From assembly GCA_963728565.1 (NCBI GenBank), contig CAVSLC010000011.1:32001-96000 (forward strand): a DNA stretch of 64,000 bases. The letters run 5' to 3'. A program made the translations under genes and the position numbers. The notes beneath the pieces are model-generated. The model was not told the origin of the DNA. It saw nothing but the letters and a program-made list of their open reading frames with translations, and ran no database searches. Source of the DNA: an uncultured delta proteobacterium (GTDB taxonomy: Bacteria > Desulfobacterota > Binatia > UBA9968). Of the stretch, positions 1 through 64,000 are shown piece after piece; positions within the stretch are counted from its first letter, which is position 1, and each line of letters begins with the position of its first letter.

Positions 1-611
1 CCTCGGACACTTGATCAATGGGAAGAAGGGGACTTCGCAGGAAAAAAGCTTATCGACGCCGATGCCACGGGCGCGAAATACATCTTTCGCAACCGCCACA
101 TCTCATTCGCCCAGCCGGAGTAAAACGCGAGATGCGTGATGACTTCAGAAATCTTGCTTGCTGGGCGTCGTCGTCGAGCGACAGATTGAAAATTTTACGG
201 CAATTCCGGCGTCTGATTGCGCGCGATCAGACCGCCAGGTAACGAGGCTGCGCTCGATAGCTCAGGGCATTTCCAGAGATCGCCAAGAGCGCCTGGCGTG
301 TACCTATCGAGCGCCGGTGCGACGATCCGAACGCCATGAAGCGTCAGCTTGGCCGGGAGAGTATCCGATGTGCCTGTCCGGTGCGTTTCACCGTGGCTGC
401 CACCTGAGATTCGTCCGACACGTCGCACAACACACTCAATCGCACTGCCGTCGGCGGACTTGATCTCGTCCACCGCTTCTGCAGGGCCCTCCTCTCTGAT
501 GTCCGCCAAAGTGACAGCCGCCCCTGGATGGGCGAAAGCCCGTGCCGTGGCAAGCCCGATGCGCTGGTAACCAACGCAACTTATCCCCTAGAAGTTGTAG
601 GTATTGCTCAT
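1..611 (-). pseudogene. SDR family oxidoreductase, heavily frameshifted, runs off the window start
   Basis: ATG at 611 after GGAG; stitched frames give KVALVTSASGL..ATARAF..AAVTLADI..CDVSDESQVAATV, typical of an SDR N-terminus; many indels. Confidence 0.65.
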
Positions 612-791
612 GAGTTTCTCCAAATGTAGCCAAGAAGCAGCGCCGCTATTGCGGCCGCCTACGCCTACTCGCTCCTCTACGCGTACCGGACGTGCATTAG
701 GTCCAGTCAAGTTGACCGCAGTGATGGAAGCGTCCCGCGTGTCGCTCCAGTCGCGTTCCACTGGATTCCGCTGCCCCGGATGATTTCCTTC

Positions 792-1966
<1,175 letters not shown>

Positions 1967-1974
1967 CTATCTTC

Positions 1975-2201
1975 ATTCCGGCCAACGATCTCGTGGCCGG
2001 GGACGAGCGGGTAGGTAGTACGGCATGACACTGCTCCAACTCGTTCCGCACCTGGTGGACGTCGGAGCATGCGGCAGATGCCGCAAAAAAGTATTTCGAT
2101 CTGTACATCGTGTATCGTTCGGATCGCGCCGCGCGATTGTGGTAAATGACCAGCGGCGATGCCGCACTAAGGCAGCGCGAATATGCTTTTGTCTTGTACA
2201 T
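1975..2201 (-). pseudogene. N-terminal remnant of a Zn-dependent NAD(P) alcohol dehydrogenase (YahK/AdhC-like)
   Basis: Stitched frames read MYKTKAYS..SPL..TTIARRDP..DVQIEILFCGIC.SDVHQVRNE..PLVPGHEIVG (GHE zinc motif); truncated just upstream of the AKR. Confidence 0.7.
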
Positions 2202-2269
2202 TCATCCACGGGAAGATCCGTCGCTATTTTTGAATCACCTTCGCTTTGCACGTCTAGCTCGATCATCCC

Positions 2270-2528
2270 GAATCGTGAGAGTGAAGCATGGCTTTGCCAT
2301 GCGGCGACCGCCGGGTTCTCATAGAGTGTGGCAGTGAAAGTCGCACCGATCGTATTTCTTTTTGTTCATTGTGCGACGAACCTTCGCCGTACGATCGGGT
2401 GCCTCGAACAGGGGATCGATACGTACAGTGCCGGTAAAATATTCCGCCGGTCCTTTGCTGGAAGGGCTGATGAACGCGTTTCTAATGTTATGATATCCAT
2501 TTCCGTATTCCGTGTTTTGCCGACTCAT
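2270..2528 (-). pseudogene. Cupin-domain protein remnant
   Basis: SSKGPAEYFTGTVRIDPLFEAPD is the typical N-terminus of cupins found next to LysR/AKR genes; degenerate EPGGR.AW and HSH downstream. Confidence 0.6.
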
Positions 2529-2643
2529 CGTTTATCATTAACGCCGTCGCTCGTCTCTTTTCTCCATGACGCAGAATGTAACAGTTGCGGCGGCAGGCGA
2601 TTAGAGGGTAGATTTCGCATGGACTTATGAGAAGTTTTCATCA

Positions 2644-3539
<896 letters not shown>

Positions 3540-3902
3540 CAGCGGCTAGCTTGTCGAGTGAGCGCGCTGACAGCTGTTCTAGTCGAGGCCTTTGTTAAAA
3601 ATTATGGCCCGAGTGCTCACGGTCTACGTGAATACGAGCGATCACTTTCATACCATCGGCTTGATCTTTCTCTCTGCGTCGGCCAGTTGCTGGGCTCATG
3701 CGCCGAAGCCGCGCACGGTCACCAATCTGCGGCACTGGCACTTCTCGAGCGGCGGATTGCTAGTGTTCAACGGTCTGTGCCCACAGTAGGCGATTCCGCT
3801 CCGAAGCTCTTCCCACTGTCAATGGCGATTGAGGTGTTGTCCCCAATCGTTAGACGTATTAGAAAAATGCGCTCAAAGTGTCAGGAGAAAATGAGGTGAT
3901 CC

Positions 3903-4877
3903 TTGGGCTTACCTGCGGTTAAACGTTCTGCTGAATCCGCCGTACGATTATTTGTTCTGTGGGTGTTTCTGGCAGCGCTCGCGGCATTGATTTGGCCGGG
4001 CGGTTTCACGTGGTTCCAGCCGCTGATTATACCCGGTCTTGGCGTGATCATGTTCGGCATGGGAACGGCTTTAACAGTAGCCGACTTCAGGCGGGTGGCG
4101 GAACAGCCATATCCTGTAGCCGTAGGATTGGTCGCGCAGTTTCTCATTATGCCGTTTATGGCCGCGGCTATCGCAAAACTCTTTGAGCTTCCGCCCGCGA
4201 TTGCGGCAGGATTGATCCTCGTGGGTTCGTGTCCGGGCGGCACCGCGTCCAATGTCATGACCTATCTCGCCAAAGGCGACGTCGCATTATCAGTAACCAT
4301 GACCTCCTGTTCGACGATTGCTTCGGTGGTCGCAACACCGTATCTGATGTTGTGGCTCGCTGGCACGTATGTATCGGTGCATCCGCAGGAACTCTTGTTA
4401 TCCATCCTCACGGTTGTGATCTTTCCGGTGGTCGCCGGGCTGATCGTTCGGCAATTTTTCGGAGACCGCGTGAGCCAACTCGATGCGCTGTTGCCAGTTG
4501 TCTCGGTGGCTCTCATTGTGATGGTTGTTGCCTGCATCGTCGCATTGTCCAGAGAGCAGCTGTTGGATACCGGCGCGCTGGTTTTTGTCACGGTAGCTGC
4601 GCACAACAGCTCCGGCTTGGTGTTGGGCTATTCCATGGCGAAGCTGGCAGGCCTTGACGCAGTGCGTTGCCGGACGATTGCCATCGAAGTCGGCATGCAA
4701 AACTCGGGTTTGGGAGTAGCGCTGGCGCGCAAGCATTTTGCAGACGTGTTAGTTGCGTTGCCGGCGGCAATTTTTAGCGTAGTGCAGAATATCACCGGCC
4801 CGGCCGTAGCCAACTTATGGTCGCGCAACTCACCGAGTCCATCGTCGCGGAGTGTAGCGGCGCGTCAGATCCAATAA
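3903..4877 (+). CDS. Bile acid:sodium symporter (BASS/PanS-like) family transporter
   Basis: IMFGMG, GSCPGGTASNV and IEVGMQNSGLG motifs; multiple TM helices. Confidence 0.93.
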   Translation: MGLPAVKRSAESAVRLFVLWVFLAALAALIWPGGFTWFQPLIIPGLGVIMFGMGTALTVADFRRVAEQPYPVAVGLVAQFLIMPFMAAAIAKLFELPPAIAAGLILVGSCPGGTASNVMTYLAKGDVALSVTMTSCSTIASVVATPYLMLWLAGTYVSVHPQELLLSILTVVIFPVVAGLIVRQFFGDRVSQLDALLPVVSVALIVMVVACIVALSREQLLDTGALVFVTVAAHNSSGLVLGYSMAKLAGLDAVRCRTIAIEVGMQNSGLGVALARKHFADVLVALPAAIFSVVQNITGPAVANLWSRNSPSPSSRSVAARQIQ

Positions 4878-5039
4878 AGGTTTAGGTCCCCGGCGATCTT
4901 TCTTGGTGTTCATGTGGATTCGTTGAGGCCAAGATCATAGCGCGGTTGACGAACATCTACTCGTTGACTAGTCTCAATAAGCAACGGTTGAGTGACAAAC
5001 CGGTTGTCCCTCGGCAGAATAAGCGGGATCCGTATCACG

Positions 5040-5402
5040 ATGACTAAGATTCTGCTTGTCGAAGATCATCCCGAATTGCGGGAGGTCCTCCAGCGCCAAA
5101 TCGAGTGGCTGGGGTTTACTACCATCATTGCTAAGAACGGCAAGGAGGGCGTTGATACAGCTATCGCGGAGAAACCAGACTTGATTCTGATGAATTCCTT
5201 GATGCCAGAGATGGATGGTTGGGAAGCGACCAAGATATTGCGCTCAAATCCTCAGACTAAGGACATTCCGATCTTGGCCGCGACGGCAATGTTCCGGCCC
5301 GCCGATCTAAGAGCTTGGTTAGACGTGGGATGCAACGACTACATTGTCAAACCATTTACATTGGATGAACTCTCAAGGAAGATTAGGGCTCTTATTTCGT
5401 GA
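5040..5402 (+). CDS. Single-domain response regulator (DivK-like) with Asn at the phosphoacceptor site
   Basis: ILLVED, PDLILMNSLMPEMDG, ATA and YIVKPF receiver motifs. Confidence 0.88.
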   Translation: MTKILLVEDHPELREVLQRQIEWLGFTTIIAKNGKEGVDTAIAEKPDLILMNSLMPEMDGWEATKILRSNPQTKDIPILAATAMFRPADLRAWLDVGCNDYIVKPFTLDELSRKIRALIS

Positions 5403-5777
5403 GGCGTTGGCGAGTCGGCGGCGACATCTTAGTTCGTCATAATGACTTTCGTACATAAGGGGTCATTCAAAGCTTACCGACGTTTTGGCCGTTGAAAACG
5501 ATGTTCCCAGGGACTCCGCATTACAACGTGTGACCGCTTATTATCGGTCGATGCGGTTTTGTGGTTCCAGAGTTTCATCGGTTTGAAGAGAGCCTTTTCG
5601 GTCCATCGGTGTTCAGCTACATGGTCAGTTGCAAATCACATTTGTCTTTAAGCCAATCACACTCTCGTCACTTCCGTAGCAACCACTTCAGCCGCTTCGC
5701 TTCCTATGTAAAAAGGACTCCGCGCTTCATGGACCATCGAACGTCTTGCGTAAGTAAGATCCGAGAAGCGGCGCATC

Positions 5778-6243
5778 TTGACTAGAAAAGCAGAGCTTGA
5801 CAGCCATTCTTTTGCCGCAGTAGGGTCGACCAGAGTAACAGTGAATACGCTAAAGAAAATCCGACTGCTGCTGGTTTCCGTTTTTTTGGCCTCGCCGGCG
5901 ATCTTGTCTGGTGCAGAACGTCACATCCATACTAGCGCTGGGTTAGGCGGTTCAGGTTTGCCTCTTTACGTTGCGAAGAGCGCCGGCATCTTCGAAAAAT
6001 ATGGACTCGACGTCGATTTGCTCGTTATTCCCGGCGGACCCCTTGGGATGCAGACCCTTGTCAGCGGCAACACTCAGTCCGCCAATATTGCGGCCATGAC
6101 TCCAATCAGGACAGTTCTGGCGGGCGGGGACATCGTGATGGTGGGCGGACATCTTAACCGTCAGATGTTCAACGACGTTGCAGAGCATTGAAATAACTCG
6201 TCCCGAGTCGCTTAGAAGTCGATTTGCGAGAGTCACGCGGTAG
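5778..6243 (+). pseudogene. Truncated NMT1/SsuA-type ABC substrate-binding protein
   Basis: LPLYVAKSAGIFEKYGLDVDL N-terminal motif; stops after ~137 aa, with EITRPESLR continuing in a shifted frame. Confidence 0.65.
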
Positions 6244-6274
6244 GAGCGTTGCTCGATCTTGTGATTGCTGCGCA

Positions 6275-7258
6275 TTATTTTTTGGTCGGTTTAGCAATGA
6301 TGTCGAAAAAAACGTTCTGGTCATCGAAGGCAAAGCCGGCTAATTCCCCATTATCGTTTAGGGCGTTTACACTTTGCCAGGTGTAGCCGTCAGGGCTGTT
6401 AATGCGAAGGTAATTCCCATCATTGTATAAATAGTAAGCTGCGACACCGTCCACGGTAGCAAACATCAGTGCCTGATCGTTGTTGTTGAGTTGCCGAACA
6501 TCACTGTTACCAGTAGCACCGGGAACTCTCAGTTCAGTAAACTGTCCGTTGTCCCATAAAAATGCATGTCGACCGTTAGTGTCCGAGTAGTGACCGACCA
6601 CCTTTAAACTGTTATTGATCGCAATAGCCTCTACCAGCGCCTCTATCGTTGGCGGCGAAATGTTTTGGTACTGCCCGTCGCTGCTGCGAATGAAACTGAA
6701 ATTGCCGGAAGTACCCGACGACCGCCCGACGATCTCCCCAAAATCATTGACGCCATACGCGACCGTTGATGTAGCACCCGACGCAGTAAAGTGAAACAGA
6801 TTGCCATTTTTACTGCGCAGGAAACCGGTTTCTATCTGAAGCAAATCATCATGACAGAATCCAACAATGTCGCCGCGATTATTCATTCCCAAAGGCGTTG
6901 TAAAGCGTTGAGTCGCGCCATCGGAGAACACTGCGCATTCAAAGTCTGTGACCTTGCGCTTCCTATCGACAAAAGAACCGGCAAAATCACCGATGAGCGC
7001 CAATTCTCGAGATCGATTAACCGCCGCTATGAATTTACCCTGTAGAGGGAAGACCTCCGTGACGGTGTAGTTGATCTCGGCGGGCGGCGCTGGCTTCTTG
7101 TCTGCGTTCTCAGGATTTGCGGCAGTCTTAACAGGTTGTGCCTGTCCAATGCCGGGAACCATCAATGCTAGGACGAAAAGAGCTACAGCCAAGACTTTTC
7201 TTTGCCCCTTTTCGTTGTTGCCAGGGGATACGCAAGCAGAAGCAAGTAGCAGTCTCAT
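6275..7258 (-). CDS. Secreted HAF-repeat (extracellular repeat) protein
   Basis: Signal-like N-terminus; repeats GMNNRGDIVG, GVNDFGEIVG, AINNSLKVVG..HAFLW, LNDNGELAG; GGAGG RBS. Confidence 0.8.
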   Translation of the reverse strand: MRLLLASACVSPGNNEKGQRKVLAVALFVLALMVPGIGQAQPVKTAANPENADKKPAPPAEINYTVTEVFPLQGKFIAAVNRSRELALIGDFAGSFVDRKRKVTDFECAVFSDGATQRFTTPLGMNNRGDIVGFCHDDLLQIETGFLRSKNGNLFHFTASGATSTVAYGVNDFGEIVGRSSGTSGNFSFIRSSDGQYQNISPPTIEALVEAIAINNSLKVVGHYSDTNGRHAFLWDNGQFTELRVPGATGNSDVRQLNNNDQALMFATVDGVAAYYLYNDGNYLRINSPDGYTWQSVNALNDNGELAGFAFDDQNVFFDIIAKPTKK

Positions 7259-7670
7259 TTAGACCTCCAGACCCGAGATTGGTTTTGGTCTAACACATTA
7301 GCGCGCAACGCAATTTCATGACTCTGCCGGTATAGGGACTAGGTTCGCCTGAACCCGGAATCACATTGTAGCCAAGAACTTCCAAAAGCTACCAACGATT
7401 GCCTAGAACCGCATAGCATCGCAAGGATGCTCGGGTCAATAGAATTCCGCAATCGTGCAGCTAGTTAGAAGGAAAGGGGGGTTTTGGATTGTGTGCTGTC
7501 GCCGTGGCGTGAGACGTCAGGCGCAGCAACGGACGTCTGCTTTCAACCCCGGCCGGTTACTTAGATACCTACGTGAGGGGTAAAAAAAATTTTCAGAGAA
7601 CCTTCTTTTCGGCGCATCGGTCGGCTATGCCGAGATGGCAGCAGTATTCCGGACGAGAGCAAACGACAAC

Positions 7671-8777
7671 TCAGGTCCAGTAAAGGATTCGAGCATTTGG
7701 CAAATGTTCGGCAATCGCCTGGTCGAAAAACTTACGCATCTCCTTCATCGACTCCGCCGGATACACGTATTTCAACGAGCCGAACTTCGTACGTTTCTTG
7801 GCTCTGGTATTCTCGTCCATATCGAGGGTAGAGGCGTTATACCACTCGTTCAAAACGGTCTTCGATTTTGGCGTGAACCGGTGGGTGATAAGTTCGATTG
7901 TCAGATCGACGTTGGCTAAACCTGCGAGCGCCGCCGCAGCCTGCCGCAACAACCGCCCATAAGCTTCCCGCCAATTACCTTCGGGCATGATCGGCGCGAT
8001 CGTAAGCCCAACCGGATAACCCGCGAGCGCCGCGCGCCGCATGCCGTCGAGGCGTGCGGGCATGCCGGCGGTGCCGCCTTCAAAGCGCGCCACCGGAGCG
8101 CTATTGACTGAGAAGCGGATGCGCGTGTGATTGTTGTGCGGAATGGTGAGCAGTGAATCGAGATTGTCGTACTTCGTCGTACAGCGTAGCTGCACCGGTG
8201 CCTGCCATGCGCCGAAATGAGAGATGGCCTTGGCGAGCGAGCCCGTGAGATGTTCGATACCCAGTGGATCGGTGTAGCACGAGCCTTCATAGGTTGTGCC
8301 TTCATCGGCGCGGGCCTGTGAAGCGGAGGTGATATGGCCGCGTCCGACATACTCGGCGAGCCCGTCTAGAATTTCTTCTATATTGGCATAAACACGGGTT
8401 ACGGGCGGGCCGCTAAGCGAACCGGCGAGATAACAGTATTGGCAATGGGCCGGGCAGCCTTCAGCCAAATCGAACCGCCAATCGGCGCTGGGCGGAATCG
8501 GCTGGAGCTTCCGTTTCGAAGCCGGCGACATGACGATGGCGAGTGTGGACTTCGCGTTCATATACGCTCGTCGCGGATCGTCGCTCACAAGCCCGCTCAA
8601 ACGATTGGAATCTAGCTCGACCACTTCCGCGCCCAAAGCAGCAGCTTTCTCGGCAATGTTCCGGCCATGGGCTAATTCACGAGCTGCAGGTGTGATCAGT
8701 ACCCGCTTGGGACGCCAGAGTTTCACCTGGCTATGCGTATGTGCAGATTCAGAGGACATGAAGATCCTGAGACTCAC
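7671..8777 (-). CDS. Spore photoproduct lyase-like radical SAM protein (SplB-like, catalytic Cys kept)
   Basis: CPAHCQYCYL radical SAM motif; YEGSCYTDPLGIE, TRIRFSVN, ITHRFT and KFGSLKYVYP resemble SplB motifs. Confidence 0.88.
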   Translation of the reverse strand: MSLRIFMSSESAHTHSQVKLWRPKRVLITPAARELAHGRNIAEKAAALGAEVVELDSNRLSGLVSDDPRRAYMNAKSTLAIVMSPASKRKLQPIPPSADWRFDLAEGCPAHCQYCYLAGSLSGPPVTRVYANIEEILDGLAEYVGRGHITSASQARADEGTTYEGSCYTDPLGIEHLTGSLAKAISHFGAWQAPVQLRCTTKYDNLDSLLTIPHNNHTRIRFSVNSAPVARFEGGTAGMPARLDGMRRAALAGYPVGLTIAPIMPEGNWREAYGRLLRQAAAALAGLANVDLTIELITHRFTPKSKTVLNEWYNASTLDMDENTRAKKRTKFGSLKYVYPAESMKEMRKFFDQAIAEHLPNARILYWT

Positions 8778-8786
8778 AACTGGAGC

Positions 8787-9854
8787 TTAGAAGGCGTACC
8801 GCACTTCGCAGCCGGGTAAGGTGCGTTTTAAAGCGCCGAGAAAAGATTCGAGGTAGCGGCGCTTCTCGTGCACCTTGTAGCGCAGGTTCCACATGCCGTT
8901 TTGGCTGAGCTTTTTCTGCTGCAGCTCAGGGCGCCACAGCCAGTCCTCTGCTCGGGGATGCCAGCGTAAGTTGACTTCGTGCAGTGCCGCATTGTGCGTC
9001 AGGAAAATGACTTCGGCCTTGAGCTGCTCTTTCGCGGCGGAGGACAGCGTCGCATCCAATTTCTCGAAGAGCTCGAGATAATCCGTCAGCCAGGCGTCAT
9101 AGACGATCACTGGGGAAAAATTGATGTGGACCTCGTAGCCCGCGTCTACGAAATCGTTGATCACCGCGATGCGTTCGCGCACCGGCGAAGTGCGCACGTC
9201 GACAACTTGTGCGACCCGCTCGGGCATCAAAGAAAAGCGAATGCGGGTCTTCTTTTGAGGATCGTAGCCGAGCAGATCGCGATTGACGTACTTGGTCGCG
9301 AAGCTCCCCTTGGCATTGGGAATGTCGCGAAAAGTGGCGATGAGATCGCGCACATTGTCGGAAACCATGGCATCAACTGATAAATCGCCGTTCTCGCCGA
9401 GATCGTAAACCCACAGCCTGGGATCCACCTGATCCGCTGCCGGCTTGACGCCCTGCCGCTCTGCGTGTCGCATCAGCGCGGCGCAGATCTGCTCGACATT
9501 GACGAAAACAGTGATCGGATTGGCGTAACCCTTACGCCGCGGCACATAGCAGTAGCCACATGCCATAGCGCAGCCGTTTGACGTTGACGGTGCGATAAAG
9601 TTGGAGCTGCGTTCATTGGGCCTCATGCTCATGCTCTTCTTCACGCCGAGTACCAGGGTATGTTGCTTGATGCGCAGCCAGTCTTCCGCGTTGCCTTGGT
9701 TGCCATAAAGAGTGGGAATTTGATTGTGCGACGGAACCATGATGCGCCGCGCGTCCGGATAGCGCTCGAGCACCTGTCGGCCGCGATCATAGGTTTCGAC
9801 CGCCTGCTCCATGTAGATCGTTTGAATGTCGAGAATATCCCGGGGAAGTGCCAT
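8787..9854 (-). CDS. Spore photoproduct lyase family radical SAM protein (second, divergent subfamily)
   Basis: CAMACGYCYVPRRKGYANP, YDLGENGDLSVD, SFATKYVN, RIRFSLMP and EVIFLTHN motifs. Confidence 0.85.
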   Translation of the reverse strand: MALPRDILDIQTIYMEQAVETYDRGRQVLERYPDARRIMVPSHNQIPTLYGNQGNAEDWLRIKQHTLVLGVKKSMSMRPNERSSNFIAPSTSNGCAMACGYCYVPRRKGYANPITVFVNVEQICAALMRHAERQGVKPAADQVDPRLWVYDLGENGDLSVDAMVSDNVRDLIATFRDIPNAKGSFATKYVNRDLLGYDPQKKTRIRFSLMPERVAQVVDVRTSPVRERIAVINDFVDAGYEVHINFSPVIVYDAWLTDYLELFEKLDATLSSAAKEQLKAEVIFLTHNAALHEVNLRWHPRAEDWLWRPELQQKKLSQNGMWNLRYKVHEKRRYLESFLGALKRTLPGCEVRYAF

Positions 9855-10133
9855 GCGTCTTATGTCAGTATTGCTGACGGCGGCTTCACCTTCAACAGTG
9901 TAGGTCGTCGACCTCCGGACGACATCGCGACGTTCTCCTCACGGCCACGCCAGAGTAAAGTGCCTTCCAAGAAATGGAGCTTTAGGGTGGGATCTGGCAG
10001 CATAATGCATTAGACCAGAGCTTCTCAGATCTGGATTTTTATTTCAGTGCGGTAAAGCATTGAGGGAGATGTTAATGGGAGCGATCTCCAGGAGCTGGAT
10101 TCAAACCTTCCATATAGTCAGGATATCAAGCCG

Positions 10134-10625
10134 ATGAATATCATCGATCAATTGCTCGGCAACGAGGCAGGCAATTTCATCCAGTTTGTGAAGTATGCCA
10201 TCAGTGGAGGGATCGCGACGATCACCCACATCCTGATATTTCACCTTGTCGCCTGGAAATTATTCTACGCCTTGCAGGCAAATGACTGGTTCGTAAAAAT
10301 CCTTAAGCTGCCCATTCATCAGATCAGCCACAGCGTTCGGGCACGCAATTCCATGAAGGCGAATGGCGTTGCCTTTGTCATCTCAAATTTGGTCGCCTAC
10401 ATTATCAACATCTATTGGGTTTTTGTTCCGGGCCGGCATCATTGGATCGTGCAAATTGGCCTGTTTTATGTGGTTTCAGGTGTTGCCATAGTGGTTGGTA
10501 CCGCGCTGATGGTGTCCTTGATTCGGCGGTTCGGGATGTTAACGACTCATGCTTTTGGCGCGAACATTTTCGCTGGTTTGATGATCAATTATGCAATGCG
10601 CAAGTTTTTTATCTTCAGTGGCTGA
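10134..10625 (+). CDS. GtrA family membrane protein
   Basis: QFVKYAISGG, AYIINIYWVF and INYAMRKFFIF motifs; four TM segments. Confidence 0.8.
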   Translation: MNIIDQLLGNEAGNFIQFVKYAISGGIATITHILIFHLVAWKLFYALQANDWFVKILKLPIHQISHSVRARNSMKANGVAFVISNLVAYIINIYWVFVPGRHHWIVQIGLFYVVSGVAIVVGTALMVSLIRRFGMLTTHAFGANIFAGLMINYAMRKFFIFSG

Positions 10626-10855
10626 GTCGGTCATTTCGGGCGAACTATAACCGGTTCGAATTCAGGCCGGCTTCCGCGCTGGTTATGTTTGGCGGCGATT
10701 TGATCGATGGCAGCCTCGAAATATAGTGATGCGAGGCAGCTTCGAGAACCCCTGCTTGCCGTGACTCGTCTGCAGGCTGTTCCGCTTTCGTTTCGATTGC
10801 GCTTGACCGGTTTTCGCCGTTTAGGCTAGCGTGCTCACAAAGATCGGAGGTCCCG

Positions 10856-10966
10856 ATGCCTGTCATTCCGCTCAAGCCTGTCGATCGGGTCGACGTGTTG
10901 AGTGTCATGGACAATTCCATCGACGTGCTCCTGGGAAACACGCCGGTGGCGCGCCGGGTCAAGTGA
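10856..10966 (+). pseudogene. N-terminal remnant of an MBL-fold metallo-hydrolase
   Basis: GGAGG RBS then MPVIPLKPVDRVDVLSVMDNSIDVLLGNTPVARRVK*, resembling the start of MBL-fold proteins (recognised by eye). Confidence 0.5.
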
Positions 10967-11388
10967 TCGCGCGACTCGCACAGCCGCCCGCGGCTGGCGC
11001 GTAACCCACATTACGGTGCGAGATTTTCCCGGATGCTTACGGCCGGTCCGGCCGATAAGGAAAACTAATGGCAGCCATTTGAAAAAAATATTGGCTAAGT
11101 TGCTGAGCTTTATTATAGAAGCTCCTATTGGCCATTGGCATAGATTTCCCTTGCTTATTCGGAACAAACAGATGCCACGAAATGAACCACTGCCGGTAAG
11201 CCGCTGACGATACTGACATGGCCGGCTCGGTCCCGGCAGCCTGCACTGGGGAGGTAAGCCTGGACAGAGCATCCAAGGGCTACGAGGTGAAGATGCAAAG
11301 ATCGCAGGCGGGCAAATTCCCGCCACACCAACTTTCTTATTGGCTCGGTAGATCTCTACCCGCAACCGGTCGCTTTGAAGGAGCAGTT

Positions 11389-12722
11389 ATGCAGAAACGT
11401 ATTAAAGTGTTGTTTTGGCTGTGCGCTTCCCTAGTTGTTCTGGGAACTTCGTCAGCATTGGCGCAGCCCACGCCGATGATGAAGCAGTTCTGCAGTTCCC
11501 CGGTGGAGGTCAGGGTCTCTACTGGGCGCCAAGCAGCGGTTCGATTTCTCACATTGCATTTCTAGCTATACACAGAACGGGCGATTACCTTGCGCACGTC
11601 TCCACGCAAGAGTTGCCGCGCCGCGGCTTCAGTGTTCTCGGTATGAACTCACGGTTCAAAAATAACGAGGCAGACGTTGAGTGGGAACTCATCGCTTTAG
11701 ATGTACGGGCTGGAGTCCGGTTTCTGCGACAGCAACCGGGCATTACGAGGGTGATACTCATCGGGCATAGCGACGGCGGACCGACTACGTCGTATTATCA
11801 GGCGGTTGCGGAAAACGGCCCGGCTTATTGTCAAGGTGCGAACAAACTCAGCCCTTGTTCTGATCAGCAGTTAGCTGGTTTCACGGCGGCTGATAGAGCT
11901 GACGGGATAGTCTTTTTAGACGCGCATCCCAGCAACACGATCACCACGTTGCGAGCGCTGAATGGTGCTGTTCAGAACGAGAAAAACCCCAAGAACCTCA
12001 GGGACAACCTGGATCCCTTCAGCGAAAAAAATGGCTTTAATCCCAACGGGGACTCGGTCTATTCGAGCAATTTTGTGGATCGATACTCCCGGGCACAGTC
12101 GCGCCGGATGAACGACCTGATCAAGCAAGCGCTCGACATAAAACAGGATATCGAGGCTGACAAACACTTCCCAAGCAGATGACGACGCTTTCATCTTTTA
12201 CCGTAATAAAGCGCGGCTTTCAAATTTCAGTACCGGCGTCCATGGGAGTACTGTCAATCCTGCCGACCTGCTAAAGAACGACGGCACAATTGAATCAGGT
12301 AAGATCGTCAAAACTGTACGTGCCCCCGACCCCAGCCGGCGCGAAGCAGACGCGAGCTTTGGCGGAATCGCATTTTCGACGATAACTGCCTTCCTGAGCG
12401 CCAATGCAATTCTCAGCACGCACTCTTTAAATGAAACTGAAATAGATTGGTGCAGCAGCGACAATTCCGTTCCATGCGCCGTTCGGAGCATTTCGGTACC
12501 ATCCTGGTCGTTGCAATGCAGGGTCACTACTTCATTCGGGATGGCGAGTACATCTATGAAACATCAGCCAGCGATGACAAAGAATTTATCGTACTCGAGG
12601 GAGCAAATCACGGGCTGGGACCCTGCGCTCCTTGTGCCGCGCTGCACAACAACGCCGACTACAGTAATGCCCGAATCAATTTATTCAATCATATAAGAGA
12701 TTGGGTAGGCGAGAGCTTCTAA
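11389..12722 (+). CDS. Secreted alpha/beta hydrolase (frameshifts near 11480, 12170 and 12500)
   Basis: Signal peptide MQKRIKVLFWLCASLVVLGTSSALAQ; GHSDGG nucleophile elbow; EGANHG catalytic His. Confidence 0.78.
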
Positions 12723-13558
12723 AAAGACTCCGTTCTGTCTAAGGCGGTGAGGGCCGGCGTTCAAAAGCGCTGGTCATCATGTGTGGCGGAGGATTGAGCC
12801 TCGGGTCAACCGGAGCAGGAACCCCAGCAAGCTAGGTTGAATTTGGCGTCCCCTGTTATTGACCGGTCCGCCGCCGCATGATTTCCAACTTTCATACCTC
12901 TTATACTTTGAGGCGCACTCTAGCGCTTCGTTTCAGCCACCTCTTCTCCGGAGAACACATGCGGCTGTACAGGGAAGGTTGAGCTTGAGTTCCAAAGCTT
13001 CCAACCGAGCTATATGGGCAAAACGCGCTTGCTTGGACGTTATCTCCGCGGTCTGCATCTGAGACGGTCCAACTCGGCAACCTTCGGCCGCAGCTCGCCA
13101 TCTCTGCATCCTTCTCTTTCAGCTCTGCAGTCCGTTTTTCCAGCTTGGATGGCGATTATTATGGAGGTTTACCTGCTCGCTTGTCTCCATCGACTATTTT
13201 CTTAGTCCCATGCTCGATCACATTGGCTGTGTAGCGATCGATATTGTCGGGATCGAGGCCGCGGCTGGATTGTTCAGTTGCGGCGGTCGCTCTGGTGTAC
13301 GGGCCTTTCAAGAATTGCCGAGCTATCCTAGCCGATTCCGAGCAGATACTCGCGTATTGAGGCAGGAATGGGTTTCCTTTGGCGAAAGAGAAGATAAAGT
13401 TATCCGATGAAGTGAAAGCTACGAAGTCGAACCGGGCGGACAGCTGTTCATAAGGTTTTAACATGAAGTGATAATGGATTGGCCATTCACCCGCTGAAGG
13501 CCAGAATACTGCGCGCGATCGCAACACGTGATCGCGCTGATGAAAGGAAAACTTCACG

Positions 13559-15241
13559 ATGAGCAACGGCGCGCGACGCCCATCAATTGATGACCTCTGG
13601 TACAAGAACGCGATCATCTACTGTCTCGATGTCGAAAAATATGTCGACTCAAACGGCGACGGTATTGGAGACTTCGGCGGTCTGACACGGCGGCTGGACT
13701 ATCTCGCCGGCATGGGCATTACCTGCGTCTGGCTCCAGCCGTTTTATCCGTCACCGAATCGCGACAATGGTTACGACGTTAGCGATTACTACGGAGTGCA
13801 CCCAAAGCACGGCACGCTTGGCGAGTTCGTCGAGTTTATGAATCACGCGCAGCAGATCGGCTTACGGGTGATCGTCGATCTGGTGATTAATCACACGTCG
13901 AACCGTCATCCCTGGTTTGAATCCGCGCGCAAGGATCCAGCTTCGCCTTACCGGAACTGGTATGTCTGGTCGAAGACGCGACCGCCTGAGTGGAATAAAG
14001 GGATGGTGTTTCCGGGCGTGCAGAAAGCGACGTGGACCCGTGATCCGGTCGCAGACGAGTACTACTTCCACCGTTTCTACGAATTTCAGCCAGACCTGAA
14101 CACGTTAAATCCCGCCGTGCAACGCGAAATGATGCGCATCATGGGTTTTTGGCTGCAGCTTGGCGTCTCCGGCTTCCGGATGGACGCCGTTCCATTCATG
14201 ATCGAGCAGAAAGGCGCGGGGGTTACGCCGCGGAAGGATTATGAGATGCTCCATCTGCTGCGAAATTTTCTGCAGTGGCGCCGGCGCGATGCGATTTTCC
14301 TTGCTGAAGCGAACGTGCCGCCCAATGAGAGCATGGACTACTTCGGTGAGAACGGCGAGCGCATTCAAATGATGCTGAACTTCGCCGTCAATCAGCGACT
14401 GTTTTACGCGCTGGCGACAGGGGACATCAAACCGCTGGTCCGATCGCTGGAAGCTACTTACAACCGGCCGCCCGCCGCGCAATGGGTGAACTTCCTTCGC
14501 AGCCATGATGAGCTCGATCTCGGCCGGCTGACCGACACGCAACGCGAGCGAGTGTTCCAGGCCTTCGCGCCGGCAAAGGAGATGCAGCTTTACAATCGCG
14601 GCATCCGGCGCCGCCTTGCGCCGATGCTCGACAACGATCGCCGCAAGCTCGAACTGGCATTTAGCCTGGTGTTTACCTTGCCCGGGACACCGATGCTGCA
14701 GTTCGGCGACGAGATTGGGCTTGGCGATGATCTGTCTCTTCCAGAACGTGAGTGCGCTCGAACGCCGATGCAGTGGTCCAGCGACCCGCACGGCGGCTTT
14801 ACGACCGGGAAGCGGCCGGTGTTACCGGTGATCTCGGACCCGATCTATGGCTATCAACGAGTCAATGTCGAAGCGCAGCGTCGCGATCCGCATTCAATGC
14901 TTAACTGGATGGAACGCAAGATTCGGATGCGGCGGGAGTGTCCGGAGATTAGCTGGGGTGATTGGAAAATTCTCAAGACCGACCAGCCCGGTGTGCTCGT
15001 CATGCGCTACGAGTGGGACGACCACACGCTGGTCACCTTGCACAACTTCACCGGCAAACCGCGCGCCGTCGTGCTCGACCGCGGAGCCGTTGGCGGTGAT
15101 ACCGGCACCGGCGAACTTGTCGATCTACTTGCGACCAACGACAGCCGCGCCGACGACAACGGCCGTTACATCGTCGAGCTGCAGCCCTACGACTATAGAT
15201 GGCTCCGCGCCGGAGGCATCGATCGCAATGTGCCGAGATGA
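13559..15241 (+). CDS. GH13 alpha-amylase family protein, trehalose synthase (TreS)-like
   Basis: DSNGDGIGDF, DNGYDVSDY, DLVINHTS, GFRMDAV, FLRSHDELDL, GIRRRLAPML and RTPMQW motifs. Confidence 0.9.
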   Translation: MSNGARRPSIDDLWYKNAIIYCLDVEKYVDSNGDGIGDFGGLTRRLDYLAGMGITCVWLQPFYPSPNRDNGYDVSDYYGVHPKHGTLGEFVEFMNHAQQIGLRVIVDLVINHTSNRHPWFESARKDPASPYRNWYVWSKTRPPEWNKGMVFPGVQKATWTRDPVADEYYFHRFYEFQPDLNTLNPAVQREMMRIMGFWLQLGVSGFRMDAVPFMIEQKGAGVTPRKDYEMLHLLRNFLQWRRRDAIFLAEANVPPNESMDYFGENGERIQMMLNFAVNQRLFYALATGDIKPLVRSLEATYNRPPAAQWVNFLRSHDELDLGRLTDTQRERVFQAFAPAKEMQLYNRGIRRRLAPMLDNDRRKLELAFSLVFTLPGTPMLQFGDEIGLGDDLSLPERECARTPMQWSSDPHGGFTTGKRPVLPVISDPIYGYQRVNVEAQRRDPHSMLNWMERKIRMRRECPEISWGDWKILKTDQPGVLVMRYEWDDHTLVTLHNFTGKPRAVVLDRGAVGGDTGTGELVDLLATNDSRADDNGRYIVELQPYDYRWLRAGGIDRNVPR

Positions 15242-15561
15242 GAGTTCAGCTGTTGCATCATCAAATCGCTCCACACACCGGATTACGTTTGGCTACCGAG
15301 TTCAATGTGAATAGAGCAACCGCATTCACTGATTTTCAATTGCACGATTTTACCGAGATGAGCGGGCTAAGACGTCCCTTATGAAATAAATGAGAACAGC
15401 GTTCCAGCTGCACGGCGATACACCATCCGCCTATCTGATGCCGATTACTTAGTTAGGCGCATAAACTAAGCGCCGGGCTGGCGCGCAGCGGCGACACTTC
15501 CGCAGGCGCGCGAGTATGACTGCGCTCCCTGTAAGCTGCACGCGCCCTGAAAGGGACGTTC

Positions 15562-16557
15562 TCACGTCGCTTCGCCGGCCAGGGAGAAATCGAAGATTTT
15601 CTCCATGGCTATCGGTTCCTTTATCCGCAGGGCTTCCCTGCCGATATCGATGATCTCCTTGGCCGCATCCGCACTCAGCGTGCCCTTGGAGAGGATAAAT
15701 GGCGCATCATCATCGTACATTCTCTTCGCCATTGATGCGTCTTTGACGCCGAGCCGTTTTTGAATGTAGGGAATCATGAGCTCCGGGTTGTCCTGGTAAA
15801 ATTTTAGCGCCCTATTCCACGCGCTCAGAAAGCGCGTCAACCGTTCGCGCTTCTGCTTTATGTGTAAGTCGGTGGCGACGACGCCGGTTTGCAGGTAACG
15901 CATGTAGTCGCGGCCGCGGCCGAACACCTTGAACCCTTGGTCCAAGGCGAGATAAGTCGACGGCGGCGTCATCATGGCGCCCGCGACTTTACCGGTCAGT
16001 AGCGATTGCAGCCGCGCCGGCGTATCCATGCTCAACAGCGTGACATCTTTTTGTGCATCAAGACCTTTTGCCTGCAAGATGCGCCGAGTCATGATAGCGG
16101 CAGTGCCCTCTAACGAACCGACAGCAATCGATTTTCCTTTGAGCTCTGTCGGTGAAGCAGATGAGCCGATGACAAGTTCATGAATCGGCCGATCGCGCGT
16201 CACCGAAATAATTTTTAACGGCAAACCGCGCAATGCCGCGGAAAAGCCGCTACCTGCATGACAGGTGACGTCAATCTCACCGGACATGAGACTGCTGACG
16301 CCGACAATGCCGCGCACCACCAGGATCTGCAGGTCCAGGCCGTCCCGCGAGAAAAATCCTTTTTCTTGTCCGTAATAAAGTGGAACATAGCTCAAAGTCG
16401 GCCCCGGGATACTGATATAAAAGGTCTCCGCGGCCGGCGCTTTCAGCGCTACGAGCGGAAGGAAAAGAAGAATGAAAAAAGCCGCTCGCTTCAAAACGCG
16501 ATGACAAAGTCGTAGCGCTGAAGAGCTCTTGCCGTAGGACACGACTGGTGGATACAT
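15562..16557 (-). CDS. NMT1/SsuA-type ABC substrate-binding protein
   Basis: PLYYGQEKGFFSRDGLDL and LKGKSIAVGS motifs; signal peptide. Confidence 0.85.
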   Translation of the reverse strand: MYPPVVSYGKSSSALRLCHRVLKRAAFFILLFLPLVALKAPAAETFYISIPGPTLSYVPLYYGQEKGFFSRDGLDLQILVVRGIVGVSSLMSGEIDVTCHAGSGFSAALRGLPLKIISVTRDRPIHELVIGSSASPTELKGKSIAVGSLEGTAAIMTRRILQAKGLDAQKDVTLLSMDTPARLQSLLTGKVAGAMMTPPSTYLALDQGFKVFGRGRDYMRYLQTGVVATDLHIKQKRERLTRFLSAWNRALKFYQDNPELMIPYIQKRLGVKDASMAKRMYDDDAPFILSKGTLSADAAKEIIDIGREALRIKEPIAMEKIFDFSLAGEAT

Positions 16558-16570
16558 GCCTCTCTCCTCC

Positions 16571-16598
16571 CTATCTCTTGGTTTCTATCTCTTGGTTT
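16571..16598. repeat. 14-bp tandem direct repeat CTATCTCTTGGTTT x2
   Basis: Exact duplication immediately upstream of the RBS of the 16557 gene. Confidence 0.85.
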
Positions 16599-17039
16599 CT
16601 AACCCGCCGGACAATAACACGGACGTCTGCTCGAGTAGTAGCCGCGCCATTAGGTCCGTAGGCAGATGAGAAGCGTTAATGAGATGAATCGCAGATAAGC
16701 AAATTCCCAGCGAAGACCGTTTTTGATCAACTACTGCCGGAAGCCGTAATAATCAGTCTAAAGCAGACCATCAACTCTCTACTGTGGCGCTTTAGAAAAG
16801 ATTTCGGCTCACCGGCGAGAACTCGCTGAAAAGTCGAGATGGGACTCTGGTATTTAGATCCCGACACCGCGGGAAGCGCTGCTTCGCTGTATCAGTTCTG
16901 AATACCCTGTCCGAGTTTCGGCACAAAATCAGCTTCTCGCCCAATCCGCGGCAGCGGCGTCTCACTTTGGAGATTTACTTAGATACTCTGAAACGAAAAA
17001 TCATCGCTGGATCAGCGGGATTATCAACCAAGCTCCATG

Positions 17040-17054
17040 TGGCATGGAAGCTGC
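17040..17054 (+). promoter_or_regulatory. Putative sigma54 -24/-12 promoter
   Basis: TGGCATGGAAGCTGC fits GG-N10-GC, ~85 bp upstream of the small lipoprotein. Confidence 0.55.
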
Positions 17055-17137
17055 GGTTATTATCGCCAGCGGTTGACTCATGCCGCAGTCAAATCGGTAT
17101 TGGCTGCCGCTAAAAACATCACAGAGGAGGACATCTC

Positions 17138-17302
17138 ATGGTAAGTTTCAAAAAATTAGCAATACCGGTATTTGCGGGTATGCTATCGCTTGGCGGCCTA
17201 GCGGCTTGCGATCGAGAGGGGCCGATGGAGCGAGCCGGGGAAAAAGTCGACAGGTCGGTTGAGCGAGCCGGTGACAAGGTGGAAAGGGCGACGGATAAGT
17301 AG
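17138..17302 (+). CDS. Small 54-aa lipoprotein with LEA/CsbD-like charged repeats (absent from the ORF track)
   Basis: GAGGAGG RBS; MVSFKKLAIPVFAGMLSLGGLAAC (lipobox) followed by DREGPMERAGEKVDRSVERAGDKVERATDK*. Confidence 0.85.
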   Translation: MVSFKKLAIPVFAGMLSLGGLAACDREGPMERAGEKVDRSVERAGDKVERATDK

Positions 17303-17377
17303 GACCGCGCGAAGAGACCATCTGTGCGGCGCGAATCGCGGCGCACAGATGGGTAAGCCTGCGACCCACCGCTGCAA

Positions 17378-17504
17378 CTAGCAGCGTGCTGAAAAGACTC
17401 ATATCTTCGTTACCGCTCAATCGCCTCGCTGCAACGTACTATAAGTACGACCGCGCTCGTCGATTTTCGCGCGTCTTGCATCTGGATCTTTTTGAGCAGC
17501 CTGC
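17378..17504 (-). mobile_element. ~128-bp MITE-like palindromic element, copy 1
   Basis: Reverse complement GCAGGCTGCTCAAAAAGATCCAGA...CGTAC-loop-GTACG...TGAGTCTTTTCAGCACGCTGCTAG aligns end to end with 19121-19249. Confidence 0.75.
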
Positions 17505-17525
17505 AAGAGGTTTTTTTCAGCACCG

Positions 17526-18011
17526 CTAGGTGCTGATTTCCTCCCTCGGTTCTCTTCCCTGCGTTTCATAGAGCGTTTGATGCCGTCTTTTTAATTGTAG
17601 ATACTTTTTATCCTCTCTGGCCTTCTTCCATTTGTGATAAAACATCTTAGCCGATTGTGCTTTCTCATGGTCTTCTTCATGAGGCAGTAGTTCTCTAGTG
17701 CCCGGGGCGTACTTACGGCCTGACTTATGATTGGCGTACCTTCGTGCCCTGGTGTAACCCATCTGGAGAAATTTGCGCGCCATGTCCATTCCCACGAAGT
17801 CGTCGTCGGCTCGATAGTCAAGAAATATCTGATAGATCCTTCTGGCTGAGTTGCGCGCTTCACGAGCCGTTTTGAATTTCCAGTGAGGCAGTATCTCACT
17901 TTTGTAGGGTTCGACCAGGAGTACTCCCTGCTCGCCCTTACCGATGCAGTAGAGTCCAGGTCGCTTTCTGAAGTCAATTGTGGAGAAATCCAGCGAGTAA
18001 TCGAATTTCGT
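17526..18011 (-). CDS. DUF4385 family protein (frame open from an ACG codon at 18011)
   Basis: KFDYSLDF..IGKGEQGVLLVEPYKSEILPHWKFKT..DFVGMDMARKFLQMGYTRARRYANHKSGRKY in one frame. Confidence 0.85.
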   Translation of the reverse strand, partial: TKFDYSLDFSTIDFRKRPGLYCIGKGEQGVLLVEPYKSEILPHWKFKTAREARNSARRIYQIFLDYRADDDFVGMDMARKFLQMGYTRARRYANHKSGRKYAPGTRELLPHEEDHEKAQSAKMFYHKWKKAREDKKYLQLKRRHQTLYETQGREPREEIST

Positions 18012-18092
18012 AGAGCTTGGGATAAATCACCGCGGCTTTGCGCCTTCGCCCCCAGCGGGTCCGAACAGCGTTTGTCAAATGACAATCAACTC

Positions 18093-19085
18093 TTATTGAA
18101 GAAATAGTTTGTGAAATTCTTTACGCTTCTCAGCGTACACCTTCTCACCTAAGTCATCCATTTCGACGAATTGAATCTTGTCCGCATCGGGAACCGGCGG
18201 GTAAATACCCTTGCGGTTTACGAACTCGCCTGCTTTGGCCATGATGCTCATGCTCTCTTCGTCGAGAAAAAAATCGATGAAAGCTTTGGCGGCGTTGGGA
18301 TGCGGGGCCTTGCGCGATAAGGTCAAGTAGCTCGCGTCGCCGAGAAACTTACCCGTTCGCACGTAATCGATGGGCGCTCCTTTGATGCCGTTGAGATAGA
18401 CGTAATAAACGTAAGTTATCCCGATGGGAAACTCTCCTGAGGTGATCCGGTCTGCGGCGGGGTTGAAGGATTCGACAAAGGTCGGCTTCATCGCGGCCAG
18501 CTCGCGAATGAACTTTTCGGACTTCTCTTTACCGATCAGTTTGTGCACATTGGCGAGCCATTGGGCGGTGGTCGTGTGTAGTGTCGGGTCGGCCATAACC
18601 AGTCTGCCACGGTATTGGGGCTTGACAAGATCTTCCACTGTCTTCGGCGCATCGCCGGGTTTGATGATGTTCTTGTTGTAGAGAATGCCGATGATATGGT
18701 TGCGCGCCCGCGGGCCCAACTCGGGATCTATCGCGTCATTGGGGAAATCCTTGCTCATCGGCGAATCGTATTTCGCCAGGATACCTTCCTTGAGCATGAT
18801 CCGGGTCGTGTCCTCGGTAGACATGACGAGGTCGAACAACGCTTTGCCGGCGCGCGCTTCGCTAAGCGCCCGCTCCGTGACCCTGGTCGCCGAAGTGCGC
18901 CAGTAGTCGATGGTAATCCCGGTTTTCTTCTGGAAAGCTTTGTGCAGCAACTCAAAAATATCGGTTTGCATGGTGCCGTAAAGCACCAGCCGGCCATCCT
19001 TCTTGGCGGCCTCGATCAGCTTCGCATCCTGAGCGAAAGCGGTGGTCGCAACGCTCCAGAGAAGCAGCAACGTTATGACTGTCAT
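18093..19085 (-). CDS. Extracellular solute-binding protein (iron/thiamine-type ABC SBP)
   Basis: Signal peptide; AAKKDGRLVLYG, ILYNKN and APHPNAAKAFIDF motifs. Confidence 0.87.
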   Translation of the reverse strand: MTVITLLLLWSVATTAFAQDAKLIEAAKKDGRLVLYGTMQTDIFELLHKAFQKKTGITIDYWRTSATRVTERALSEARAGKALFDLVMSTEDTTRIMLKEGILAKYDSPMSKDFPNDAIDPELGPRARNHIIGILYNKNIIKPGDAPKTVEDLVKPQYRGRLVMADPTLHTTTAQWLANVHKLIGKEKSEKFIRELAAMKPTFVESFNPAADRITSGEFPIGITYVYYVYLNGIKGAPIDYVRTGKFLGDASYLTLSRKAPHPNAAKAFIDFFLDEESMSIMAKAGEFVNRKGIYPPVPDADKIQFVEMDDLGEKVYAEKRKEFHKLFLQ

Positions 19086-19120
19086 GGTCTCTCCTAGGCA
19101 ATTGATGAAAATTTCTGTAT

Positions 19121-19249
19121 GCAGGCTGCTCAAAAAGATTCAGAGGCTAGGCGCGCGAAGTTCGGTGAGCTGAGGCGTACGCCTCAGTACGTTGAAGCGA
19201 GGCGGGCGAGCGCAACGAAGCATATGAGTCTTTTTCAGCAGCGTGCTAG
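19121..19249 (+). mobile_element. ~128-bp MITE-like palindromic element, copy 2
   Basis: Terminal inverted repeats GCTGCTCAAAAAGATTCA / TGAGTCTTTTTCAGCAGC; internal CGTAC..GTACG hairpin; ends in CTAG overlapping the amidohydrolase stop codon. Confidence 0.78.
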
Positions 19250-20286
19250 ATGCGGTAAAACTCCTTGGCATTGTCATAAAGAATCTTCTGCTTGGTTGAA
19301 TCGCTTAACTCTGGCCGGGCGAGCAATTCGGGAATGTCTTTAAGGAATTCTCCGTAAACACGCTCGTGCGGATAATCGGACGGAAACATCAGCCGGGCAT
19401 CACCGATTACTTGAGTCACGTAGGCCAGCGAAGTTTCTTCCGGTTCGCAAGTGACATAGACGGCGCAATCCTTCACGTACTCGCTCGGTTTTCTTTTGAT
19501 ATTGGGGAAGGAGCGGCCGCCGCGGGTTTCATATTCGTAATCCAAACGGTCCATCATGTAAGGGAGCCAACCGCAGCCCGCTTCGAGAAAGGCGAGTTTG
19601 AGACGCGGGAATTTTTCCAGTACGCCATCACAGATAATACTGGTGAACTGAATCATCAGTGGAAAAGGGTGTTCAAGAGCGTGGACCTGGCCCTGGTCTT
19701 CGAAGTAATCGAAGCCGTAGCCGCGGCTCGGCGCGCCATGAATTCCCAGCGGCACGCCGAGCTCTTCGGCGGCGCGAAAGATCGGATTGAAATCCGGGTG
19801 GCCGAAGGCCTTGTTCATGACTGTTGCCGACGGTAAGAATGCGCCCACCATATCGAGCTTTTCCACTGCGTGACGCAGTTCTTGAACCGCACCCTGCGGG
19901 GCTTGAACCGGAAGCACAGCGACGCCCTTTAGGCGTGAATCTGATTTACTGTAGCGAGCGTGAAACCAGTTGTTATACGCGCGCGATATCGAACACGCCC
20001 AATTTGGATCTTGCACCAAACCAATGGCGAGCGCCGCCGTTGGATAGAGTACGGTGCTTTCCAGCCCCATGTTCTCGACGAATTGGACAACGTCTTGCGG
20101 CCGGGTTTCGAGCACTTTATCGGGACGTCCGGCGCCCAGACCGCGCGGCCAACCGTCGAGAGATGGGAAAAGGGAATAGGCGCGCGCCCGGCGCGTGCCG
20201 CGATATTTACCTTCGAAATGCTCTTCGATCTCTTCGTGATTTTCGTAGATGTGGCCGTCGGCATCGATGACCTTGGGATGTGTCAT
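19246..20286 (-). CDS. Amidohydrolase family protein (Amidohydro_2)
   Basis: IDADGH, AFLEAGCGWLP and PSDYPH motifs. Confidence 0.92.
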   Translation of the reverse strand: MTHPKVIDADGHIYENHEEIEEHFEGKYRGTRRARAYSLFPSLDGWPRGLGAGRPDKVLETRPQDVVQFVENMGLESTVLYPTAALAIGLVQDPNWACSISRAYNNWFHARYSKSDSRLKGVAVLPVQAPQGAVQELRHAVEKLDMVGAFLPSATVMNKAFGHPDFNPIFRAAEELGVPLGIHGAPSRGYGFDYFEDQGQVHALEHPFPLMIQFTSIICDGVLEKFPRLKLAFLEAGCGWLPYMMDRLDYEYETRGGRSFPNIKRKPSEYVKDCAVYVTCEPEETSLAYVTQVIGDARLMFPSDYPHERVYGEFLKDIPELLARPELSDSTKQKILYDNAKEFYRI

Positions 20287-20393
20287 GACAGTCCTCTCAA
20301 TTCGGATTATCTTGGCTGACCGTAGACTGTGAAAATTGGGGTGTCAAGGAACAGGTGAGCGCCCGTTCAGGGTTTACACCTTGAAGATCGCAG

Positions 20394-20424
20394 CCGTTCA
20401 AAGTTCAAGGTTCAACGGTTCAAG
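20394..20424. repeat. Four tandem GTTCAA units
   Basis: ccGTTCAAaGTTCAAgGTTCAAcgGTTCAAg in an intergenic region. Confidence 0.7.
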
Positions 20425-20540
20425 AAAAAAGGATTCTTGGAGTTTTCGATTTCAAGAAGTACGGTCCGGATGGTAGATCCAAGGTCCGGCCACAATCGAG
20501 ACATCTCTCTTGGCAAACGATCAAGGCCTACTTTTTGTCT

Positions 20541-21530
20541 TCACTTCGAAATTCCGCCTTCGCGCATGACTTCATCGAGCAGCGTTTCGTCGATGAGCTG
20601 TGCTGCGTTGATCGGCCGGTCGATTTTTTGCGCGGCACGGGCAAAGTCGACGAGCAATTGATATCCGCTCACCCGGTTTCTCCCATCCGGGCTGAGCAAA
20701 TCCAGGAGCTGCTTGTAAGCCAAAGCCGCGAGTTCCTGGTCCATGTTGAATTCCCGAGCGAGAAGCTGCGTAGTATCGGCGCGGTTATCTCGGATATAAT
20801 TCATCGAGCGCAGTGAAGCGCGGATGAACCGTTTTACCGTGTTGGGCTGCTTCTTGACCTTCTCGGCATTCACGACCACAGCCGTGCCCGGAACATCAAC
20901 ATAATCTCGGGTCGTGGCGAGCTTCGAAAAGCCCTCTTTGTCAGCAAGGAAATTGAAGGGCGAGCTCAACATCGTCGCGGCGATGGCGCCGGCTCTCAGC
21001 GCCGCAAACCGTTCCGGCGTTCCGCCCATGGCAAGGAGATTGACGTCGCGCTCCGGCTGCACGCCATTTTTGACAAGGATGCGGCGCACCATGGTATCGA
21101 CGAGTCCGCCGGGATTGAGCGAACCGATGGGCTGGCCTTTGAGGTCGGCAATGCGGCGATATTTGGCCTGCGCGTATAATCCCTGATCGACGTGAGCGTT
21201 GTAGCTCAAGACAATGCGCAACGGCGCGCCCGCTACGAAGGCGGTTACCGCGGTGGTACTGCCCATCGCAAAGTCGGCGTCGTTGGTGAGCAACGTCTGG
21301 ATATCCAAGCCGCCGCGAATATAAACCAGGCTCACATGAAGTCCTTCTCTTTGAAAGAAGCCCTTCTGCCGCGCGGTCTCCAAAATAGGGAAGTTGGTGA
21401 TGGATTTGCTGGGATAACTGACGACAATCTTCTCGGCGGGCGCGAAGCTCTGACCCTGTGCGTGCGTTGCAACGACGGCAGCGACAATAGCGCTTAACAC
21501 AAACATGCAGATGTTGAATGAGGCCGCCAT
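20541..21530 (-). CDS. NMT1/SsuA-type ABC substrate-binding protein
   Basis: QKGFFQREGL, DLKGQPIGS and GGTPERFAAL motifs. Confidence 0.85.
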   Translation of the reverse strand: MAASFNICMFVLSAIVAAVVATHAQGQSFAPAEKIVVSYPSKSITNFPILETARQKGFFQREGLHVSLVYIRGGLDIQTLLTNDADFAMGSTTAVTAFVAGAPLRIVLSYNAHVDQGLYAQAKYRRIADLKGQPIGSLNPGGLVDTMVRRILVKNGVQPERDVNLLAMGGTPERFAALRAGAIAATMLSSPFNFLADKEGFSKLATTRDYVDVPGTAVVVNAEKVKKQPNTVKRFIRASLRSMNYIRDNRADTTQLLAREFNMDQELAALAYKQLLDLLSPDGRNRVSGYQLLVDFARAAQKIDRPINAAQLIDETLLDEVMREGGISK

Positions 21531-21649
21531 GCTTCCTCTCCCCATTGCGAATCGGATCGATTCGAGCGCTTTCCCTCGTGAGATCCTCAATAATCGATGA
21601 CGTCTCAAAATGTCAACGACAATCAGCCTGACTCGGATTGAGCGAAAAG

Positions 21650-21842
21650 TCCAAAAGATGAAGATTGCTCAGACTGTTCTCAAACGATAAAGTTCAATTG
21701 CGCGCCATTGGATTGATCAACAAAAGCCCCGAGTCCGCAGTGTCAAAGATACTGGAACTTACTGGTCGCTCACTCCAATACGGCGACGCACTAATCACTC
21801 GTCTTCGAGCGATCACTCGCGAAGAACATAAAGAACTTTGAG
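21650..21842 (+). pseudogene. Degenerate C-terminal remnant resembling DUF4062-containing proteins
   Basis: Stitched frames QTIK.QLRAIGLI..RSVKDTGTYWSLT..YGDALITRLRAI; family recognised from memory only. Confidence 0.4.
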
Positions 21843-21892
21843 ACAGTCGCACAACCTGCATCTTGCGACACCGGAATCGGGAGTAAAGAACG

Positions 21893-22258
21893 ATGCCTCT
21901 TCCTATTGAGCAAATAAAAACGATCCGGCGTTGGCTCGGGTGGATCTTTGTCGCGTCCTTGCTGGTGACGTTCTTAGTAGGATTTATCGCGGCATGGAGG
22001 AACCCCTGGCATGGCATACTGCGAAGCGAAGAAATGGTGGTTTTCGCGTCATTGGTAACATCTGTTACGACTTTTCTTGGATTTCTGGTTACGACCGGGA
22101 TGACATGGCGAAAAGAACGTCGCGAGACTGATCACGCCAGTGTTGAACTGGAGAAAAACAAACTAGAGCTTGAGAAGCTCCGCCGTGAGATTGGCGACAA
22201 AAACGTCGCAGCGCAAGCCAAAAGGAATAAGATGAGCAAGCGGAAGCGCGTCGGTTAA
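21893..22258 (+). CDS. Hypothetical two-TM membrane protein with coiled-coil basic tail
   Basis: GGAG RBS; two hydrophobic helices; ELEKNKLELEKLRRE coiled coil. Confidence 0.65.
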   Translation: MPLPIEQIKTIRRWLGWIFVASLLVTFLVGFIAAWRNPWHGILRSEEMVVFASLVTSVTTFLGFLVTTGMTWRKERRETDHASVELEKNKLELEKLRREIGDKNVAAQAKRNKMSKRKRVG

Positions 22259-22405
22259 GACGCATTCTCCCGACCTGCTTCAACATTTCTTCTGTTTCCT
22301 TTTAAGCTCTTTTAGGCTACCATCCGGGCGTAATTTTCACTCCGCCTTTCGGTTGCATTTCGACCGACCGGGCCAGCCACGGCCGGGACTTAAGGGGACC
22401 TTTCC

Positions 22406-22651
22406 ATGGCTCTCCTAGTTTATCACCACCATACAATCGTCAGTACGCCTATCTACGATGACGAGACCGGAAAATGGAAATGCGTTGCTTCGATTAGCTG
22501 GGCGCAAAGTAAAGGGCTCCCTCGCCAGCTGCATTCCATCCAGAATTGCTTTGAACCATTCTCGCGCTATGAGGACGCCGAAAACGCCGGACTGGAAGCG
22601 GCAAAAAACTGGGTTGAGAGCAGGGGCAGCAAACAGTTGCAAGTTAGTTGA
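22406..22651 (+). CDS. Small hypothetical protein
   Basis: AAGGGG RBS; globular-looking 81-aa sequence (GKWKCVASISW..EAAKNWVE). Confidence 0.6.
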   Translation: MALLVYHHHTIVSTPIYDDETGKWKCVASISWAQSKGLPRQLHSIQNCFEPFSRYEDAENAGLEAAKNWVESRGSKQLQVS

Positions 22652-23323
22652 CGGGTCCGTTCAGGGAGCGGCGCGAATTTGGCGAAACCACTCGGCATTT
22701 CTACTGCCCTCTAATTCTTCTCCGACTTCACAAAATTTCAAACAGCCGGGTTGTTGTAGCCGAGTCCCATGGTCGTTGGGTTTTGGTTTTGCGTTTCAAC
22801 CATCCAAAAGGAACGGTCGCGAAGCGCGTTTCTTTCGCATCGATGGAGAGATCGATCTCGGGGAAAGTTCCTGTAAGGTCATTCACTTTTACCCGGCGAC
22901 GTGGGCCAGTTTGCGCTTACTAAAATCAATAAATTTGGCTGCATCCTATAGACCCGGATTCCGCAGTTAAAACGGTCGAGCGTTCACGCCGGGCGGAATC
23001 CTGGAGTAACGAAGGCGTCCGACACTTAAATTTCAAAGTCATTCTACGCCGTGAACTTCATCGCTATCAGGCTGCAACACGCTCGCAATCATTGTCTGCT
23101 TAGAGGCACTAACCCATCGACTTCGTTACGGAAGGATTTCGCCTCGCGTTCTCTGTCAAACTCAACTGCGGAATCCGGGATAAACAACGATGCTAATTCT
23201 AGTAAAAAACTTTCATGTCGACTTGTTCTTTTGAAAGCTTGACGCTCTTTTCGTCTAACAAAACATCGAATAAGATCGGCTCTTAAGGTGGAGTGTAGTC
23301 CGATTATTTCTAGAGGAGTTGCG

Positions 23324-25018
23324 ATGAGCTTCAATTCATCGACCTACGTAAATTTCGTTTCCGCAGCGAGTGCCGCACAGGAGAGGCTTTTTCTGCAGTA
23401 TCTGGGACATCGATCCGACTTCGACATCATTATCATCGGTTCGGGAATCGGCGGTGGCGTGCTGGGCGACGACCTTGCAGAGCGCTTGGGCAAGCAGAAG
23501 CGAATCCTGGTCCTGGAAGCCGGATCGTTTCTGTATCCAACCCACGTCTATAACGTCTGTCGTTTTCCCAACGCGAGTCTAGCCAAGCATTTCGGCTGCG
23601 GTACCTTCTGGCAGGCCGGGAACGAACAATCACAAAACTACATCGGCGAGCAACCGCAACTCAATTTCGGTGGCCGTTCGATTTTCTGGTCCGGCCTGAT
23701 CCCGTCGATTCAGGGATGGGAGCTCGAATTCTTTCCTGATCGCGTAAGACAGGATCTACAGAGCGGACTGCTTGCGAGAGCAGGCGAGACGATGAACGAA
23801 TCGCGATCGATGGGGGCCACGGCGCAGGCGGTCGTCAGCAAGCTGCGCCAGAGTCCGTTGGCGCAGGACTTTTCGATTCAGGAAACGCCGCGCGCCCTGC
23901 ACCAGCCTTATCTGACGGCGGAGGGCGTTCCCAGCGATCAGTTTTTTACCGAACCGACCGGTGTATTCAACACCGCCGAGCTGCTCATCAATCAGGCGGG
24001 GCTGACACCGGGTGTAAACCATGGCGATGGTCCGGGACTCCAGCTTCTACTGAATCATTTCGTCGAGGATGTGCAGAATGCCGATGGCAATCGTTTCGAG
24101 CTTGTGACGCGCAATACCCTGACCGGCCAGATACGAAATTTCAACGCCGGCACAGTGGTGCTGGCCGGTGGCTCCATCGAGAGTCCGAAGCTGTTGCGCC
24201 GCTCGAGCCTGTTTCCCTGGCTGCCCGATGGCGTGAAAAGTCTGGTTGGGCGCGGCCTCACAGACCACCCGACCAGCAATGAGATTACCACGTTCGTGAC
24301 TAACATCGGCAACGTGCCGATACCGAAGGATTCGCATGCCAAAATTGTCTTCTACTCGCGCGGTTTGCGCGATTCGCAGAACCAGATTCGGTATCCGTTC
24401 AATGTCGAGATGAACATCAACCACGAATACTGGCATCTCCGCGAGAATGATCCGAAGGAGAGGGATTCAGGCGGTGCGACGTCCAACGGTAACAGCGGCG
24501 CCTCCAGAGTCGATATCAAGTTCAGCTTCGGCAACTGTCTCGATAACATCAACGAGGTTCTACCGGCTCCTCCGTTCGGGTATGTGCCCCAAGTGAATTT
24601 CCGAAACTTGAAATGGATGGATCATCTGGCGCAATCGCGCTTCCCGGCGGTTGCGGGTTGGCAGAAAAGCTATGATGAAATTTTTGCGGTGCTCAATCAG
24701 GTGACGTACCAGATTTTCTCGCAATTTCAGCAAGACGGGCATGAAGCCCGGCCGCTTAACGAGAGCTGGTATGGCATGGACGGCAAAGGCTTCGGGTGGG
24801 GCACGGTGCACCACGCGGCCGGTAGCCTCCGCATGCCGCACCGGACGAGGTATGACGGGCCCATCGAGTCGCAATCAGTTGTGGATGAGGATTTGCGAGT
24901 TGTCGGCACACAGCATCTTTATGTCTGCGATATGTCGGTGATGCCGTTCAGTTCGGCAGCGAATCCGGTGCGAACACTGGTTGCGCTCGCTCTGCGGTTA
25001 TCCAATCATTTTGGATAG
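23324..25018 (+). CDS. GMC family oxidoreductase
   Basis: GSGIGG FAD motif, GGRSIFWSG, GGSIESPKLL, HHAAGSLRM and AANPVRT. Confidence 0.9.
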   Translation: MSFNSSTYVNFVSAASAAQERLFLQYLGHRSDFDIIIIGSGIGGGVLGDDLAERLGKQKRILVLEAGSFLYPTHVYNVCRFPNASLAKHFGCGTFWQAGNEQSQNYIGEQPQLNFGGRSIFWSGLIPSIQGWELEFFPDRVRQDLQSGLLARAGETMNESRSMGATAQAVVSKLRQSPLAQDFSIQETPRALHQPYLTAEGVPSDQFFTEPTGVFNTAELLINQAGLTPGVNHGDGPGLQLLLNHFVEDVQNADGNRFELVTRNTLTGQIRNFNAGTVVLAGGSIESPKLLRRSSLFPWLPDGVKSLVGRGLTDHPTSNEITTFVTNIGNVPIPKDSHAKIVFYSRGLRDSQNQIRYPFNVEMNINHEYWHLRENDPKERDSGGATSNGNSGASRVDIKFSFGNCLDNINEVLPAPPFGYVPQVNFRNLKWMDHLAQSRFPAVAGWQKSYDEIFAVLNQVTYQIFSQFQQDGHEARPLNESWYGMDGKGFGWGTVHHAAGSLRMPHRTRYDGPIESQSVVDEDLRVVGTQHLYVCDMSVMPFSSAANPVRTLVALALRLSNHFG

Positions 25019-25090
25019 TGAGTCTCACGTTAAGGTCTGGTGAGAATTCATCCTTACTGAATTGGTTTGGTAAGGTGAATTGGATGAATA

Positions 25091-26138
25091 CTATGTTGCT
25101 AGCAATAGATATCGATTGTCGTCGTGACTTAACTTTGTGCCGAACGTGGAAGACAGCCGAGCGACGTTGTCCATAATTGCCGCTGATCCTGGTTGGTCAG
25201 GTCCTAATAAAGCAGGCTGCTCTTTTTCGTTGAGCGCGCTTGGAATGGCAGCAACTGTCGATATCTTATGATTGCGTAACTCTGCGACGACGACCAGACC
25301 ATTTCGATATCCCCGAGCCGGTTTAAAATCCGATCCGAAGATAAAATTACCCAAACTATAAAAGATCGGTTTCCCTTTGTAAATTTCGACGGCTTGGATG
25401 ACGTGCGGGTGGCTTCCGACCACCAGATCGGCGCCGGCGTCGACAGCCGACCGTCCCAAGGTGGTCTGATACTGGCAGACTTCGTACTGCCCTGAAACTC
25501 CCCAATGGAAATAGACGATCACGACGTCCACTTTTTTGCGGAGTTCGATGATGTCGTTCCTGACTTCCTGGAGCTGCTTTTCATCGGGATGGGTCAGCGT
25601 CGTCGCAGGCGCGCCGGGCATCTCAAAAAGTCGCCGATGGGGCTCATACGAAGTATAAACTTTCACACTCGCAACGCCTGCTTTGCTTTCAGTCGCCGCC
25701 TGTCCGACCGGCCAAAATACCGACGTATAGGAAAGCAGACCGAACGTTGTATCCTTCGCTCCGAATATCGCGGGGCGCCGCGCTTCCCGTACGTTCATCC
25801 CGGCGCCGGCATGGCCGATGTTGTATTTCTCGAGTAAAGACAGAGACTGTTTGATTGCATCGTCTCCGAAATGAACGTTGTTGGCGCAAGCGGCGGCGTT
25901 GATTTTGAGTTCAGCGAGCACCTTAACAAAGTCTCGATTGCAATGGCGCCAACCCGGCTTATGCTGAAGCAATACGTCGGGATCGAAAAGACAGCCTTCC
26001 AGATTGCAGATTTTCACATCGAAAGCGTCGAAATCTTCCCTCACTCAGATCCAGCACGTTCGCTGGTTCGATTGGGCTGCCGAGATTAATGTCTCCCACT
26101 AATGCCAGCGACAAATCGCGCCGCGTGTCACTCGCCAT
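25091..26138 (-). CDS. CapA family (poly-gamma-glutamate synthesis-like) metallophosphatase, frameshift near 26045
   Basis: LVGDINL, NLEG, ANNVH, FHWG, GSHPHV and YSLGNF motifs. Confidence 0.87.
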
Positions 26139-26358
26139 TTCTTTGCTCCTCGTTGGTACGTTTAACTTAGTGTTAAGCAAATGTCTATTTAGCTTGGCGC
26201 GAACGGGAGTTGTCGCACTCCGCCGCTTCATGTGAGCCGCTATTGTGAGCGCCGCCCGGTTAGGATTGTGAGCACCCTGAAAATGGGATATGAGTTTTCT
26301 GCGTTTATCACTTGCCCGCCGATTCGATACCAGCATTCAATATAGAGGAGAGCGCTTT

Positions 26359-27738
26359 ATGAACGAGACGAGCGACCTGGCCAAATGGATGGTGGGGTTG
26401 AAATGGGTAGACATTCCCCGCGAAGTCATCGACTATTCGAAAATTCTTGTTCTCGATACCATGGGCTGCATGTTAGGCGGATCGATTCAGGATAGTAACA
26501 AAGCTGCGCTTCGTTATACTCGCGCCATGGGTGGCTCGCCCGATTCAACGGTGGTCAATTATGGAGACCGAACCAACCCTTTTAACGCCGCCTTTATAAA
26601 TGCTTCCTTCGGCCACGGTTGGGACTTCGACGACATGATCAATGCCGGCGCGGGGCATGCCGTGAGCGCTTGTACGGCCGCGACGATGGCGTTGGCGGAA
26701 AAAGAAATCATTAGCGGGAGAGAGTTTCTCGAGGCTTGGATCACGGGTTACGAAGTCTCCAATCGTATCGGCGCCGCCACAAAGCCGGGGCACTTGAAAC
26801 GGGGTTTTCACGAGGTCGGGACGATCGGTCCCTTCGCTGGAAGCGCTGCCGCAAGTAAAATTTTGCGGTTGAACAAATGGCAAAGCGAGAATGCGATTGG
26901 GATTACCGTGAGCCAGGCGGCTGGAACCTTCCAGCACAGCCAGACCACCGGCGGCGCGATCAAGAGGTGTCATGCCGGCTTTGCGGCGGCGAGCGGAGTT
27001 CGATCGGCGTTGTTAGCAAAGGAAGGAATGACGGCTGCAAGGGAAGCTCTTGAAGGCAAGAAGGGCTTTGTCTTGTGCCACTCCGGGGACGAGAATGACA
27101 TGGATGCGATTACGCGAGACCTGGGTAAGGAGTGGTATACGACCAAAGCGGCTATGAAACCATACTCGTGTTGCGCGGGGCAGTACGGCATGCTCGACAT
27201 TATCTATAAGATGAAGGGGAAATACGATCTCAAGCCGGAAAATATTGAACGCATCAAGCTCTGGGGCAGCATCCGAAATATGTGGATGGTAGGCACGATC
27301 AAAGGTGAAGAGGTCAAGGATATCTTCGGCGCGCAGTTCAGCGCCAGATTCGGCGTGGGTCTGGCGTTGGTCGTGGGAGAAAACCGGATCAAAGCTTATC
27401 ACCAGAATATTCCGCCTTTTGGCAAATGGGCAGAAGTTGTCGAACTGGCTAAAAAAGTGGACGTGTACAACGACGACGAGATTCCGGAACGCGGCCCCAT
27501 CTTCGGTTATGCGAAATGCGAAATCCAATTAAAAGACGGTCGCACGTTGAAGGGCGAGTCGGGATCGCCCATGGGTTTTCCGGGTAACCCGATGCAACGG
27601 GAAGAGCGCCTGGAAAAGTTTTACGGTCAGGCGTTGCTAGTCCAGACTAAAGAAAAGGCCGACAGGATTGTCGAACTGGTTGAGAATCTCGAAAACCTAG
27701 AGGATATCCGGCCGATCGTCAGAAATATGATTTGCTAG
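26359..27738 (+). CDS. MmgE/PrpD family protein
   Basis: HGWDFDD, GYEV, RGFH, KRCHAG, KPYSCC and PMGFPGNP motifs. Confidence 0.92.
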   Translation: MNETSDLAKWMVGLKWVDIPREVIDYSKILVLDTMGCMLGGSIQDSNKAALRYTRAMGGSPDSTVVNYGDRTNPFNAAFINASFGHGWDFDDMINAGAGHAVSACTAATMALAEKEIISGREFLEAWITGYEVSNRIGAATKPGHLKRGFHEVGTIGPFAGSAAASKILRLNKWQSENAIGITVSQAAGTFQHSQTTGGAIKRCHAGFAAASGVRSALLAKEGMTAAREALEGKKGFVLCHSGDENDMDAITRDLGKEWYTTKAAMKPYSCCAGQYGMLDIIYKMKGKYDLKPENIERIKLWGSIRNMWMVGTIKGEEVKDIFGAQFSARFGVGLALVVGENRIKAYHQNIPPFGKWAEVVELAKKVDVYNDDEIPERGPIFGYAKCEIQLKDGRTLKGESGSPMGFPGNPMQREERLEKFYGQALLVQTKEKADRIVELVENLENLEDIRPIVRNMIC

Positions 27739-27760
27739 ATTGGTTACGGTCGAGAGCGAC

Positions 27761-28701
27761 ATGAGCGAAGGATCCGAGTTCGACATTGTTATCATCGGCG
27801 GAGGAGTCGCTGGTCTTAGCGCTGCATTGTTCGCGGCGCGCTTCGGACATTCGACAATGGTCATTGAGCGCTTTTCGCCCGGCGGTCATTTGGTGAACGT
27901 CGAGAGCATCGAGGACTTTCCGGGTTTCCGAACGGCGTGCCGGGGTATGAGCTCGTTCCACTAATGCAAGAGCAAGCCGCTAAATATGGTGCTGAGTTTC
28001 AAATGGCCGAGGTCGAAAGCATTGAGGCGGTGGAATCGTACTGGCAAGTGAACACCGCTGAAGGCATCTGTCACGCCAAAGCGGTGATCGTCGCAACCGG
28101 GTCTCATCCAAAGGATCTGGGCGTGCCGCGTGAGAGCGCACTGCGTGGGCAAGGGGTTTCTAATTGCGCCAGTTGCGACGGACCTCTGTTTACCGATCAA
28201 GTGGTCGGAGTTGTCGGCGGAGGGAGCTACGCCCTGCAGGAAGCGTTAACCTTGGTAAACCACGCCTCTCAAGTGATCTTGTTTCACGATCAAAGAACGC
28301 TCTCCGCTCCGCAGACTCTCCAGCAAAGAGTGCTCAGCCATCCTAAAGTAGCCGCGCGCTACAATACGACGGTGGAAGAGATCCAGGGAGATGATGCAGT
28401 TACGGGTGCCGCGGTTCGCGATACCCTCACCGGAGAAAAATCTCAGGTTCAGCTCGCTGGTATGTTCATATATGCAGGCTTGGAGCCAAACACGGACTTT
28501 TTGAAAAACCTTCTGCGGCTGGATCACGATAATCGGGTGCCAACTGATGGCTGGATGCGGACTGAACTCCCCGGTCTGTTCGCGGCAGGAGATTTACGAA
28601 CGGACTCCGCGGGGCTGGCGATTACCTCAGCTGGTGATGGTGCAGCCGCGGCTATAGGAGCTCACGGATACCTCAAAGACCGGGTATGGAGACAAAAGTA
28701 G
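27761..28701 (+). CDS. trxB: Thioredoxin-disulfide reductase (frameshift near 27935)
   Basis: GGGVAG, IEDFPGF, GVSNCASCDG (CxxC), VVGGG and GLFAAGD motifs. Confidence 0.88.
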
Positions 28702-28814
28702 CACCTGGGGACTGCGGCACGACGCACGATATCTCCATGTAAATTTCGTCTAAAAATGAGATAGATGTATCATGCTTTTTAGCAGAGCGTATAAAAAAGG
28801 GAGGGCAGCAACCT

Positions 28815-29390
28815 ATGAATGGCTTCATTGTATTAGATCCTGTGGGCATTCCTCAGAAGGGTACCAGGAAGCCGCTGAAAGGCGTGGGAAATCTTGAGGG
28901 CAAGAGGATTGGTTTTATTTGGGGGATGCATGAGCTCTCCACTAAGTTTTGGCCAGTTTTAGAAGAGGAGATAGTTGGCGCGCTCAAGCCCCGCGAGGTT
29001 CACCGAGTGCATAAGAATGACAAAACTGATGGAAGAGCTAAGGGCAATACCTGGATCCCGGCGCCATTGCGAATAATCGAGGAAGCCGCATCAAAGGTCG
29101 ACTATGCGGTTCTAGGTGTCGGGGCTTGAGGGTCCTGCACATCTGCCGCCGTGCGTGACACGGTAAATATGGTAAAGCTCGGGATTCCATCAGTTGTATT
29201 TGTCCACGAACCTTTCGAGAGACTCGCCAGAGCTCAGATGAGACAACTCGGAATAGAAGATTCAAAACCCTTTGTGATCGTCTATCCAGTCGATCGACCG
29301 TCCGCCGATTCCCAGGAGACAGTGCGTAAAAAAGCAAAAGAACAACTCCAGCGCATACCTGATTTGCTCAAGGTCCAACAGTGGCGGTGA
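28815..29390 (+). CDS. UGSC-family selenoprotein (Sec at TGA 29127-29129), 191 aa
   Basis: ORFs 28815-29129 and 29151-29390 share one frame separated only by TGA in VLGVGA-U-GSCT (UxxC); SECIS-like hairpin follows. Confidence 0.87.
29148..29164 (+). promoter_or_regulatory. Putative bacterial SECIS stem-loop
   Basis: GCCGTG-CGTGA-CACGGT; loop starts 25 nt after UGA with G at loop position 2. Confidence 0.6.
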
Positions 29391-29502
29391 CTGGTAACCG
29401 CTGTCGATGGCGACGAAGCTGCTCATGTAGTGAACGAATTGGATCGACAGAGAGGCTTCATCGGTGCTGAGCGCCGGGGTCGCATGACAAAGGAGTAGAA
29501 TC

Positions 29503-30596
29503 ATGAGCCTGCAAAATTACAAATTGACTTCGCAGCAGTACCAAGTCGAGGATATTGATGCGTTCGCAGATCTGGCCTATGAGAAGGGCTGGACCAATGG
29601 ATGCCCGTGTTCCCTCCGACACTCAAGAAAGTGACGGCGATCATCGACTATTTGAAACGGCCACCTGACGAGGCGCTCGGCATCGTTTCTCCTGGCGAAG
29701 GAGTCGCGACGATCGAGAAGATCGCAATCAATTGTGCGATGGCCGGCTGCAAGCCGGAATATGTTCCGGTGGTGCTTGCCGCCATGGAAGCGATACTGGA
29801 CCCGAATTTTCATATTTTGAGTGCCCAATGCAGTACATTCGGTGGTCTCGCCCCTGGCTATTATTAGCGGACCTGTGGTCAAGAAGCTTGGCTTTAACCA
29901 TTCCGAGGGAGCCCTCGGTGGTTCGGGTCATCGGGTAAACGCCACCATTGGCCGGGCGATCCGCTTGATCCTGTGGAACATCGGTCAGGGCAAGCCGGGA
30001 GAACTTTCGAAAACGGTGTACGGTGGACCGGCGCGCTGGCATTCATTGATCGCCGAGCGGCCGAGAGAAGAAGGGAATCCCTGGGACGAGTTCCACGTCG
30101 ATTACGCCGGGCTAAATGCTCAGGATAGCGCTGTGTCGATGCTAGGCGCCAATGGCAAGGTTGTATCGTGCGGCTTTGCAGCCTCATCGATCGACAATAA
30201 CATCTCGACAATAGCAAACGACATCAAGGGAGACGGCGTAGCGGCCGCTCCGCATGTCTTCGTGCTGAATCCGCAGGGAGCTAAAATTTTAGCGGATGCG
30301 GGCTGGAGCAAGGAGCGTTTCCGGGATGCAGTTTATGAGCAATGCTATGTTCAGGTGAGAGATATCAAAAAAGTAGCTAGCCAGGCTTCACCGACTAGCG
30401 TCTACTACTGGATGAAGAGGATCAGTCCGGATAATGACGATGCGAAACTCTTTCCATCGCCGAGCCCAGCCATTTGAAAATCTTGGTATCGGGAGGCTTT
30501 GGCGGCAGTCATGTGTGCTATCATTTCAGAGGCAGTACGCATTCGCTAACCGGCTCGGGCTTAGTTACAAAAAAGATCAACTGGAATTGGGACTAA
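29503..30596 (+). CDS. UGSC-associated uncharacterised protein (frameshifts near 29600, 29840 and 30470)
   Basis: AGGAG RBS; GWTNG.PVFPPT..ATIEKIAINCAMAGCKPEYVPVV..NATIGRAIRL motifs, as in proteins usually encoded next to UGSC genes. Confidence 0.78.
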
Positions 30597-30651
30597 TGCA
30601 GAGAGCTTGAGTTACAGAAACAAAATCTTTATTGCATCGCAGGGGATTACA

Positions 30652-31700
30652 ATGGAAAAAGTTTCATTCTCAACGGCTTGTGTCGTTGGGTCCTGTTTCG
30701 GTATGCTTCCTTGGCTTTAATACTTCCCTTCACGCTCAAACAGACTCTTACTACAAAGGCAAAACTGTCACGATCGTAGTGGGCGTCTCTCCCGGCGGCG
30801 CCTATGATGTGTGGGCGCGGCTAATCGCGCCGCACCTAAGCAAACACATCCCGGCAATCGCAGGTCATCGTTCAAAATATGCCGGCGCCGGGAGTCAGTC
30901 GCCGCCAACTACGTTCACAACGTTGCCAAGCCTGATGGTTTGACCATGGTGATGCCGGCCAACCGATTGTATATCAATCAAATCGTCGGCCGCCCAGAGG
31001 TCAAGTACGATGTGCGAAAATTCGCATGGATCGGCAACCCGCAGAGATATTACACGGTGATCTATATGCGCGCCGACGCGCCATATAAGTCCATAGCGGA
31101 CATCATCAGCGCAAAAGACCAGCCAAATGCGGTGCGCCTGGGACAAACAGCGCCGGCTACACTCTTTCGCAACTCCTCGAAGAAGCTATAGGAGCCAAGT
31201 TCGAATTTGTGTTGGGGTATCCCGGCGCTAGTGAAATCGACTTGGCAGTTGAAAGAGGAGAAGTCATTTGCCGCGGTCACGATATCATCAATCACTTCAG
31301 TGGAAGCACTTATAGGGCTTGGCACGAAAGAGGGTTTGACCGCCACATCGTTCAAGACTCACCAAAAGAGACCCAAAACTGCCGGATACACCGACCATTT
31401 ATGAGCTCATGGATAAATACAAAACATCTCAGATCGCTCGCAATGTCACCGAGTTCATTTCAGCAAGCGCTGAATTTGGCCGGCCGATGCTGACCTCGCC
31501 AGGAACTCCGGTGGACCGAGTAAAAACATTACGCGAAGCTTACGCTAAGACGATGCAAGATCCGGGATTCATCGCGCAGACGAATAAATCAAAGTTGGTA
31601 TTGCAACTCTACCGGAGAAGAGTTACAGGCGTTGGTAGAACGGATCATGAACCAACCCACGGAGGTCATTGAGCGCGTAAAGAAAATATTAAACGAATAG
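30652..31700 (+). CDS. TctC/Bug tripartite tricarboxylate transporter substrate-binding protein (multiple frameshifts)
   Basis: YYKGKTVTIVVGVSPGGAYD, AKPDGLT, GYPGASEIDLAVERGE and FGRPMLTSPGTP motifs. Confidence 0.82.
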
Positions 31701-31914
31701 AGCTGCTGAATGACCGATTGGTTATTTCCACTTCACCCCGGCGCTGCGCCCTTAACGCGTAAATGCAATTCTGCTTACGAAGTGGTCTGGTTCCGTACCA
31801 TTTACGCCCCGCCGTCATACAGGTTAGGGCAATCAACGCAGCGGTGAAGATTGGATCCTAAGACTCGCAGCAAGCTGAAGCGGGCACTCCCGCTGGTCGA
31901 CTTCGCAAAAGGAC

Positions 31915-32245
31915 TCACTCCGACTTAGGCGCAGGTGCTTTCTGCACCTGAAGGTCGTTGATTATTTTCTCTACCCCTTCGACTAACGAAGCGATGTCTT
32001 CCGCCCTCCTTTTTTCAAACTCCGATCCAACCAGCCCGTTTAAGGAAACGACGGCATTGACCGTGTCCACATCAATGCGAGTGAAATTCGAAGCTTTCTG
32101 CAACAAGCCTCGCCTTGACTGATGCCGTGATCGTCAGATCATCGATATTGCGGCCAGCGGTTCTTCCGGTCATTGCCTGGCAAGCAGAGAGCAAAAAGGA
32201 TAAGGAGTGCCGCTGCGACTTTATCGTCGGTATCATAGGGTACAT
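31915..32245 (-). CDS. BON-domain (OsmY-like) lipoprotein, frameshifted
   Basis: LSACQAMTGRTAGRNIDDLTITASVKARL plus TRIDVDTVNAVVSLNGLV..VEGVEKIINDLQV. Confidence 0.78.
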
Positions 32246-32601
32246 TCCTCTCTGCGGGAGGAGCGAACAGTTAATATTAGCAGTTGATCCTATTCGCTCA
32301 AAGGTAATCCGTCGATTTGCATCAAAGCCAGATATCGACGGCTTGCTCCCAACCTTACGTAGATATAGATGTCGGTGCGATTGTTTTAGCTCTCATCGAA
32401 ATGGGCGAATTACGCCAGCCAGGATCTTCGAAATTTAAGGTAGCTCTCCTAGCGAACCGTGTCATCAAAGCTGCGTAAAAATATGCGCTACATGGGCATG
32501 CATTGTGCGGTTGCAGATGCCTTCGATATCAACTAGGGAGGATCTATAAAGAGATTCTTACGGCCCAAGAGCGAAACATGTGTGCGTTCAAGGAGGCCAG
32601 T

Positions 32602-33000
32602 ATGTCACAGGAGAATATGACGGTGATTCGCGGCATGTACGAGTCCTTCAGCACGGGAGACGTTACCTCAGTTCTTGGCCAAATGCATCAGCATATCGAG
32701 TGGTGCGAGGCGGAAAACTTCATCTACGCCGATCGTAGTCCTTACCGCGGCCCACAGGCGGTGCTCGAAGGAGTTTTCATGAGACTGGCTTCGGAATGGG
32801 CGGATTTCAAGGTGATGCCGGAAGAGTGGCTGGATGCCGGGAACCACATCGTGGTGCTCGGCACTTACAGCGGCAGGCACAAAGAAAGCGGTAAAGAAGT
32901 CCGCGCGCAGTTCGCCCATATCTGGGGCGTGACCCACGGCAGAGTCGTGCGATTCCAACAGTATACCGATACCAAGCAATTTGCCGATGCCATTGCTTAG
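32602..33000 (+). CDS. SnoaL-like / NTF2 family protein
   Basis: AGGAGG RBS; MSQENMTVIRGMYESF..FAHIW..RFQQYTDT. Confidence 0.87.
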   Translation: MSQENMTVIRGMYESFSTGDVTSVLGQMHQHIEWCEAENFIYADRSPYRGPQAVLEGVFMRLASEWADFKVMPEEWLDAGNHIVVLGTYSGRHKESGKEVRAQFAHIWGVTHGRVVRFQQYTDTKQFADAIA

Positions 33001-33129
33001 CTCGGATGATTGCAGCACTAGACCAGGAGACGAGCGCCTCTGGTCGAAGAACTTCGGCATGCTACATAACGCCATGGCCATGCGCATTGGATTTCAAGGA
33101 CCCGCTTGTAGAGCAAATACAATCGGCGG

Positions 33130-34143
33130 ATGATCCAAAACACCATGCGAAAGCTGTTGATTGCCGCTGTCTTTTTCCTTGTTTGGTTTAAAGCCGGCGC
33201 AGCGCAACCGCAGACGAAAATCTATGTCGGCCTTTCCACGTTGAATTCTCGAGTGACTCCCTTGTGGATCGCCCAGGAACGGGGGTTCTTTGGAAAAAAT
33301 GGTCTCGAGGTGCTGCTGGTGCTGACTCGTGTGTCGCAACCAGCGATCGCCGCATTGCTGGCGGGAGAAATGCAGATGGTCTACGGCGGCTCGACCGCCG
33401 CACTCGGGGCTGTTTCCAGCGGCGCAGACCTCAAGGTAATCGCGGCATTGACGAATCGTCTGACCTACGACTTGGTTGCGAGACCTGGGATCAGTCGACC
33501 GGAGGAACTTCGCGGAAAGCGGCTTGGAGTCGGGAGTATCGGCGGCACCGTCTGGATGGGCGCCATGTTAGGTCTTGAGCACTTGGGTCTCGAGTCGTCG
33601 CGAGATCGGATCTCTATTCTAGTTGTTGGAGATCAGACGAACACTGGGCAAGCCCTTGAAGCAGGAAGCATCGATGCCGCCCTCTTAGATGGAGTGTTCA
33701 CCCACCGGCTCAGACACAAGGGGTTTCCCGTAATCGCCGAGTTTGCTGGCGCGAATATCCCTTTCGCCGGACAGGGAATCGTGACGTCCGGCTCATACCT
33801 CCTGAAACAACCCGTGGCAATCGAGAATTTCCTTAAGGGTTTGCTGGAAGGCATCGATTTTAGCTTGGCTCCCACCAACAAGGCGGCGGTGCTGAAAACA
33901 ATGACGGCGCGCCTTCGTCTTCCAGATGCTGCCAGCGCGGAGGTCGGTTATCAGGATCTGATTCGCGGCATCGAACCGAAACCGTATCCTTCGTTGGAGG
34001 GGCTGCGTAATCTTCAACGCCTGATGCGAGTCCACAATCCCAAAGTGGGAAGCATTAGAGTCGAAGAGTTGGTTGACGATAGGATTCTGCGAAGGATTAT
34101 CGAAGGCGGGTTTCTTGACACTGTTCGGAGTCCGAAGCGTTAG
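33130..34143 (+). CDS. NMT1/SsuA-type ABC substrate-binding protein
   Basis: PLWIAQERGFFGKNGLEV and LRGKRLGV motifs; signal peptide. Confidence 0.85.
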   Translation: MIQNTMRKLLIAAVFFLVWFKAGAAQPQTKIYVGLSTLNSRVTPLWIAQERGFFGKNGLEVLLVLTRVSQPAIAALLAGEMQMVYGGSTAALGAVSSGADLKVIAALTNRLTYDLVARPGISRPEELRGKRLGVGSIGGTVWMGAMLGLEHLGLESSRDRISILVVGDQTNTGQALEAGSIDAALLDGVFTHRLRHKGFPVIAEFAGANIPFAGQGIVTSGSYLLKQPVAIENFLKGLLEGIDFSLAPTNKAAVLKTMTARLRLPDAASAEVGYQDLIRGIEPKPYPSLEGLRNLQRLMRVHNPKVGSIRVEELVDDRILRRIIEGGFLDTVRSPKR

Positions 34144-34219
34144 ATAGGCAGCGACTCATTTGAGCATTAGGCGGCGGATGGGGTGCATTATGAAACCAAC
34201 GATAGAGAAAGGAGATGAA

Positions 34220-35238
34220 ATGGCTAACTACACTGTGATCGATGCCGATGGGCACGTGCGCGAATCCATCGCCGGCATGCGCGAGTTTCTGGAGCCGCGC
34301 TGGCAGCGGCGCAATTTATTTCCCAACGACGAGTGGGACCGCGATCTGCACGGCAAGTTGGGGCAAAAGCCTGAAGGGCCGGAAGATCAACTGGCCGCCA
34401 TGGACGAGGACGGCATCGACGTCATGGTGCTTTATCCAACGGCGGGCTTGCACGTGAGCGCGCTACACGAAAAGGATTACGCGACGGGAATCACGCGCGC
34501 CTACAACGACTGGCTGTTTCATTTCTGCAAGAAAGATTCGAGCCGGTTAAAGTTCGTCGCGCTGCTGGCGCCGCAAGACCCAACCGCGGCCGCCGAAGAG
34601 CTTACGCGCGCAGTGAAGGAACGCGGCGCGCTGGCCGGCGTGCTGCCGACTTACCTGCCGCAGATGCCCGACTTTGGCGATGGCTTTTACGATCCGATTT
34701 ACGCCGCGGCGCAACAGCTTGGCGTCGGCATCGGCTTTCACACCGGCACGTCGGCGGATTCGCTCGGCGGCCAGCGCTTTCGTAAGTTTCTCTCGGCGCA
34801 CACCATCGATCATCCGGCCGAACAGATGATGGCGCTGATCGCGACGATTGTCGGTGGCGTGTTCGAGCGCTTTCCCAAGACTGAGCATCGGCTATCTCGA
34901 ATCCGGCATCGGTTGGGTGCCGTACATGATGGACCGGCTCGACGAGGAAGTGGAAAAGCGCGGCGCCGTCGAAGCGCCGTATCTGACCAAACTGCCGAGT
35001 GAGTATGTGAAGAGCGGGCGGATATATTTCGGCGTCGAGTGCGAAGAGAAGACGATCCCCGACGCGATGCGCTGGGGATTGGAAGATACGATTCTCTATT
35101 CCTCCGACTATCCGCACTGGGATGGCGACTGGCCGCACACGGTCAAAGCGATTCGTGATCGAAAAGATCTCTCTGATGACTATGAAGCAGAAAATGCTGC
35201 ACGACAACGTCGCCCGGTTTTACAAATTTAACGAGTGA
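34220..35238 (+). CDS. Amidohydrolase family protein (frameshifts near 34880 and 35180)
   Basis: IDADGH, YLESGIGWVP and SSDYPHWD motifs. Confidence 0.88.
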
Positions 35239-35371
35239 TGCTGGGAGAGGAAACGCCGCAGCCTGAACGAATGCGTTCAATGGTGCACGGCTCAACAAAA
35301 CTCGAATTCTGAAGTGCTATTAAGTTTCCGTACTACTGTCGACAAAGAATGGAAGAGAAGGAGAGCTGTAC

Positions 35372-36379
35372 ATGCCTGAGTGGAAGATGATCGATGCCGA
35401 CGGGCACATCCGTGAAGTCGAAAGTGAGGTCTTTGAGTACTTGCCGGACCATTACAAGCAACGCCGCGAGGCACTGCTTTACTTTCCTCTGTTGCCGCAT
35501 CACGGCTGGCATCGTCAGGCGGGCCGCCGGTCCGGCACCGGATCGTCATTCCTGATTCCTTCGCTGCAGGATTGGCGTACGGCTTTAGAACAGGGGAATA
35601 TCGAGGCGGCAGTAGTTTATCCGACACGCTTCATGCATATCGGACAGGTGGGCATCACCGAATTCGCTGTCGAACTGAGCCGCGCTTACAACGACTATCT
35701 TTATGAACGTTTTTTGCGTGATGAACCCCGCTTGAAGGGGGTTGCCGTTCTGCCTCTGCAGGATATTGATGCGGCGGTCACGGAACTGCGGCGGGCGGTT
35801 AGAAACTATGGCATGGTGGGCGGGGTGCTTCCGGCGGACGGATTGCCGCGGCCATTAGGTCATCCGGAGTTTCACCCGCTGTACGAAGAGGCCAACCGGC
35901 TGGGCTGCATGTTGGCGGTTCACTCACAAAATTCGCTGCGCAACAACGATCTCTTTCTATGGCGCGATGAAGCCGCGACACTGGCCCATGTCTGGCCGCA
36001 GATGCGCCAGTTCACCAATTTGATGTTCTCGGGCGTGATAGGAAAATACCCCGACCTGCGCATCGCGTTTTTGGAGGCAGGTTGCGGCTGGGTACCGTAT
36101 CTGATCAGCAAGATGGAAGGGCGGCTGGGCGAGCTGCCGCGGCCATTGAAACTGATCGAACGCGGGCAAGTTTACTTTCAGTGCGGCGAAGAGATGACCA
36201 CTGGCCGCGACTTAGAACTGCTCGGCGATCAGTGTCTTTTCTGGGCTTCCGATTTTCCTCACGAAGGAATCGTCGACATGAGCAAGGCAGTCCAGGAATT
36301 CCTCTCGCGCGACGATATACCCGCCTCATCCAAGAAAAAAATCGGCTACGACAACGCCAAAAAATTGTATGGTCTATAA
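35372..36379 (+). CDS. Amidohydrolase family protein
   Basis: IDADGH, FLEAGCGWVP and ASDFPHE motifs. Confidence 0.9.
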   Translation: MPEWKMIDADGHIREVESEVFEYLPDHYKQRREALLYFPLLPHHGWHRQAGRRSGTGSSFLIPSLQDWRTALEQGNIEAAVVYPTRFMHIGQVGITEFAVELSRAYNDYLYERFLRDEPRLKGVAVLPLQDIDAAVTELRRAVRNYGMVGGVLPADGLPRPLGHPEFHPLYEEANRLGCMLAVHSQNSLRNNDLFLWRDEAATLAHVWPQMRQFTNLMFSGVIGKYPDLRIAFLEAGCGWVPYLISKMEGRLGELPRPLKLIERGQVYFQCGEEMTTGRDLELLGDQCLFWASDFPHEGIVDMSKAVQEFLSRDDIPASSKKKIGYDNAKKLYGL

Positions 36380-36701
36380 ATGCGGCCAGTGGCTGGTTAA
36401 GAGCGTCGATCGTCATCAGACATACTCGTAAGGGACTGTTAACCGAAATAGATTAACCTCGCTGTATCGCAACTTGATGCTGCGTCTTATATCGTCGCTC
36501 CACGGGCTATCGATGTCGTTCCATTTCCTGCGAACTAACTTGACTAAGCTGAGCGAAAATATTACGCGAAGCGTTAGGAATTCACGCCTTCGTTTCCACC
36601 CACGCCTACTTCTACGGCGTTTTTGCAATGTCACTGAACGCAGCGTTCCGCTAGGTCAGAGTGAAGATAGTTAATCCATAACCAAGATCGGAGGTCAGCC
36701 T

Positions 36702-38088
36702 ATGGCCATGCAATCACAAGAAGCGTTAACAAAGCTCAGCGGCGCGATCAAAGGCAGGGTGCTAGGCCCTGATGATTCCGGCTATGACGAGGCGCGCCAA
36801 ATTTGGAATGCCATGATCGACCGTCGTCCAGCCGTTATCGTGCAGCCGGCAAATGGCGACGACGTTGCGCCGGCCATCAAATTTGCGCGGGAGAACGCGC
36901 TGGAGATTTCCATTCGCGGCGCCGGACATAACATCGCCGGCAACGCCATCTGCAATGGCGGCCTAACCATCGATTTCTCACAGATGAAGCAGGTCCGAGT
37001 GGATGCCGCGAAGAAACGCGCCTACGTCGATGCCGGCGCAACGCTCGGTGATCTGGACGCCGCGACACAGCGGCACGCTTTGGCGACGCCGGTGGGCATC
37101 AACTCGACAACCGGGATTGCCGGGTTGACTCTCGGTGGCGGGTTCGGCTGGCTGACTCGGAAACACGGCATGACCATAGACAATCTGGTTTCGACTGACG
37201 TGATAACTGCCGATGGTAAAAAGCTACGCGCAAGCGAGCAGGACAACCCGGAGCTTTTCTGGGCCTTGCGCGGCGGCGGCGGGAATTTCGGTGTCGTTAC
37301 CCAGTTCGAGTTTGCCCTTCATCCGGTGGGTCCTGAAATCCTCGCCGGCTTGCTCGTATTCCCCTTTGCGCAGGCAAAGCAGGTCCTGACCCGGTATCGT
37401 CAATTTGCTAATACGGCGCCCGAGGATCTCAGCGTCTGGGTTGTGCTCCGTCAGGCGCCGCCGCTACCTTTTCTTCCGCAAGATGTTCATGGCAAGGAGG
37501 TTATCGTTCTGCCGATCTTTTACGCAGGGGGTGCGGCTGCGGAAGGCCGCAGGCTGATCGACGAGCTTCGTTCTTTCGGAAATCCCCACGGCGAGCATGT
37601 CGGCGCCCAGCCCTATGTCAGAATGGCAGAAGGCTTTCGATCCTCTGCTCACTGCCGGCGCCAGAAATTATTGGAAATCTCATAATTTCACCGAGCTCAG
37701 CGACGGCGCCATCGATTCGATCATCGAGTACGCCGGCAAACTGCCCTCTCCTCAATGCGAGATCTTCATCGGTCATATCGCCGGCGCTGCCAATCGCGTG
37801 CCTTCCGAGGCTATGGCCTATGCGCACCGAGACGCCAAGTTTGTCTTGAATGTGCATGGCCGCTGGGAAAGCGCAGCAGAGGATCGGATCTGCATCGACT
37901 GGGCACGTGCTTTCTTTAAAGCGAGCGCGCCTTACGCTTCCGCCGGCGCTTACGTTAATTTTATGACTGAGGATGAGGGCGAGCGAGTGACCGCTGCTTA
38001 CGGGCCAAACTATGATCGTCTGGCTCAATTAAAAAAACGCTTCGATCCCGACAATGTTTTTCATTTGAATCACAATATCAAACCATAA
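36702..38088 (+). CDS. FAD-binding oxidoreductase (BBE-like), frameshift near 37620
   Basis: RGAGHN, GLTLGGGFG, WALRGGGGNFGVVT, YVNF and FDPDNVF motifs. Confidence 0.9.
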
Positions 38089-38186
38089 AACACCGCGCCG
38101 CGGTCGACTCTAAATGTTTAGGCGGTCGGCCGCTAACGAGGCGCGCGGTCAAAATACAACTGGAGGTTTCGGTACGAAGCGGCTAT

Positions 38187-38345
38187 TCACTCACAATCTG
38201 GATGGCCGCACTCGCAGTCTTCCAGACTGGCGCCTTCGCTGGCCGCGCAGAACTCGCTGCAGTAATTTTTTCCGCCTTTGGATACGCCTGCGCCGGACTC
38301 GATTTCGCAATCGCAATCAGGATGAGCACAAGATTCTTCAGCCAT
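38187..38345 (-). CDS. Bacterial metallothionein (52 aa, absent from the ORF track)
   Basis: GGAGG RBS; MAEESCAHPDCDCEIESGAGVSKGGKNYCSEFCAASEGASLEDCECGHPDCE*; 8 Cys, 2 His, YCSxxC motif. Confidence 0.87.
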   Translation of the reverse strand: MAEESCAHPDCDCEIESGAGVSKGGKNYCSEFCAASEGASLEDCECGHPDCE

Positions 38346-38373
38346 GAGTAATTACCTCCGCATTCCGTAAGAG

Positions 38374-38388
38374 GCAGTTAACGTGCCA
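38374..38388 (-). promoter_or_regulatory. Putative sigma54 -24/-12 promoter of the metallothionein
   Basis: TGGCACGTTAACTGC (GG-N10-GC) ~28 bp upstream of the ATG. Confidence 0.65.
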
Positions 38389-38758
38389 CTCCGTCTACGA
38401 CGAGCACGGCGCGGGTTTGTCCCGATTTTTAGAGAATCCGGATGGTTTCGATCGCGATAGGTGTGTTCTTTTCAGCACAGAATGCAGCCAGCGCATGATT
38501 GAACCCTGCTCAAGGCGATCACCCTGTTTCATTACTTGTGCATTTGCAATGCGGTGGTTGACGACGTCGGCTCCATAGGTGATTGACTAAAGCTCCTGCT
38601 AAAAGGAAGGACGAAGCTTTCGAGGCCCCATGGCTTTGATTCGCCGGGAAGACGAGAAAGCGGCAGAGCTATACGCGTCCGCTACATACCGCTCAACATT
38701 TGCTTGGTTTTATGTTAGGAAATGCGCCAGCAAAATCTCCGCTCGAAAGGAATCGATA

Positions 38759-39343
38759 ATGTCTCGCGCTGCTAAACTCTGGATAGCTCTTTCGGTCGTT
38801 GTCCCGCTTTGCGTCAGTTGTGCGAAGCAGGAGATCACATTGGATAGCTCCGTCGAGCGTGGCAAATATCTGGTCACCTTGGGTGGTTGTCATGATTGCC
38901 ATACGCCGAAGATTCAGGGTCCTAACGGCGTGCCGATACTTGACGAAACCAAACTACTTTCCGGCCACCCAGAAAACCTGCCGCCGCCGTCGTGGTCGCC
39001 CAAAGACCTGAAGGAGAAGGGTGTCGCCGCGGCGGCCAATCCCTCTTTGACTGCGTGGGCGGGCCCGTGGGGCGTGAGCTTCGCGATGAATTTAACCCCC
39101 GACAAAGAAACCGGTATTGCCGAATGGAGTGAGCAAATGTTCATACAGGTGGCTCGGACCGGCAAGCATCAGGGACAACCCAACGGGCGCGACATCCTGC
39201 CGCCGATGCCATGGTTCAACTTGAAAGATGTAAAGGATGCCGATCTCAAAGCAATGTGGGCGTATCTCAGAAGCATCCCTCCGGTGAAAAATAACGTCCC
39301 ATTGCCATTGCTGCCGAGCGTCTCACAAGAGAGCGCCAATTAA
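38759..39343 (+). CDS. c-type cytochrome, probable lipoprotein
   Basis: VSC lipobox-like signal; RGKYLV..CHDCHTP heme motif; NLTPD.ETG and PPMPW. Confidence 0.87.
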   Translation: MSRAAKLWIALSVVVPLCVSCAKQEITLDSSVERGKYLVTLGGCHDCHTPKIQGPNGVPILDETKLLSGHPENLPPPSWSPKDLKEKGVAAAANPSLTAWAGPWGVSFAMNLTPDKETGIAEWSEQMFIQVARTGKHQGQPNGRDILPPMPWFNLKDVKDADLKAMWAYLRSIPPVKNNVPLPLLPSVSQESAN

Positions 39344-39513
39344 CAATGCCTGGTCCGGCGAGAATCGATTGAGCAGCTTTCACAGCTAACGAGGCGCAGT
39401 GTTACGAACGAAAGCTCTGCGCGTCGCAGATGACCCGATTCTCTCCGGCACGCTGACCCGGCATCGGTGATAGTTCCCAGCTTGGATATTTGCCAGAGAG
39501 GATGGACTTCATC

Positions 39514-40919
<1,406 letters not shown>

Positions 40920-41214
40920 TTATTTTTAGCTAACTAAAAAGCGCGCAGGATTCTACTGCGCGGCGCAACGATGGGGGCGGATTGAGCATTGATTTCTTCT
41001 GATGGGGAAAGGGATGGACATCGAAGCAGGCGAATCCCCGCGAGCTGCAACAGTTCCAATGGGCGATCGACAGGAAGGATTGTTAGGCGGAAGCCCGGCT
41101 TATAAATGCCGAGCGCATTCCGAAGATCGTCTGAGATAAAAGCCTTATCACAGTTTCGAATTGGAATAGTGGATCAGGCATTCGGATCCAATACTGCCAT
41201 TGGTTTTTTGCGCG

Positions 41215-41859
41215 CTAGTTGGCCGAGGCGCGCACGGTAATCTGCGAGGCGACGATGGCGCCGTCCTCCGCTCGAGGGCCGCTGGCCGACACAGTGCTCC
41301 CGGGTGTAAGCAGGCGGCGGTCGCCGACAACGCGCTTGACAACCGGAGTGTCCGCCGGCACGAGTACTTTGATCTCTCCGCCCTTGTACTTCAGCGTTAC
41401 CATCCGGCCTTTTACGTCTTGTACCGCCACGTCCTCGACAGTTTCAACGTTGGCGTTGGTCATGGTCGAGCCGCTCTGCGGCGCCGAAGTTAACGGCCTG
41501 TGGCCTTCTCCGGTGCCGCGCTGGTCCTCGGAAAAAATGTGCAAGCGGCTGGCGCGGAAAGTGCCATCCGGCTGCTTTTCGGCGGTGGCTCCGACATACA
41601 TGCCGGAGCTGATATCGGAGAACTTCACCGGCACTTCGCCCCGAATAATCGTGCTGCCGCCAAGCTTCACGACAACCGGACCGCTATTGGTCATCACGGA
41701 CATATCTGAACCTGTGATCGACGATAGGGTGCCATTCACCGAGATAGTGTTCCCGCCCGCGCCGGTTTGAGCCTGAACGCTACCGCCCACCAGCGCCAGA
41801 CCGATCCCTGCTGCCATCGACAAACGGCGAATATAACTCCCTTGACAGAATCTTTTCAT
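41215..41859 (-). CDS. Secreted DUF5666-like OB-fold protein
   Basis: Signal peptide; GTGEGHRP..STMTNANV and YKGGEIKVLVP motifs. Confidence 0.65.
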   Translation of the reverse strand: MKRFCQGSYIRRLSMAAGIGLALVGGSVQAQTGAGGNTISVNGTLSSITGSDMSVMTNSGPVVVKLGGSTIIRGEVPVKFSDISSGMYVGATAEKQPDGTFRASRLHIFSEDQRGTGEGHRPLTSAPQSGSTMTNANVETVEDVAVQDVKGRMVTLKYKGGEIKVLVPADTPVVKRVVGDRRLLTPGSTVSASGPRAEDGAIVASQITVRASAN

Positions 41860-41972
41860 CGCTTTTCCTTTCAACTTATCGCGTTGCATTCTCCAATACC
41901 GTCAGAATCTTCTAACTGCCGCGCAATATTGCACTTAGATAATTGCGTGGGTGATCAGGATCTCGAGGCTGT

Positions 41973-42308
41973 TCATTCTTTTAGGCTTGCCGCGCTTCGA
42001 TCAGTAGATCGCTCGCGGTTCGCTGATTCGGTTTTGCTACGTTCCTCGGCAAAATACCGGGCCCATCGCACCAGCCGTATGCAGGCTGCGGTAAAGCCAA
42101 GGGTTGTCAGTGCCATCATGATCCACGGAGAAGTATCGAAATAATTATCAAGCAGGTAGCCGATGAATAATCCGCCGATAATACTTCCGGGAAGCTCCAG
42201 AGCCATAGCTACAAGGATTCCGGCTTTGCGGCTAACGATGGGATACTTTATCCCGCCAGGTTTTTTGTCCTGGCTGCGCGGGTATAGCCGTTTGTTCGGA
42301 GCAGCCAT
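41973..42308 (-). CDS. AtpZ/AtpI (ATPase gene 1) family membrane protein
   Basis: ALELPGSIIGGLFIGYLLDNYFDTSPW motif. Confidence 0.75.
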   Translation of the reverse strand: MAAPNKRLYPRSQDKKPGGIKYPIVSRKAGILVAMALELPGSIIGGLFIGYLLDNYFDTSPWIMMALTTLGFTAACIRLVRWARYFAEERSKTESANRERSTDRSAASLKE

Positions 42309-42805
42309 GATTGAACCGAGATTAACAGATATCGCTGTCGTCAGGAATAAGCCAGGCACACGAGATGTGACAAGCCTGATCCTGTTTAGGCTTGTTAGAC
42401 TAGCCCGGTAAACTCTAGTGACTCCGAACATCGAAGCTTAATCCCGGCTGAAATATATCCGGCGAACTCTCGATCGGGATTATCGGGTATATTTGAGGCC
42501 GAATATCCTTGGCGCAACTCCGCTCCAACCTCGGTCAACCAATACACCACAATTATTTCTGAAATGTCAGAGATGGACGTTGACATCGTCCCCCACACCA
42601 CGTAGTGTGAGTCATCTTCTTCAGTCTATGGCCTTCTGGGGAAAGCACAAATTTGAAGGCCTCTTCCAGTCTCTATCCTTGCGAAGCTCTCTTTAAATGA
42701 TTTCCGATCAGGGCGTGGTTTAAATATTTCGTTAGTCCATGTTCTCCCATTTGCAGTCGGATTCTCAGGGTCAAAGACAATAACAGTCTCTCATAGGAGG
42801 AGAAC

Positions 42806-43123
42806 ATGGGTAGTAAACTATATGTAGGTGGGTTGCCTTATTCCGTGACGGAAGGGCGTTTACAGGAAGTTTTCTCGATACACGGTACGGTTGAATCGGC
42901 TAACGTAATTGCCGATAAAATGACCGGTCAGTCTCGCGGCTTCGGCTTTGTTGAGATGAGCTCGGGCAGCGAGGCCCAAAGCGCCATCTCGGCGCTAAAC
43001 GGCACACAACTCGACGGCCGCACTCTGACCGTCAATGAGGCCAAGCCAATGGCCAAGCGCGATAACTTCGGTGACGGCGGAGGCCGGGGTGACCGGAATG
43101 GCGGCGGACGTAATCGCTGGTAG
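42806..43123 (+). CDS. RRM-domain RNA-binding protein with Gly-rich tail
   Basis: KLYVGGL (RNP2), RGFGFVEM (RNP1) and VNEAKP; AGGAGG RBS. Confidence 0.95.
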   Translation: MGSKLYVGGLPYSVTEGRLQEVFSIHGTVESANVIADKMTGQSRGFGFVEMSSGSEAQSAISALNGTQLDGRTLTVNEAKPMAKRDNFGDGGGRGDRNGGGRNRW

Positions 43124-43148
43124 TCCTTAGTCGACACAAGTAACACAG

Positions 43149-43190
43149 AAGAGGGGAGCAACAGATCGGGTTGCTCCCCTCTTTTTGTTT
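43149..43190 (+). terminator. Rho-independent terminator
   Basis: AGAGGGGAGCAAC-loop-GTTGCTCCCCTCT stem followed by a T-rich tract. Confidence 0.9.
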
Positions 43191-43252
43191 AACGCATGGT
43201 CGGACCTAAAGTAGGCTCGCCCGACAAGCTTCAAACTGTTAATTTGAGATCT

Positions 43253-43913
43253 ATGCTCGAAGAGTGGTTGAACCCGATGAAGGTCAGTTTGTTTGCGCGG
43301 GAGTATCTGCGCGCACAACCTTACGCGAGTCCGTCATCCGCTCGTCGTGTGATGCTCGATTTTTGGATGGGATACCCTCGACCAACTGTTAACCCGTAAT
43401 CCGCCTGACGTTTTGGTTGTGGCCCGGGGTAAGCTGTTAGAGCTACCTATACCCAGGAGGTTAGGCGAGGCACTCGACCTTCTCACCAGCGGAGTTGGGC
43501 TGGTGATTCGTCGTGCGGAGAAACTTGATCCTGGGATTGCCGGACTTGCCGCATCCCTGACGCAGCATATTCCGGGTGAAGTGCATGTTCAATTGATTGT
43601 TACACCCGGCGGCACTTATGGCTTTGGCTGGCATTATGACGACGAAGACGTCTTCATCGTACAGACCGAAGGCGCAAAGGATTACTTTTTTCGCGACAAC
43701 ACGGTTGAGCGTGAACGGCCACCGGGTACGGCGCCCGATTTCAGTCGATTCTGCGATGAAGTCTCGCCGATCGGCACGGCTCGGCTGCTGGCCGGTGATT
43801 GGTTATACATTCCCGCGCGCTGGTGGCATGCGGCAAAATGCATCGAGGATTCACTTTCGATTTCTCTCGGCATTTTTCCCAAGCCGCTCTGGCTCAGTAG
43901 AATCGATAAATGA
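43253..43913 (+). CDS. JmjC/cupin-4 family protein (frameshift near 43365)
   Basis: FGWHYDDEDVFIVQ (HxD) and GDWLYIPARWWH motifs. Confidence 0.8.
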
Positions 43914-44025
43914 GAGCAGTGATTGTGGAGGGACAGTCCTATACTGCGTGGCGCTCTGAAGAGCAGCACCAGCCGCTTTATATGACTGGATCGGTGCTTA
44001 GGCCCGGATGGAAACAGGATTGTTA

Positions 44026-44235
44026 CTAAATGGGATCGCGCCGGCTGATGAGGAGAAGCTGAGGCCGGCCGATACGCGGTGGAGGAACAGAGACATCATA
44101 GCCGCGTCGCCGGAGATTTCGTGCCCTTTGAGACGCTAACATCCAGCTTTGAAAGGAGGTGCGTGCTAAATTCTCCCGCAGCTGGTTCAAATTCTTCTTC
44201 TTGACCAGCGTGTGTTTGTCCTTGTTTTGCTTCAA
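44026..44235 (-). CDS. Small basic hypothetical protein
   Basis: GAAGG RBS, TTG start; no recognised domain. Confidence 0.35.
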   Translation of the reverse strand: MKQNKDKHTLVKKKNLNQLRENLARTSFQSWMLASQRARNLRRRGYDVSVPPPRIGRPQLLLISRRDPI

Positions 44236-44659
44236 GTTAGTCCTTCCATCCGACCGCTGCGAAGATTGTCTTAGTTACTGTAAGCGGCCAGATTTGTCAA
44301 ATACTTTGACCATCTTGTTTGTACTTTTCGCAAACCCCCCGCTTGAATACGGGTGCGTTGCCTACCGGTCTAGCTTGCGCCGGCGATTTCTAATTTACAC
44401 ACGTGCGCCTAAGAGGGTACGGCTTGCGTCTGGCTGCCCGGCTCAGCCGAATTATAATGCTATGTCTGGAGCGACAAAGCCATTTCGGTAGTTTTGATTC
44501 CCTTCAGTTGACACGACAATCCTGAATCGAATAACCTTTGGCCGCTCGGGCAGAAAAAATTCCCGATTGTACCTCGTGATTAGGATACGAAAGAGGATAA
44601 GGGTGAATCGAAGTATTTTGGCGGGCAGGATCTAAATCTGGATTGGCGGGGATTGAACC

Positions 44660-45688
44660 ATGAAAAGCTTTGTTATCGGCTTCTTGTTTCTGATTTTTGG
44701 TGCTGCCAGCCTCCACGCGCAGGCTCCTTTTTACGAGGGCAAGACTATCAGAATTATCGTCGGGCTGCCCGCTGGCGACGTCTATGACCTCTACGCCCGC
44801 ATGCTAGCCGAGCATATGGGGAAGCATATCCCTGGTAACCCCAACATCATCGTGCAAAACATGGCTGGCGCATCGAGCATGATTACGGCGAATTACGTCT
44901 ACAACGTTGCCAAACCGGACGGTTTGACGTTTGGATCGATTCTGCCTTCGCTTTATTTCGATCAGCTCGTTGGACGATCGGAAGTAAAATTTGACTGGCC
45001 CAAGTTCACCTGGTTGGGGAGCTTCGAGAAGTCAAATAACTTGCTCTATATGCGCAGCGATACGCCGTTCAAAACGATTCACGACGTGACCAAGACCAAT
45101 GAGTCTCCTAAATGCGGCTCCACCGGCACAGGCTCGCCATCCTACTATCTAGTAAAACTTATGAATGAAAGCATCGGCGCGAAGTTTGAAATAGTTACCG
45201 GATATAAAGGAGGACAGGAAATCGACCTGGCGGTGGAAAAAGGCGAAGTGGATTGCCGCGCTTTTACCGTCACGACGTACTTTGCGCGCGAGCCTTTCAT
45301 CAGCTGGCGTAAAAAGAATTTTGTGCGGGTTTTGTTTCAGACCGGCAAGACCCGGGATCCTCGCTTGCCCGAGGTGCCCACCGTTCAAGAGCTCATCGAA
45401 CAATACAAGACTCCGGAAGGGACCAAACGCATGGCAGCATTGGTGTTAGCGTCCGGAGAATTTGGCCGGCCCATCATAGCCACACCCGGCATCCCGGCAG
45501 ATCGTGTGAAGATGCTCCGAGATGCGTTTAGCAAAACTCTCAGCGATCCAGCGTTGTTGGCGGATGCTAAAAAGAGGAGGCTGGATATAGATCCGACCAG
45601 CGCGGAGGACCTCGAATCTCTGGCCAAGGAGGTTTTCACCGCCAATCGGGAGTTGATTGAGCGGATGAAAACATTGCTCAGCAAGTGA
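44660..45688 (+). CDS. TctC/Bug substrate-binding protein
   Basis: FYEGKTIRIIVG, HIPGNPNIIVQNM, AKPDGLT and GYKGG motifs. Confidence 0.9.
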   Translation: MKSFVIGFLFLIFGAASLHAQAPFYEGKTIRIIVGLPAGDVYDLYARMLAEHMGKHIPGNPNIIVQNMAGASSMITANYVYNVAKPDGLTFGSILPSLYFDQLVGRSEVKFDWPKFTWLGSFEKSNNLLYMRSDTPFKTIHDVTKTNESPKCGSTGTGSPSYYLVKLMNESIGAKFEIVTGYKGGQEIDLAVEKGEVDCRAFTVTTYFAREPFISWRKKNFVRVLFQTGKTRDPRLPEVPTVQELIEQYKTPEGTKRMAALVLASGEFGRPIIATPGIPADRVKMLRDAFSKTLSDPALLADAKKRRLDIDPTSAEDLESLAKEVFTANRELIERMKTLLSK

Positions 45689-45826
45689 AGAGTCTAAGGT
45701 GAGCCGGAGAAACCCGTGTTCGTGCTCGTGAAATGAACTCGTAGGAACAGAGAGCGGTTGGTCGCGCGGGGAGCTTTGTGTTTCTTGGACGCATATCGAC
45801 ATAGCCGAGGAGGATCATGATTTGCT

Positions 45827-46780
45827 TCAAGTCAACGGTCGATTGCCGCGCGCGCTTTGCGTCTTAAGGATTATTTTACCGCGCCTGTGCGGGGCGCCTT
45901 CGAGCATCTCGTGGGCCTGCCGGCATTCGTCGAGCCAGAGCACTTCACCAACTTGAGTCTTAAGCTTGCCCGCATCGATGAGCTCGGTAATTTTTTGCAA
46001 TCTTTCGGCAGTGACTTGAACCAGGAAGAATGACGCTCGCACCCCGTGTCGATGAGCCTTTTCTTGGGATGGAGCAGCCGATGAAGAGACGATGACGCCG
46101 CCGCGCTTAACCACACCATACGATCGTTCGAGGATCTCGCCGCCGACGGTATCGATCACAACGTCGACGTCTTTCACCTTTTCCTCAAAGCGGCTGGCGC
46201 GGTAGTCGATCACCCCCAGGCCGCCGAGACTGCGGATGTAGAAAACATCGCCAGCCGCTGCGGTGGTTATCACCATGGCGCCCGCCTGTTTGGCAAACTG
46301 CACTGCGTAGCCGCCAACATTACCGGCGCCGCCGTGGATGAGCACCGACTGTCCGGCGCTCAGCCGGGCAAACTCAAACACCATCTGCCATGCGGTTACG
46401 CTCACGACGGGTACGGAGCCAGCATGGCTGTAATTGAGGGTTCGCGGCTTGGGCGCGATCATGCTCGGTTTAGCGCGAGCATATTCGGCACAGGCTCCAG
46501 TGAAACTCTCGGCCGTTACGCCAAAGACTTCGTCGCCAATTTTGAATCGCTCCACACCGGACCCGATAGAGTCTATCACACCGGAAAAGTCAGACCCTAA
46601 AGTGAGTGGAAGGGTTTGCGGTAGAGCGCTGTCGCCGCGGCGGATCAAAGCATCCCATGGCCCAACACCGGCAGCTTCCACCTTGACGACGACCTCGCCC
46701 GCGTTTGGCACAGGCTTGGGGATATCCTCTATGCGGATTACCTCGGGACCGCCAAATCTGTGAATTCGAACAGCCTTCAT
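45827..46780 (-). CDS. NADP-dependent oxidoreductase (MDR / quinone reductase)
   Basis: MKAVRIHRFGGPEV and VLIHGGAGNVG motifs. Confidence 0.9.
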   Translation of the reverse strand: MKAVRIHRFGGPEVIRIEDIPKPVPNAGEVVVKVEAAGVGPWDALIRRGDSALPQTLPLTLGSDFSGVIDSIGSGVERFKIGDEVFGVTAESFTGACAEYARAKPSMIAPKPRTLNYSHAGSVPVVSVTAWQMVFEFARLSAGQSVLIHGGAGNVGGYAVQFAKQAGAMVITTAAAGDVFYIRSLGGLGVIDYRASRFEEKVKDVDVVIDTVGGEILERSYGVVKRGGVIVSSSAAPSQEKAHRHGVRASFFLVQVTAERLQKITELIDAGKLKTQVGEVLWLDECRQAHEMLEGAPHRRGKIILKTQSARGNRPLT

Positions 46781-47018
46781 TTCAACGTTCAGATCAAATA
46801 TGCCAGCCGCCTCCGTGCTCTGAGGAGTGGCCGACGAAACCGACTGCTCGGTATAGAGACCCTCCGGCGAGGTGAATGCTCGCGCCCATGAAAATGCATG
46901 ATCAGCTGAACTTCAAGAGTGAACGGAAATCAACTCGCCACAATATCTAAAACTTGTGACCGAAAACTCAGTAGTGTCGAGCTTAGCTGGAGCGACAACG
47001 CGATTAAAATACTGTGCG

Positions 47019-48104
47019 TCAATTCTGTTGAGGGTCGACTCTTGTTGTGCTGCTTACTGCTGCAAGCTGTTTTCTTTCCGCGGCCGGAATAAGATGACGC
47101 TCCATGAAATCGTAAATGGCGCGCTGGTGTTCCCGTCGTCCATCATCAGGCGTCGGCACCGCGGTGGCAACTACCACTAGCTTGAGACCAGGCACTGTGA
47201 AAATAAATTGGCCGCCATGTCCCCAGGCATAGTGGGTCGTCTGCCCGCCCAAAGTGTCGATCCACCAGCCGTATCCATAATCGCGGCCGCTCCAGCTGGA
47301 TTTGGTGCGCGGCTTGAGAGATTCCTCCACCCACCGCGCCGAGACGATCTGCTTTTCCTTCATCCGGCCGCGGTTAAGATAGACTTCGCCGTATTCAAGC
47401 ATGGCCCGCGGAGTTAAATGCATATCGTTGCCGCCCAGGTAGATGCCTTGCGGGTCGCGAATCCACGGCCGAATCGCAATGGCCAGCGGCTCTGCTAAGT
47501 AGCGCCGAGCGAAATCAAACGTGCTCATCTTCGTCGCCTTCGTCAGTATCGCCGAGAGCAGGTGGGAGTTGCCGGTGCTATAGATCATCCTGCCGCCGGG
47601 TTCGTCGATCAGAGGACGGGTCAATACGTGACGCACCCAGTTGGCGCTGGTTACCCATTGCCCATAGTTGACGTTGCTGGTGGTCTCTAGGCCCGAGCGC
47701 ATGGTTAACAGATCTTCAATGGTAATCCTCTTCTTTGCAGCATCAGCCTCGGGACCGAGATACTCCGGAAAAAACTTGGCAATGGGATCTGTAATAGATT
47801 TGAGCTGCCCGCGATCCAGCGCGATGCCGATAAGAGTCGATATGATACTTTTGGAAGCTGACTTCAGATTAGCCGGGTCGGTAGAGCGCGCGCCGTGGAA
47901 ATAGCGCTCGTCGACGAGCTCGCCGTCAATTGAAATCAGCAAACTCCTGAGGCGGGGCAGACTACGGAGGGCTTCCTCAAAGGAAAGCGCGGCCCTTTCG
48001 GTGACGGATGACCTGCCAGTAGTCGGCATCGTAAAAACCGTAATCACAGCAAAGAGAAGCGGCCAGAGGATTTTCGCACAACCGAGTTTCAGCTTAATTT
48101 GCAT
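47019..48104 (-). CDS. Serine hydrolase, beta-lactamase class C-like
   Basis: SASK (SxxK), LLTMRSG, YSTGN, YGYGWW and GHGGQ motifs. Confidence 0.88.
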   Translation of the reverse strand: MQIKLKLGCAKILWPLLFAVITVFTMPTTGRSSVTERAALSFEEALRSLPRLRSLLISIDGELVDERYFHGARSTDPANLKSASKSIISTLIGIALDRGQLKSITDPIAKFFPEYLGPEADAAKKRITIEDLLTMRSGLETTSNVNYGQWVTSANWVRHVLTRPLIDEPGGRMIYSTGNSHLLSAILTKATKMSTFDFARRYLAEPLAIAIRPWIRDPQGIYLGGNDMHLTPRAMLEYGEVYLNRGRMKEKQIVSARWVEESLKPRTKSSWSGRDYGYGWWIDTLGGQTTHYAWGHGGQFIFTVPGLKLVVVATAVPTPDDGRREHQRAIYDFMERHLIPAAERKQLAAVSSTTRVDPQQN

Positions 48105-48386
48105 TATTCTGCCGTATCTGGCGATTCTTGAATTGCGCGCTACCCTGAGTATTTCCCATGATGAAAGTATCACCAATCGCATGGGTATATTATTTAATCA
48201 CTTACCGACAGTAAAGGGAGATGGTTGCTGCTCCCGGATTGACATGAAAGCAGCTGGTCGGTTAGTCTCCGTTGCAAAACAAAAACTGCTGGCTCTTTCT
48301 CGTTTATTGTTCTCGACCATTTTCGGAGTTTGCTGAAAATATCCTTAGCTGTCGACACAGCGAACTCGGACTGCAATTCAGTACTA

Positions 48387-49931
48387 ATGCTTAGGCGCAG
48401 AGTAGATAAGCGGCAGAACCGCCGTTGGGAGTTGGCAACGCTGGCTTTGTTTGTGAGCTTCTTTATGTTTGCGCCAATGTCGTTGGCGATTGCAGCCTCG
48501 GCACAACAGGAATTTCGCTGGGCCGCCGACCCCGAGGGTGGGGCGCCGTTTGTCGAAGCGGATCCGGCGCGTCCTGATCGACTAGTTGGGTTCGATGTCG
48601 AGATCGCCGAGATCATCGCGCAGGGGCTTAACCGCTCAGCCACTTTCCTTAATGTCGCCTTTACATCAATCGATCAGTCTATCGAGCGCGACGACGCCGA
48701 GATCGGTTTGGGAGGGATCGAAGACACGCCAGCGCGCCGCGCCACGATGGCGCCGACGGTGCCGTATTATAGATTTCGTGAGGTGTTGAGCGTACGTGAC
48801 ACGGACGCTTCACGCTTTCGCACCCTCGCCGATTTGCGCGGACGACGGATCGGCACGCTCGGAGGTACCATCGCGTATGAGATTCTTCTCCGCGCCGAGC
48901 GCGATTTCGGCATCAAAGTCGTTTCCTATGATGATGATGTGCATCCCTTTACGGATCTGATCATCGGACGTGTGGATGCCGTGCTGCTCGATAACGTTCT
49001 CGCCGAGCGGCGCCGTCGTACCACTTCGGGGTTCACTATCCAGCCGGAAATCGTTGCGACGGGCCACTACGTCGGGGTCCTCGCAACCCGGAACGCTGCA
49101 CTACGCGAATCGGTCAACGAAATTCTACGCAACGCAATGCGCGACGGCACTTTAGAACGGATTTTTCGTAAATGGCGGGTATGGAACGAGGATCAACCGG
49201 CCTTGTTCGCCGACGTGCTCGCAGGCAATCCACTGCCGCCGGTACTTGGCTTCGATTTGCCCGCCGGCGAAGCGACCGTTTCCAAATGGCGGACGGTGCA
49301 GGCCTACCTGCCCGCGCTTTTTCGCGCCGCCGCAATTACGATGGTGCTTTCATGTTTGTCGATGGTGCTGGCCATCATCATCGGTGTGTCGATCGCCAGT
49401 GGACGCGTCTACGGCGGCAAGATCGCCCGTTCGCTTTTAACCGCTTACGTAGAGATCATCCGCGGAACGCCGATCCTTCTTCAGCTTTTCATCTTGTACT
49501 ACGGTATCGTCGAACTCATTCGCCTACCCGCTTTCGTCGCTGCGCTTCTTGGACTCGGACTCAACTATGCCGCATACGAAAGTGAAATCTACCGCGGTGC
49601 GCTCGAGGCCGTACCGGGCGGTCAACTCGAGGCTGCACGGATACTCGGCTTCAATGAGTTTCAGGTTCTAACATTGGTGCGCGGACCTCAGGCGTTTCGT
49701 TTAGCGCTGCCGCCGATGACCAATGATTTCGTTGCCCTGCTTAAAGATTCCTCGCTGGTCTCGGTGCTTACCGTTCTTGAGTTGACCAAACAAACGCAAA
49801 TTTTCGCGACCAACATCGGCAGCTGGGTTGTTCCCGGGGCGTTGTGCGCCGCGCTTTATATGGCGATGTCGTTACCGCTGGCGGCATTGGCGCGCCGGCT
49901 TGAGCAACGATGGCGGCGGCGGACGGCATGA
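48387..49931 (+). CDS. Polar amino acid ABC transporter, SBP-permease fusion
   Basis: SBP_bac_3 domain (GFDVEIA) plus permease (IRGTPILLQ, AAYESEIYRG, LKDSSL). Confidence 0.92.
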   Translation: MLRRRVDKRQNRRWELATLALFVSFFMFAPMSLAIAASAQQEFRWAADPEGGAPFVEADPARPDRLVGFDVEIAEIIAQGLNRSATFLNVAFTSIDQSIERDDAEIGLGGIEDTPARRATMAPTVPYYRFREVLSVRDTDASRFRTLADLRGRRIGTLGGTIAYEILLRAERDFGIKVVSYDDDVHPFTDLIIGRVDAVLLDNVLAERRRRTTSGFTIQPEIVATGHYVGVLATRNAALRESVNEILRNAMRDGTLERIFRKWRVWNEDQPALFADVLAGNPLPPVLGFDLPAGEATVSKWRTVQAYLPALFRAAAITMVLSCLSMVLAIIIGVSIASGRVYGGKIARSLLTAYVEIIRGTPILLQLFILYYGIVELIRLPAFVAALLGLGLNYAAYESEIYRGALEAVPGGQLEAARILGFNEFQVLTLVRGPQAFRLALPPMTNDFVALLKDSSLVSVLTVLELTKQTQIFATNIGSWVVPGALCAALYMAMSLPLAALARRLEQRWRRRTA

Positions 49932-50608
49932 CCGCACACGTGCTGCAACTCAATGATGTGCGCCTTCGTCGCGGCGAACGCGAGGTGCTGGCCGGTGTCA
50001 CGTTCGGTGTGCAGCGCGGCGAAATCGTCGCCCTAATGGGGGCTTCAGGTTCCGGCAAGACCACGGTACTCAGATTAATCGCCGGGTTAGAGCCGTTTCA
50101 ATCAGGAATCGTCCAGGTTGAAGATTTGACGATTGTCGGCAACGGCGGCAATTCGGCCAATACTCTGCGTCTCCTGCGCTGTAAAATCGGCATGGTGTTC
50201 CAGTTTCACCATCTGTTCGAGCATATGCCGGCGGCTAAGAACGTCTGGCTCGCTCCGGTACACGCGCATGGTGTGCCTTACCGCGAAGCCGTTCGCCGCG
50301 CGCAGGAGCTACTCGCGCTGCTCGGCGTCGAACATCGCGCCAACGCACTGCCGGGCGAACTTTCGGGTGGCGAGGCGCAGCGCGTTGCCATCGCGCGCGC
50401 TCTGGCTGTGAATCCGCCGCTGCTGCTGATGGATGAGCCGACCGCATCGTTGGATGGGGCGCGCCGCAGTGAGTTGCGAGAGTTGCTTCAGGGATTGGTA
50501 GGTGAAGGACGGACCTTGGTTATCGCGACCCATGATGAGGAGTTCGCCAGCTCCTGCGCCATGCGGATTTTGCGCATGAATAACGGTATGGTTTCTAGCG
50601 AGGATTGA
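49928..50608 (+). CDS. Amino acid ABC transporter ATP-binding protein
   Basis: GASGSGKT, LSGGE and MDEPT motifs; ATGA overlap with the upstream gene. Confidence 0.92.
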   Translation: MTAHVLQLNDVRLRRGEREVLAGVTFGVQRGEIVALMGASGSGKTTVLRLIAGLEPFQSGIVQVEDLTIVGNGGNSANTLRLLRCKIGMVFQFHHLFEHMPAAKNVWLAPVHAHGVPYREAVRRAQELLALLGVEHRANALPGELSGGEAQRVAIARALAVNPPLLLMDEPTASLDGARRSELRELLQGLVGEGRTLVIATHDEEFASSCAMRILRMNNGMVSSED

Positions 50609-50842
50609 ATTTGCTGGGCTAGAGTCGCTGCTCTTGCCTCAGGAACAACCGAATTCGCAGGAACGCGATCAGCCGGGTTAGTGATTATGGTGCTGATGCT
50701 GCGGCAAATGTCACCGGCAATTGTCATCTATAATCGACTCAGTCCCACCAATGCGTCGGGGTCATTGGGATCTCGGCCGCGGCTCGCTCGGGTGACCGCC
50801 GGTCGGCGTTACTTCACGCGATGAAACTACAGACCGGAAGCG

Positions 50843-51277
50843 TCATCTTCTTTGGCCTTCGCGCTGTCCTGGCTTTGACGATCCTGAATTTGCCGATATT
50901 GTTGGCACGCTCGCGCAGGTCTCATTAGACGAGCCGGAGATGTTCCCTTCACGAAACGCCCGTACGGTCCAGCAAAATGTATCACCGCCGGCTCCCGGCG
51001 GGTCGTCGGTAAAACTCGTTACGTTGGGGCCGACGAAGCCGACTTCATGAAAAACACCCGATATCTCCCGATAAATTATCGTGCCGTCCTCGTTCGAGTT
51101 CATGTCATTCCAATTGAGCTGAAACGGGTAACCAAAAGCCAGGGTGGGAGGTAATAACAACGCGATAAGTATGGACGTGATTCTGCCAGCAGATGTCCTT
51201 TCACTTGAGGCGCAATGCGCAATGGAGGCTTGTCTTACGCCTAGGGTACCCGTTGGCTGCGTATTTCTGTTAGTCAT
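50843..51277 (-). CDS. Secreted fibronectin type III domain protein
   Basis: AAGGAG RBS; LNWNDMNSNEDG..GPNVTSFTD..CWTVRAF..SGSSNETC. Confidence 0.7.
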   Translation of the reverse strand: MTNRNTQPTGTLGVRQASIAHCASSERTSAGRITSILIALLLPPTLAFGYPFQLNWNDMNSNEDGTIIYREISGVFHEVGFVGPNVTSFTDDPPGAGGDTFCWTVRAFREGNISGSSNETCASVPTISANSGSSKPGQREGQRR

Positions 51278-51635
51278 AGGTGCTCCTTACGGTAAGGCTG
51301 CTCTGCAGGCAGAAATCTACGACTGTGACGCAAGCCAACGAAGCTATCCACGGGCATGGAGTAGACGTGAGAGTGCCGCAGTCCTGCGCTGGTGAGCAGA
51401 GTTGTTTTTTTTACTCAAGTTGTTCGGCGATAATAAAGTGCCGTATTCGAATCATTATTCAGAATACGTTGGATCAATGACACAATGCGAAACTGAACTC
51501 TGCGGAGCTAGAGCGTGCCAGCATCAATTTCGGTTTGCGTCTTCTGATGCCGATATTGGAGCTGCCGTATCGATCATGCGGGTTGGATTTTCATCCCAGA
51601 GCACTCAGTGTTGCAATGTCGGTGAGGCGTGGGAC

Positions 51636-51651
51636 GCAAGCAAGGTGCCAG
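51636..51651 (-). promoter_or_regulatory. Putative sigma54 promoter
   Basis: CTGGCACCTTGCTTGC is near-consensus; faces the FN3 gene ~360 bp downstream. Confidence 0.55.
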
Positions 51652-51949
51652 AAAGCCACCCTGAAGCGATTAAGGTAGTGCACTGCGCATTTCTCCCTAT
51701 GGAGATCTATTCATCTAGGATTGTGCGATGAGCCTGCGCCGCACGATTTACAGCTGGAGGTCGAAGGGCTTCTCCTCCAGCCCTGGCGTAGTTCATTCCA
51801 GACAAGATTTCCGCGGGGTTTATTCCAAAAAGCAGGCGACTTGTATGATCTAGGTCTTCTTTGGCGCTTTAGGAAGTCCTGGGCCGTGAGCGTTCATGCA
51901 ATCTGATTTGCAGTTGTTCGATAGCAGCGTAGCTGCTTTAAAATCATAT

Positions 51950-52282
51950 TCATGTCTTGGCCGGATCCGGCACTCGGACCCATACCTCGTCATTATCGAC
52001 CCTTACTGAATAGGTTTTGAGTGGAACCTCAGCCGGTAACCTCGTCACTTCCCCGGTTTTGATGCGGAACCTTGCGCCGTGACAGATACATTCCACTTGA
52101 TCGCTGTCGACTATCTTGCCGAAATCTTCGAGCGAGCAGTCGCTATGCGAGCACATCTCGCTGGTGCCATAAACTTCGCCAGCAATTTTGTAAAGCGCAA
52201 TGCGCTCGCCGTTGATTCTGACCGCGAGGATCGAACCTTCATCGAGTTCCGAGTTCGCGATCGCTCTCTTGAATTCAGACAT
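51950..52282 (-). CDS. Rieske [2Fe-2S] ferredoxin
   Basis: CSH..CICHG motifs. Confidence 0.9.
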   Translation of the reverse strand: MSEFKRAIANSELDEGSILAVRINGERIALYKIAGEVYGTSEMCSHSDCSLEDFGKIVDSDQVECICHGARFRIKTGEVTRLPAEVPLKTYSVRVDNDEVWVRVPDPAKT

Positions 52283-52425
52283 TCTTTTTCCTCGTGTTTG
52301 CTCCAACCGGGCGGCAAAATGTGTTCAGCAACGGGATATCAAATCGAATCGGGTAAACACGCGAGCTAGACTTGCTCCACGCCATCCACTCGGAATCCGC
52401 CGACGCCGATAACGAACTGGGCCCG

Positions 52426-53262
52426 TCATCGTGCGCTGGTAACTTCCCACCAATTGCGATTCAGGTCCGAGAAAATGAACCAAGCAACATCATTCGAACT
52501 TTCAATCGGGTCTAATGTGCCAAGTCCCAGCGTGTGAGCGGAATTTGACAGCGAGTGGTGCGCCTCTTCGACTTCGGACGCTGACTCAAGCGCAAGAACA
52601 AAACGTTGCGCTCGAGTGGGCAGAATCGGTTCGGCGCGAAAGGGCAGATTGACAATGTACCAGGGACTTTCCGGATGTTTCACATAGATGGAGGAGGGCC
52701 ACAGTTGGACAACCTCCAATCCGAGAACGTTCTCATAAAAACGGCGAGTGGCTTCTATATCGTGAAACTGGACCGTGCCGTGCGTCAGCGCCTGAGGAAT
52801 GTACCCGCGCCCTGGAAACTTCTCTCGGGAGATCGGAGTCTGCCAGTGAGGGCGCGTGGTTTTACCCATACCGGCTTCATCGGCTTTCTCGTAAGATTCG
52901 ATCTCCCAGAAATTTCCTCCGGGTTCAAAAAAATGGACCGAATAAGCGTTATGGTTTTCTTTAGGTTGGATGATTTTGATCTTGTATTCTCGCTTTTTTC
53001 TTTGCAGGTATTCGTGCGCTTCATCGATCTCACGGTTGGTCGCGACACGCACGCCATAGTGATGTTGGAAGGGCTTATCCGGACTATCGGCATCTGACTC
53101 GTGCGCGATCAGCTTCCAGTCGGTATTGGGATGCTTGAGAACGGTCTCACCGTTATCTCGCGCGACCACTTCAAGAGCCAGAAGATCTTGCAGAATAGGC
53201 AAGGTTTGTTGCAGTGAGCGGCATTCATAATGGCCCGCCACTAGCCCGATCGGTTTAAACAT
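52426..53262 (-). CDS. Two-domain VOC (glyoxalase/extradiol dioxygenase-like) protein
   Basis: HHYGVRV, EPGGNFWEI, HGTV..FYENVLGL and DLNRNWWEV motifs. Confidence 0.8.
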   Translation of the reverse strand: MFKPIGLVAGHYECRSLQQTLPILQDLLALEVVARDNGETVLKHPNTDWKLIAHESDADSPDKPFQHHYGVRVATNREIDEAHEYLQRKKREYKIKIIQPKENHNAYSVHFFEPGGNFWEIESYEKADEAGMGKTTRPHWQTPISREKFPGRGYIPQALTHGTVQFHDIEATRRFYENVLGLEVVQLWPSSIYVKHPESPWYIVNLPFRAEPILPTRAQRFVLALESASEVEEAHHSLSNSAHTLGLGTLDPIESSNDVAWFIFSDLNRNWWEVTSAR

Positions 53263-53780
53263 GCTCCTTCTCCTTTCTGCGCTACCAACACATAAACGTT
53301 CTGATTGCACGTAACATAATCACAAGAGGCACCGCAACGACATACGTCCGGTGTTAGCCCGGCCAATCCGCTTGCCCCTGGTCGAGGGCGGCGAGTTGAT
53401 TTACCTTGACGGATGATATGTTCCTAAATATTCTGCAAGCGCTTTACAACCGGTTGGTTTTCTGAGGTGGATTGACGTATGAGCGGCGAAGTCTTGCTGA
53501 CGGTCCCTCATGCACCTTAGGCCGATCCTATTCGTCATCGGCGCGTTTTATGAGTACTAAATCTCGAAACGAGCGAAGCCACGGGTGATCGCCTCATTCA
53601 AATCTAGAGCCTGTCGCGGGTCGGTGGGGTTATCGGAACACCTTCGTTATATGATGGACGAGTCGGGCTTTGTCACCGATTGCGTTCTGTAAAAGCGAAT
53701 TGACAGGTTGAGAAAAGTTTATCGACGCGACTCTCGAGACGCAGCCCAGAGCAGTACTCTATTCAGATGCGAGGATATTT

Positions 53781-54857
53781 ATGAACCACCTTCGACTCAG
53801 CACTTTGATGATACTCATCCTGATGCTTGCTCCCTTTGGCGGTCAGGCACAGGCTCAGCCGGCCAAGAGCAACAGCCCGGCTCTCGATGAGAAAGCCGTG
53901 GCGGATTTCTATCGAGGAAAGACCATCAGAATCGTGATCGGCTCGGGCCCTGGGGGCACCTACGATATCTACTCGCGCCTAATCTCGCGTCACATGTCGC
54001 GATTTATTCCCGGCAATCCTACTCTGTTGGTTCAGCCCAGGGCGGGCGCCGGCGGCCTAATCGCCGCAAACGCGGTTTACAATGCTGAGCCCAAGGACGG
54101 CACTGTGATCGGCTCGTTCGGCGAAACATTTCCTTTGCGGCAGGCCATTGGCGCGCCGGGCATTGAGTTTGATTCGGCAAGGTACCAATGGATCGGCAGC
54201 GCGGTGAATACGGCGATCGCATGCGTCGGACGCAGCGATTCTTCGGTGTCGTCATTTGACGATGTCACAGCCGGCAAGCCTTTTACCATCGGCACCATGG
54301 CGCCGGGCAGCACCATCTACGACACACCGGCGATTATCAATGCGGCTTTTGGAACACAGATGAAGCTGGTGCGGGGATTCGAAGGAGTTGCCAACATCGT
54401 CAACGCCGCCGAGTCCAAGGAAGTCGATGGTTATTGCGCAAGTTGGCTGGCGATGTTGACCACCGGCAGGCACCTTCAATTAATCCAAAGCGGCACACTA
54501 AAGCCGCTTCTGATCATGGGGGATAAAACTCCGGATCATCCGCTTATGAAGGGAGTTCCCGCCGCTGAGACATTGGCTAAGACGGAGGACGCGAAATTAC
54601 TGCTACGCGCGATGCATGCTCCCTCGGAAATCACCAACCCGTACGTAGTTCATCCCGAGGTTCCCAGAGACCGGGTTGAAGCCCTGCGCAAGGGATTGTC
54701 AGCAACTTTTGCGGATCCGGAATTTATCTCGGACGCCAAGAAAAGCAAGATTGAATTTTCGCCAAGCAGCGGCGAACGTGTGACCGAAGTCGTTCAGAGC
54801 ATTCTCAAGACCCCGCCCGGGATACTAGCCAAGATGAAGAAAATTTTGGTTCAGTGA
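53781..54857 (+). CDS. TctC/Bug substrate-binding protein
   Basis: FYRGKTIRIVIGSGPGGTYD, IPGNP and PKDGT motifs. Confidence 0.9.
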   Translation: MNHLRLSTLMILILMLAPFGGQAQAQPAKSNSPALDEKAVADFYRGKTIRIVIGSGPGGTYDIYSRLISRHMSRFIPGNPTLLVQPRAGAGGLIAANAVYNAEPKDGTVIGSFGETFPLRQAIGAPGIEFDSARYQWIGSAVNTAIACVGRSDSSVSSFDDVTAGKPFTIGTMAPGSTIYDTPAIINAAFGTQMKLVRGFEGVANIVNAAESKEVDGYCASWLAMLTTGRHLQLIQSGTLKPLLIMGDKTPDHPLMKGVPAAETLAKTEDAKLLLRAMHAPSEITNPYVVHPEVPRDRVEALRKGLSATFADPEFISDAKKSKIEFSPSSGERVTEVVQSILKTPPGILAKMKKILVQ

Positions 54858-55113
54858 GCGAGTTGGTTGAGCACGGTAAAAACTTTTCGATATTATCCTG
54901 CGCACGGAATGAACTTGCGAGCCGATCTCTGACTGCAACTTCAAGCTGCGATTTTTGATGCCCGCCGGAGAGCACGACAAACAAGATCTGCAGGCTCGAG
55001 AACCACCATAACATTAACAAGTCGCAAACCATGGCGCTGCTTCCCTCAACTTGCCGGGCGCAGTTTTTCCGCGCTATCGATGCGAGATCTTACCCTCAAG
55101 TTTAAGCATCGGG

Positions 55114-56538
55114 ATGAATGCCAAAATCGATTATTTACTTCTTACGACAGCTTTACTGGCAACATTTTTCTCGGGTACCGCGACCAGAATCGTCAGCATC
55201 TCGATGCCGACAATCGCCACAAGCTTGGCAACCGATCTGCTCGGCGTTTCCTGGGCGCTGCTCTCTTATCAACTATCGAACATCGGCTTATCGATTGTCT
55301 TTGGCCGCCTCTCGGATCTCTGGGGCCGGGAAAAGGTTTTTGCCTTTGGGTTTCTGGTATTTAGCACCGGCTCGCTTTTGTGCGGCTTCTCCCAATCCCT
55401 TATTCAGCTCATAGTGTTTCGTTTTTTGCAGGGCATCGGCGGTGCGATGTTACAGTCCTCCAGCCGGGCGTTGGCCGCGGAATCGGTTCCGGAGAATCTC
55501 GCTGGAAGAGCACAGGGCTATATGACAACCGCGCATCATGTCGGGTTTATCATCGGCCCAAGCATCGGCGGTCTGATGATCGACTACCTGAGCTGGCGCT
55601 GGAGTTTCTTCTTCCTGGCACCGATCGGTATCTGCGGCATGCTTTTGACTTTGCTGAATATCAAACGGCGTCCACGGGTATTCCGAGGCCGCTCGGCGTC
55701 CATCGATTATCTCGGCGCCGCTTTGTTATTTGCCACGACCGGCGCGTTGGTGATGCTGCTCGACCGGCGCACACAGCAGATGATTTCAGCGAGCTTGAAG
55801 GGCGCGTTGGCGGTTCTGTTTAGTGTCTGCCTTGTCGGCTTGATTCTTCATGAAACTAGAACACAGAATCCGATTCTCAATCTGAGGCTGTTTAGAATCC
55901 GCCGGTTCAGCATGAGCGTAATCAGCTTGCTGGTCGTCGCCAGTTGCTATTCCTTGACAGGATTTCTCCTGCCGTTCTACCTTCAAGACGTTCTCGGATT
56001 AACCGCGACTAGCGTAGGCATGCTATTTATGGCGCCATCGTTGATAACGATAGCGTTGGCGCCTGTGAGCGGTCATGTTGCCGATCGTCTCGGCCCGCGC
56101 ATTCCGGCGAGTGTCGGCGTGGGATTCATGATTGTTGCGCTCGGCGTCGGCGCGTTTTTGCGTGTCGATTCACATTGGCTCCTGCCCGCCTTACTGGTCA
56201 TCGTCAGCGCCATCACCAACGGTATTTTCAATCCGGCCAATTCCATGGCAATGATCGCGATGATGCCGGCCGAGCATCGGGGTTTCGCATCGGCGGTGAA
56301 TCACGTCACTTTTGGTTTCGGGAATGTCGTGGGCGTTGCCCTGAGCAGTTTGCTGATGTCGATGGCCTTTGAACATCATACCGGGATCGCCGGAACCGCT
56401 CTCACGACGGCAAATCCCTCCGGGTTTGTAGCGGCTCTGAATACCACGTTTATTATTGCCGCTGGCTGGAGCTCGGTAGGGGTGGCCACTTCTCTTATCG
56501 GCAGCGCGCGAACATCGTCGCATCCTGGGCGGCGTTGA
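55114..56538 (+). CDS. MFS transporter (DHA2-like)
   Basis: GRLSDLWGRE, RFLQGIGGA and GPSIGG motifs; ~14 TM segments. Confidence 0.9.
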   Translation: MNAKIDYLLLTTALLATFFSGTATRIVSISMPTIATSLATDLLGVSWALLSYQLSNIGLSIVFGRLSDLWGREKVFAFGFLVFSTGSLLCGFSQSLIQLIVFRFLQGIGGAMLQSSSRALAAESVPENLAGRAQGYMTTAHHVGFIIGPSIGGLMIDYLSWRWSFFFLAPIGICGMLLTLLNIKRRPRVFRGRSASIDYLGAALLFATTGALVMLLDRRTQQMISASLKGALAVLFSVCLVGLILHETRTQNPILNLRLFRIRRFSMSVISLLVVASCYSLTGFLLPFYLQDVLGLTATSVGMLFMAPSLITIALAPVSGHVADRLGPRIPASVGVGFMIVALGVGAFLRVDSHWLLPALLVIVSAITNGIFNPANSMAMIAMMPAEHRGFASAVNHVTFGFGNVVGVALSSLLMSMAFEHHTGIAGTALTTANPSGFVAALNTTFIIAAGWSSVGVATSLIGSARTSSHPGRR

Positions 56539-56555
56539 TAATGGATGACTCGAGA

Positions 56556-57368
56556 CTACTGTGCCGAAATGATCTCGATCATGACCGCCTCGGGGTCGGC
56601 GCCCCAGCGCCACGGCAGCAGGATGCTGCCAAGACCGCGTGTGACTACCAGCATTGCCGATTGAAACGAATAAACTCCTTCGTCCAGGCAGAATCGGCTT
56701 TGCCTGATGATGGGGGGCCCATGAGGCAAGCGAATCTGCCCGCCATGCGTGTGCCCGGAAACCACGAGCGTTACTCCATGACCTGCGGCATCATAAAAGT
56801 GATCGGGGTTATGAGCTAACAGGAGATGCGGTGGGCCGAGTTCGGACATCAGGCGCGCCCAATCCGGCTTGCCGAGGATGAGATCATCGATACCGCCAAG
56901 TACAAAGCTTCCGGCGCCATGGGCTACGGTTACCGATTCGTTGTTGAGGGTAACGATACCGACGCCCTGCAGAGCTTTGCGAATCTCTTCAGGATCGCCG
57001 CCAAAATAGTCGTGATTGCCAAAGCAGAACCAAGCCCCTCGCGGAGCGCGCGACAGGGGCGCGAGAGCGTCGAGAAATGGCCGCACTTCACGTGAATGGC
57101 CGGTGACGATATCACCTGTCACCACCACCAGATCAGGTGCGAGCTGCATCAGGAAGCTGACGACTTCGGCCAAGATCTGGGGTTTAAGAAAAATGCCGCA
57201 GTGGATGTCCGATAACAGCAGCACGCGCAATGACGGAAGCCCTGGCGGCCAGCCAGCAGGCGTCAAGGTCGTCTCCGCTACTCGGAAACGACGCTCGATG
57301 ACCCAGGCATAGGGATTCCAAATGGCGGACAGATGAGGGTACAGGAAACGCGATATGAGTCGGTCCAT
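56556..57368 (-). CDS. Metallophosphoesterase (YkuE/YaeI-like)
   Basis: SDIH, TGD, GNHD, HNPD and GHTHGGQ motifs; frame stays open upstream to ~57545, so the start may be earlier. Confidence 0.9.
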   Translation of the reverse strand: MDRLISRFLYPHLSAIWNPYAWVIERRFRVAETTLTPAGWPPGLPSLRVLLLSDIHCGIFLKPQILAEVVSFLMQLAPDLVVVTGDIVTGHSREVRPFLDALAPLSRAPRGAWFCFGNHDYFGGDPEEIRKALQGVGIVTLNNESVTVAHGAGSFVLGGIDDLILGKPDWARLMSELGPPHLLLAHNPDHFYDAAGHGVTLVVSGHTHGGQIRLPHGPPIIRQSRFCLDEGVYSFQSAMLVVTRGLGSILLPWRWGADPEAVMIEIISAQ

Positions 57369-57757
57369 ATTGCGCTCAAAAAGCTTGATCAGCCCGTGAT
57401 TCGGATTGAGCAGGCGCCTTTCCTTGCCGCTGAGCGGTTTGGGTGGCGCAAGTTTTTGTCTTCTCTGTATGGTGAAATCTTCCTTCAGGAGGATTGCCTT
57501 GGATGTCGTCGGGGACGATTGTGCGGTAACAATCCATTCTGTCCTAAATTATCTGCGGAGACAATGGACTACAGTACTGCCGCGCCGTTTTCGCCGACAA
57601 CTGATTAGGAGACCAAGCAAAACTTTCGCTTACCACGGCCGCAACTCTCCAGCAACTTGACATCATGAAGTCGAATCACCTATTTTCGCCCAGCTATGTG
57701 CTTATACTCTAACGACGTTAAGGTGATGGATAGTGCATCCACTGAAGAGAGGGGTTT

Positions 57758-59368
57758 ATGATCAACATCAGGCGACGAATCTTGTTAGTGATCGCTGTCA
57801 CTTTATTCGCGTCGGCGGCGTTAGGCCAAGCGGCCGAGAGTCCGTCGGCGCAACAGCCGCGCTCCGGAGGAGAGCTTGTGTTTGCCGTCGGCGAACTTCC
57901 ACCGTCGTTCGACGGGCATCGTGAAACAACTTTCGGCATGTTACATCCGGTAGCGCCGCATTACAGCACGCTGCTCCGCTTCGATCCGCAGAACTACCCG
58001 AAAATCGTCGGCGATGTTGCCGAGCGCTGGTCGTTCTCGAGAGACGGTTTGACGGCCACGTTCACCGTGCGCAAAAACATCAAATTTCACGACGGGACTC
58101 CACTGACGGCGCGCGACGTTAAGGCCAGCTATGACAAGATCATCTTTCCTCCCGAAGGAGTTGCCAGCGCCCGCAAAGCTTCCTTTGCCATGGTCGATAA
58201 GATCGAAGCGCCGGATGATGCGACCGTGGTTTTTCGTCTCAAGCACATCGCGGCGTCTTTTTTGGCAAATCTAGCGTCCCCTTGGAATTTCATTTATAGC
58301 GCGGAGCGACTCAAGAAAGATCCGCGCTGGTACGAGAAAAATATTCTGGGCTCGGGGCCGTTTATCTTCGGCGAGCACGTCGCAGGTTCTCATTGGACGG
58401 GCAAACGAAATCCGAATTACTTTATGGCCGGCCGGCCCTACCTAGATGGATTCCGAGCCGTCTTCATCCGCGATACCGCTCCTCGTGTGGCGGCGGTAAG
58501 AAGCGGTCAAGTGCTCGCCGAATTTCGTGGGTTCAATCCCGCCGCACGGGATGACATTGTGAAAGCCCTAGGAAATAAGGCGCTCGTGCAGGAGAGCCCC
58601 TGGGCCTGCAATATCTTAGTTGCTCTCAACAACGAGAAAAAGCCGTTTAACGATGTGCGGGTCAGGCGGGCGTTAAACCTCGCCATCGATCGCAACGAGG
58701 CGTCGAAGGCGTTGTCACAAATCTCGGTGATGAAGTATGTAGGAGGCGTCTTTCGCCCGGGCTCAGAATTCGCGACACCGCCAGCCGAACTGACGAAGCT
58801 TGCCGGATTTGGTAAGGACATCGAGACATCGCGCAAAGAAGCGCGGCGACTGCTGAAGGAAGCGGCAGTGCCCGAAGGATTCTCATTTGTATTGAAGAAC
58901 CGCAATGTCAAGGAGCCCTACGAAGTAAGCGGTGTGTTTCTCGTCGATCAATGGCGAAAAATCGGCCTAAACGTGACGCACTCGCCGCAGGAGGGCGGCC
59001 CCTACTTTAATGATCTGCGCCAAGGAAACTTCGATGCCGGCGTGGATTTCGCCTGTGACTTCATGGACGAACCCGATCTTTACTTGCTGAAATATGTGAG
59101 CACTGAGAAGAGCCCGATCAATTACTCGCGTTTTAAGGACCCTACGTTTGACGAGCTTTATGAACGGCAGAGCCGGATGCTGGATCTAAAAGATCGGTTG
59201 CCGTTGCTACGCCAGATGGAAAAACGCGCAATCGCCGACCAGGCCTATCAGTTTCCGCTTCTGTGGTGGCAACGGATCGTGCCGCATAGCAGCCGGCTCA
59301 AAGGATGGAAGATCGGTCCGAGCCATTATGTCAATCAGGATCTGAGGGACGTATGGCTGGCGCCCTAA
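57758..59368 (+). CDS. Peptide/nickel ABC transporter substrate-binding protein (family 5)
   Basis: KFHDGTPLTARDV, GSGPF and PFNDVRVRRA motifs. Confidence 0.92.
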   Translation: MINIRRRILLVIAVTLFASAALGQAAESPSAQQPRSGGELVFAVGELPPSFDGHRETTFGMLHPVAPHYSTLLRFDPQNYPKIVGDVAERWSFSRDGLTATFTVRKNIKFHDGTPLTARDVKASYDKIIFPPEGVASARKASFAMVDKIEAPDDATVVFRLKHIAASFLANLASPWNFIYSAERLKKDPRWYEKNILGSGPFIFGEHVAGSHWTGKRNPNYFMAGRPYLDGFRAVFIRDTAPRVAAVRSGQVLAEFRGFNPAARDDIVKALGNKALVQESPWACNILVALNNEKKPFNDVRVRRALNLAIDRNEASKALSQISVMKYVGGVFRPGSEFATPPAELTKLAGFGKDIETSRKEARRLLKEAAVPEGFSFVLKNRNVKEPYEVSGVFLVDQWRKIGLNVTHSPQEGGPYFNDLRQGNFDAGVDFACDFMDEPDLYLLKYVSTEKSPINYSRFKDPTFDELYERQSRMLDLKDRLPLLRQMEKRAIADQAYQFPLLWWQRIVPHSSRLKGWKIGPSHYVNQDLRDVWLAP

Positions 59369-59413
59369 GCTCCTGATGATTAGTGGTCAGCGCCGCCATC
59401 GAGCTAAATTTCC

Positions 59414-60367
59414 ATGGGACAGTACATTGTCAAGCGTCTGCTATTGATGATTCCGACGCTCTTCGGCGTTGCCGTGCTGGTCTTCGTCTTACTTCGAATC
59501 GCGCCGGGAGACATCGTCGAGCTCAAGTATGCCGGCAGCGGCACGTTTGCGCCGAAGGAAGCGATCGAGCGCGAGCGAGTCCAGCTCGGACTTGATAAAC
59601 CGGTATGGCAGCAGTTCCTGAATTGGTCGTGGGGCATTGTACGCCTGGATTTCGGCCTTTCCATGTGGACGGGCAGACCTATTGCGGAAGAAATTAGAAT
59701 ACGGCTTGAGCTGAGTCTTCAGCTGGCGATTATGGCGACTCTCGTGGCTATTCTGATCGCGCTTCCCTGCGGCACCTTGGCCGCTTTGAAGCAGGATACC
59801 TGGGTCGACTACCTGGTGCGGATCTTTTCCATCGGCGGCCTGGCCGTGCCGTCGTTCTGGCTCGGCATCGTCATCATTTTGATGTTCCTCATCTTCTTTA
59901 AATGGCTGCCGCCATTGACTTTTACTTCCTTCTGGACCGATCCGGTAGCCAATATGTCGCAAATGATATGGCCTGCCTTAGCGGTGGGATACCGCTATTC
60001 GGCCATGGCAACGCGGATGACGCGATCGTCGGTGTTGGAAGTTTTGCGTGAAGATTATGTCCGCACAGCCCGCGCCAAAGGCCTCAGGGAAAATGCGGTG
60101 GTCGTGAAACATGCGTTGCGAAACGCGCTGCTGCCGATTGTTACCGTGATCGGTTTGGAATTCGCTTTTCTGATCGGCGGGCTGGTCGTCACCGAGCAAG
60201 TCTTCAATCTCAACGGCATCGGCATGCTGCTCGTCGAATCCATCACCCATCGTGACTACACGATGACCCAAGCTTTGGTGCTACTGGTCTCGTTTGCTTT
60301 CATCGCCATGAATTTTTTCCTCGACTTGCTCTATGTCTGGCTCGACCCGCGCATCCATTATTCGTGA
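59414..60367 (+). CDS. Peptide ABC transporter permease (DppB-like)
   Basis: EDYVRTARAKGL and LDPRI motifs. Confidence 0.93.
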   Translation: MGQYIVKRLLLMIPTLFGVAVLVFVLLRIAPGDIVELKYAGSGTFAPKEAIERERVQLGLDKPVWQQFLNWSWGIVRLDFGLSMWTGRPIAEEIRIRLELSLQLAIMATLVAILIALPCGTLAALKQDTWVDYLVRIFSIGGLAVPSFWLGIVIILMFLIFFKWLPPLTFTSFWTDPVANMSQMIWPALAVGYRYSAMATRMTRSSVLEVLREDYVRTARAKGLRENAVVVKHALRNALLPIVTVIGLEFAFLIGGLVVTEQVFNLNGIGMLLVESITHRDYTMTQALVLLVSFAFIAMNFFLDLLYVWLDPRIHYS

Positions 60368-60397
60368 AACATCACAGCGCCAGAGAAAGACGCTAAG

Positions 60398-61261
60398 ATG
60401 ATGTCACTCCGAGCGCGACGACAGTGCGAGGCAGTGCGTCGTTTTGCTCAGAGGCGGCCTCTCGGAGCCGTTGGCGCGGCGATTGTTATGTTGATGGCTT
60501 TAGCGGCCTTGCTGGCGGAGATCATCGCTCCTTTCGATCCTTTGCAGAACAATTATGGCGCCATGTTTCATGCTCCGGGCGCAACTCATTGGCTGGGAAC
60601 CGATTCCTTCGGGCGCGACGTGCTCTCACGGCTACTCTATGGCTCGCGCACCGCCCTATGGGTCGGATTCTCTTCTTCGTTTTTTGCTACCACCCTAGGC
60701 GCTGTTCTGGGTGTGACATGCGCCTACTTCGGCGGCAAAGTTGATCTTGTTCTGCAACGGCTGCTCGACATCCTGATATCGTTTCCGCTGATCGTTCTGG
60801 CTCTTGTTGTGGTCGCGCTGCTTGGTTCGGGGATTTGGAATGTCATAGTAGCGATCGCCATTCCGATGATTCCGCGTGCCGCTCTGGTGGTGCGGAGCAG
60901 CTCACTGGCTTTGCGCCAGATGCTCTTTGTCGAGGCGGCGCTTACTCTAGGCGCGGGTCACGCGCGTGTAATATTGCGTCACATGCTGCCCAATGTTGTG
61001 GCGCCTTATCTGATTATTCTGACCGCTTTTCTCGGCCAGGCGATCCTTCTTGAAGCCTCGCTTTCTTTCCTCGGTTTAGGCGTGGCCGAACCGACGGCGG
61101 CCTGGGGACTGATGCTTCGTGGAGCAGCGGTGGATTTCGCGGAACGCGCTCCGTGGATGGCGTTGTTTCCGGGCTTGGCGATCAGCCTGGCGGTGTTCGC
61201 CTTCAATGTCTTTGGAGACTCCTTGCGTGACGCCCTCGATCCTAAGTTGCGAGTGCCGTAA
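60398..61261 (+). CDS. Peptide ABC transporter permease (DppC-like)
   Basis: HWLGTDSFGRD, LSFLGLG and GDSLRDALDP motifs. Confidence 0.93.
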   Translation: MMSLRARRQCEAVRRFAQRRPLGAVGAAIVMLMALAALLAEIIAPFDPLQNNYGAMFHAPGATHWLGTDSFGRDVLSRLLYGSRTALWVGFSSSFFATTLGAVLGVTCAYFGGKVDLVLQRLLDILISFPLIVLALVVVALLGSGIWNVIVAIAIPMIPRAALVVRSSSLALRQMLFVEAALTLGAGHARVILRHMLPNVVAPYLIILTAFLGQAILLEASLSFLGLGVAEPTAAWGLMLRGAAVDFAERAPWMALFPGLAISLAVFAFNVFGDSLRDALDPKLRVP

Positions 61262-61296
61262 GTTTTCGCTCCATGGCACTTTTATTTCAATCCGAC

Positions 61297-62025
61297 TTAG
61301 TCCACCGCCACCAATTTCCCATTCTGATGCTCGACCGTTTTGCCGGTGAGTTCCATTCCGGCTTGTGCGGCCAGCACAAAGCCGTTTCCCAAAATCTCGG
61401 GACTTGGTAAACGCTTGCGCGCTTCTTCGGGAGCATCCTCGGTGGCGATGGCTTGCTTGGGGCTGAAGGCAACCACGCAGACGTTCCACTCGCGCTCTTC
61501 TTCGGCGATAAAGCGTGTAAATGTGCGGATGGCGTCTTTGCTGACGACATAGGGCGCGGCGCCGTGGTTTTCGGCTCTGCCGCCGCCCCAAAGATTGACG
61601 ATGTTGCCGGAACGGCATTCTTCCATAAAGGGGACAACGTACTTGGTACAAAGAAAGGTGCCGCCCAAATTGGTTTCGATGACGCTGTCCCAAAAATCCT
61701 TGCTCATGAAGCGGGCGCGCGGCCAGCGCGGAATGCCCCAGTTGAAATGCGGCACGATGCCGGCGTCGTTGATCAATGCGTCGATGCGGCCGAACCGGTC
61801 GAAAACTTCATACACCATATGCCGCACGTCTTTTTCATCGCGCACGTCAGTGGGAATGGCAAATGCGTCACCGCCGCGGCTTGTGATTTCGGCGATCGTC
61901 TTGTGCAAGCGTTGGACATCGGTGTCGGCCAGCGCCAGCTTGGCGCCTGCTTGGGCCAACGTCAGTGCCGCGTGCCGCCCTATGCCTTTGGCCCCGCCGG
62001 TAATGAGAACGACATTATTTTTCAT
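61297..62025 (-). CDS. SDR family oxidoreductase
   Basis: TGGAKGIG, NDAG and YVVSK motifs. Confidence 0.88.
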   Translation of the reverse strand: MKNNVVLITGGAKGIGRHAALTLAQAGAKLALADTDVQRLHKTIAEITSRGGDAFAIPTDVRDEKDVRHMVYEVFDRFGRIDALINDAGIVPHFNWGIPRWPRARFMSKDFWDSVIETNLGGTFLCTKYVVPFMEECRSGNIVNLWGGGRAENHGAAPYVVSKDAIRTFTRFIAEEEREWNVCVVAFSPKQAIATEDAPEEARKRLPSPEILGNGFVLAAQAGMELTGKTVEHQNGKLVAVD

Positions 62026-62085
62026 AAACCTCCGAGTAACGACCTGCGGCTGCGGTCTGTCTTCGATTACGTTGGGCTTCTCTGA

Positions 62086-62901
62086 TTATCTTGCCAAAAA
62101 ATCTGAAACGATTTGTGCCGTCAATTCGGGCTCTTCGACGTGGACGCTGTGGCCTGCGTTCGGAATTACTTTGAGCGGCTGTACTTGCGGCATTGACTTG
62201 GCGTAAATCTCGCCGTGCGACAGCGGCACCATGCGGTCGTGTTCCCCCCAGATCACCAGCGCGGGCCCGGTGATCCGATGTAGGCGGGTGCGCAACGGCC
62301 GGTTATAGAAGTAGGGCGGTTTGAAGCCGATACGCGAGCCCAAGCGCAGCATCTGATAGCGGCGCAGCTCGTCTTCAATCTCACCCATGCCATCGGGGAA
62401 AAGCTCCAACGCTTTTGGATGATCATGACGCGAGAAAAGCATCTGGCGCAGCCCTGCGTAACTGGAGCCGCGCTCCGGTTGAGCCATCATGAAGACATCG
62501 CCGATCAATGCCCCTTGGACGAACAGTCCTGCGGCGCCGATCAATACCATCTTGCGAATCTTCTCCGGGTGGCGCACCGCAAGTTCTGCTGCAATCCAGC
62601 CGCCGACGCAGCTGCCGACGAGGTCAAATTGCGGCATATTCAATGCGTCCAAGACCTCGAGATAGTGAAAGACGACATCTTCGATGGCTTCGATGTCCTT
62701 GTTCTCGTCGCTTTGAGAGCATCCTGGATGCGCCGGCGCAATGACCCGAGCCGTTGCGGCGAGACTGTCGTGGAAGGGCATCCAGCTTTCTTTAACGGAG
62801 TGAACATCGACGAAGCCGTGCAGGTAGAGCAGCGGCGCGCCACGGCCGTTCTCCAAGAGCCAAACCTTGCCTTGTTTAAGATCTAGAAAGCGGCCGCTCA
62901 C
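62086..62901 (-). CDS. Alpha/beta fold hydrolase with Cys at the nucleophile elbow
   Basis: YLHG, VGSCVGG, WGEHD and AGH motifs. Confidence 0.88.
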   Translation of the reverse strand: MSGRFLDLKQGKVWLLENGRGAPLLYLHGFVDVHSVKESWMPFHDSLAATARVIAPAHPGCSQSDENKDIEAIEDVVFHYLEVLDALNMPQFDLVGSCVGGWIAAELAVRHPEKIRKMVLIGAAGLFVQGALIGDVFMMAQPERGSSYAGLRQMLFSRHDHPKALELFPDGMGEIEDELRRYQMLRLGSRIGFKPPYFYNRPLRTRLHRITGPALVIWGEHDRMVPLSHGEIYAKSMPQVQPLKVIPNAGHSVHVEEPELTAQIVSDFLAR

Positions 62902-64000
62902 AAGCGCGCTTCCTTTGGCCGTTCGATGCTAACGCCCGGATATTCCCGTTCGAAAAGTCTCAATGAACGCTCGCGCAGGCGCGGCGCGACTTGTTCCGCG
63001 AACAAAGTCATGCTGTTTAGGGCGAGCTCCTTGGACATGTTGCCGATATGAAATTGGATCAACAGGTTTCCCACCTTGGCTCGTTCGATGAGATTCCAGA
63101 TACGGTGATATACGGTCTCGGGGCTGCCGACGATGATCGATTGCGAAGCTTCAAGCTCGTCCCAGTTTTCTACGTCACCCAAAAGCTTGCGACCCGGCTT
63201 GTAATCTTTCAGATACTCTTTCCAGGCTGGCGCCGGGATATAGGGAACACCCGGGCCGAAAGTGAGCTGTCGTCCTTCCCGCCGCAAGTGACCCTTCAAA
63301 CAGTTCTTCAAAAAATACCAAACGCCTTCTTCACATTCCTCTCGTGCTTGCCGATCGCTTTCCGCCACGTACGCGGACATCAGTATGCCGAAGCGGAATG
63401 GCTGATACCGATCTCCATGTCTTTCCAGCACGGCGGCAAACTCTTGCTGGGCGCGATGGGTTTCGCCGCCGTGACTGCGCGATGAAAGGAAGTAACAGTA
63501 GCCGCGTTTTGCCACCTCGGTCATAGTCGACGGGCTGCGCGAGCCCGGTATCCATATCGGAGGAAAGGGCGTTTGCAGCGGTTTAGGCCAAGGGTTTACA
63601 TAGCGAAGTGGAAAGTACCGTCCCTCGTGGGCAAACGGACCGTCTTCGGTCCAGGAACGCACGATCAGATCCGCGGCTTCCCAGAATTTCTCCCGGGTAT
63701 TGGCCGACGGTATGTCGTAGTTGAAGGTTTCGGGGCCGCCGCCCGGCGCAAAACCGGCAATCAGCCGGCCGTTGCTCATCTGATCGAGCATGGCGTATTC
63801 CTCGGCGACTCGAAGAGGGTTCATGTGCAGCGGCAGTAGATTGCCGAGCACGACGATCTTGCCGCGGGTCGATCTTTGGGTGAGGGCAGCGGCAATGATG
63901 TTGGGCGAAGGCATCAGGCCGTAAATATTCTGATGGTGCTCGTTGAGCACCATGCCGTCAAAACCGAGTTCGTCCGCATAAGCCAGCTGGTCGATATACT
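62898..64000 (-). CDS. LLM-class flavin-dependent monooxygenase (N-terminus beyond the window)
   Basis: ADELGFDG, NEHH, PLRVAEEYAMLD and PKPLQ.P.PPIWIPG motifs. Confidence 0.92.
   Translation of the reverse strand, partial: YIDQLAYADELGFDGMVLNEHHQNIYGLMPSPNIIAAALTQRSTRGKIVVLGNLLPLHMNPLRVAEEYAMLDQMSNGRLIAGFAPGGGPETFNYDIPSANTREKFWEAADLIVRSWTEDGPFAHEGRYFPLRYVNPWPKPLQTPFPPIWIPGSRSPSTMTEVAKRGYCYFLSSRSHGGETHRAQQEFAAVLERHGDRYQPFRFGILMSAYVAESDRQAREECEEGVWYFLKNCLKGHLRREGRQLTFGPGVPYIPAPAWKEYLKDYKPGRKLLGDVENWDELEASQSIIVGSPETVYHRIWNLIERAKVGNLLIQFHIGNMSKELALNSMTLFAEQVAPRLRERSLRLFEREYPGVSIERPKEARL

What the first reader, a model, noticed from the sequence alone, without database searches (positions are those of the whole stretch)
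26359..31700. Candidate selenium-dependent reductase system: MmgE/PrpD - TrxB - UGSC selenoprotein - partner - TctC
Seen: five co-directional genes encoding an MmgE/PrpD enzyme, a thioredoxin reductase (CASC), a UxxC selenoprotein, a ~360-aa conserved partner (GWTNG.PV.PPT / AMAGC.PEY) and a TctC-type binding protein. Known: UGSC-containing proteins are a selenoprotein family of unknown function, and Sec-dependent glycine reductase is driven by thioredoxin/TrxB. Inference: NADPH -> TrxB -> UGSC selenol -> partner subunit forms an uncharacterised redox machine acting on a carboxylate delivered by TctC and processed by the MmgE/PrpD enzyme. No thioredoxin gene is in the cluster, so the UGSC protein may itself be the TrxB substrate.
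Basis: partly seen in the sequence, partly recalled or inferred. Interest (0 to 1): 0.85.

Follow-up and report, generated by a model that had tools for sequence, protein, structure and literature searches.

The report
UGSC selenoprotein reductase gene cluster
A soil bacterium carries a five-gene cluster in which a selenium-containing protein of long-unknown function sits beside its usual partner protein, a thioredoxin-reductase-like enzyme of its own and a nutrient-binding protein, which gives a testable idea of what this widespread selenoprotein family does.

Summary
The five co-directional genes are present at the stated coordinates. In this window the TrxB, partner and TctC genes are broken by indels. 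A 97%-identical relative, an 84-91%-identical relative and contigs from three DNA metagenomes and one RNA library carry the intact versions, so the breaks are most likely assembly errors.

UGSC is a real selenoprotein: it has an in-frame UGA, a SECIS-like hairpin, and the genome has selB, selD and tRNA-Sec.

The conserved core is UGSC plus the ~360-aa partner. They were adjacent or fused at 20 of 20 sampled UGSC loci. The partner has no Pfam, NCBIfam or PDB relative, although its model is confident.

The TrxB is a paralogue distinct from the housekeeping enzyme. Of the 30 most similar TrxB loci in the order, 24 adjoin UGSC/partner genes, in several gene orders, and many are followed by TctC. 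This compares with 0 of 29 TrxB loci elsewhere in the phylum. No thioredoxin lies beside them. However, only 2 of 20 sampled UGSC loci have such a TrxB.

The PrpD link is weak.

Best reading: an NAD(P)H-driven TrxB-like/UGSC/partner reductase module acting on an imported solute. Substrate and chemistry are unknown.

The parts
26359..27738 (+). MmgE/PrpD-family gene, intact (459 aa). It is not a 2-methylcitrate dehydratase equivalog.
   Evidence: PF03972 scores 202 bits and PF19305 scores 69 bits. NCBIfam PrpD models reach only 19-41 bits against cut-offs of 458-950.
27761..28701 (+). TrxB-like flavoprotein disulfide reductase (CASC motif), a paralogue of the housekeeping TrxB. The frame is broken by a 1-nt gap near 27919.
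   Evidence: TIGR01292 matches both pieces. The intact orthologue scores 308 bits, below the cut-off of 343. Indel. Clade.
28815..29390 (+). UGSC-family selenoprotein gene (191 aa with Sec), motif G-A-U-G-S-C.
   Evidence: PF24696 scores 96.3 bits; NF041046 scores 74 bits, below its cut-off of 125.
29127..29129 (+). In-frame TGA read as selenocysteine.
   Evidence: All three UGSC loci of this genome, and every listed match in 104 genomes of the order, have exactly one TGA.
29148..29164 (+). SECIS-like hairpin, a 6-bp stem with loop CGUGA, starting 21 nt after the U of UGA.
   Evidence: The same hairpin occurs in L025 and L027:2874. The main UGSC type has an 8-9-bp hairpin with compensatory changes.
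29503..30596 (+). Partner gene (364 aa in the intact orthologue) of an unnamed family. It carries the motifs GWT(N/D)G.PV.PPT and AMAGCKPEY. The frame is broken at about 29600, 29850 and 30453.
   Evidence: No Pfam or NCBIfam match. The family has 4225 representatives.
30652..31700 (+). TctC/Bug-family solute-binding protein gene with an N-terminal signal-like segment. The frame is broken by nine indels.
   Evidence: The intact orthologue scores 56.5 bits on PF03401. Indels.

Best explanation
The locus encodes a two-protein selenoenzyme with a reductase of its own.

The UGSC protein has a flavodoxin/Rossmann-like domain with Sec-Gly-Ser-Cys at the start of a helix. It works together with the ~360-aa partner, which in many organisms is fused to it and which most likely holds the substrate site.

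A TrxB-like flavoprotein (FAD, CASC dithiol), distinct from the cell's ordinary thioredoxin reductase, takes electrons from NAD(P)H. It reduces the selenenyl-sulfide of UGSC directly, with no thioredoxin in between. The reduced Sec/Cys pair then reduces a small molecule bound by the partner, in the canonical type perhaps together with the partner's conserved Cys. That molecule is probably an organic acid brought in through the TctC-type binding protein.

Shown here: gene content; Sec decoding; the UGSC-partner unit; the specific genomic link between the TrxB-like clade and UGSC/partner/TctC; and that the frameshifts are most likely assembly errors.

Inferred: direction of electron flow, direct TrxB-to-UGSC contact, the nucleotide used, the substrate class, and any role for PrpD.
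For: Sec decoding:
- selB and selD lie on C28 and a tRNA-Sec on C25.
- There is one TGA in every listed UGSC match (150 rows; 104 of 121 genomes have a match).
- The hairpin after UGA has compensatory changes at 4 of 7 pairs.

UGSC-partner unit:
- The genome holds three modules, one of them fused.
- The partner was adjacent or fused at 20 of 20 UGSC loci picked by score and contig length.
- Of the top 150 partner homologues, 17 are 480-600 aa and 39 are 400-479 aa. Five of 5 long ones tested carry a UGSC domain, four in full. Three of 3 tested from the shorter class start with the post-UGA piece of UGSC.
- The fused model has pLDDT 95.1 and pTM 0.94.

TrxB-like clade:
- Each of 5 genomes has one housekeeping TrxB at 417-421 bits. 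The eight TrxB copies that adjoin UGSC/partner genes score 246-329 bits, below the cut-off of 343.
- A 100/100 branch separates the two groups.
- 24 of 30 closest TrxB loci adjoin UGSC/partner genes, 4 are cut by contig ends and 2 have none. Gene orders seen: TrxB-UGSC-partner, fused-TrxB-TctC, TrxB-SBP-partner-UGSC, UGSC-partner-TrxB.
- Controls: 0 of 29 TrxB loci from other families of the phylum and 0 of 5 housekeeping loci.
- No [WF]CxxC ORF of 70 aa or more was found in 37 loci.

Other:
- The five-gene order is intact in L017/L024 and in L025.
- RNA-library contigs cover parts of the TrxB, UGSC, partner and TctC genes.
Against: - Only 2 of 20 sampled UGSC-partner loci have a TrxB within 10 kb.
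- TrxB copies more than 50% identical to this one were found only in family f1. UGSC-partner modules also occur in Chloroflexota, and there without a TrxB nearby. The reductase is therefore not a universal component.
- The partner has no recognisable catalytic fold: best Z is 6.6 and none reaches 8.
- The fused GHUSTC type that most often sits beside the TrxB-like gene has Ala where other partners have the conserved Cys (19 of 19, against Cys in 32 of 34 elsewhere). A Sec-to-partner-Cys relay therefore cannot be general.
- TctC (58 places) and PrpD (10 places) are very abundant in this genome, so some adjacency is expected by chance.
- The PrpD genes near other modules are only 22-31% identical to this one.
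- The TrxB-like clade lacks the HRRxxxR stretch of the housekeeping enzymes. The motif's role is recalled from memory, so the nucleotide used is open.
Confidence: 0.55

Rival explanations
1. The module is a general thiol/selenol defence or repair system, for example a peroxide, disulfide or metalloid reductase, on the pattern of AhpF/AhpC. In that pattern a TrxR-like flavoprotein serves one dedicated partner. The TctC and PrpD genes would then be unrelated neighbours in a crowded catabolic island.
For: - After TIGR01292, the next NCBIfam matches of the TrxB are the AhpF homologue models (232 and 196 bits).
- Published overviews treat most Sec/Cys UxxC proteins as redox proteins (passages of PMC2398784 and PMC13188914).
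- TctC and PrpD are abundant in the genome.
- Modules sit beside many different catabolic genes: Amidohydro_2, acyl-CoA dehydrogenase, enoyl-CoA hydratase, Mo-hydroxylase.
Against: - TctC lies directly after TrxB in 11 of 30 loci, and after the partner in all window-type loci. By my estimate from 58 copies in 4.5 Mb, about 4% would be expected.
- Genomes carry up to 12 UGSC matches each, set in different solute-binding-protein contexts. That pattern suits substrate-specific enzymes better than one defence function.
- Neither UGSC nor the partner matches a peroxiredoxin, AhpC or ArsC family.
Confidence: 0.2
2. The partner is a non-redox enzyme, such as an isomerase, lyase or hydratase acting on a small acid. 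Sec would serve as nucleophile or acid/base. The TrxB-like protein would only keep or restore the Sec/Cys pair in the reduced, active state.
For: - Most UGSC-partner modules have no reductase of their own nearby (18 of 20).
- The partner's best, though weak, Foldseek matches are class I fumarate hydratases (E 2.5e-4, TM 0.24-0.29) and cyclic amide hydrolases.
- The neighbours are hydratases, dehydratases and amidohydrolases.
Against: - The fold matches are weak: Z is 5.6 over 178 residues at rmsd 5.0, and no match reaches Z 8.
- A U-x-x-C pair at a helix start is the usual signature of a redox couple (established knowledge, not tested here).
- A whole TrxB clade kept beside these genes suggests stoichiometric electron supply.
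Confidence: 0.15
3. The locus is a decaying remnant. On this reading the frameshifts are real and the cluster is not functional in this organism.
For: There are 13 indels inside three coding regions of the window. At 27921 one of four runs, X3, does not show the extra letter.
Against: - Fourteen of the 15 indel events are gaps in the window, about half of them at homopolymer runs.
- All other sampled populations carry open frames.
- Other genes of this assembly also show split frames.
- PrpD and UGSC are intact.
Confidence: 0.05

Closest known systems
UGSC family (seleno)protein (Pfam PF24696, NCBIfam NF041046); the 'UGSC-containing protein' of Zhang and Gladyshev
   Same: The Pfam match is above its cut-off, the U-G-S-C motif is present, and Sec is encoded by UGA followed by a hairpin. 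Passages of PMC1976440 and PMC13188914 describe the family's function as unknown.
   Different: The window copy belongs to a divergent subfamily with a 9-residue insert. It scores 74 bits on NF041046, below the cut-off of 125. The model gives a flavodoxin/Rossmann-like fold, whereas PMC2398784 guessed a Trx-like fold.
UGSC/Unknown_1 fusion noted in the GOS selenoproteome paper (PMC2398784, Figure S1A)
   Same: That paper describes a UGSC protein fused to a conserved domain of unknown function with conserved Cys (passage read). This matches the fusions seen here.
   Different: The supplement was not available, so it is not verified that Unknown_1 is this partner. The passages read mention no separate-gene pairing, TrxB-like gene or TctC.
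Low-molecular-weight thioredoxin reductase with thioredoxin (TIGR01292)
   Same: Same fold family, with the FAD and NAD(P)H glycine motifs and a CxxC redox pair.
   Different: It scores below the equivalog cut-off and forms a separate clade from the housekeeping TrxB. The motif is CASC rather than CATC, and the HRRxxxR stretch is missing. There is no thioredoxin next to it; it sits beside UGSC/partner instead.
Glycine reductase and D-proline reductase (Sec-dependent substrate reductases; GrdB/PrdB carry UxxC)
   Same: The working analogy is a UxxC selenoprotein subunit plus a substrate-binding subunit, with reducing power drawn from a pyridine-nucleotide-linked system. This rests on established knowledge plus the UxxC entry for PrdB in Table 2 of PMC2398784.
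   Different: Neither UGSC nor the partner gave any Pfam match other than PF24696 at E up to 1. No evidence of a pyruvoyl group was sought. The context is a catabolic island of a soil bacterium, not Stickland fermentation.
AhpF/AhpC-type pairs (a TrxR-like flavoprotein dedicated to one non-thioredoxin partner)
   Same: The shared idea is a paralogous TrxR-like reductase serving one specific redox protein encoded beside it. AhpF homologue models are the next-best matches.
   Different: There is no N-terminal AhpF domain (the protein is 313 aa), and the partner is not a peroxiredoxin.
Class I (Fe-S) fumarate hydratase, alpha subunit or N-domain
   Same: These are the best Foldseek matches of the partner model (E 2.5e-4 to 1e-3; 7xky_A gives Z 5.6 with 178 residues aligned).
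   Different: TM is only 0.24-0.30 and rmsd is 5 Å or more. Only two Cys positions are nearly invariant, and one of them is missing in the window type. This is a lead, not a fold assignment.

Membership tests
UGSC family (PF24696 / NF041046) | Profile match above the curated cut-off | tested here: met
   PF24696 scores 96.3 bits against a cut-off of 25. The stricter NCBIfam equivalog NF041046 is not reached: 74.1 bits against 125.
UGSC family (PF24696 / NF041046) | U/C-G-S-C motif with Sec encoded by an in-frame UGA | tested here: met
   GAUGSC with TGA at 29127-29129. The motif is conserved in 29 further UGSC genes.
Bacterial selenoprotein (any) | Sec machinery in the genome and a stem-loop just after the UGA | tested here: met
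   selB scores 395.7 bits and selD 382 bits. tRNA-Sec is present. The hairpin spans 29148-29164. The family's main hairpin has 4 of 7 pairs with compensatory changes. Sec insertion itself was not shown.
Thioredoxin-disulfide reductase (TIGR01292 equivalog) | Score at or above the equivalog cut-off of 343.45 bits | tested here: not met
   The intact orthologue scores 308 bits. The window pieces score 57.6 and 239.7 bits. The housekeeping copy at C20 scores 418.8 bits.
Thioredoxin-disulfide reductase (TIGR01292 equivalog) | Redox-active CxxC and two dinucleotide-binding glycine motifs | tested here: met
   C136-A-S-C139 is invariant, and GGGVAG and GGGSYA are present.
Thioredoxin-disulfide reductase (TIGR01292 equivalog) | NADPH 2'-phosphate motif HRRxxxR (motif recalled from memory) | tested here: not met
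   The housekeeping rows read HRRNELRAS or HRRDALRAS. The window type reads FHDQRTLSA, and most of the clade reads FH....FSAQ.
Thioredoxin-disulfide reductase (TIGR01292 equivalog) | Acts on thioredoxin | not testable with these tools
   No thioredoxin-motif ORF was found in 37 loci. The biochemistry is unknown.
2-methylcitrate dehydratase PrpD | Equivalog-level match (TIGR02330, NF006943, NF042438) | tested here: not met
   Scores are 19-41 bits against cut-offs of 458-950. Only the broad MmgE/PrpD Pfam domains are met.
TctC/Bug solute-binding proteins (PF03401) | Profile match above the cut-off | tested here: met
   The intact orthologue scores 56.5 bits against 27. The window pieces gave no NCBIfam match. 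The signal peptide was judged by eye only.
Glycine / D-proline reductase (GRDB PF07355; Gly_reductase PF09338) | Sequence membership of the selenoprotein or of the partner | tested here: not met
   hmmscan at E up to 1 returned only PF24696 for the fused protein and nothing for two partners.
Class I fumarate hydratase fold | Structural superposition covering the domain with a clear score | tested here: inconclusive
   Foldseek gives E 2.5e-4 with TM 0.24-0.29. VIA gives Z 5.6 with 178 residues aligned at rmsd 5.0.
Thioredoxin fold (proposed for UGSC in PMC2398784) | The UGSC domain superposes on Trx-fold proteins | tested here: inconclusive
   The top 50 VIA matches of residues 28-181 are flavodoxin-, Rossmann- or periplasmic-binding-protein-like (Z 9-11). 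No Trx-fold entry is among them.

The most novel reading that the evidence does not exclude
UGSC plus its partner would be a third kind of selenocysteine-dependent substrate reductase, after the glycine/betaine/sarcosine and D-proline reductases. It would be built on a catalytic subunit with no solved structural relative. In one bacterial family it would be fed by its own thioredoxin-independent TrxB paralogue, and it would act on organic acids imported through tripartite tricarboxylate-type binding proteins. That would explain one of the most abundant selenoprotein families of unknown function in aquatic and soil metagenomes.
Probability: 0.3. Interest if true: 0.85.

Novelty: new variant of a known kind. 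Interest (0 to 1): 0.68.

Why it matters
UGSC-containing proteins were among the most abundant selenoprotein families in the Global Ocean Sampling data: 255 sequences in 37 samples (Table 2 of PMC2398784). A 2026 review still lists them among selenoproteins whose functions are largely uncharacterised (passage of PMC13188914).

This work adds three things.
- It shows that the protein works with a large partner family that has no family model (4225 representatives). The two are often fused.
- The partner model is confident but has no convincing solved relative.
- One bacterial family keeps a dedicated TrxB paralogue, and often a TctC binding protein, beside the pair.

Together these turn an open question into a defined in-vitro experiment with three proteins, a nucleotide and a ligand screen of the binding protein. 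The work also shows that the broken frames in this MAG should not be read as pseudogenes.

Tried and rejected
- **Complex prediction.** I did not try again, so direct contact remains untested.
- **Family searches for the partner.** Pfam and NCBIfam gave nothing for the window pieces or for intact orthologues. A PDB profile search gave 0 hits at E up to 10.
- **ESM Atlas** returned only 'hypothetical protein', plus automatic names such as 'thioredoxin family protein'.
- **Fold searches.** The best VIA Z for the partner was 6.6, over 75-82 residues of the C-terminal half.
- **Promoter and terminator scans** of 25900-32200 gave no more sites than shuffled sequence.
- **Word-indexed protein search with UGSC** found only 5 close hits, all 105-127 aa fragments.
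- **Mononucleotide-shuffle z-scores** of the post-UGA region were weak for the window type (z -0.4). The hairpin there rests on conservation in three sequences only.
- **Read laying.** Some bins have no RNA-contig cover, and this means nothing. A contig spanning 30491-30679 crosses the partner/TctC junction, but it does not prove a single transcript.
- **TrxB search across the phylum** found no copy above 48% identity outside family f1. Only 1 other f1 genome was in that sample.
- **Literature.** Searches for 'UGSC' (17 papers, 9 of them on selenoproteins) and for a selenoprotein/thioredoxin-reductase neighbourhood found no functional study in the held library. Paywalled papers and supplements were not seen.

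Full report
**What is in the window.**

Five genes lie on the + strand between 26359 and 31700.

- An MmgE/PrpD-family gene is intact. It matches the Pfam N and C domains, but the 2-methylcitrate dehydratase equivalog models reach only 19-41 bits.
- A TrxB-like gene with the motif CASC is split by one frameshift near 27919.
- A UGSC-family gene has an in-frame TGA at 29127-29129 within the motif G-A-U-G-S-C. PF24696 scores 96 bits. NF041046 scores 74 bits, below its cut-off of 125.
- A ~360-aa partner gene is broken three times.
- A TctC-family gene is broken nine times.

Gaps between genes are 22, 113, 112 and 55 nt. Around the cluster lie NMT1-type binding proteins, Amidohydro_2 genes, a GMC oxidoreductase and a PGA_cap gene. 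Together these look like a catabolic island.

**Are the broken frames real?**

The window is part of a 4.53-Mb MAG of 28 contigs.

- A same-genus genome (G005; L017/L024) holds the same 4 kb at 97% identity with all five genes open.
- The two sequences differ by 97 substitutions and 15 indel events. Fourteen of those events are 1-2-nt gaps in the window, and about half lie at homopolymer runs.
- A more distant relative (L025 = G115:C143) has the same five genes in the same order, all open. Amino-acid identity is 75-91%.
- Contigs of three DNA metagenomes from three studies and of one metatranscriptome carry the relative's version at the 10 indel places listed. At 27921, 3 of 4 runs carry it. 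At the other nine places every run that covers them carries it. Five further rows were not shown.
- Other genes of this assembly also show split frames.

I conclude that the frameshifts are most likely consensus errors of the assembly and not gene decay. Reads from the MAG's own sample were not identified as such, so this is not proven.

**Is UGSC a selenoprotein here?**

- The genome has selB (395.7 bits) next to selD, which itself contains a TGA. It also has a tRNA-Sec.
- All three UGSC loci of the genome have one in-frame TGA.
- In a sample of 121 genomes of the order, 104 have a UGSC match. Each of the 150 listed matches has exactly one TGA, and 92 further matches were not listed. That sample includes the unpublished genomes G012, G097 and G105.
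- In the main UGSC type, an 8-9-bp hairpin begins about 12 nt after the UGA. In an alignment of 28 sequences, 4 of 7 predicted pairs show changes on both sides that keep the pair.
- The window type has a different 6-bp hairpin at 29148-29164. It is shared with L025 and with one Dehalococcoidia gene, and on its own it does not stand out from shuffles.

**The conserved core is UGSC plus partner.**

- In this genome the partner follows UGSC at C6, and the two are fused into one 559-aa frame at C5.
- I picked 20 UGSC loci from the top of the family list by score and contig length, without regard to their neighbours. The partner is adjacent or fused in all 20.
- The partner family is large: 4225 representatives at E up to 1e-3.
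- Among the best 150 representatives, 82 are 300-399 aa, 39 are 400-479 aa and 17 are 480-600 aa.
- All 5 long ones tested carry a UGSC domain, four in full and one covering profile positions 16-144 of 172. All 3 tested from the 400-479 class begin with the piece of UGSC that follows the Sec codon. These are Sec-containing fusions that gene callers cut at the UGA.
- The reverse does not always hold. Two of five Chloroflexota loci found through the partner have no detectable UGSC, and one has four tandem partner genes.
- A fusion of UGSC with a domain called 'Unknown_1' was noted in 2008 (passage of PMC2398784). The figure is in a supplement I could not open, so its identity with this partner is unverified.

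**Structure.**

- A canonical fused protein (L042, with alignment A2) folds with pLDDT 95.1 and pTM 0.94.
- Its UGSC domain (residues 28-181) superposes on generic flavodoxin-, Rossmann- and periplasmic-binding-protein-like domains (Z 9-11). No thioredoxin-fold entry is among the first 50.
- Sec sits between a strand (residues 88-94) and a helix (97-112).
- The window-type partner (the L017 orthologue, with alignment A3) folds with pLDDT 93.3 and pTM 0.93.
- That partner model has no convincing solved relative. A PDB profile search gave 0 hits, and the best VIA Z is 6.6 over 75-82 residues, with none at 8 or more.
- Foldseek's best matches are class I fumarate hydratases at E 2.5e-4 and TM 0.24-0.29, followed by cyclic amide hydrolases. 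I treat that as a lead only.
- Nearly invariant partner residues include D32, C83 (in AMAGC.PEY), N146, R151, N159, C182 and E185. The window type keeps C83 but has Leu at the C182 position, by my reading of the sequences.

**The TrxB is a dedicated paralogue.**

- Each of five genomes of the family has one TrxB scoring 417-421 bits on TIGR01292. The eight copies that adjoin UGSC/partner genes score 246-329 bits, below the cut-off of 343; the lowest is the frameshifted window copy.
- In a tree of 30 sequences, the UGSC-adjacent copies are separated from the housekeeping ones by a branch with 100/100 support.
- They carry CASC instead of CATC, and they lack the HRR...R stretch seen in the housekeeping rows.
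- I searched the 121-genome sample with the intact orthologue and took the 30 best loci with 1.5-kb flanks. Their contents were:
  - 3 are the window type (PrpD-TrxB-UGSC-partner).
  - 21 have a fused UGSC-partner gene of the G-H-U-S-T-C type directly upstream. In one of these (L084) only a 29-residue C-terminal match was found.
  - 4 are cut by contig ends (one of them, L094, is from unpublished G105).
  - 2 show nothing.
- TctC follows the TrxB directly in 11 of the 30.
- Further arrangements occur: TrxB-UGSC-partner with a paralogous pair, TrxB-SBP-partner-UGSC, UGSC-partner-TrxB, and UGSC-partner followed 2.3 kb later by a TrxB.
- Controls:
  - None of 5 housekeeping loci has a UGSC or partner gene within the 1.5-kb flanks; L055 has the 3' end of a TctC gene at its edge.
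  - None of 29 TrxB loci from other families of the phylum (40-48% identity) has UGSC, partner, TctC or PrpD within the flanks.
- No ORF of 70 aa or more with a [WF]CxxC thioredoxin-type motif occurs in 37 of these loci. The genome has three WC[GA]PC ORFs elsewhere.

**Limits of that link.**

- Only 2 of the 20 UGSC loci sampled independently have a TrxB within 10 kb.
- The clade with more than 50% identity was seen only in family f1.
- The fused type that usually sits beside the TrxB has Ala where other partners have Cys83: 19 of 19, against Cys in 32 of 34 elsewhere.
- The window-type UGSC itself is rare. In the 121-genome sample only G000 and G115 have it. G005 and, at a contig end, G004 have it too.

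**PrpD and TctC.**

- PrpD lies within 10 kb of 4 of the 20 UGSC loci. Those copies are only 22-31% identical to the window's PrpD. In two of the four loci a Mo-hydroxylase subunit sits between the partner and PrpD.
- The genome has 10 PrpD and 58 TctC places, so I rate the PrpD link as weak.
- The TctC link is moderate to good, because of its direct adjacency in both operon types.
- Other recurrent neighbours are SBP_bac_1/6 (10 loci), NMT1 (9), Amidohydro_2 (9), enoyl-CoA hydratase and acyl-CoA dehydrogenase.

**Expression and habitat.**

- Fourteen DNA runs labelled soil, rhizosphere, sediment or plain 'metagenome' hold 43-53% of the stretch's sampled words. Six RNA runs hold 13-20%.
- Contigs of one RNA library cover parts of the TrxB, UGSC, partner and TctC genes, and one contig crosses the partner/TctC junction. 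The tool warns that DNA can be present in such libraries and that a contig is not a transcript.

**Reading.**

The best-supported model is a TrxB-like/UGSC/partner reductase module that takes electrons from NAD(P)H and acts on an imported small molecule. Confidence is 0.55. The rivals are a general redox defence pair (0.2), a non-redox enzyme with a maintenance reductase (0.15) and a decaying locus (0.05).

The family is known, and its fusion partner was glimpsed in 2008. Two things were not found in the held literature: the partner as a defined family without a structural relative, and the dedicated TrxB clade with TctC (searches; passages of four papers read).

Noticed in passing
window 34160-35231, 35372-36456, 36702-38088, 39514-40856: Overlapping same-strand ORF pairs suggest further frameshift errors in neighbouring genes, including two Amidohydro_2 genes and a FAD_binding_4 gene.
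   Followed up: partly
G000:C28:36585-39495 and C25:176054-176148: selB lies directly before selD, and selD itself has an in-frame TGA. The tRNA-Sec is on another contig.
   Followed up: partly
L014 7741-9420 (G000:C5, minus strand): This genome's own fused UGSC-partner gene of the G-H-U-S-T-C type has no TrxB beside it. Its orthologues in other genomes (63-70% identity) are followed by a TrxB-like gene. G000 has only two TrxB genes in total.
   Followed up: partly
L072 / L068 (G005:C17:19079-19927): A TrxB-like gene with one in-frame TGA lies 2.3 kb downstream of a UGSC-partner pair. This could be a Sec-containing reductase or a sequencing error.
   Followed up: no
L027 (Dehalococcoidia MAG contig) 745-9065: One fused UGSC-partner gene and one separate UGSC gene are followed by four tandem partner genes, each 45-46% identical to the window-type partner.
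   Followed up: partly
L026 1-1938: A contig labelled Armatimonadota carries a partner gene (84% identity) and a TctC gene (76% identity) of the window type. This could be a binning error or gene transfer.
   Followed up: no
L040 5670-7997 and L041 6411-8690: In two genera a molybdopterin-binding hydroxylase large subunit lies between the partner and a PrpD paralogue, all on one strand.
   Followed up: partly
window 25091-26044 (minus strand); also L024, L025, L038: A PGA_cap-family gene lies upstream of the cluster. A related gene recurs in L038, a locus that also has a TrxB-like gene with UGSC-partner modules.
   Followed up: no
G015 (same family): This one genome has 12 matches to the UGSC family, several of them on the same contigs. 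That suggests a large paralogous expansion.
   Followed up: no
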